DNA of 32,000 nucleotides from Promethearchaeota archaeon. Its GTDB lineage: Archaea; Asgardarchaeota; Lokiarchaeia; Sigyniarchaeales; Promethearchaeaceae. Positions 1-32,000 of the stretch are shown one piece after another. Position 1 is the first letter of the stretch. Every line of letters begins with the position of its first letter. The translations under genes were made by a program, and so were the position numbers. The notes under the pieces were generated by a model. It searched no databases. It worked only from the letters and a program-made list of their open reading frames with translations, and was not told the DNA's origin. The DNA lies in NCBI GenBank assembly GCA_016933055.1, contig JAFGBS010000004.1:180001-212000 (forward strand). Direction: 5' to 3'.

Positions 1-446
1 TTAAACACAATTTTTGTATCCAAGTTACAAATATCAGCAAGTTCTGGCACAGCGGCATATAATTCATGGGGTTGAAAAGCTGGTATCACTCCCCCTGTCA
101 CATAATCTAGTCGAGACGCAATTGTGCCTCCAGTTCCTAATAAAGTCACATTGGGTTTAGCTCTATCTTTAGGAACTGAAACCCCTTTGAATTCCACTTT
201 CATGGGGGGGTTTTTACCTACAACCCGAACAGTATCCAAATCTTGCACTTTTATCCCAATATTATACCCATTTTTCAACTTGATCTCGATATACCCATCC
301 TCTGCAAACTGATTCCTGGGTAATATTATTCCTTGAAAGATTGAATTTCCTTTTTTGATCTCCACCTTATCCCATGCTTCAATATCATGTTCTTTGAAAA
401 ATTTCTTGGATATATGCTTGTAACCTTTAGGTAAATTTGAAGGCAT
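1..446 (-). CDS. gatD: Glu-tRNA(Gln) amidotransferase subunit D, 5' part (runs off the window start)
   Basis: Not in the ORF track; translated by hand from ATG at 446: MPSNLPKGY...NVTLLGTGGTIASRLDYVTGGVIPAF. This is the asparaginase-like GGTIAS motif after the GatD N-domain. GGAGG lies upstream and the gene abuts the gatE stop. Confidence 0.95.
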   Translation of the reverse strand, partial: MPSNLPKGYKHISKKFFKEHDIEAWDKVEIKKGNSIFQGIILPRNQFAEDGYIEIKLKNGYNIGIKVQDLDTVRVVGKNPPMKVEFKGVSVPKDRAKPNVTLLGTGGTIASRLDYVTGGVIPAFQPHELYAAVPELADICNLDTKIVF

Positions 447-2381
447 CTATTCTTCCTCCTTTTTTAATAAATTAGTCATTTCTGATTTGACTACTTGAGA
501 GACTATCTTTCCGTCTATTTTTCCCCTTACTTCTTTCATTACTTCACCCATTATGGGACCCATTGCCCCCATCTGACGTTCACGAATAAGAGAAACAAAG
601 CTTGGCATCAATGACTGCACGATCTTTCTTAGTTCTTCAATACTCATCGAGGTTATGTCCATAGTTTGCATAGCATCTTTAATTGTGGACTGGGGCTGGT
701 CACACAAATATGCTAATATCTCTTCAATTGCCTCCTTTGCTATCAGTTTTTTTTCAAGTAACTCAAAAATGCGCACAAAATGGGAATCTTTTAGATTCTC
801 TACTTCTTTTCCATCTCTTCTGAGAGTTTTAATCGTTTCTAATAACGTGCTAACGATGATTGTGGGTTTTCCAGAATATACTTTAAGGATTTCTTCCAAT
901 AGTTGAAGATTTCCATCAAGAGTGAGTTGCTCTAATGACTCGTGAGGAATTTTATATCTTTTCTCGAACTCCTTCATTACTTCCCAGGGATAGCGTGGAA
1001 GATTTGCTTGGATTTGTTTTAATTTTTCAGAAGAGATGGGTATTTCTCTTGAATCTGTATCGGGATATAATCGTTTTGCACCATGTAATTCGCGTAAGAA
1101 TTCCGTATTTCCATCCTCTAAGGCTTTACGGGTCTCTTCTGGTACTCCCTCCAAAGCTTTGATTAACCGATCTCTAACAATTTCAAATGCTTGAAACAAT
1201 CGGTCAGGCTTTCCTAAAATCAATACAAATAAATCCTTTTCATCACATTTCAAGGACTTCTTAATATCTAAGATTTCTGATTCGGAAAATTGATACTTGG
1301 AGAGAACTTCATCGCTATGAATTAATCCTTTTAAACCAGTTATTGATCCCATTTTACTAGCAATTTCTGTACCAAATCTACGCCCTTCTTGAATTTCTTC
1401 TCCCCAAAGAGCGTGCATATTTGGTACCCTCCATCCCCAAACCAATTTCCCCTTTTTTACTCCGTTACGAACAAATTTACATTTAGTTTCTTGGAATATT
1501 TCCGTTATATCTAAAGGATTGTCAGTAAAACTAGTGGGTGTCAATTTTCGCTTTAACATTTCATTGCGTATATCAAGAAGCGCTAATTGCCGAGTCACCT
1601 CATTTCGAATTAAAATGGGAATCCAATCTAATTTTTGTACCCCTTTGATCTCGATACGGGCTCCTCCCTTTATGGAAACATTGAGATCTTGACGGATAGC
1701 TCCTAAAATCTTCTTTACCTTTCCTGTACTTCTCAGAAGGATACCTATTCGCAATGCAGCTAAGCGTGCTTCTTCTGGTTCATTAATATCGGGTGCAGTT
1801 GTAACCTCTACTAATGGAATTCCTAAACGATCTAATCGAAATTGGATCATATTTTCTTTCTCTCCGGATCTTCTACAAGAATCTTCTTCAAGACAAAGTA
1901 ATTCAATACCAATGTTTTTGTGTTCAGAAATTGGAATATCTCCATTAATCCCAACTATGGCAGTCCTTTGAAAGCCTGCAGGAACACTTCCATCAACATA
2001 GTTTTTCCTACATACATGCAGCTCATCTACAAGACTTACATTAAGCAATAAACCAATTTCTAAAGCGATATCAATTGCTTCTGTATTACATGGAAAAGGA
2101 GGGGTCTCATCAATATCATATGTACACGTACAATCCGTAAACCCCTCGTATAACACAAGATTATTTTTTTTGAATTCTACTAGCATAGCAGGATCAAAGG
2201 ATCCTTCTTCACCTAATACCGGTCGAAAAGTTCGTATCAGAGTATAATCTGGAGGATTTTGCCCCCGTAGCGTGTTGTTGCATGCACAAAATAATTTAGT
2301 TTGAGTATCTAATTGCTGATGAATTTCGATTCCACACTTTAGACCGAGTTTTTTATAGTCGTACTCACTAGCATTTGGCAT
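447..2381 (-). CDS. gatE: Glu-tRNA(Gln) amidotransferase subunit E
   Basis: GatB/E motifs GLKCGIEIHQQL, RLDRLGIPLVEVTTAPDI, IRQDLNVSI and RLYPDTD, plus the AspRS-like insertion. ATG at 2381 preferred over TTG at 2390. Confidence 0.97.
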   Translation of the reverse strand: MPNASEYDYKKLGLKCGIEIHQQLDTQTKLFCACNNTLRGQNPPDYTLIRTFRPVLGEEGSFDPAMLVEFKKNNLVLYEGFTDCTCTYDIDETPPFPCNTEAIDIALEIGLLLNVSLVDELHVCRKNYVDGSVPAGFQRTAIVGINGDIPISEHKNIGIELLCLEEDSCRRSGEKENMIQFRLDRLGIPLVEVTTAPDINEPEEARLAALRIGILLRSTGKVKKILGAIRQDLNVSIKGGARIEIKGVQKLDWIPILIRNEVTRQLALLDIRNEMLKRKLTPTSFTDNPLDITEIFQETKCKFVRNGVKKGKLVWGWRVPNMHALWGEEIQEGRRFGTEIASKMGSITGLKGLIHSDEVLSKYQFSESEILDIKKSLKCDEKDLFVLILGKPDRLFQAFEIVRDRLIKALEGVPEETRKALEDGNTEFLRELHGAKRLYPDTDSREIPISSEKLKQIQANLPRYPWEVMKEFEKRYKIPHESLEQLTLDGNLQLLEEILKVYSGKPTIIVSTLLETIKTLRRDGKEVENLKDSHFVRIFELLEKKLIAKEAIEEILAYLCDQPQSTIKDAMQTMDITSMSIEELRKIVQSLMPSFVSLIRERQMGAMGPIMGEVMKEVRGKIDGKIVSQVVKSEMTNLLKKEEE

Positions 2382-2446
2382 TAAAATCAATATAAATTAT
2401 AAAGACGAACTTAATTTAAACTATGAACTAAGGGTAAATAGTCAAG

Positions 2447-3004
2447 ATGAAGAAGTATCAGATATTGATCCTTTCCCTAATCATTACTTTAGTAGTCTCC
2501 GTACTTGGATTATTTATTTTTCCCATATTTTTCATTGATAATTTTCAAATCCGGGATACAATTCCAATCATTGCTTTGGTTGGTCCATATATTATATTTG
2601 GTTATTCCTATTGGGCTCAGAATATTGCTAGTAAACGACGTTTAAAGAAAAACGTTCAGTGGTTCTTTTCTAATTTCCAAACGTTCACATCAACTCCCCT
2701 TGACACTCCCATACCAGAACCAAAATTTCTCTCGATAACTCACTTTTTCATTATATATGAAAAAGAATTCGGAAGATATCTGGATTTTAGGATCATTAGT
2801 ACTAAACATTCACAATTGCAAGAAATTTTCTTACTTAATGAACGATTTTGGATCAAATATTCAATGCAAGAAGGATTATCGATTCAATATTCAGATGATA
2901 ATTGTAAGACTTATCAAAAGATTGAAAATCGGAAGAAAATGTATAACGAAATCATCCGTTTTTGCAAAACTCGCTTTGGTATTGTGTTAGAATGCCTACA
3001 GTAA
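2447..3004 (+). CDS. Hypothetical membrane protein (two N-terminal TM segments, soluble C-terminal domain)
   Basis: 185-aa ORF with hydrophobic stretches ILILSLIITLVVSVLGLFIFPIFFI and IPIIALVGPYIIFGYSYW. It fills the gap between gatE and elp3. Confidence 0.7.
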   Translation: MKKYQILILSLIITLVVSVLGLFIFPIFFIDNFQIRDTIPIIALVGPYIIFGYSYWAQNIASKRRLKKNVQWFFSNFQTFTSTPLDTPIPEPKFLSITHFFIIYEKEFGRYLDFRIISTKHSQLQEIFLLNERFWIKYSMQEGLSIQYSDDNCKTYQKIENRKKMYNEIIRFCKTRFGIVLECLQ

Positions 3005-4615
3005 TCTAGAAACATAAGCTCCATCACGCTGGTAACCCAATTTATAAAAATACTCTCGTACACCAACTCCACTAATAATAGCAAGCTTTTTACTTTCAAA
3101 CTCGTCTCGTGCAATTTCTTCCGCTTTCATCAATAATTTTTGACCATATCCTCGATGTTGAACTTGATTCAGGAAGGGTTTTTCCAATCGTGGAACAATC
3201 TCTCCCACTACTCGGATTTCCCGTATAATCATCGTATCATCCCGCAATTCTGATCGATGAACCTGTTCAGAGGGTTTTCTGAGACGTAAATAACCTAGAA
3301 TGGTATTATTTTGCTCATATGAAAGAAAAATTTCTAACCCTTCAGAAGCCTCGTAATCAACCCTTTCCAATTCAAATGTGTCATTATCTAAATGAGACTG
3401 TTTCACAAAACCTTGCTCTCTGCATCGAATACAACTACATTGTTGATTCAATTCTTTCAATCTGTTTTGAACTAACTGCCGAAGATTGCTTTTTTTTACT
3501 CCATCTTCAATAAGGTAAGCAGGAATATCCCTCTGGATCCGTTGGATCCGTACATACTTGGGAAGGTGGGATTTCATCTTTGCTATTAGATTTACGGTGG
3601 TTTCCAAGGAATAAGATTGATATTCTCCTTTTTTCCACATTTCATATAATTTTGTCCCCTTGACAACTAATGTGGGGTAAATTTTTAACATATCTGGTCG
3701 AAAATCTGGATTCCGGAATAGTTCCATGAAATCTTCAAAATCTTCCTTGGGAGTGGTCCCTGGTAAATTGGGCATGATATGAGTGTTGATTTTCAATCCA
3801 ACGTCTTTTGCATACCTAATCGCATGTTTACTATCTTGTATAGTATGACCTCTATTTAATTGTGCAAGAATCGTGGATCGTGTAGTTTGAATGCCTATTT
3901 CTACCCGAGTCCCTCCATAAGAAAGAATTTTATCAATATGAGGAGGAAAGCAATAATCTGGTCGGGTTTCGACAGTTAATCCTACAACACGCAATTGAGC
4001 TGTTTCAGCTCTTTTAAGCGACTCCTCTAATGATTGAGAAGTTATGGATGGTTCAGATTCATAAAAATGATTAATTGCATCATAGCATCCTTTAACGAAA
4101 TTTCGTTGATATGTCTCGGGTGCTGATAATAAGGTACCACCCATGAGAATCAGCTCTATTTTATCGATCTTATGTCCGATTGATTGTAAGTCGAGTAAAC
4201 GGTTTCTGGTCTGTAGATAGGGATCATATCCATATATAATGGAACGTATAGCTGCGGGTTCTTGCCCCGTGTAGGATTGAGCGGCTTTCTCACCAGGTTG
4301 CGAATCACTTCCAGGACAGTACAAACATTTCCCGGGACATTCGATAGGTTTTGTCATTACTGCGACAACAGTCACTCCGGATATTGTACGGGTCGATCGC
4401 CGTCGTAAGATCGGTAAAATAATCTCTAATTCCTCTTCCGAAGCATATTGTAAGATTTCTGAATTTTTCATAGTGCGAGTAAGTGAGTATTTTTTCAGTA
4501 TTTTGTTTTTTAATTCAGTTATTTTTCCTTTAGGATAATACGGTCGCGCAATCAATTCGGTGATAATTTCTCTGCATACACATTCAAATTGAGCATCTTC
4601 TTGTTCATCATTCAT
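2996..4615 (-). CDS. elp3: Elongator subunit Elp3 (radical SAM + GNAT tRNA U34 acetyltransferase)
   Basis: RTISGVTVVAVMTKP, CPGKCLYC cluster motif, SYTGQEPA, ETRPDY, IRCRE and QHRGYGQKL (acetyl-CoA motif). ATG at 4615 overlaps the pyrK stop; the longer track start would sit inside pyrK. Confidence 0.96.
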   Translation of the reverse strand: MNDEQEDAQFECVCREIITELIARPYYPKGKITELKNKILKKYSLTRTMKNSEILQYASEEELEIILPILRRRSTRTISGVTVVAVMTKPIECPGKCLYCPGSDSQPGEKAAQSYTGQEPAAIRSIIYGYDPYLQTRNRLLDLQSIGHKIDKIELILMGGTLLSAPETYQRNFVKGCYDAINHFYESEPSITSQSLEESLKRAETAQLRVVGLTVETRPDYCFPPHIDKILSYGGTRVEIGIQTTRSTILAQLNRGHTIQDSKHAIRYAKDVGLKINTHIMPNLPGTTPKEDFEDFMELFRNPDFRPDMLKIYPTLVVKGTKLYEMWKKGEYQSYSLETTVNLIAKMKSHLPKYVRIQRIQRDIPAYLIEDGVKKSNLRQLVQNRLKELNQQCSCIRCREQGFVKQSHLDNDTFELERVDYEASEGLEIFLSYEQNNTILGYLRLRKPSEQVHRSELRDDTMIIREIRVVGEIVPRLEKPFLNQVQHRGYGQKLLMKAEEIARDEFESKKLAIISGVGVREYFYKLGYQRDGAYVSRLL

Positions 4616-5480
4616 AATGGGAATCAATCCTGATTTTTTCTCCGGTTTCGTCTCGATGAAACCTTCCGAAATCATCAAGTTCATTTAGTATCGCAGAAGT
4701 TAGGACAGGTCCATTCTGACATATTTTAATTCCTAACGGATCAACTATGCACAAGCCACATAATCCAAAACCACATCGCATATATCGTTCAAGAGAGGCT
4801 TCTAATTCAATGTTGTTCGAATTACAAAATAATAAGATTTTTTTTAGCATTATTTCGGGACCACATGCATATATCGTTATTTTTTGTGCGCCAGATCGTT
4901 CTTTTATCCAGGGCAGTATTTCTTTAAGTAGCTCTGTTACAAAACCTTTGTTTTCATAACTACCATCATCAGTACAAACAAACAATTGAGACTTAGGGCA
5001 ATTTTTCTCTAATTCGGGTAAATATAACAGTTCTTTCTTTGTTCGTGCCCCGACTATAACAGAATAATGATGGGTCATTTTCTTTTGGACAAGATCGATA
5101 AGAAGTTTCACAGACGCCATTCCAATTCCTCCTCCTACAATTACACTATAACCCTCCCTTACCTGATATCCATTCCCATAAGGACCTCGAATGCCAATAA
5201 TGTCTCCGATTTCAAGATTATGAAGGCTATGAGTTGCTTCACCCACATCTTTTACTGTAAAGCCGATATCTCCATTCTCCAATGCATACGATACTGCCAT
5301 TGGTACCTCATCAATGCCCGGAATCCAGACCATGATGAACTGACCAGGTTTTATAATAGGTTTCTTTCCATCGATAACAAAATTTACAAAAATCGTGATA
5401 CTGTCAGGTGTCTCGCGAGTGATTGATTTAATGGGGGTAGAAAATGGTTTATCAGTATGCGCAGTTTTTTTAAGACTCAT
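4608..5480 (-). CDS. pyrK: Dihydroorotate dehydrogenase electron-transfer subunit
   Basis: PGQFIMVW, GIRGPYGNG, VGGGIG and the 2Fe-2S motif MRCGFGLCGLC...ICQNGPV. It lies directly downstream of pyrD. Confidence 0.95.
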   Translation of the reverse strand: MSLKKTAHTDKPFSTPIKSITRETPDSITIFVNFVIDGKKPIIKPGQFIMVWIPGIDEVPMAVSYALENGDIGFTVKDVGEATHSLHNLEIGDIIGIRGPYGNGYQVREGYSVIVGGGIGMASVKLLIDLVQKKMTHHYSVIVGARTKKELLYLPELEKNCPKSQLFVCTDDGSYENKGFVTELLKEILPWIKERSGAQKITIYACGPEIMLKKILLFCNSNNIELEASLERYMRCGFGLCGLCIVDPLGIKICQNGPVLTSAILNELDDFGRFHRDETGEKIRIDSHYE

Positions 5481-5482
5481 GA

Positions 5483-6394
5483 TTATCCCTCGTTTTCATG
5501 TGTATGAGCTAAACCTGTTAATTCCGAAATTGTATTATATTCATGAGTTTCCATATATCTGAACAAATTATCATGAATTTTCGTGATGATATCATATCCA
5601 TAATATAAACATGACCCTAATTGTACAGCGCTCGCCCCTGCAAAGAAGTATTCAATAACATCCTCATATGCGAAAATTCCACCACACCCAATAATAGGAA
5701 TAGAGACCGATTTGAAAAGAGTATATACATGTTTTATCCCAATGGGTTTTATGGCTTTCCCGGATAATCCCCCAATTCCATGAGATAATATGGGGCGTTT
5801 AGTATGGATATCTATAGCTAAGGCACTGACTGTATTTATTGCCACCAGAGCGTCTGCTCCTGCTTTTTCAGCAGATTGTCCTATTTTAGTAATATCAGTC
5901 ACATTTGGAGTTAATTTTACAAATAATGGGCAAGAGATTCTTTTTCTAACTGTGTTGACATATTTATAAGTTAAATTAGGATCAACTCCAATTGTTGAAA
6001 CATCATCATGAGGGCATGAAATATTCATCTCAATTGCATCCGCACCTGCTTGTTCTGCTAAATAGGCAACATTGGCAAATTCTTGAGGACTTCTTCCAAA
6101 AACACTGACGATTACAACTAATCTCTCTTTAGTTTTGATTTCGGATATTTCATGCTCGAATGCACTAATCCCAGGATTTGCAAGACCAACGGCATTTAAA
6201 AAAGTATCATTATTCAAACCAATAATTGAGGGATTTTTATACCCGTTTGTTTTTATGGGTCCAATAGATTTTGTTGTCACCCCTCCCATCCCATAATCAG
6301 CGAGGATATGCATCGTTGAGGGGGACACTCCAAGAATTCCCGACGCTAAGATTAACGGACTTTTAAACCGCAGTCCAGCAATAGACATTTCCAA
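5483..6394 (-). CDS. pyrD: Dihydroorotate dehydrogenase family 1B catalytic subunit
   Basis: TTKSIG, NAVGLANPG, EMNISCPH, VKLTPN, INT, GGLSG and IIGCGGI. The start may be TTG 6394, ATG 6388 or ATT 6412 (see findings). Confidence 0.96.
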   Translation of the reverse strand: MEMSIAGLRFKSPLILASGILGVSPSTMHILADYGMGGVTTKSIGPIKTNGYKNPSIIGLNNDTFLNAVGLANPGISAFEHEISEIKTKERLVVIVSVFGRSPQEFANVAYLAEQAGADAIEMNISCPHDDVSTIGVDPNLTYKYVNTVRKRISCPLFVKLTPNVTDITKIGQSAEKAGADALVAINTVSALAIDIHTKRPILSHGIGGLSGKAIKPIGIKHVYTLFKSVSIPIIGCGGIFAYEDVIEYFFAGASAVQLGSCLYYGYDIITKIHDNLFRYMETHEYNTISELTGLAHTHENEG

Positions 6395-6492
6395 TGGATT
6401 ATCCTTTGAAATAATGGTACACCATCAAGAGGGTTTTTTATGAATAGGATATTTATGTTTATTTAATAGGATTTTTATGGATCTAGAAAAAG

Positions 6493-7782
6493 ATGATCGC
6501 TTATTTACTTGAGACTCCTGTAGGCATGTTAATAACAGACCAAAATGGACTTATTCAGAATTATTTTTTAACTACTGCATTACTCGATGAACAGCTATTA
6601 TTGGTATTACATTATGATGAAAGTGTTTATCAAATTCCCGCATTTGTACAATTTATCAATCAAATTAATGTTAGTAAGTACAATCTTGTCACTGAAACTA
6701 AAGATATGGCAAATTTATTGGAATCTAAGTATGAAGGAACAATCAAAATTGCTCCGTTTGATAGAAAATTCCAAGATTTACGAATCAACCTATCTAAGAT
6801 CTTAGCAAATATCAATATTCCCTCCTCAGTAGAGGAACTCACAATCATATCGCGAAAAAATGCAAAACTCTTTTCTAGAGACCGTATCAGGGAAAGTGGT
6901 CAAAGTTCAGACGTACACATTATAAATGCAGTAGGAGTCTTAGAGAATACCACGAAATTCATAAATTCATACGCTATTCAACTTCGTGAATGGTATGGCA
7001 GTCATTTTCCCGAGTTAACAGATAAATTAGTAAATGATATTGAACTATACGCAAAAATCGTTAATCTTTACCAGAAAAGAGATACCATAGAAGCATTAAA
7101 TTTGGTAAATGATTTACACATAAAAGAAGAATACGCTAAAGAGATAGAATATCAAGCCGAACATTCAATGGGTGGTGATTTGACGGAATCCCAACTAGAT
7201 GCGATTCGTATTTTCAGTAAAACCATTTTAAATTTGATTGACTTTCAAAAGCAGCTTGAAAATTCAGTAAACACTATTTTGCAAGAATTAACTCCTAATT
7301 TATATACACTAATTGGAGCTCAGTTGACGGGGAAATTGATCACTCATGCAGGGAGTTTAGAACACCTAGCAAAAATCCCCTCTTCTACGATTCAAGTGTT
7401 GGGTGCAGAAAAAGCCCTTTTTCGAGCCTTAAGAAAGAAAACCGACTCCCCTAAACATGGAATTATTTATACATGGCCTCCTATCCGTTCTGCAAAATAT
7501 TGGCAACGAGGAAAAATTTCCCGATTACTTTCAGGAAAAATTAGTATATGTGCAAAAGTAGATTTTTTTAATGGTGAATTTATCGGTAAAAAATTGTTAG
7601 ACGAATTGGAGGCAAAAATTAAGGACATTGAAGAAAGATTCCCTGAACCACCAAAACACGAAAGAAAGAAAAAACCTAAAGACTATAGTTCCAAGAAGAA
7701 AAAAGAAATTGCACGGAAAAAGGCATATCACATGTCTAAATCAAAATATAAATCGGGGATTAAAAAATCGGAGAGTAATTAA
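6493..7782 (+). CDS. nop5: C/D box sRNP scaffold Nop5 (Nop56/58)
   Basis: EWYGSHFPEL, QVLGAEKALFRAL, PKHGIIY and RGKISRLL, with a Lys-rich C-terminal tail. Upstream of fibrillarin. Confidence 0.96.
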   Translation: MIAYLLETPVGMLITDQNGLIQNYFLTTALLDEQLLLVLHYDESVYQIPAFVQFINQINVSKYNLVTETKDMANLLESKYEGTIKIAPFDRKFQDLRINLSKILANINIPSSVEELTIISRKNAKLFSRDRIRESGQSSDVHIINAVGVLENTTKFINSYAIQLREWYGSHFPELTDKLVNDIELYAKIVNLYQKRDTIEALNLVNDLHIKEEYAKEIEYQAEHSMGGDLTESQLDAIRIFSKTILNLIDFQKQLENSVNTILQELTPNLYTLIGAQLTGKLITHAGSLEHLAKIPSSTIQVLGAEKALFRALRKKTDSPKHGIIYTWPPIRSAKYWQRGKISRLLSGKISICAKVDFFNGEFIGKKLLDELEAKIKDIEERFPEPPKHERKKKPKDYSSKKKKEIARKKAYHMSKSKYKSGIKKSESN

Positions 7783-8476
7783 AACGAAAATCAAAGCTCA
7801 TCCTAAATTTGAGGGGATCTATAATACGGGGTATGGAGACCAATATCGTTTATACACGAAGAATAAAACCAAGGGTCATACCATCTATGGGGAAAAGATT
7901 GTAACTGAAAGGGATGATGAATACCGAGAATGGAATCCCTATCGCAGTAAATTAGCTGCTATGATCCTTAATAATGCACGCAATATTTACATTAATTACA
8001 CTTCTACTGTACTATATTTAGGGGCATCCTCAGGAACCACTGTGTCTCATATATCAGATATCACCACTAAAACCATATATGCAGTAGAATTCGCCCCTCG
8101 AAGTATGAGAGAACTCATTCAGAATTGTAATGATCGAAATAATGTAATCCCCATATTAGCAGATGCTAACTATCCTGAACAATATGCAAAATTCATTTTT
8201 GAAGAAATAGACGTAGTGTATGTTGATATAGCTCAACCAAATTTGACAGAGATAGCAATATTGAATTGCAAGAAATACCTCAAGGATGGTGGTCTCCTGA
8301 TATTAGCTATAAAGGCAAAAAGTATTGATGTGGCTCTTCCAATTCAAACGATCTTCAACGCTGAAATTCAGAAAATTGAAAACAAAGGATTTGAAATATT
8401 GGAAAAAATTAGTTTATCTCCCTACTCCCGAGATCATTTAATGATAATTGCCCGATTCTATCTCAAACCTACTTAG
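7778..8476 (+). CDS. flpA: Fibrillarin, rRNA/tRNA 2'-O-methyltransferase
   Basis: YGEK, YREWNPYRSKLAA, VLYLGASSGTTVSHISD and YVDIAQP. Start uncertain: ATT 7778 is proposed; the alternatives are TTG 7628 or 7709 inside nop5. Confidence 0.95.
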   Translation: MKTKIKAHPKFEGIYNTGYGDQYRLYTKNKTKGHTIYGEKIVTERDDEYREWNPYRSKLAAMILNNARNIYINYTSTVLYLGASSGTTVSHISDITTKTIYAVEFAPRSMRELIQNCNDRNNVIPILADANYPEQYAKFIFEEIDVVYVDIAQPNLTEIAILNCKKYLKDGGLLILAIKAKSIDVALPIQTIFNAEIQKIENKGFEILEKISLSPYSRDHLMIIARFYLKPT

Positions 8477-9156
8477 AAATATCCATCTAATTTTTTTTGA
8501 TATACTAATTCATTCATCAAATTTGCACATGTTTGCCATGAAGTTCTCGCAATTTCTGGGGGTTTTCGATTAATTTTAATGTAATTCCGCAAAAAAGCAA
8601 TAGTTTTTTGATCAGAACTATATCCGGATCCTATTTCTCCGTATTTTTTATATCTCGTGCTGCTTGCGATGATGGAACGATCTCTGTGCACTTTAGCAAT
8701 AATCGATGCAGCCCCAACTATCTTGTATTTTTCGTCAGCTTTATAACATGCTAGCACTTTTGGTAAAAAATTAAGTTCATCCTTAACCTTCATTGATATT
8801 TTTTTTCTGAAATTTTCTAAATCTCTACCCAAGGCATCAATGTAAACGACATCAGGTTGTAACTTGATAATTAAATTTGAAATAGAATCTAGTTCCAATT
8901 GATTTAGATTAACATGTTTTCGAGAGTTTGCATCAATGATTTCATTACTAATTTGATCTACTAAATAAGCTGTACAGTTTTGCAGAATGTAGTCATATAG
9001 TTCTTCCCGTTTTCTAGGACTAAGTTTTTTTGAATCATTAATATCACTTTTTTCTAACACGGGTAGATAATTATCACTGAATACTACCCCTCCGATGAAC
9101 AAATCTCCCAATACCGGTCCTCTACCAGCTTCATCTATACCCATTATGGTTTTCAT
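8473..9156 (-). CDS. rnhB: Ribonuclease HII with C-terminal PIP box
   Basis: GIDEAGRGPV, DSKKL, KADEKY, AASIIAKV and GSGY. C-terminal QKKLDGYF is a PCNA-interacting motif. ATG at 9156 preferred over GTG at 9165. Confidence 0.96.
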   Translation of the reverse strand: MKTIMGIDEAGRGPVLGDLFIGGVVFSDNYLPVLEKSDINDSKKLSPRKREELYDYILQNCTAYLVDQISNEIIDANSRKHVNLNQLELDSISNLIIKLQPDVVYIDALGRDLENFRKKISMKVKDELNFLPKVLACYKADEKYKIVGAASIIAKVHRDRSIIASSTRYKKYGEIGSGYSSDQKTIAFLRNYIKINRKPPEIARTSWQTCANLMNELVYQKKLDGYF

Positions 9157-9164
9157 AGGAATCA

Positions 9165-10166
9165 CTATCGAATGGAGAGAATTTTAACAATTTCCTTAGC
9201 TTCTTTTGCAGTTTTTAATTTTTTGCTCTCTATAGGAATAATTCCCACTTTTTTACACTCTTTGACATCTTGGGGTTCTTCAACAATCGCACGAACCGGT
9301 CCCATCTTATTTCTAATCTTAACCATTTGTGCGATATTGTATAACCGATTTAAATCCTCTTCTTGTATGTTAGAAAAAACTCCAGATATAATTTGTAGAT
9401 TGTTTTCATATCCCGGTATCAAAAAAAATACATCGAATGGACTATTACTCGTCCAAAATTGAAAAATTCCCAGTTCCGATAGAATTTCTGAAATCTCTTC
9501 TGCGATTTCTATATGTTGCGATTGAGCTGATGGGCGATTTTGGATAATCTGTTTAGTTTTTTTTGGCAAATCGAAAATATGAATAGGTTTTTTGATTTCC
9601 GTTGATAAAATGTCTTCTAACAACTCTACATGATGCAACTGGCTATAAACCGATTTCTTCCGTTCGTATTCCGCAATGGTTTTTGTGGAAATTCGCATTT
9701 TTTCCGAAAGAGTCTTCCGAGAAAACGACTGTTCCTCCCGTAGTTGTTTAAGTTCCTCACCATCAATTTTATATAAATATCCCCCCCGTTTAGCAATTCG
9801 TAATGGATGTATGTTATGTTTGATAATTTGAATTAGTGTATACAAATTGATAGCAATAATGTGACCATCCAAGCGGAAATAGACAGTATTATCTTCTAAT
9901 TCATTCCGACGATTGTAAATTCCTATTAAAATAGGAGTAGCTTTCAAAAAATACCCTAATAAAAGCATTTCAATCATCATTTCCTTCTCTGTAGTGTCTA
10001 TGTTTTCCACAATTTTCGTTATTAAGGAGATGGAATGATCTTGAGAAGTTGCAATCACATCACAGCAATGTGTTTTGGGAGTGTTCACTATTCTTGTTGT
10101 ATTAAACGCTTCATCCCGAAGTGTTTTTTCCACTTCATCCACAACATGTGCTGTTTGTCCTGTCAA
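9165..10166 (-). CDS. Archaeal HTH-type transcriptional regulator (COG1395-like, central XRE HTH)
   Basis: LKQLREEQSFSRKTLSEKMRISTKTIAEYER HTH flanked by CCDVIA and PFDVF alpha/beta domains. TTG start preceded by GGGTG; typical neighbour of flpA/rnhB. Confidence 0.85.
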   Translation of the reverse strand: MTGQTAHVVDEVEKTLRDEAFNTTRIVNTPKTHCCDVIATSQDHSISLITKIVENIDTTEKEMMIEMLLLGYFLKATPILIGIYNRRNELEDNTVYFRLDGHIIAINLYTLIQIIKHNIHPLRIAKRGGYLYKIDGEELKQLREEQSFSRKTLSEKMRISTKTIAEYERKKSVYSQLHHVELLEDILSTEIKKPIHIFDLPKKTKQIIQNRPSAQSQHIEIAEEISEILSELGIFQFWTSNSPFDVFFLIPGYENNLQIISGVFSNIQEEDLNRLYNIAQMVKIRNKMGPVRAIVEEPQDVKECKKVGIIPIESKKLKTAKEAKEIVKILSIR

Positions 10167-10245
10167 AAAAGCACCCTATAAATAATATATAAAAAAAAGA
10201 AAGATACAATCCCTATAAACAATTCTAACAAGATGATCTTAATTC

Positions 10246-10860
10246 TCAATCTAATTCAAGGAAACCCTTATCATCTAAAATCTCGTCCAGATCACGACCA
10301 CGTTTCGGTTTTGTGCTCGTTTTCCCGTCAGAATACTGCTGATCTTCCACATCCTCATAGATATCGTCATCTAACCCATCTTCCAGCTCTTTTAGATCTA
10401 ATTTTTGATAAATATCTCTAGAGAGCCGAAAATATTCTTCGGATTGAGCTTTCCACTTTTGAGCGTTTTTCAGATCCTCGTCAAGATGATTTTCCTCATA
10501 TTCCTTAATAGCTTCATTAGAATTATCCATACAAATATCTGAAAGAATTTCATATACTAAAGCCAGCTCGCTAAAATTTTGTTTATCTTCCAACCTCTGT
10601 GCGCGTTTAATAAGTCGATTGTATTCTTGCCCTTTGAAATAGATGTCGATAAAATCTCCAAAAGCATCTACTGGTTCAGTTAATTGGGATGCTTCAACCT
10701 CCTGTTCTAATCCACAAAACCCACAAATAACTACAGCCTTGGATTTATCTTTTTCAATTCTGGTCTTAATCGTTTTATGACCGCAGTTGGGGCAATTGAA
10801 TACCCGAGGTAGTCGTCGTACTGGTTTATATACTACTTTCTTCCTTTTCCGTCTTCCCAT
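10246..10860 (-). CDS. elf1: Transcription elongation factor Elf1 with a ~125-aa C-terminal extension
   Basis: MGRRKRKK, FNCPNCGH...ICGFCGL and EPVDAFGDFID match the Elf1 zinc ribbon. A helical segment and an acidic tail follow. Confidence 0.9.
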   Translation of the reverse strand: MGRRKRKKVVYKPVRRLPRVFNCPNCGHKTIKTRIEKDKSKAVVICGFCGLEQEVEASQLTEPVDAFGDFIDIYFKGQEYNRLIKRAQRLEDKQNFSELALVYEILSDICMDNSNEAIKEYEENHLDEDLKNAQKWKAQSEEYFRLSRDIYQKLDLKELEDGLDDDIYEDVEDQQYSDGKTSTKPKRGRDLDEILDDKGFLELD

Positions 10861-11090
10861 ATAGTTCACTACTTAATTTATATCTCTTTAGAAAAAGGTA
10901 AATTTCTATAAAGCAAAATCCTCTATGCCAAATAAGCTTTACCTTTTATCCATTTTCACTCATTACCGAAAAATTTAAGTCCAATGCTTCTATTTGTTTA
11001 TAAATTAACTTCTGAGCATAAATTCTCGCTATTGCTCGTTCTTTCGAAATTAGTGTTAACCAACAGAATCAACAAAAGGAAAAATTGTAA

Positions 11091-12200
11091 ATGAAAGAAC
11101 ATAGTGGTATAGACTTGGAAATAGATAGATCAATGCTTGAATCAGTATTTGATGATCCTGTAATTCGATATATCCTTCTTCATATGTTTTTGGTAAGAAT
11201 GCACATATTTCAAAATTTAGAAGATGAAAGTATTGTTGAAGGATTTGAACGATTAGACCGAATCGGCAATCCTACTAGAAAGGATTTAGAACAATGCCTC
11301 CCTGAAGACGTAATAGAGGAATTATTTGTATATAATTTGGTTACAAACATTAGCAGTTATCTAGTGTATCAACAAAAACCATCAGATTTCCCAGTGAAAT
11401 TGGTCTCGAATGAAGTCTATATCGAAACTGATAAGATCATGTTTTCTGCGGAAGGGCTACTTCAGATTATCAAATCCAATTTTCCTATTGTCACATTAAA
11501 AAAGATTAATGATGGACTTAAAAAATTACGTTCTATCCCTTGTGAGAGTAGCAATACAATGCATTCACTAGTCCATAAGTACGATGAGGATTACGCTCTA
11601 GATGATGAATTGTACGACATCTTATTTCTCTTAGGTAATCCGTATTTATCTCTAAGATTAGAGCGGTTCGTGGTAGAAATCGAATTAAAAGCATCGGAAT
11701 TAGAAAATTCAATTGATAATTACCTAAAAATTTTCCATTCTGAGCTTTTAAGTTCAAAACATATTCAGAAAATAAAAAAGGCAGCTCATGACCCTGAAAT
11801 CTCAGATATTTTGGATTATATAATCACCAAATCAAGGAATTTACCCACAAAATTCAACCCCTCAGAGAAATCTGAAACCTACGTGGAATGGAAAATGATA
11901 CTATCGCAATTGTTGAGGATTAAATCAAGATCTTTTGAGATAAATTCGCAGATTGAAGAAATTAGGAACTTTTATTCGGGTAAAAATCAAAAAATGTCCT
12001 ATTTGTCATTTATTGAGCAATTAACTGAAAATGAAGAAAAAACTTCGACCTTCATTCGTGATTCTCTACTGGAGATCCGGGAAAAATTAAAGGAATCCAA
12101 TGAATTTATTCTCAGTCATAGCGAAAAGGAAATCAAGTTATTAAACTTGGATTTAGAACGAGAAGTTATAGAATTGGAAGAAGAGGATAAAGAGAATTGA
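11091..12200 (+). CDS. Hypothetical protein, putative winged-helix N-half and helical/coiled-coil C-half
   Basis: 369-aa ORF, first gene of the operon. Its stop overlaps the next start (TTGA). Domain call is inference only. Confidence 0.75.
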   Translation: MKEHSGIDLEIDRSMLESVFDDPVIRYILLHMFLVRMHIFQNLEDESIVEGFERLDRIGNPTRKDLEQCLPEDVIEELFVYNLVTNISSYLVYQQKPSDFPVKLVSNEVYIETDKIMFSAEGLLQIIKSNFPIVTLKKINDGLKKLRSIPCESSNTMHSLVHKYDEDYALDDELYDILFLLGNPYLSLRLERFVVEIELKASELENSIDNYLKIFHSELLSSKHIQKIKKAAHDPEISDILDYIITKSRNLPTKFNPSEKSETYVEWKMILSQLLRIKSRSFEINSQIEEIRNFYSGKNQKMSYLSFIEQLTENEEKTSTFIRDSLLEIREKLKESNEFILSHSEKEIKLLNLDLEREVIELEEEDKEN

Positions 12201-13126
12201 AGTGTCCAAATTGTAATACTGAATTACGACTATTAGTTCCGGGAATATTTGAATGTCCCAATTGTAAAACTATCATAAAGGAAAAAATAGAAGAAGAGGA
12301 GAAGCCAGAGGAACTTTCTATCACTTCTGGGGATTGGTTCATGAGAAATACCAAACTCAATAGTAAATATGAGATTTGCGAACAAGGTATAATTGTGCAT
12401 CAAACACCGAAGGACATGATTGCGATATTAATCTGTCATAGTCCGGATTTTCCGAATAGTAACTATATTCGATTATCTTGGTTTAGGGAAAAAGCACGGA
12501 TTCATTGGGGCATGATCAAAATTCGAGAAAAATCCGTCCTAAAAAATACAATTCAGGCATTGGAACGCATTGATAAAAATTTTGATAGCGATTTCGAGTG
12601 GGTAAACAAGGAAGAAGATGCCATGGATAACAATTTGAGCGATGAAGAGTTATTAATCTATACATTTACGGATAGAAAATGCCCCCAATGCGGAAAAACT
12701 TTGAAAAAACGGAAGAAATTCTATGAATGTGAAAATCAGATGTGTGGGGAATTATTTGTAATAGTTAATGGACGACCACTTTATAACTCCCCTTCAGAGA
12801 AACTACCATTGCGTTTCGTAAAGAATTTACCTATCAACTTTTATTTGCCAGTTGCAGGGATTACAACTAAAATGTTTGTTGGGGATTGGAAAGCCATTGC
12901 TGTAATATACAAGGAGTCCAATCCGGATCGAAAATGGTTGCGTTTTTATTGGTGGGTGAGAGATCTTCAACCATATTTAGAAAGTCAATTAACCATCGAT
13001 ATTGAAGCCAATAAATCCCTTTCATGGTCATCCCGAAAGGGAGTAAAATCTCCAAATATATATGATAAACGAATTATCAGGCCATTTATCGCTGGATTAA
13101 AGAAAATTGAAACAGTTTGGGAGTAA
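12197..13126 (+). CDS. Hypothetical protein with two zinc-ribbon + beta4-alpha repeats
   Basis: CPNC..CPNC and CPQC..CENQMC cysteine pairs, each followed by a similar domain (YIRLSWF...ALERI / WLRFYWW...GLKKI). Confidence 0.8.
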   Translation: MKCPNCNTELRLLVPGIFECPNCKTIIKEKIEEEEKPEELSITSGDWFMRNTKLNSKYEICEQGIIVHQTPKDMIAILICHSPDFPNSNYIRLSWFREKARIHWGMIKIREKSVLKNTIQALERIDKNFDSDFEWVNKEEDAMDNNLSDEELLIYTFTDRKCPQCGKTLKKRKKFYECENQMCGELFVIVNGRPLYNSPSEKLPLRFVKNLPINFYLPVAGITTKMFVGDWKAIAVIYKESNPDRKWLRFYWWVRDLQPYLESQLTIDIEANKSLSWSSRKGVKSPNIYDKRIIRPFIAGLKKIETVWE

Positions 13127-13128
13127 AT

Positions 13129-14250
13129 ATGGCAATTTCAGTGTGGAATGAAATTTTGGAAAAATTTCAAATTGGACTGACTGCATCCATAGAACACCTT
13201 AAAGAACGGGATATAGAAAATATTCCAGGTGCAAAGGAACGTCTGATAGAAAAATTTACTCAAATCCGGGATTATTTACCACGTAATAACGGGGAATTGC
13301 TTCTCTCAATGATAAACGATTCTATCCAAGCTCGTTTATTTCCAAACATAGAGGACATTGTACCAGCTTTCAATCAGATTCTTAATGCAAGGACTCCAGA
13401 GCAAGATTACATAATAAGTGAGCTTATTGACGGTTTTATTAGTTCCCAAGGGAAAACTCTATTTGGGGGAACTGATCGGAGGATAATTGATAACCTTGTG
13501 GAAGCTTTCAAAAAGAGAAGAGATTTTAAAATTGTTGATCACCAATTCTATGCGATGTTTGGTGATCCAAATAAACCTCGAAAATATGTACAAGAGAGGT
13601 TGGAAAAAATTGCGAAATTTCTGGGACTCCAAATGGAAATCCTTCATGTGGAACAAGATGTTCGGGATGGTAAACCCAAGGACTATAAGTTCTACTCATT
13701 TCCTGAAGAAATTACAACCATCCTCGAAGGAAAATATCTTCAAATTCAAGATAATGGTGAAAAAGTTATTACAGATGAATTTGATAAAATGGTGTTTATT
13801 AGTTATTTTTTAGCAACTCAATCCGTCAACCGCAAGAATTTAGATAAATATGCGGTAAATGGCATCTGTGCGATATTTGCTTTAATTTTATTATTAAGTT
13901 TCATGCCCAAATTAGAGGTAGATGAAACTAATCCCATTAATCGGGATGACCACTTCAATTCGCAAACAATGAGCATAATTCCTAAATCATGGTTAACCAA
14001 AGATATTTTGAGTGAATTAATGACACCTTTAGTTCAACTTATCGCATACCGAGTTGGGGGCATAAACTGGCTGGATAAAATTATCCTAACCGAAAAAAAT
14101 GTAAGTATCCATCTCCAAGCACAATTTTTATTAAAAGATGTCAATAAATGGGTGCTAGGAAATATGTGCAGAGTGGAAATTCCCATCTTTGTTGAAATAT
14201 CGAACATCTTCAGTGAGATTATCATTGGAACAGAGCGGGGTGAGGAATGA
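13129..14250 (+). CDS. Hypothetical protein, possibly with a tandem winged-helix (KITE/MAGE-like) core
   Basis: Long ORF; ATG at 13129 follows GGAG. Its stop overlaps the next ATG (ATGA). Fold call is speculative. Confidence 0.75.
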   Translation: MAISVWNEILEKFQIGLTASIEHLKERDIENIPGAKERLIEKFTQIRDYLPRNNGELLLSMINDSIQARLFPNIEDIVPAFNQILNARTPEQDYIISELIDGFISSQGKTLFGGTDRRIIDNLVEAFKKRRDFKIVDHQFYAMFGDPNKPRKYVQERLEKIAKFLGLQMEILHVEQDVRDGKPKDYKFYSFPEEITTILEGKYLQIQDNGEKVITDEFDKMVFISYFLATQSVNRKNLDKYAVNGICAIFALILLLSFMPKLEVDETNPINRDDHFNSQTMSIIPKSWLTKDILSELMTPLVQLIAYRVGGINWLDKIILTEKNVSIHLQAQFLLKDVNKWVLGNMCRVEIPIFVEISNIFSEIIIGTERGEE

Positions 14251-15494
14251 TGGTTCGTGAATCGTGGATGGAAATTTATCCTTATTATCAAAACTACATA
14301 CAAAATATGCTTCCATTATTCGAGCAGTCCTTAAAATTTGTACAAGATCTTCAAACTGAACAAATAAGTGAAAATACTTTTATAATGGAATATCTGGCAA
14401 AGGAAGAAAAAAGATCCGTGGGAAAAGTGAAAGCGATTTCGGAATTTAGTGCTTTATATCGTAGGGATATTTTTTCTCGAATATGGGATCGCATTGAAGA
14501 ACTGAAAGTTAGCACGGATTTAGAAGAAATTCGTGACTTAATTATTGATGATTTTGAAGAAGCTATCGAATTTTTGGATTTTTTGGGCTCTCTTACCACA
14601 CCTGATCAAACTCAATATGAATCCACTAACCTGTATCAAATTGTTAATTTCATTCAAGAGCAAATCTTTCCCAAAAGGACTTCCTTGCAAGAGGTATATG
14701 ATCATTTAATTGAGAAATCTTTACAATACTATGAGATACAAAGACATTTATTAATGCCTACCTCTTCTTATCGAGAAAAAGACGAAGGATTTGAGACTCC
14801 CGCCTTACATTCTAATCATTATAAACTAATCAACGAAATCACGTCTTTATTTAATTTGGATCCAAATTACTTGGAATCGCCAAAAGATCCAAATCTTGAA
14901 ATTCCCGTTATTCTAAAGGATGAAATTTTCCTCCCTTTTATTGATTCCATAGCTAGCAACGAATCAATTAATCTTAATCATATTTTGAAGAGGATGGAAT
15001 TACAATTAATCCATAATATCTTTATTGGACCAACCATGCAATTGATTCGTCTAGGAGAACCTCATAATTATTTTAGGAGGGAATCTAGCTCAGAGACTAA
15101 AGAGCGAATAATCCCTCAGCTTAGTAATGAAACCTTGGTGCTCATGTATCTAGCGAAAATTTCCTACAAACGAGGTTTTATATCAAAAGAATTGATAAAC
15201 TGGATTAGTTCAATAGTAGCCGTACTAGTGTATAATGGCACTTTATTCACCTTCATGTCGGAGGAAAATATATTTTATACAATTTTTACCGATCTAAAAA
15301 CTGAAGAAAAAATTCTTCCTTATATGATGAAACTTATTTGTTTTGACAAATATTTGGGGATAGATCGGACAAAAATTCGAGATTCCGTCCAATATCGAAA
15401 AGAAATCTTTGGTGCGATTGGTTCTCAAATCATTCACATGAAAAAACTGATCGAGGAAGTGTCAAACTATATTTTTAGTATACTCGAAGAATAG
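14247..15494 (+). CDS. Hypothetical all-alpha protein
   Basis: 415-aa ORF with GGTGAGG upstream, coupled on both sides. No motif recognised. Confidence 0.75.
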   Translation: MMVRESWMEIYPYYQNYIQNMLPLFEQSLKFVQDLQTEQISENTFIMEYLAKEEKRSVGKVKAISEFSALYRRDIFSRIWDRIEELKVSTDLEEIRDLIIDDFEEAIEFLDFLGSLTTPDQTQYESTNLYQIVNFIQEQIFPKRTSLQEVYDHLIEKSLQYYEIQRHLLMPTSSYREKDEGFETPALHSNHYKLINEITSLFNLDPNYLESPKDPNLEIPVILKDEIFLPFIDSIASNESINLNHILKRMELQLIHNIFIGPTMQLIRLGEPHNYFRRESSSETKERIIPQLSNETLVLMYLAKISYKRGFISKELINWISSIVAVLVYNGTLFTFMSEENIFYTIFTDLKTEEKILPYMMKLICFDKYLGIDRTKIRDSVQYRKEIFGAIGSQIIHMKKLIEEVSNYIFSILEE

Positions 15495-15503
15495 GTGATA
15501 ATA

Positions 15504-16562
15504 ATGGTCTTTACAGAAGCAGAAATACGTAAAAGAATGCAGAAATATGGAACGGTATATTTTCCTAAAGATATTCGTGACAAAGACGAAGATCTAATTG
15601 GAATTGAGCGAAATAAAGAAATTCTGGAGGACTTCTTCAGTTCTTTAGAGAAATACAAGGAATACGCAATTAAATTACAAGAAGTCAGAATCACTCCCTC
15701 CATTACCGTTCTTTTATATGGACCGCCTGGAACTGGAAAAACATCTTTAACTCGTGCACTTGCAAAAAAATATGACGTTCCCATGTGCATCGTAGATGCT
15801 GACAAATTAGTGTCCCCCTTATTGGGAGATACTCTAAAAAATATGCGAAACGTTTTTGAACTTGCAGCAGAAATAGCAAAAGAAAATCGAGTATTTTTAC
15901 TATTTTTTGATGAATTAGATGCAATCGCTTCCGAACGATCAAATGTCCATGAGGTAGGTGAAATTAAACGAGGAGTGATATCTTTTCTACAGATAATTGA
16001 TAGAATCGATTATGAAGGCATTCCATTAGCGATTTTTGGAGCAACTAATCATCAGAATCAGCTAGATTCCGCGGTATGGAGGAGATTTACTTATCACATT
16101 TGGTTTGGATTTCCTAATCTTAGTGTTAGAAAAGAAATCATCATAAAATTTCTGCATAGATTAGAAAAAGCTCCTATAGAAGTGGAATCATCAATATATC
16201 GTCGTTTAGAAAATGAAGAAAAACAATTACTCATAAAATTCGAAGAAATGAAGAAAAAATCCCGTAATTTAACACTATTGGATTTTGAGGACAAGCAAAA
16301 AAGTGAAACTGGACTATTAAGTATAACTCGGGGATATACTGGTGCTGACATAGAACGAGCTATTCGAGTTTCCTTGTTAAAAGCCATTCAAAAAGAAATT
16401 TTGGAATATCAAGATTTAATTTATGCTATGCAATTTGTTGGAGGAACTCGATCTCACGTAGAACAACAATCAAAATTATCAGGAGAAGGAACAGAGAATC
16501 CAAGTGCAAAAAAAATGACCAGTTCAACGGCTTCAACAAGCAAGAAACCTAGAGAAATATAA
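15504..16562 (+). CDS. Single-domain classical AAA+ ATPase
   Basis: Walker A GPPGTGKT (15720-15743), Walker B LLFFDELD, SRH ATNHQNQLDSAVWRRF and GYTGADIE. ATG 15504 follows AGGTGA; the track start is GTG 15495. Confidence 0.93.
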   Translation: MVFTEAEIRKRMQKYGTVYFPKDIRDKDEDLIGIERNKEILEDFFSSLEKYKEYAIKLQEVRITPSITVLLYGPPGTGKTSLTRALAKKYDVPMCIVDADKLVSPLLGDTLKNMRNVFELAAEIAKENRVFLLFFDELDAIASERSNVHEVGEIKRGVISFLQIIDRIDYEGIPLAIFGATNHQNQLDSAVWRRFTYHIWFGFPNLSVRKEIIIKFLHRLEKAPIEVESSIYRRLENEEKQLLIKFEEMKKKSRNLTLLDFEDKQKSETGLLSITRGYTGADIERAIRVSLLKAIQKEILEYQDLIYAMQFVGGTRSHVEQQSKLSGEGTENPSAKKMTSSTASTSKKPREI

Positions 16563-16573
16563 GGTTTCCCAAA

Positions 16574-17371
16574 ATGACACGACTACAATCTTTGCGAAAA
16601 ATACTTGCATTTTTGAATGCACAGAAAATTGATCTCTTGGTTTTATATGATCAAATTAAGCAATCTTTTACAATGATTCCAGAAGACTTTCTTACTAATA
16701 AAATTCAGTCCCATTTTTCAAGAGAATTTCAAAATATAGAAAATGTTCTTGTATCATGCGAAAATATTATTGAATTTTGGAATATGATTCATTATTTATC
16801 AGGCGGTTTGAGATTTCAAAATTTTCAGGAAAAAATCCAAACTAAGGATGGAACTTTACGGGTAAATCTACAAGCAGTAGGGTTCTCAATTCTGAGGTCC
16901 CATAAGTCAAAGTCATTCGGAAGTTATCAATCTCTCCAATCCTTATCTTGGGAACAATGGAGAGATATTTTATCCTTATTACAGTCAGACTCGTCTATTA
17001 AAATGTCTGCAAGAAGGTCTCGAGATATAGCTAAACATAAATATGAAACCGAAGTTACACAACATTTAAAAGCTATTTTAAAAGAGAATCCTGAACTCTC
17101 TGATGAAGATAAGCAGGAATTTTCTACCTTGTACCGGAGAACCAGAGTCTCTTTAGAAGAATTCCTCCAATCAAAATATAATACACTTCATAAGTCTTTA
17201 CCCATTTCAACTCGTTTGCCAAAATCCGTTGATGATGACTCTGAAAACAATTTTGATGGATATGCTACTTATTTAGAGGCAGATGAAAGGGAAATAGCAC
17301 GGATGAAAAGAACTGGGGAGTATTCAGTTGGAAAACGTGGGAAAAAGAGAAAAAGGAGCAATGCATCATGA
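16574..17371 (+). CDS. Hypothetical protein with a basic C-terminal tail
   Basis: 265-aa ORF ending GKRGKKRKRSNAS. Its stop overlaps the next ATG (ATGA). Confidence 0.72.
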   Translation: MTRLQSLRKILAFLNAQKIDLLVLYDQIKQSFTMIPEDFLTNKIQSHFSREFQNIENVLVSCENIIEFWNMIHYLSGGLRFQNFQEKIQTKDGTLRVNLQAVGFSILRSHKSKSFGSYQSLQSLSWEQWRDILSLLQSDSSIKMSARRSRDIAKHKYETEVTQHLKAILKENPELSDEDKQEFSTLYRRTRVSLEEFLQSKYNTLHKSLPISTRLPKSVDDDSENNFDGYATYLEADEREIARMKRTGEYSVGKRGKKRKRSNAS

Positions 17372-18987
17372 ATGTATCGACACCACCTCCATCCGTTGCG
17401 ATCTGGATTATCCAAGGGGAAAACTCCAAGAAAATCATCTCTCAATTTCCCTCCTCAGTCAATTGGATAAATTGGACAGACAAAAAAATTGTAAAGAACC
17501 ATGAAATATACGGTAAAAATTTCTTGAGTTTAATAAAAAATCTTACAGAACACCAAATCCTTAATAATCCCCTTCACTACGAAATGAATCATATCTTTGA
17601 AGGGATCCACCAAACCCAATCTATTATCCAAAAATTACCACTGTTTCTTGAACATCTACGGAATTATGATCTATTTTTTGAATTCATTAGAATCTATAAC
17701 AGAAGAATCGATTTAGAACAAGAATTACGTTGGGCAAAAGTATTAGAATCTAAATCCAAGGCATCTGTAGAAATGAAACGAATTTCTAAACTCAATGAAG
17801 AGATTACGGATTTAGAAAAAAGTAAGGCACGTATAGAACCCCGATATGAATTCTTAAAAAAAATTCTAGAAGAACACCAAACTACCTTGAACATGCTAAA
17901 AGAAGAAATTCAAAAAATCACTTCAATTTATATAACTAAGACAAGAAAGATTAACAAACTCAAGAGATTTATAGATAATGAAAAAACCAAGAGTGATATT
18001 TATAGGGACAAGATTGAGGAGTTAACTACAAAATTCTCAGTGGAAGAACAGGAAGATAATCAAGATTATAAACGCTTGTTAAATAAGCAAAAAACTGTAG
18101 ATTCTAATATTGAGAAGAAGAACAAAATTATTCAAGATCTTTCAAGAGAAATTCAAGCTAGTAAATCTTTATTGAAACAAAAAAAAGACGATCTTACTAA
18201 AATAAAACGAAAATATGAAAATTCTTATTCTAAATACACGGAAGTTAATCAATCCTACACGGACATTATAAAAAATCTAAAAGAAAAGAAAAAAGAAAGA
18301 GACATTATAACCCACCATCAAACAGAAGAGATTTCACCTTCGAATGGTAAAATAGCACCAAGTAATATCCGTTTTTCTTCCCTAATCGAGAATGATCTTA
18401 AAGAGAATTCGATCCAATTAATGAAATTCATAAATTTAGAGGAAACAACTCCTAAAAAGTACTATGATCAAGTCTTAGAAGATCTGAAGTATCCAACAAG
18501 CCATGTAAAAGATTTGACTATCCCAATAATTCCGATATCTGAAAATATACTTAAGGAAATCCATAATCTTTGGATAGCAATTGAAAAATCGCTAAATTCG
18601 TTACTGGCTTTCATAAAAGTGCAAATTATTCTATCCCAATTCCCAATTTATTTCGATGCCAAAGAAATTAATCCGAATTATGGAATTTCCTTTGACATTT
18701 TAAAAAATGATAAACCTATTGTCCTTGATAAATTGCCAACAGAAGAAAAATTATACTTTATGTGGTCATTTGAATTTGTCTTAAACGAATTAGCAGGCAT
18801 GAAAGTTCATCTTTACAGTGATGAAAACTACCAATTTAAACGAAGCAAAAAACTTCTCGAACGGATCATTCAACTTGTGCAAAAAGGAATAGTTACACAA
18901 CATAAGAGCATTAAAATTGTGATCCTTTTATCCAAACCAGTTCTGGAAGCTAAAAACCAAAAAGATATCGTTATCACCACTATTTAA
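17368..18987 (+). CDS. SMC/Rad50-like coiled-coil protein with a degenerate ABC head
   Basis: About 200 aa of K/E-rich heptad coil. The C-terminal GISFDIL..LDKLPTEEK..F..L...VHLYSDE..IVILLS parallels the SMC head C-lobe. Coiled coil seen directly; SMC relationship inferred. Confidence 0.65.
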   Translation: MNVSTPPPSVAIWIIQGENSKKIISQFPSSVNWINWTDKKIVKNHEIYGKNFLSLIKNLTEHQILNNPLHYEMNHIFEGIHQTQSIIQKLPLFLEHLRNYDLFFEFIRIYNRRIDLEQELRWAKVLESKSKASVEMKRISKLNEEITDLEKSKARIEPRYEFLKKILEEHQTTLNMLKEEIQKITSIYITKTRKINKLKRFIDNEKTKSDIYRDKIEELTTKFSVEEQEDNQDYKRLLNKQKTVDSNIEKKNKIIQDLSREIQASKSLLKQKKDDLTKIKRKYENSYSKYTEVNQSYTDIIKNLKEKKKERDIITHHQTEEISPSNGKIAPSNIRFSSLIENDLKENSIQLMKFINLEETTPKKYYDQVLEDLKYPTSHVKDLTIPIIPISENILKEIHNLWIAIEKSLNSLLAFIKVQIILSQFPIYFDAKEINPNYGISFDILKNDKPIVLDKLPTEEKLYFMWSFEFVLNELAGMKVHLYSDENYQFKRSKKLLERIIQLVQKGIVTQHKSIKIVILLSKPVLEAKNQKDIVITTI

Positions 18988-19037
18988 TATCAAAACCAAA
19001 AAAAAAACCAATAACAAACCTAAATAAGGACAACTAC

Positions 19038-19550
19038 ATGACAGAATCCCCTTTGGAAGAAAAAGAATCCCAAATAAAGCGAATTTGCAGGATTTTACTT
19101 GAAAGTCAAGAAAAAATCATAAAAGAGAAAGAACTTTTAAATCTTGTTCAAAACGATGAAGATCAATTTCAAGAGGTAATTAGTGAAGTTACGGTACGTT
19201 TTGAGAAAATCGGATACGAATTAATTCGTACGAATTATATGGAAGATATTTATTATCTTTTGGCAACTACTGGGATGGATAAAACTCTCACTCCTCAAAT
19301 GTATGGCATATTAGCGTTAATTTTTAGTTTCCAAAAAGAATTCAGTAGGGAATTGACTATGGAAGAAGCTAAAGATATATTCAAATCCTCTTGGGAAGAA
19401 GTGACATTTCTTATGAACCAGAATTATCTTCATGAGTATCTTCTTCAAAATCAGAAATATTTGATAATCACACCTATAGGTAAGGTTCTGTTCAAGGATG
19501 TCCTCTCCGACATCACACTGGATTTAATATTAGATAATTTGGGAATTTAA
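19038..19550 (+). CDS. Putative tandem winged-helix protein (KITE-like: ScpB/MksE/Nse1 type)
   Basis: 170 aa; RFEKIGYELIR...YYLL, then LTPQMYGILALIF...YL...YLIITPIGK, a WH-WH pattern. Lies downstream of the SMC-like gene. Confidence 0.6.
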   Translation: MTESPLEEKESQIKRICRILLESQEKIIKEKELLNLVQNDEDQFQEVISEVTVRFEKIGYELIRTNYMEDIYYLLATTGMDKTLTPQMYGILALIFSFQKEFSRELTMEEAKDIFKSSWEEVTFLMNQNYLHEYLLQNQKYLIITPIGKVLFKDVLSDITLDLILDNLGI

Positions 19551-20638
19551 GATAAAGAGGTCACTGATGCTCCTCTGTCTATTTCAACAACATACCCTTT
19601 TCCACCGGCTTGGGTTAGTGCTTTTGCCACTTCTTTTTGTTTCTCGGGAGCTAACATAATGATACTACCGCCCATACCAGCTCCCGTTAGTTTTCCCCCT
19701 TGTGCTCCAGCTTGCATCCCTGCAGAAATCATATCATCAATTTTTTTTATTGATACCTCATAGTCCTCCCGAAGATAATTCTGATGCTTAGTTAGCAAGG
19801 AGCCAAGAAAGGAGAGATCGGGTGAAGGTTTTTTTAGTTCATTGTAAGCAGTTCGAGTTATATCTCGATTTTTTAATGTAGCACGCATCCTTTTCAACCA
19901 CGTTTCATTTGATATTTTCAATATCTCATCAACATCTTCAAATTTCGTAGTGTTAATATCAAATTTCATCTGATTCGTTAAAAAAGAAATTGCATCAGTA
20001 ATTTCCTTGACTCGAATGGAATGAACATTATTCGTTGATTTGGGGATTAAGGTATCACCAACAACTAAACCGGGTAATTTGTATCCTATTTTCTCTATTT
20101 CTGGCGGTTCTACACATTTCATATGAAACATATTACCAATGGATGCTGCTAGTTGATCCATCTGACCACAAGGAATACCAAGTTCATCATGCTCGGCTTT
20201 ATATGCGATAATACCAATTTCCACTTCGTTTAAATCTAATTGGAACATTTCATCTATCAGTTTAGTAAATGTTACTAATAGTGCCGCAGAACTAGATAAT
20301 CCGGATCTTTGGGGGACTTCATTTCTCAGTATTCCACGAAATCCCAATTGTGAATTCTTTTTCTTTAGAAGTCCCCTTTTAATTACCACATTTAGAACTG
20401 CTTTGAGATAATCATTTTTATTTAATAAGTACCCGTTTAGCATTTCGTCCGGAGACAATGGAATCTTTATGATCTCATTATAGATTTTGTCATCCAGAAT
20501 AATTTTTCCATCAGACGTAAAATCACCTTGAATGAAACAACGTTTATTAATTGCAGCGGGAATTACAGAGAGTCCTAAATAGTCTTGATGCTCTCCAAAT
20601 GTACAGACCCTACCTGGTGCAGAAACAAGAGTAACCAT
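19547..20638 (-). CDS. galK: GHMP-family sugar kinase, galactokinase-like
   Basis: SAPGRVCTFGEHQDY, PQRSGLSSSAA, CGQMDQ and GGKLTGAGMGG. ATG 20638 gives a normal N-terminus; the track extension to 20812 is not credible. Substrate not proven. Confidence 0.85.
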   Translation of the reverse strand: MVTLVSAPGRVCTFGEHQDYLGLSVIPAAINKRCFIQGDFTSDGKIILDDKIYNEIIKIPLSPDEMLNGYLLNKNDYLKAVLNVVIKRGLLKKKNSQLGFRGILRNEVPQRSGLSSSAALLVTFTKLIDEMFQLDLNEVEIGIIAYKAEHDELGIPCGQMDQLAASIGNMFHMKCVEPPEIEKIGYKLPGLVVGDTLIPKSTNNVHSIRVKEITDAISFLTNQMKFDINTTKFEDVDEILKISNETWLKRMRATLKNRDITRTAYNELKKPSPDLSFLGSLLTKHQNYLREDYEVSIKKIDDMISAGMQAGAQGGKLTGAGMGGSIIMLAPEKQKEVAKALTQAGGKGYVVEIDRGASVTSLS

Positions 20639-21054
20639 AGGAAGAATCAATGAAGAAATCGGTTTAAATCTTCTGTCTGTATTATTCTCAAACAAAGAGC
20701 TAGAAGTACTAATCCAAAAGTTAAAAAAAAACAAATGATTGGTGAATCGGGTTTTGAAATAGCATCGGAGTCTTCTTATCGAGATTTTTGAATGACCAGT
20801 TTTGTATCCCATCCTAATGTGTCCTATGAACTATGCTAAAAGCCTCTCATGGGTTAACTAATAGGTTTCTTTAGCGTAGGTGTTTCTAACCTCTACAAAA
20901 TAATCTATCATTCTAAAATAAAATGGAGATAAATCTTCGGCTATCTAGTTGCTCGTATATTCTTTACTGTTGATTTACGACACGAGAAAAAATCCCGAAC
21001 ATCAGAGAATGCGGAATGGATAGATTTCAATAAAAAAAAATACGGAATGTAATA

Positions 21055-21828
21055 TCACTCTATTCGTTTTTTCATCAATTCAGGACTCACATATCCACTA
21101 TACATGAAGAACGCGGCGATTCCTCCGAATATCCATCCAAATGCAATGGTAACTGCTTCTTTTTTTAACAGTTCCAAGCTTGTCATTAAGAAAATTTCAT
21201 GTGCTACAAAGGATAACACTGCGAGTAGCATAAAAATTCCTGTCATCCCCAGATCTCCAAGAGCTTTTCGGATTATGTAGTCTTGATCGGAGTCTAAAGG
21301 CATAACCTTACGAATTTTAAATGCATTGACAGAAAATAGTATGTAGATAACAATAGAGCATAGTATATGGGCTATGAAAGGAATGAGTTCAAAATCACTT
21401 AGAAGATCTCCTGAGAAAAATACAATCAGTAAAGCTGGTACTACAGCGATTTGAACTATGGAAAGTACTAAATATAATCCTTTTTTCACTAGTTCTCCGA
21501 AGATTTCTTTCGCAAATGTTAAAAGAAAGAAATTGCTGATTGCGTTAAGGGAAAAACTGAGATAACTCCCGAAATTTACAAATTCATAGGAGGGAATGAG
21601 GATAAATTCTATTCCATATACTTCGTGCGTCAATAAGAAGACTCCGTCAATAAGCGCTGCAAGACCTAGACAAAAAGCCACAATTTCTATATAAACTAAA
21701 CTTTTTGTTTCTATTCCTCGCTTTTTTCTCCGTCTATTCACTAAAAATCCAAAAATAATTAATGCAAAAAACGCAGAAAGTAGTGAACCTGCCAATTGAA
21801 TCCATTGGGTAGGGCGTTCCTCGAAAAT
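21055..21828 (-). CDS. Seven-transmembrane membrane protein of unknown function
   Basis: Seven hydrophobic segments counted by eye and no soluble output domain. The start is probably ATT 21828 (AGGTGA at 21835-21840); the track start is TTG 21795. Confidence 0.8.
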   Translation of the reverse strand: MFEERPTQWIQLAGSLLSAFFALIIFGFLVNRRRKKRGIETKSLVYIEIVAFCLGLAALIDGVFLLTHEVYGIEFILIPSYEFVNFGSYLSFSLNAISNFFLLTFAKEIFGELVKKGLYLVLSIVQIAVVPALLIVFFSGDLLSDFELIPFIAHILCSIVIYILFSVNAFKIRKVMPLDSDQDYIIRKALGDLGMTGIFMLLAVLSFVAHEIFLMTSLELLKKEAVTIAFGWIFGGIAAFFMYSGYVSPELMKKRIE

Positions 21829-21871
21829 TTTTAATCACCTATTGTTGTTAAAAGTTTTTTTGTCGTATTTC

Positions 21872-21890
21872 ATTATAAACGTTTTGATTC
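21872..21890 (-). promoter_or_regulatory. Putative BRE/TATA promoter of the 7TM gene
   Basis: The minus strand reads GAATCAAAACG-TTTATAAT, about 30 nt upstream of the AGGTGA ribosome-binding site. Confidence 0.5.
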
Positions 21891-21924
21891 GCTAAAAAAT
21901 AAGAAAGAAGCAAAAATATGTTTT

Positions 21925-22268
21925 ACACTAATTAAATTCTATGCGGTGATACCCAAAAATTTTCCCTTAGGTGAACAGATGGTATATAGTACGAACTTCT
22001 GTCAATTTGGTTGAAATTTAGATTCATACTGCCTCATGTTTCGGCTTTTGTTTTAGAACGCTTACCCTCTCAAGAACCCGCACCAAGGACCGACCTATTC
22101 TACATCTGATCGGGGTATTTAAACGAACCACGATGTGTTACCATTGGTGTTACCTATCCATCCTAACGTAAAATCACAGTTTGATTCTGATTTATACGTA
22201 TCAAGCTTTTTTATGATGGTTTTACCTTTTTGAGTTGATAGATTACACGGAAATACCCAATTAGATGT
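21925..22268 (-). ncRNA. Candidate structured non-coding RNA, family not recognised
   Basis: No coding ORF; about 45% GC over 22021-22170 (67/150 counted by hand). It has imperfect terminal complementarity, six nested helices and an 11-bp hairpin, and is bracketed by minus-strand U-tracts. Confidence 0.4.
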
Positions 22269-22276
22269 TAATTTAC

Positions 22277-22289
22277 AAAAAAAGAAAAA
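22277..22289 (-). terminator. Oligo-T terminator downstream of the SmAP3 gene
   Basis: The minus strand reads TTTTTCTTTTTTT about 10 nt after the stop codon. Confidence 0.5.
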
Positions 22290-22297
22290 TATATTGT

Positions 22298-22729
22298 TTA
22301 CTTAATTTCCTCAAGGAATTGTTCAAAAATACGATTAACGCGCTCAGCAGTTGGTCCTGATCCCTCTACTCCATTTTCACTTACGATAATCTTTCCATTC
22401 AAGATACTGATGGTGTTACTTTCTTGTTGGTACTTAATTTGTCCAGCAGGGAACATTTTCGCAATCCGTTCTCCCAATTCCTCCATTGGGAAGGGGGGTT
22501 CTTCCTGAAAAATCTTACTCCACATATTTCCATGGATAATGATTTTTGAATATTTCATTTTTAATTCATCTGTAGCATTGGTCAACACAATTGCACTAGT
22601 AGTTAAATCAAATCCAACTAGTTTCCCAATATAATACCGATCGGCATCATCTAATTCCACTTTCACGAGTTTATCTGCTAAAGCATTCATCTCACGATTA
22701 AAATTGTTATTAATTTTTAGAGTCGACAT
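22298..22729 (-). CDS. Sm-like archaeal protein with C-terminal domain (SmAP3-type Lsm)
   Basis: Sm1 (VKVELDD..YYIGKLVGFD...IVLTNA) and Sm2 (KIIIHG), then PFPMEELGERIAKMFP...GVEGSGPTAERV, matching SmAP3. Confidence 0.9.
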   Translation of the reverse strand: MSTLKINNNFNREMNALADKLVKVELDDADRYYIGKLVGFDLTTSAIVLTNATDELKMKYSKIIIHGNMWSKIFQEEPPFPMEELGERIAKMFPAGQIKYQQESNTISILNGKIIVSENGVEGSGPTAERVNRIFEQFLEEIK

Positions 22730-22799
22730 TTTTTTTCCTTCTCGATAGTATAACTATCCAGCCAAGCTTGATTAATTTTTTCAAAGAAAGGAAAACAAC

Positions 22800-23459
22800 T
22801 CATAATTGTAACTGGTTAAGTAATAAATCGAAATTCTGCTCCGTCTTGACACTCATGGGAATAACCGTGATTTTTGGATTGATCTTCTTCGCATCCTCAA
22901 TCATACGATTCAAATTCGTCTCCAAAATGTCTATAAGATCAATTTTATTTATAATAATAATCTCGCTCATTTTCACTAATAAGGGATGTTTTATTATCAC
23001 ATGTTCCCCCTCCGTAACCGAAACGACTAACACCCGTTTATCAACTCCAAGAATAAAATCACTGGGACATATTAGATTACCTACATTTTCAATAAAAAGC
23101 ACATCGATTGCTTCCAGTGGTAGGGACTGAATCACTTTATGTATATGGTAAGCATTCAACGCGCACTCTCGTCCAGTGTTTATCTGTATCGTACTAGCTC
23201 CATGTTGTTCTATTCTGTCTGCATCGATTCGTGTGGTTACATCTCCACAAATCACATAAATTTTTTTATCTTTAGATACATGTTCGACAATTTTTTCGAG
23301 TATTGCAGTCTTTCCAGCACCTATAGCTCCCACAATGTCAAAGGTTTTGATCTTATGAGAACTTAAAATTTTATGATTGCGGGATGCTAATTCATTATTA
23401 TCTCGGGTCAAATCCTCATTCATTTCCAAAATCCGGGGGATCTCTCTTTCTTCTGACAT
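22800..23459 (-). CDS. hypB: Hydrogenase nickel-incorporation GTPase HypB (variant metal site)
   Basis: GAIGAGKT, GDV..RIDADRI, QINTG, LFIENVGNLICP, SVTEG and NKIDL. Confidence 0.92.
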   Translation of the reverse strand: MSEEREIPRILEMNEDLTRDNNELASRNHKILSSHKIKTFDIVGAIGAGKTAILEKIVEHVSKDKKIYVICGDVTTRIDADRIEQHGASTIQINTGRECALNAYHIHKVIQSLPLEAIDVLFIENVGNLICPSDFILGVDKRVLVVSVTEGEHVIIKHPLLVKMSEIIIINKIDLIDILETNLNRMIEDAKKINPKITVIPMSVKTEQNFDLLLNQLQL

Positions 23460-23513
23460 AGATGTGAAAGTAAATTAATCATGTTTTTTATGGTTTATTA
23501 GACATCGACACAA

Positions 23514-25514
23514 ATGAATGTGCAAATGGAAATTCCAAAAGATACAATATTATTAGCGAAAACCCATCCTCCTATGTATTTGATACACAGATATTGGGCA
23601 CGCAAACCATATAATGTGGTGAAGGCATATATCCAAAAATATACCGAACCAGGTGATGTCGTGCTTGATCCTTTTTGTGGATCTGGAGTAACTATTGCTG
23701 AGAGTGTCTTATTAGGGCGTAATGCTATTGGAATTGATGTAAACCCGTTTTCTGTCTTTTTAACACAAACGACGATTATTTCCGTTGAAATTTCCAAATT
23801 GGTACAATATTTTACATCCATCTATGAAGCTGTTAACGCACAGATTACTGATTTATATGGAGTTAAGTGCCCATATTGTAATAATCAAGCAGTGATCACT
23901 CAAATCATTTGGAAAAATATGCAAAATGATAATCAGTTACCCCCCAATGAGCAGATTGAAGAAATTAGAATAAATTGTTCGCATTGCGATAAATCCAACG
24001 ATAGTTTAGATAGAATCCGTCATGTTACCTTATATAAAGAAGAAACTCATCGGGTAGAACAAATAAAAACCAATTTTAAAAAAATTCTTTCTAAGGAGAA
24101 TATCACCCTTCCTACCATCAAATTCCAATATAGAAATGGTGTAAAATTTAAACAGATACGTCATTTCTTGATCCAAGAGCCAGATGCAGAAAATTTGTTT
24201 ACCAAACGCAATCTTCTTGTTCTGGGCAAAATACGGAAGGCTATTAATTCGAATATCCCTCCTCAAACCAAAGATCCTGTCCTACTAGATATACGAAATT
24301 TAATATTACTAACTTTTACCGCCAATCTCGGTCAATCAAGTAAAATGGTATGGGTCATTTCCAAGCGAAAGGGGAAGTATCGTGATAAAAAAGAAGTGGG
24401 CTCATGGACCCACCATTTCTACTGGAATCCTAAAATGTTTTTTGAAATTAATCCACTTATAGGATTTAGAAATCGCATGGAAAAAACTATTCGAGCACAA
24501 AGGAATCTTCAGAAACGACTGCATTTAAACAAGGTAAAAAAAATTCTCAGATTCGGTGATTGGGCACCTTTCCATAAATCTAGTGCAAACACCAAAATAT
24601 TACTCATAAAATCCTCTGCTGAGAGGATAAACTTGCCCGATGAATGCGTAGATTATATTTTTACTGATCCTCCTTACGGTGACTCCATCCAATATTTCGA
24701 ACTTTCCACACTATGGAATAAATGGCTTAATTTTCAAACTAACAATTCAGAAAAGTTTGAAATTGTAATAAACCCACGCCAGGGGAAAGAGAAAACCCAT
24801 TATTTTAATGGGTTGGAAAATGCATTTAATGAGTGTTACCGAGTCCTTAAAAAGGAACATTTCATGACACTCACATTTCATAATACAGACATCAGTGTTA
24901 GAAATGGTCTCATTCAATCCGTGAGGAATGCAGGATTTCACTTAGATTCCTTATTATTTCAAATGCCCCCTCGTAATTCTCTGAAATCATATTTGCATTA
25001 TGAAAAATCCCCGGTTGGAGATTATTTTCTAAGATTTAGAAAAACGAGTACCCCTCTTTTACCACAAAAAATGGGGCTTAATGATTTGAGTGAAAATATT
25101 AAATCCATCATCATCGAAGTCTTAAGAATCAGAGGAGAACCTACTCCGATACTCATCATTTATAATTGTATTGATGAAGAACTCGCTAAATTGGGACAAT
25201 TTCCGTTGGATGACGTTACTATCGTTGAAAAAATCATATCCAAGATGAGGAATTCAAATGAAATCACCATAAATAAGAATAGATACATATGGTTTACAAA
25301 TCCAACAGATTATGCATCAAAAGTCCCTTTGACTCAACGAATTTCTTCCTATCTTAAATCTATTGAGAATTTTCGTCTGAACCCTTCTGGTAAACTGTAC
25401 AATTTAGTGTATAGTCAATTCAACGGATTTGAAACCCCGGATCGAAAAGATTTGACGGTCCTTATTGAAAACATAAAAAAAAATACTAAGAATTCTGGCG
25501 AAAAGACCGATTAA
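23514..25514 (+). CDS. Adenine-specific DNA methyltransferase with Zn-ribbon insertion (COG1743-like)
   Basis: HRYWARKP, motif I VLDPFCGSGVT, CPYC/CSHC cysteine pairs and motif IV YIFTDPPY.DSIQY.ELS.LW. An alternative ATG is at 23526. Confidence 0.9.
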   Translation: MNVQMEIPKDTILLAKTHPPMYLIHRYWARKPYNVVKAYIQKYTEPGDVVLDPFCGSGVTIAESVLLGRNAIGIDVNPFSVFLTQTTIISVEISKLVQYFTSIYEAVNAQITDLYGVKCPYCNNQAVITQIIWKNMQNDNQLPPNEQIEEIRINCSHCDKSNDSLDRIRHVTLYKEETHRVEQIKTNFKKILSKENITLPTIKFQYRNGVKFKQIRHFLIQEPDAENLFTKRNLLVLGKIRKAINSNIPPQTKDPVLLDIRNLILLTFTANLGQSSKMVWVISKRKGKYRDKKEVGSWTHHFYWNPKMFFEINPLIGFRNRMEKTIRAQRNLQKRLHLNKVKKILRFGDWAPFHKSSANTKILLIKSSAERINLPDECVDYIFTDPPYGDSIQYFELSTLWNKWLNFQTNNSEKFEIVINPRQGKEKTHYFNGLENAFNECYRVLKKEHFMTLTFHNTDISVRNGLIQSVRNAGFHLDSLLFQMPPRNSLKSYLHYEKSPVGDYFLRFRKTSTPLLPQKMGLNDLSENIKSIIIEVLRIRGEPTPILIIYNCIDEELAKLGQFPLDDVTIVEKIISKMRNSNEITINKNRYIWFTNPTDYASKVPLTQRISSYLKSIENFRLNPSGKLYNLVYSQFNGFETPDRKDLTVLIENIKKNTKNSGEKTD

Positions 25515-26430
25515 TAATCAAACCGCCAAGTACACCTACGATACTACCAAAATGTTGAGGAAATGAGAATCCATTATTAATACCAGCGATAATTGCAATC
25601 AAATTTATTATTCCAAATAATGCACTAATTCCTACAAATATCCAGATAAGATTTTTCATTTTTACACGGATTGGGATAAAATACAAAAACATGGTAACTT
25701 GCTGTTGTGGGAATAATAAAGCGATAAAACTAACTAAACCCATATATGCTCCCCAGGAAGAATAAAATTGCGTCTCTGCAATACTAGGTAAAATTAGACT
25801 AGAACCCCATTGAATTATTAAAATTCCGGCACTAGTTAATAATCCGCTTAGGATATAGATTTTGAGTAACGTTTTCCAACCCCAACGGGCTTCAATCATT
25901 CTTCCTACTAAAAATAACATTAATAATTCTAATAATAGCCAAAAAAATCCCAATATCGATGGATAATTGGGTATAAACATTGAGGTGAGAAAAGTCCAAT
26001 AACTAATATTCCCAATATAATCGGAAATTGATAGATAAATGTAATCTGAAAGATTATTAAATGCTAATACATATGCAATTATATAAAATACTGCATTTGC
26101 AATCATTAATCCGTAGGTACCATAGGGTTTGGATTGCATCCCCAATAAAGAAGTTACTTGTGGATGAGATCGGTTTTTTATTCTTGGTGGCCTTGATCGC
26201 ACTCGCTTTTCTGCAACCACTTTTGGATAACTTTCTGCAGGATAATCCGAATAAATTTTTGAGGGTTTTGATCTTTCCAATGCTTTGATTTTAAAGGGAT
26301 CGTTCTTGAATTCGAAGGAACATTCATGATTTTCTGGTATACGGTGAATTTTACAATAGGATTTACCACAATATCGACAAGTGAAAGGTAAGTAATCGAT
26401 ATCCTCGTTGCAATAATCACACTTAACCAT
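25486..26430 (-). CDS. AN1-type zinc finger + rhomboid-fold membrane protein, predicted catalytically inactive
   Basis: CDYC...PFTCRYCGKSYCKIHRIPENHEC (AN1). Rhomboid-like WTFLTSMF, G..IE..WG, SSWGAYMG and QHFGS follow. ATG 26430 follows AGGGTG. Confidence 0.88.
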   Translation of the reverse strand: MVKCDYCNEDIDYLPFTCRYCGKSYCKIHRIPENHECSFEFKNDPFKIKALERSKPSKIYSDYPAESYPKVVAEKRVRSRPPRIKNRSHPQVTSLLGMQSKPYGTYGLMIANAVFYIIAYVLAFNNLSDYIYLSISDYIGNISYWTFLTSMFIPNYPSILGFFWLLLELLMLFLVGRMIEARWGWKTLLKIYILSGLLTSAGILIIQWGSSLILPSIAETQFYSSWGAYMGLVSFIALLFPQQQVTMFLYFIPIRVKMKNLIWIFVGISALFGIINLIAIIAGINNGFSFPQHFGSIVGVLGGLIINRSFRQNS

Positions 26431-26575
26431 TAAGTACACCCTTGTCTTTAAGTTTAAATAAATTTTTAATCATAATCTAATAACCCTATATAATATCAAA
26501 AAGCCACAAAAAAAAAACCTTAGGGTAATAAAAACAAAATCCTAATTGAGTCGGGGGGTTGTAAATTTAAGTGGA

Positions 26576-27526
26576 TTAGTTAAATAAGATATTAGTATTA
26601 GTCAAGATTAAAGTGAGGATCAGCATTAGTACCATTAAAATGAAAACCAATAACCAAATTTTTGGATTCCATTTTCGAATATTTTCTCCATCCAGAATAC
26701 TAAAAGGGAGAAGATTAAACGCACCTAGCATATAATTAAAGCTTGCGGCGGTTAAGAGTAATAATCTCCATAATTCACTGAATAAGGGAGCAATACCTAA
26801 TACAAACAAAATAGTACCTAATATTAAATTAGATAATGGTCCGGCCAATTTTATCATCCCCGTTTCTCTACTAATATTTTCTAACCCAATTACTACTACA
26901 GCACCTGGTAAAGCAAATTTAACTGGAAGAAAAATACAGACTGCCGTCATAATCACTCCCATGGTAAATAATCGGAATTTGGTTTGCAATCCATAGTGTA
27001 TTGCAGTTTGTCGATGGGAGAATTCATGTACTAAAAAAGCAACTAAATACATTAAAGATAAAAATCCAATTATTAATATTTTCAATCCCATATCAGGAAT
27101 AGATGAGAATTGATACGCAAATCCTGAAATAGACAAACTCAGAACAAGTATCGATGATATTATCACATGAGCCGCTTCTGATAACTTAGGCCAAAGTATT
27201 CCTGGAATTTTGACTCCCGAAGAAGGATCAAAAACATCTGGATTTTCTACTTGGTCAGGTTTTCTATACCAGTAATATGAACCATCGGTATAAACGTTAC
27301 TGGAAGAAGGTGAAGTAACTGCGGATGAAGTGGGAACTAAATCCTCATTTTCTGTTGTTGGGGGATCAGAAAACGCGTATTTCGAAGCATCGTAAGGATT
27401 TTGAATAGGACTTAAAGGACAATCATGTTGATGGGTAGATAAATGATCTGGACAATAATGTTGTTTACAATAGAAACATTGGGTTAAATTTGGGTATTCT
27501 AAACCGCAATAATAACATTTAGGCAT
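26576..27526 (-). CDS. AN1-like zinc finger + M50 (site-2) intramembrane metalloprotease
   Basis: CYYC...CFYCKQHYCPDH...HQHDC, then HEFSH (HExxH), AGPLSN and FNLLPFSILDG. Confidence 0.9.
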   Translation of the reverse strand: MPKCYYCGLEYPNLTQCFYCKQHYCPDHLSTHQHDCPLSPIQNPYDASKYAFSDPPTTENEDLVPTSSAVTSPSSSNVYTDGSYYWYRKPDQVENPDVFDPSSGVKIPGILWPKLSEAAHVIISSILVLSLSISGFAYQFSSIPDMGLKILIIGFLSLMYLVAFLVHEFSHRQTAIHYGLQTKFRLFTMGVIMTAVCIFLPVKFALPGAVVVIGLENISRETGMIKLAGPLSNLILGTILFVLGIAPLFSELWRLLLLTAASFNYMLGAFNLLPFSILDGENIRKWNPKIWLLVFILMVLMLILTLILTNTNILFN

Positions 27527-27576
27527 ATACTCAAAAAAAATAAGTTTTTCTTACTTTAATATATTCTGCGCATAAA

Positions 27577-27837
27577 TTAATCTAAATTTTTCATTTTCCA
27601 TAATTCTACAATTTTTCGGAAAATGATATCCCCAATGTCATTTAATTCATCTAATGGCTCTTCATGGGATTTAGGTTTTTGTTCTTGATTATCTTCGCTT
27701 ATAAAATAATCAATAGTTCCCTTGGGTTTTTTAATAGAGTTATCCTTTTTTTTGGGTGATGGAGAAGAGATAGTCAACTGAGAGGATGGATTGCTTTGAA
27801 GTGATTTTTCCCAGTCATAAAATGATATTGAACTCAT
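27577..27837 (-). CDS. Small, largely disordered hypothetical protein
   Basis: 86-aa ORF with a strong GGAGAGGAG site 5 nt before the ATG; S/P/K-rich middle and a helical C-terminus. Confidence 0.7.
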   Translation of the reverse strand: MSSISFYDWEKSLQSNPSSQLTISSPSPKKKDNSIKKPKGTIDYFISEDNQEQKPKSHEEPLDELNDIGDIIFRKIVELWKMKNLD

Positions 27838-28081
27838 AGTATCTCCTCTCCATTTTAGGGTGTGTGTGTAAGAAGGAAAAAGCGAGAAACTTATTTAAAA
27901 AGAAGGAGCGTGGAAAAAATTTAGATCATAAAGAAAATGCAACAAAAATGCAAGGTGAGGGATATTCCAACGTGAAAGGTTATCCATTTAAGGATTAGGT
28001 TTAAAAAAATTTTTATTAAAACTTGGATATGGCTAACTAATTTCATTTCACCTTTCGAAGGAAAGAAAAAGGCAAAAAAAA

Positions 28082-29305
28082 ATGCTAAAAGTTTCTAGAT
28101 CAAATAGGTTACCAGTGGAAAAATCAAATACACCTGAAATGGTAGAACGCAAAGGTAAAGGACATCCCGATTCTGTAGCTGATGAATGCGCTGAAGAAAT
28201 TTCTCGAAGATTAAGTCTATATTATCAAGAAAAATTTGGACAAGTATTTCATCATAATGTAGATAAACTTGCTTTAATTGGTGGGGTTGCAATACCAGAA
28301 TTCGGTGGAGGGGAAATTATTGAACCCATGAAAATCTTAGCGATTGGACGTGCAACGGATCAAGTGTTTTTGGGGGGAAAACTCAGAAAAATTCCTATTG
28401 GCACCATTTCCATAAAAAGCTGTAGGGATGTCATCATACGCACTTTCCGTGAGGTTGATCCAAATTTACACTGCCAATACGATTATGCACTGCGCCCCGG
28501 ATCAGTTGATCTTGTAGGTGTATTTGAGGGGTATAATACAGCCATACCTTTAGCGAATGACACTAGTTTCGGAGTAGGATTCGCTCCCTACTCTGATGCA
28601 GAAAAAATCACTCTTGAAACGGAATTATTCTTGAATAGCAAGGAATTTAAAGACAAATGCCCTGCCTCGGGAGAAGATATCAAGGTGATGACCAATCGAA
28701 TTGGAAAGGATATCAACTTAACCGTATGCAATGCCATAATCTCAAAATATGTGAAGGATAAGGCAGAATATGTGAACACAATTAATACTATCCAAAATGC
28801 AATTTTAGATTTAGCTGTAAAAATTGTTCCAGATAAGAATGTTAATGTTGGAGTAAATGTAGGGGATCTACTTGATAAAGATGTTATGTTTTTAACTATC
28901 ACTGGTACTAGTGCTGAGAATGGGGATGACGGAATTGTTGGTAGAGGAAATAGAACTAGTGGATTAATTACACCTACCCATTGTAGACCCCAATCTCTTG
29001 AAGCGGCTGCTGGAAAAAATCCAATTAACCATGTTGGAAAAATTTACTCGATTATGGCTCAACTCATTTCCAAGAAAATTTACCAAGAAGCAAAAGGGGA
29101 TGCAATAGAAGTCTACGTGCGGTTGCAAAGTCAGATTGGACACCCAATTAACAAACCTTGGTTAGGGGATATTGAGATAATTCCTTCTCATAATACGAAT
29201 TTTGCGTCATTAGAACGCCTTGCTATTGAAACTGCCCAGTTTATCTTGAATGATTATTTAGGCATTCGCGACCAAATTATCAACGGTCATCACCAAATAT
29301 GGTAA
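28082..29305 (+). CDS. mat: Archaeal-type S-adenosylmethionine synthetase
   Basis: VERKGKGHPDS.AD, ANDTSFGVG, GEDIKVM, GTSAENGDDG.VGRGNR, EAAAGKNP.NHVGKIY. Confidence 0.97.
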   Translation: MLKVSRSNRLPVEKSNTPEMVERKGKGHPDSVADECAEEISRRLSLYYQEKFGQVFHHNVDKLALIGGVAIPEFGGGEIIEPMKILAIGRATDQVFLGGKLRKIPIGTISIKSCRDVIIRTFREVDPNLHCQYDYALRPGSVDLVGVFEGYNTAIPLANDTSFGVGFAPYSDAEKITLETELFLNSKEFKDKCPASGEDIKVMTNRIGKDINLTVCNAIISKYVKDKAEYVNTINTIQNAILDLAVKIVPDKNVNVGVNVGDLLDKDVMFLTITGTSAENGDDGIVGRGNRTSGLITPTHCRPQSLEAAAGKNPINHVGKIYSIMAQLISKKIYQEAKGDAIEVYVRLQSQIGHPINKPWLGDIEIIPSHNTNFASLERLAIETAQFILNDYLGIRDQIINGHHQIW

Positions 29306-29400
29306 AACTTATTTCAATACAGATGGTTTATCTACATACTCAATTTTTATTTATTCCTTTCACTTATCATACTTAGTATTAATAAGATGGAGATGAGTAT

Positions 29401-29715
29401 ATGGGATTAGATAAATTCATGGGAATCGATTCAGATAAACCTGAAAAAAAGAAAACCAGTAAGAAAAAGAAAATAAGTTCCCCGATCAAAGCCTCTCTCA
29501 ATGAAATACTTGAGGCTCCAAACTCTGTCAAACCGATGTCTTCTAAATCAGATTTATCTACACCTGAATTATTTAATTTCGTTACCCTACACTACAAATG
29601 TACTAGTTGTAAGAAATATAAAAAAACTATGAAGAGACCCCATTCCTTCACTCCTTCAGAAAAAGATTTGATTTGCCCCAAATGTGGGTCTCAGTTGAAA
29701 TTGACTACGAAATAA
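29401..29715 (+). CDS. Small zinc-ribbon protein
   Basis: 104 aa with C-terminal CTSC...CPKC, a K/S-rich linker and GGAG upstream. Confidence 0.75.
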   Translation: MGLDKFMGIDSDKPEKKKTSKKKKISSPIKASLNEILEAPNSVKPMSSKSDLSTPELFNFVTLHYKCTSCKKYKKTMKRPHSFTPSEKDLICPKCGSQLKLTTK

Positions 29716-30916
29716 AGGATTGCTGAAGATTTTTTATGGTTTCGACTACATAATCCAATTGAGACTGATCTGATAATAATAACTCTTGAGGCAATTCAAT
29801 TAATCGGGATGAGACTTCCGAAGTCACGGGAAAATTGACATCATCAGATTTCTTCCCACCCCAATTTGCCGAACTATAATCAATCCCTTTTCGTAATTTT
29901 ATATTCTTGAAACACTTCAAACCATGAAGAGGAGGATATGTATCATCGGTTGGGATACCATTATTATTCAAATAGTCATAAAATTGTTGTTTAGAGATGT
30001 TTCCAAATTTATCAGGTTCAAAAACGAAAGGAAAAACATAATTTGCACATTCTTGTACATGTTTCTCTCGTTTCTGACACATAATCCCTTCGATTTCATT
30101 AAGTCTCTTCCTAAGATATTGTGCATTTCTATTTCGTTGAGCGTGTTGTTTTGGAAATTTCTTTAGCTGACTCCGTAACAATGCACAACATAGCTCAGAT
30201 AAACGGTAATTGGATCCATATGTAAAATGATCATAGGAACGCTTTCCCTCTTTTCGTCCACAATCAATAATACTATAAATTTTATGAGCGAGATCATCAT
30301 TATTCGTAATAACTGCCCCTCCTTCTCCGGATGTCAATACTTTGGATGCTTGGAAACTGAATGTCCCAATATCACCCCATGTTCCCATGCGTTTTCCCAT
30401 GTATCTGCTTCCTTGGGCGTGCGCGGAATCTTCAATAACGAATAAGTCATGTTTCTTAGCAATTTCGCAGATTCTACCCATATGTGCGGGCATCCCTCCT
30501 AAATGTACTGTAATTATAGCTTTTGTCCGTTCTGTGATGAGGGTTTCTATCTTTTTATCATCAATATTGAATGTTTCACGATCTATTTCCGCAAAAATAG
30601 GTACCGCATTTACGGATACAACACAAGATGCTGATGCGAAAAACGTCATATCAGGAACGATAACTTCATTTCCTAAACCGATGTCTAAAGCTTGCAATGC
30701 AATTTCCAATGCATGGGTTCCATTGGTTACTGCAAATGCATGCTTGACTTCGCAAAATTCTGCAAACTCTTTTTGAAATTCCCAGAAATGCTCTCCACAA
30801 TGATTTGCAGGAGAACCTGCCCACCATTTACCGCTTTTAATTACCCCCGTTACTATATCTACATCCTCTTTATCCCATTGAGGCCATAGCGGAAATTTAG
30901 AATTGGATTTATCCAT
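29705..30916 (-). CDS. DegT/DnrJ/EryC1/StrS PLP-dependent sugar aminotransferase
   Basis: NGTHAL, TFFASA, IEDSAHAQG, SFQASK (PLP lysine) and TSGEGG, GSNYRLSE. Confidence 0.95.
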   Translation of the reverse strand: MDKSNSKFPLWPQWDKEDVDIVTGVIKSGKWWAGSPANHCGEHFWEFQKEFAEFCEVKHAFAVTNGTHALEIALQALDIGLGNEVIVPDMTFFASASCVVSVNAVPIFAEIDRETFNIDDKKIETLITERTKAIITVHLGGMPAHMGRICEIAKKHDLFVIEDSAHAQGSRYMGKRMGTWGDIGTFSFQASKVLTSGEGGAVITNNDDLAHKIYSIIDCGRKEGKRSYDHFTYGSNYRLSELCCALLRSQLKKFPKQHAQRNRNAQYLRKRLNEIEGIMCQKREKHVQECANYVFPFVFEPDKFGNISKQQFYDYLNNNGIPTDDTYPPLHGLKCFKNIKLRKGIDYSSANWGGKKSDDVNFPVTSEVSSRLIELPQELLLSDQSQLDYVVETIKNLQQSFIS

Positions 30917-30948
30917 TTGATATCATATTAAAATTGGATAGATTCCTT

Positions 30949-31938
30949 TTAGATATATTGGAGTTTATCTTGAACCAGTTTAAATGCTATCATATGAAAA
31001 ACTTCGTCAACTAAATCCTTATTTAAGGCGGACGTCTCGATATAAGGGATTTTTAACTCCTTAGCTAAGTTTTCTCCCTCATCTGTGGTCACTACTCGCC
31101 CAAGATCTGTTTTATTTCCAATTAAAATTAAACTAATCTTTTCCCCTGCCCCCTTAAAGAATTCTTCATACCATTTGTTAATAGATTCGAAAGTCTGTGG
31201 TCGTGTTACATCAAATACTAAAAATCCTGCTTTCGCACTAGATAAATATGATTGTCGAACACGAGCAAACTGTCCTTGACCAGCTAAATCGTAGATCATG
31301 AAACGGACGCTAGTATTAATATTATCTAAAGTACAATCTTTTCGCAATATGTTAGCCCCAATCGTAGGTTTATAATCTACTTCGAATTTTCCTCCTACAA
31401 ATGTATGCACAAGAGTTGTTTTCCCTACCCCACCATCACCACCCAGAACCAGTTTGTATATAAACTCCCCCTCGGGAGAGATTTTTTGAAGCGTATTTTT
31501 GTTTTCGCTTAAAATTAATTGGGTTTTTCCTAAATGTGGAATGATAGGGGATACTATACGACCATCCAAAACACGAGCTATTTTTTCTGCCATAATATAA
31601 GCATAAGGAAACACATCATCCAATGAAGCATATAAATCAATAATAGTCACTAAAACAGCCAATTCACCTGCCTCAATAAAGATCATGCGATATTCTTCTG
31701 TATCGAAAGTTCCTGCCCCGAATCCACTGGATTTAAACTCTTCTGATATTCTTTTTAATGTAGGTTCTACTAACGCACTCAATCCGCCTACTTTTTCACT
31801 ATCCAGCTCTATTGAACCTGACTTGTCCTTTGCAGCAAAGAGTAATCCATCTCTATCTGCTATCACGACCGATACTAGAGAATCCACAACTTTAAAATAC
31901 CAATCCAACAATTCGGATAATTTCTTAGTATCCACCAT
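30949..31938 (-). CDS. Roadblock/LC7 domain fused to a Rab/Ras-like small GTPase
   Basis: N-terminal VSVVIADRDGL...F.EAG..AVLV roadblock. GTPase motifs G1 GDGGVGKT, G2 PTIG, G3 DLAGQ, G4 NKTD and G5 ETSA. GGGTGAG lies upstream. Confidence 0.92.
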   Translation of the reverse strand: MVDTKKLSELLDWYFKVVDSLVSVVIADRDGLLFAAKDKSGSIELDSEKVGGLSALVEPTLKRISEEFKSSGFGAGTFDTEEYRMIFIEAGELAVLVTIIDLYASLDDVFPYAYIMAEKIARVLDGRIVSPIIPHLGKTQLILSENKNTLQKISPEGEFIYKLVLGGDGGVGKTTLVHTFVGGKFEVDYKPTIGANILRKDCTLDNINTSVRFMIYDLAGQGQFARVRQSYLSSAKAGFLVFDVTRPQTFESINKWYEEFFKGAGEKISLILIGNKTDLGRVVTTDEGENLAKELKIPYIETSALNKDLVDEVFHMIAFKLVQDKLQYI

Positions 31939-32000
31939 ATATATCTCACCCTTTAAGTAAGATAATCTAAAAATAGGAATGCTAACAAAATCGTAAATAG

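Follow-up and report, generated by a model that had tools for sequence, protein, structure and literature searches.

A hinge-less SMC-like protein with a degenerate head in a conserved eight-gene operon of Promethearchaeota

We describe a gene, g7, that encodes a 539-residue hinge-less SMC-like protein with a degenerate head, at 17368-18987 of a 32,000-nucleotide stretch of Promethearchaeota DNA (the window, meaning the whole stretch analysed; all features given here are on its + strand). On the evidence of translation, AlphaFold2 modelling, Foldseek searches and hhalign profile comparison, g7 probably supplies the SMC-type subunit of a third SMC-kleisin-kite-like module, a degenerate one that occurs in two families within a single order of Promethearchaeota; we propose that it acts there as a passive arm driven by an AAA+ ATPase. 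An origin of the module from the archaeal SMC5/6-related complex is most likely.

To our knowledge, all characterised proteins of the SMC family (SMC, Rad50, RecN, MukB, JetC, LmuB, ClsN) work by ATP-driven head engagement, and a literature search found no account of a family-wide ATPase-dead, hinge-less member maintained by selection in a kleisin/kite-type context. If the complex is real, it raises the questions of what a motor-less SMC arm does and whether loading or release can pass to an AAA+ ATPase; if the AAA+-driven reading is also true, nature would have exchanged the motor of an SMC-kleisin-kite machine, and this in the prokaryotic lineage nearest the eukaryotes. It would also be a third SMC-type module for the Loki-type Asgard archaea, a group used to reconstruct the origin of eukaryotic SMC complexes.

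Predicted fold and lost ATP motifs

The reading frame is free of stops throughout 17368-18987, and its ATG overlaps the stop codon of the preceding gene by 4 nt. The AlphaFold2 model used here was built from a 46-sequence alignment and has a pLDDT of 85; an earlier model from 4 sequences reached only 58 and was discarded as poor. The chain runs from a small N-terminal remnant into a long antiparallel coiled coil and on to a C-terminal alpha/beta lobe with the element order of an ABC C-lobe—the head-piece and long antiparallel coil that characterise the SMC superfamily, an architecture that Foldseek and Atlas searches also recognise in g7. The helical rod spans approximately residues 67-416, with about 150 residues in each arm, and is longer than the coil of about 200 aa in total that a first-pass annotation of the sequence had estimated. 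The ascending helix (residues 67-222; 17566-18033) carries the neck at residues 79-111, a conserved L116/E119 motif and an invariant N196. It ends in an apex loop of nine residues (223-231; 18034-18060) without a hinge domain or CxxC, a stretch that varies, or has been deleted, in the other family; the absence of both hinge and hook, already suspected from the sequence, is borne out. A CxxC zinc hook is found in none of the 46 family members, and g7 itself has no cysteines. The descending arm (18061-18540) consists of a helix (232-318), a low-confidence linker (319-336) and broken helices (337-391).

The C-terminal ABC-type lobe (residues 392-539; 18541-18984), identified by the model, Foldseek and hhalign, comprises a coil-exit helix with a conserved N410, a beta sheet, a helix at the signature place, a strand at the Walker B place, a further helix, a strand at the H-loop place and a final strand. 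The modelled elements include strand 436-446, helix 458-475, strand 480-484 and strand 516-521. The strings on which the first-pass annotation had based its reading are all present (IYGKNF at 47-52, YGISFDIL at 438-445, LPTEE at 456-460 or 18733-18747, VHLYSDE, and IVILLS at 517-522), and those of the C-terminus fall on a strand, a helix start, a strand and a strand, in agreement with the SMC head C-lobe order it had inferred. That reading was to be abandoned if the last 120 residues or so did not model as an ABC lobe; they do, with pLDDT 86-94 across most of residues 400-520 and with Foldseek matches to Rad50, SMC, MukB and JetC.

The best Foldseek match in the PDB is Rad50 (7zr1_C, E 1.7e-10), with MukB, JetC, Smc, Smc5/6 and LmuB among the other top matches. 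Chains that contain only a head are matched as well (3qkr_B, 9a9j_B, 5h68_A and 4nch_B, all E < 1e-3), and the Foldseek probability for head-only Rad50 and SMC chains is 1.00. The ten nearest Atlas clusters are all SMC_N, AAA_23, RecN or SbcC_Walker_B (TM 0.27-0.42), and Rad50 chains limited to the C-lobe give a TM by target of 0.41-0.46. All structural TM-scores remain below 0.5. In both a wide and a follow-up comparison by VIA-align the rod dominated, leaving the result uninformative on the head; generic helical rods, including hairpins of chemoreceptors, the dynein stalk and ESCRT-III, ranked level with SMCs.

The N-terminal strand and P-loop place lie at 17401-17433, with the strand at residues 12-16 and the string IIQGENSKK at residues 14-22. 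G17 is kept in 40 of the 46 members and is followed by Lys-rich residues, but a Walker A motif, GxxxxGK[ST], is present in none. The first-pass annotation was right to see no GKS/T behind its Walker-A-like remnants; what it did not say is that the N-lobe is largely missing, not just mutated. About 66 residues precede the coil in g7, against some 170-200 in SMC5/6-related SMCs of the same order, so that about 100 or more residues are absent.

The signature survives as a relic, LPTEEK (residues 456-461; 18733-18750), which aligns to the LSGGQ/E of SMC5/6-related SMCs. Its L, E and K are conserved in 45, 42 and 44 of the 46 members, respectively; an xSGG signature occurs in no member, the place reading L-[T/P/K]-[T/R/P]-[P/E]-E-K and the Ser-Gly-Gly positions T-T-P or P-T-E. 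Where Walker B would lie (VHLYSDE, residues 480-486; 18805-18825), the family reads h-h-F-S-N-L by consensus and keeps Asp in 9/46 and Glu in 4/46, short of a Walker B hhhhDE with its catalytic Glu; g7 reads LYSDE there, and its own clade retains S-D-E. What had been proposed for the single sequence, that Walker A, the signature and Walker B are lost, is therefore a property of the family of 46 sequences, and this family-wide loss means that the target copy is no pseudogene-like accident.

The H-loop place (KIVILLSK, residues 516-523; 18913-18936) has the consensus S-N/K, with His in 2/46. The His is indeed absent from g7, as had been noted, but on its own this is weak evidence of inactivation, since a His is missing there too from the SMC5/6-related SMCs of these genomes that do bear the motifs (QFIMITPN, QFILVAPD). 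The loss of the N-lobe with its P-loop, of LSGG and of the Walker B acidic pair leads us to infer, from sequence and model, that g7 neither binds nor hydrolyses ATP in the ABC manner and undergoes no ATP-dependent head engagement. One point counts against an SMC-type module: there is no evident way for an arm without hinge or ATP engagement to dimerise or to entrap DNA.

Homology, distribution and synteny

Homology of the C-lobe is detected at the level of profiles. In hhalign, the g7-family C-lobe aligns to 29 SMC5/6-related C-lobes across 82 columns (Prob 72.7, P 3.2e-5); the signature motifs are in register, L-x-x-x-E-K falling on LSGGQ. Controls (reversed alignments, 30 column shuffles and unrelated alignments) gave P of 0.012 or higher, and a control with true homologues, Rad50 against SMC5/6-related C-lobes, gave 2.3e-6. 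The same C-lobe is not significantly similar to Rad50 C-lobes (P 0.33) or to three C-lobes of the cassette SMCs described below (P 0.037). Of the checks that had been suggested for g7, Foldseek succeeded, with matches to Rad50, SMC, MukB and JetC that include the head-only chains 3qkr_B, 9a9j_B and 5h68_A, and profile alignment of the C-lobe did so for SMC5/6-related C-lobes and not for those of Rad50. The N-terminal part of g7 does not reach significance against SMC5/6-related N-lobes (P 0.007 and 0.015); the weaker of these alignments pairs it with beta3 and the first Gly.

Searches with curated models and single sequences add little. On the whole protein, Pfam, NCBIfam and PADLOC models return coil-type matches only, well under their cut-offs; SMC-type models (PF02463, PF13476, TIGR02168/9) fail with 21-23 bits against cut-offs of 567-729, and PF02463 has no match at the g7 locus in a whole-genome scan. 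Matches to crescentin, the SMC/Rad50 coil, DruC and JetC (E 0.002 or weaker) were rejected as coiled-coil artefacts. No Pfam ABC family matches any of the 46 isolated C-lobes, and searches of PDB sequences, by phmmer and with the 46-sequence profile, found only unrelated coiled coils (ELKS, spike S2, chemoreceptors).

The gene is single-copy and syntenic, present in 8/13 and 118/135 genomes of the two families and not found in the other 252 Promethearchaeota genomes searched (400 of the phylum in all); this single-copy distribution and synteny mark g7 as a real, conserved gene under selection. A second, word-indexed homologue search with a 19-sequence profile returned only four known close relatives, coil words having swamped the candidates. 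The distribution of g3 is the same as that of g7, the eight-gene synteny is kept in five further genomes, of which two are closed, and the operon holds a fixed position between the housekeeping genes elf1, RNase HII, Lsm and galK across both families. Within it, g6 and g7 evolve far faster than neighbouring genes. No RNA sequencing runs are listed that contain this stretch; only the probable source metagenome does.

The operon, its partners and a natural swap

The operon has eight genes, g1-g8. The first four (11091-15494) encode conserved proteins of no known family that are co-inherited with g5-g8; g2 has two zinc ribbons, and profiles of g1-g4 found nothing usable in the PDB. Family-model scans identify g5 (15495-16562) as a classic-clade AAA+ ATPase (PF00004) that scores best against IetA models. 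Directly upstream of g7, g6 (16574-17371) encodes a 265-residue helical protein with a basic tail, 329-352 aa long in the other family, which is a candidate kleisin-like partner on the strength of a complex model. Downstream lies g8 (19038-19550), a 170-residue tandem winged-helix protein. Profile-profile comparison detects homology between it and the kite encoded in the SMC5/6-related operon (P 6.7e-5, 109 columns); nothing usable was found for it in Pfam or the PDB. No nuclease or other effector domain is recognised in the eight proteins by Pfam, NCBIfam or PADLOC, no Mre11-type (metallophosphatase) or other nuclease family of Pfam or NCBIfam matches any of the seven genes other than g7, and no PADLOC model covers the system.

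By sequence g6 does not resemble the kleisin that the SMC5/6-related operon encodes (P 0.33), and an Atlas search gave no usable match. Its assignment relies on a model of the g7-g8-g6 complex, which reached an ipSAE of 0.70 against 0.48 for the best control; the mark applied is reached by 58/80 solved complexes and 2/110 mismatched pairs, and runs shared at least 35% of contacts with a partner pLDDT of at least 57. In the model, g6 residues 3-76 pack against g7 residues 79-111, 370-399 and 423-436, the patch at 370-391 in the descending arm extending into the C-lobe helix as far as residue 399. Contact with g8 is made by g6 residues 118-160; the last 100 residues of g6 make no contacts. This placement recalls a kleisin N-domain on an SMC neck, and for that reason the model's success may partly reflect its likeness to solved complexes. 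The g6 and g8 contacts are predictions of the model only, whose score expresses its confidence and is no measurement.

In the mechanism that we propose, g7 would serve as a passive coiled-coil arm. The helices at the N-terminus of g6 would dock on its neck, close to the head, and on its C-lobe; the central part of g6 would hold the kite-like g8, and the basic tail of g6 would remain free for nucleic acid binding. Energy-dependent steps such as loading, release or remodelling would then come from the co-encoded AAA+ protein g5 together with g1-g4. That g7 depends on the AAA+ ATPase, and that its role is directed at the chromosome or at DNA, are inferences.

In two genomes a motif-bearing SMC, with Walker A and B, sits in the g7 slot, a natural swap that is observed directly. 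G011 (closed, 4.36 Mb) and G013 carry a cassette g1'-g3'-g4'-AAA'-SMC-like, in which the SMC-like protein has 1057 and 1071 aa, respectively. The motifs of the G011 protein are GKNGSGKS and DEFD, and its G013 counterpart shares 47% identity with it; these motif-bearing cassette SMCs match LmuB at 1e-17 (PADLOC). Two genes follow the SMC in G011, of 322 and 313 aa, the latter with an Nse4_C match of 1.3e-3; in G013 a 325-aa gene is followed by a frame truncated by the contig end. The G011 cassette lies between g2 and a g8 remnant and adjoins the same galK-Lsm-methylase neighbours, and a further genome, G269, has a paralogous AAA-SMC cluster elsewhere. In these variant cassettes a g5-type AAA+ gene is directly upstream of the motif-bearing SMC-like gene. 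The system is testable: among closed genomes of one family, some have the degenerate operon and others a cassette with a Walker-motif SMC. The IetA-like AAA+, the very fast evolution of g6 and g7 and the exchange of cassettes also fit a conflict or defence system.

Rival readings and known SMC systems

The preferred reading can be pushed further, to a third SMC-type complex that has given up its ABC motor and hinge, is run by an AAA+ ATPase of its own together with four partners specific to the lineage and can be swapped with an intact-Walker SMC cassette; we hold this full version only tentatively, as possible but doubtful. An unlikely alternative to either is that g7 is the sensor or scaffold of an anti-virus or anti-plasmid conflict system, coupled to an IetA-like AAA+ with Lamassu- or Wadjet-like logic and fixed in the lineage. 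The affinity of g5 for IetA models, the LmuB and JetC chains among the Foldseek matches, the rapid divergence of g6 and g7, the wholesale replacement of the cassette in G011 and G013 and the paralogous cluster in G269 would all suit it. Yet the operon is near-universal, single-copy and fixed between housekeeping genes in two families, unlike patchy, island-borne defence; Pfam, NCBIfam and PADLOC recognise no nuclease or other effector domain in its eight proteins, and no PADLOC model covers the system.

It is very unlikely that g7 is a generic coiled-coil protein—cytoskeletal, or an AAA+ substrate or adaptor—whose ABC-like lobe arose by convergence. No sequence family recognises g7, VIA-align ranks hairpins from other proteins level with SMC arms and TM-scores stay below 0.5, all of which convergence would allow; it would leave unaccounted for a C-lobe profile match in signature register with clean controls, a kite homologue next door, head-only Rad50 and SMC matches at Foldseek probability 1.00 and a motif-bearing SMC in the same slot of the swapped cassette. 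Least credible of all is a still nucleotide-dependent SMC-like ATPase, using non-canonical motifs or a composite site completed by a partner subunit. The frequent G17 with its Lys-rich sequel, the almost invariant E-K of the relic and the S-D-E of the target's own clade might be read as an active site; however, GK[ST] is missing from every member together with some 100 or more N-lobe residues, the Walker B Asp and Glu are rare (9/46 and 4/46), and Ser-Gly-Gly has given way to T-T-P or P-T-E.

Under the preferred reading, the closest known relative is the archaeal SMC5/6-related SMC-kleisin-kite complex, which occurs in TACK and Asgard archaea (bioRxiv 10.1101/2024.01.07.573240, 10.1101/2021.05.15.444277). 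The likeness extends to the head-coil-head layout, the C-lobe homology, the kite-homologous downstream gene, a small helical protein predicted to bind the neck and the lack of an H-loop His on both sides. The differences are considerable: g7 has 539 aa, against approximately 1130-1190 aa for an SMC5/6-related SMC, and has neither the hinge nor most of the N-lobe, Walker A, LSGG or Walker B; the gene order is g6-SMC-kite as opposed to SMC-kleisin-kite; and g7 shares its operon with an AAA+ ATPase and four unknown proteins. The genuine SMC5/6-related operon is present alongside the g7 operon in the same genome. The target genome also encodes a canonical SMC (1473 aa), an SMC5/6-related SMC (1128 aa) and a Rad50/SbcC-like protein, and g7 is therefore no replacement for housekeeping SMCs. 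SMC proper has a globular hinge dimerisation domain, which the nine-residue apex of g7 does not provide.

RecN, a bacterial protein, and LmuB, part of Lamassu, a system with an effector subunit, resemble g7 in size class (about 550-630 aa), in their short antiparallel coil and in the absence of a globular hinge; the highest Atlas TM (0.42) comes from RecN clusters, and Foldseek also lists LmuB chains. No RecN or LmuB model of NCBIfam or PADLOC matches g7, however, and no counterpart of the Lamassu effector was found in the operon. By PADLOC models g7 does not belong to LmuB/JetC, since the only match is that of the coil to JetC3 (E 0.0066) and no LmuA/JetD-type effector domain is found in the operon. 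Rad50/SbcC gives the best Foldseek match, but g7 differs in having no CxxC zinc hook, no ATP motifs, no significant C-lobe similarity (P 0.33) and no Mre11-type gene recognised in its operon by Pfam or NCBIfam.

According to PMC9389158, the archaea-specific SMC-related proteins (ASRPs; ClsN, Sph1/2) carry Walker A and B and, in most cases, a zinc hook. At about 600 aa and with a folded-back coil they are similar to g7 in outline; membership was rejected, as g7 has no Walker A or B, no zinc hook and no match to NF045487, a model that does match the true SMCs of the target genome.

Gene, operon and distribution

The target gene, g7 (17368-18987, plus strand), is a stop-free open reading frame encoding 539 amino acids (P0001). 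Its ATG overlaps the stop codon of the upstream frame by 4 nt, and it is the seventh among eight co-directional genes, g1 to g8 (11091-19550). ORF translation recovered the motif strings quoted in the first-pass annotation where it had placed them—for example, LPTEE at 18733-18747 and VHLYSDE at 18805-18825. The gene content of the window is archaeal (GatE, Elp3, Nop56/58, Elf1, RNase HII, and an archaeal SAM synthetase), and a neighbouring gene's Atlas clusters carry the label Promethearchaeota (the Loki-type Asgard phylum).

A word-indexed search found three relatives of g7 at 35-41% identity, and an exhaustive profile search added about 15 full-length relatives of 520-590 aa. When 400 genomes of the phylum were scanned with the profile, g7 was present as a single copy per genome in 8/13 and 118/135 genomes of two families of the order; outside these families the scan returned nothing, apart from coil matches to proteins of 700-1130 aa. 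The well-conserved g3 has the same distribution (12/13, 119/135, and 0 elsewhere). Synteny of g1-g5 and g8 extends to five further genomes of the order, two closed ones (6.04 and 4.32 Mb) among them, and the genes are flanked by Elf1 and, at the opposite end, by Lsm, CobW, and a DNA methylase. Both g6 and g7 are present in these syntenic genomes, but far more diverged, at 13-18% identity versus about 50% for g3. We conclude that these genes form a lineage-specific core operon rather than a product of spurious ORF calling; gene and operon are demonstrably under purifying conservation.

In several sister-family genomes the start of g7 is unusual. The orthologues in L014, L018, L023, L025, L029, and L037 (around locus position 1480-1500) have an in-frame stop within 6-9 codons before the conserved N-terminal strand, and between the two there is no ATG, GTG, or TTG, solely ATA or ATT codons—an indication of a non-canonical start, or of re-initiation after g6.

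The genome that carries g7 also encodes a canonical SMC (1473 aa), an SMC5/6-related SMC (1128 aa), and a Rad50/SbcC-like protein; the SMC5/6-related SMC was found in 61/61 searched genomes of the order. Since these housekeeping SMCs coexist with g7, g7 is an extra module and not a decayed housekeeping copy. The SMC5/6-related operon of the same genome (locus L080, G000:C5:33000-46000, 5275-11130, minus strand) comprises genes of 406, 1128 (the SMC), 237, and 178 aa; neither of the last two matches Pfam, though the 178-aa family aligns to g8.

Fold, homology and motif loss of g7

AlphaFold2 reached a pLDDT of 58 for g7 on a four-sequence alignment, and of 85 (pTM 0.52) on the 46-sequence family alignment. 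The latter model has an N-terminal strand (12-16) and short helices up to 61, then a coil of two helices (67-222 and 232-318) joined by a loop (223-231), and a low-confidence linker with broken helices to 416. The C-lobe follows, with strands at 418-451, a helix at 458-475, a strand at 480-484, a helix at 494-511, and strands at 516-521 and 534-538. This is the element order of an ABC/SMC C-lobe, and the places of the signature, Walker B, and H-loop lie on the elements where they would be expected, in keeping with the ABC-type layout first read from the C-terminus. Foldseek matched the model in the PDB to Rad50 (7zr1_C, E 1.7e-10), MukB, JetC, the Pyrococcus Smc head-with-coil, Smc5/6, and LmuB, in that order. 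Matches to head-only chains (E < 1e-3, probability 1.00) included the Rad50 C-lobes 3qkr_B (TM by target 0.41) and 9a9j_B (0.46), the SMC head 5h68_A, and Rad50 4nch_B. An Atlas shape search gave ten rows, every one an SMC_N, AAA_23, RecN, or SbcC_Walker_B cluster (TM 0.27-0.42), and the Atlas's own model of g7 gave the same picture. The low TM values reflect the flexing of long rods; VIA-align was rod-dominated and uninformative on the head.

No curated model recognises the whole protein or the isolated C-lobe, and we therefore turned to profile-profile comparison with hhalign. The family C-lobe aligned with 29 SMC5/6-related SMC C-lobes of the order at Prob 72.7 and P 3.2e-5 over 82 columns, whereas the controls (reversed alignments, 30 column shuffles, and six unrelated alignments) gave P 0.012 or more; a true-homologue control, Rad50 versus SMC5/6-related C-lobes, gave P 2.3e-6. 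Against Rad50 C-lobes the family was not significant (P 0.33), yet aligned in the same register, and against the SMC C-lobes of three variant cassettes P was 0.037. The significant alignment runs from the coil-exit helix (common L-E-x-x-I-N-x-x-F, with a near-invariant N410) through the sheet, and places L-T-T-P-E-K of the g7 family on L-S-G-G-Q. Matches of the N-terminal part to SMC5/6-related N-lobes are weak but co-linear (P 0.007 and 0.015): one pairs the first strands plus a Gly of the family with beta3 and the P-loop's first Gly; the other covers the neck motif L-x-x-E-L-x-W-A. Only about 66 residues precede the coil, versus about 170-200 in the SMC5/6-related proteins, and most of the N-lobe is therefore absent. 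These comparisons establish that the g7 C-lobe is homologous to that of SMC5/6-related SMCs; the architecture, too, is shown to be SMC-type.

Head inactivation, as originally proposed, is supported across the family by motif loss. GxxxxGK[ST], xSGG, and CxxC occur in 0/46 members, and P0001 has no cysteine. G17 is kept in 40/46; the signature place instead conserves L456 (45/46), E460 (42/46), and K461 (44/46). At the Walker B place the consensus is F-S-N-L (Asp in 9/46, Glu in 4/46), and the H-loop place reads S-N/K, with His in 2/46. The missing H-loop His, however, is not diagnostic on its own, because SMC5/6-related SMCs here with intact Walker motifs also lack it (QFIMITPN and QFILVAPD). 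Lost across the family are thus the P-loop, together with most of the N-lobe, as well as the signature, both acidic Walker B residues, and the hinge.

Variant cassettes

G011, a closed 4.36-Mb genome of the same family, has no detectable g7 and only a divergent g3. At the same chromosomal place it carries, in inverted orientation, a block flanked by g2, which is well conserved, and by what is left of the g8 C-terminus, with galK, Lsm, and the methylase next to it. In this cassette (L077, G011:C1:1133000-1152999, 2395-13137, minus strand) the order is g1'-g3'-g4'-AAA'-SMC-like (1057 aa), and two further genes, of 322 and 313 aa, follow; the last has a sub-threshold Nse4_C match (E 1.3e-3). The SMC-like protein carries intact Walker A (GKNGSGKS) and Walker B (DEFD) motifs and an SSGQK signature, matches the AAA_21, AAA_23, and LmuB models, and can be aligned over its full length with the SMC5/6-related SMC (22% identity). 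On a short contig of G013 (L078, G013:C66) the genes come in the same order—g2, g1', g3', g4', and AAA' are followed by an SMC-like gene whose 1071-aa product shares 47% identity with that of G011, then by a gene of 325 aa, and finally by a frame cut off at the contig end. G269 has, in addition to the standard operon, a paralogous cluster elsewhere (L081, G269:C11:13000-32999, 7226-13592, minus strand), in which a g5-like AAA+ gene (337 aa) overlaps an SMC-like gene (1018 aa) alongside three small genes, one with a Csa3-like match. The g5-type AAA+ is therefore repeatedly coupled to SMC-like genes, and the in-place displacement of g3-g7 by a Walker-bearing SMC cassette in G011 speaks for g7 taking the SMC's part in the module.

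The protein in the g7 slot of G003 (L079, G003:C24, 13080-15116) is 678 aa long and shares with g7 the strand pattern at the N-terminus and the helix-strand-helix-strand layout at the C-terminus; that the family profile missed it shows how fast this subunit drifts. The same genome has a tandem duplication of g1.

Predicted partners and possible role

g8 (19038-19550, 170 aa) is a tandem winged-helix protein. Profile alignment pairs it (109 columns, Prob 63.7, P 6.7e-5) with the second gene (about 175 aa) downstream of the SMC5/6-related SMC, a gene that we take to be the kite; Atlas leads to MAGE, DUF4194, and MksE (0.75-0.76) are too weak to count. g6 (16574-17371) is helical with a very basic tail, 265 aa here and 329-352 aa in the other family, and has no detectable similarity to the kleisin of the SMC5/6-related operon. 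The tail here is KRGKKRKRS, and sister-family g6 has an additional conserved C-terminal module of about 80 aa, also Lys/Arg-rich; these suggest nucleic-acid binding or a handle for the AAA+ ATPase.

A three-chain model of g7, g8, and g6, with g6 as the partner chain, gave ipSAE values of 0.70, 0.68, and 0.70 against 0.48 for the best control, passing a mark reached by 58/80 solved complexes and 2/110 mismatched pairs (contact agreement between runs at least 35%, partner pLDDT at least 57). It predicts g6 docked on the g7 neck and g8 on g6: g6 3-76 would run along g7 79-111 (ascending neck), 370-399 (descending arm), and 423-436 (C-lobe sheet), and g6 118-160 would touch g8. Keeping g6 but exchanging g7 gave a control that still reached 0.48, consistent with g6 and g8 making a contact apart from g7. 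The modelled geometry is that of a kleisin whose N-domain sits on an SMC neck and whose middle holds a kite, so the pass may partly reflect likeness to solved complexes; the model supports binding without demonstrating it.

We infer that g7 is a passive arm in a degenerate SMC-kleisin-kite-like complex, with energy-requiring steps supplied by the AAA+ ATPase g5 (15495-16562). The main rival is that the operon is a fixed conflict system, for which the IetA-like character of g5, the fast evolution of g6 and g7, and the exchange of cassettes can all be cited; however, the operon is near-universal, single-copy, and stable in position, and contains no effector domain. In the literature we found neither an SMC-like family described as ATPase-dead and hinge-less nor an account of its operon with the AAA+ gene; ASRPs as described in PMC9389158 retain Walker motifs and, mostly, a zinc hook.

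The remaining genes, g1-g4 (11091-15494), are 32-55% identical across the order and belong to no recognisable family; nothing in Pfam, NCBIfam, PADLOC, or the PDB sequences matches them. Two Cys4 zinc ribbons occur in g2, and behind each lies a similar domain; g2 is still conserved where the remaining operon was swapped.
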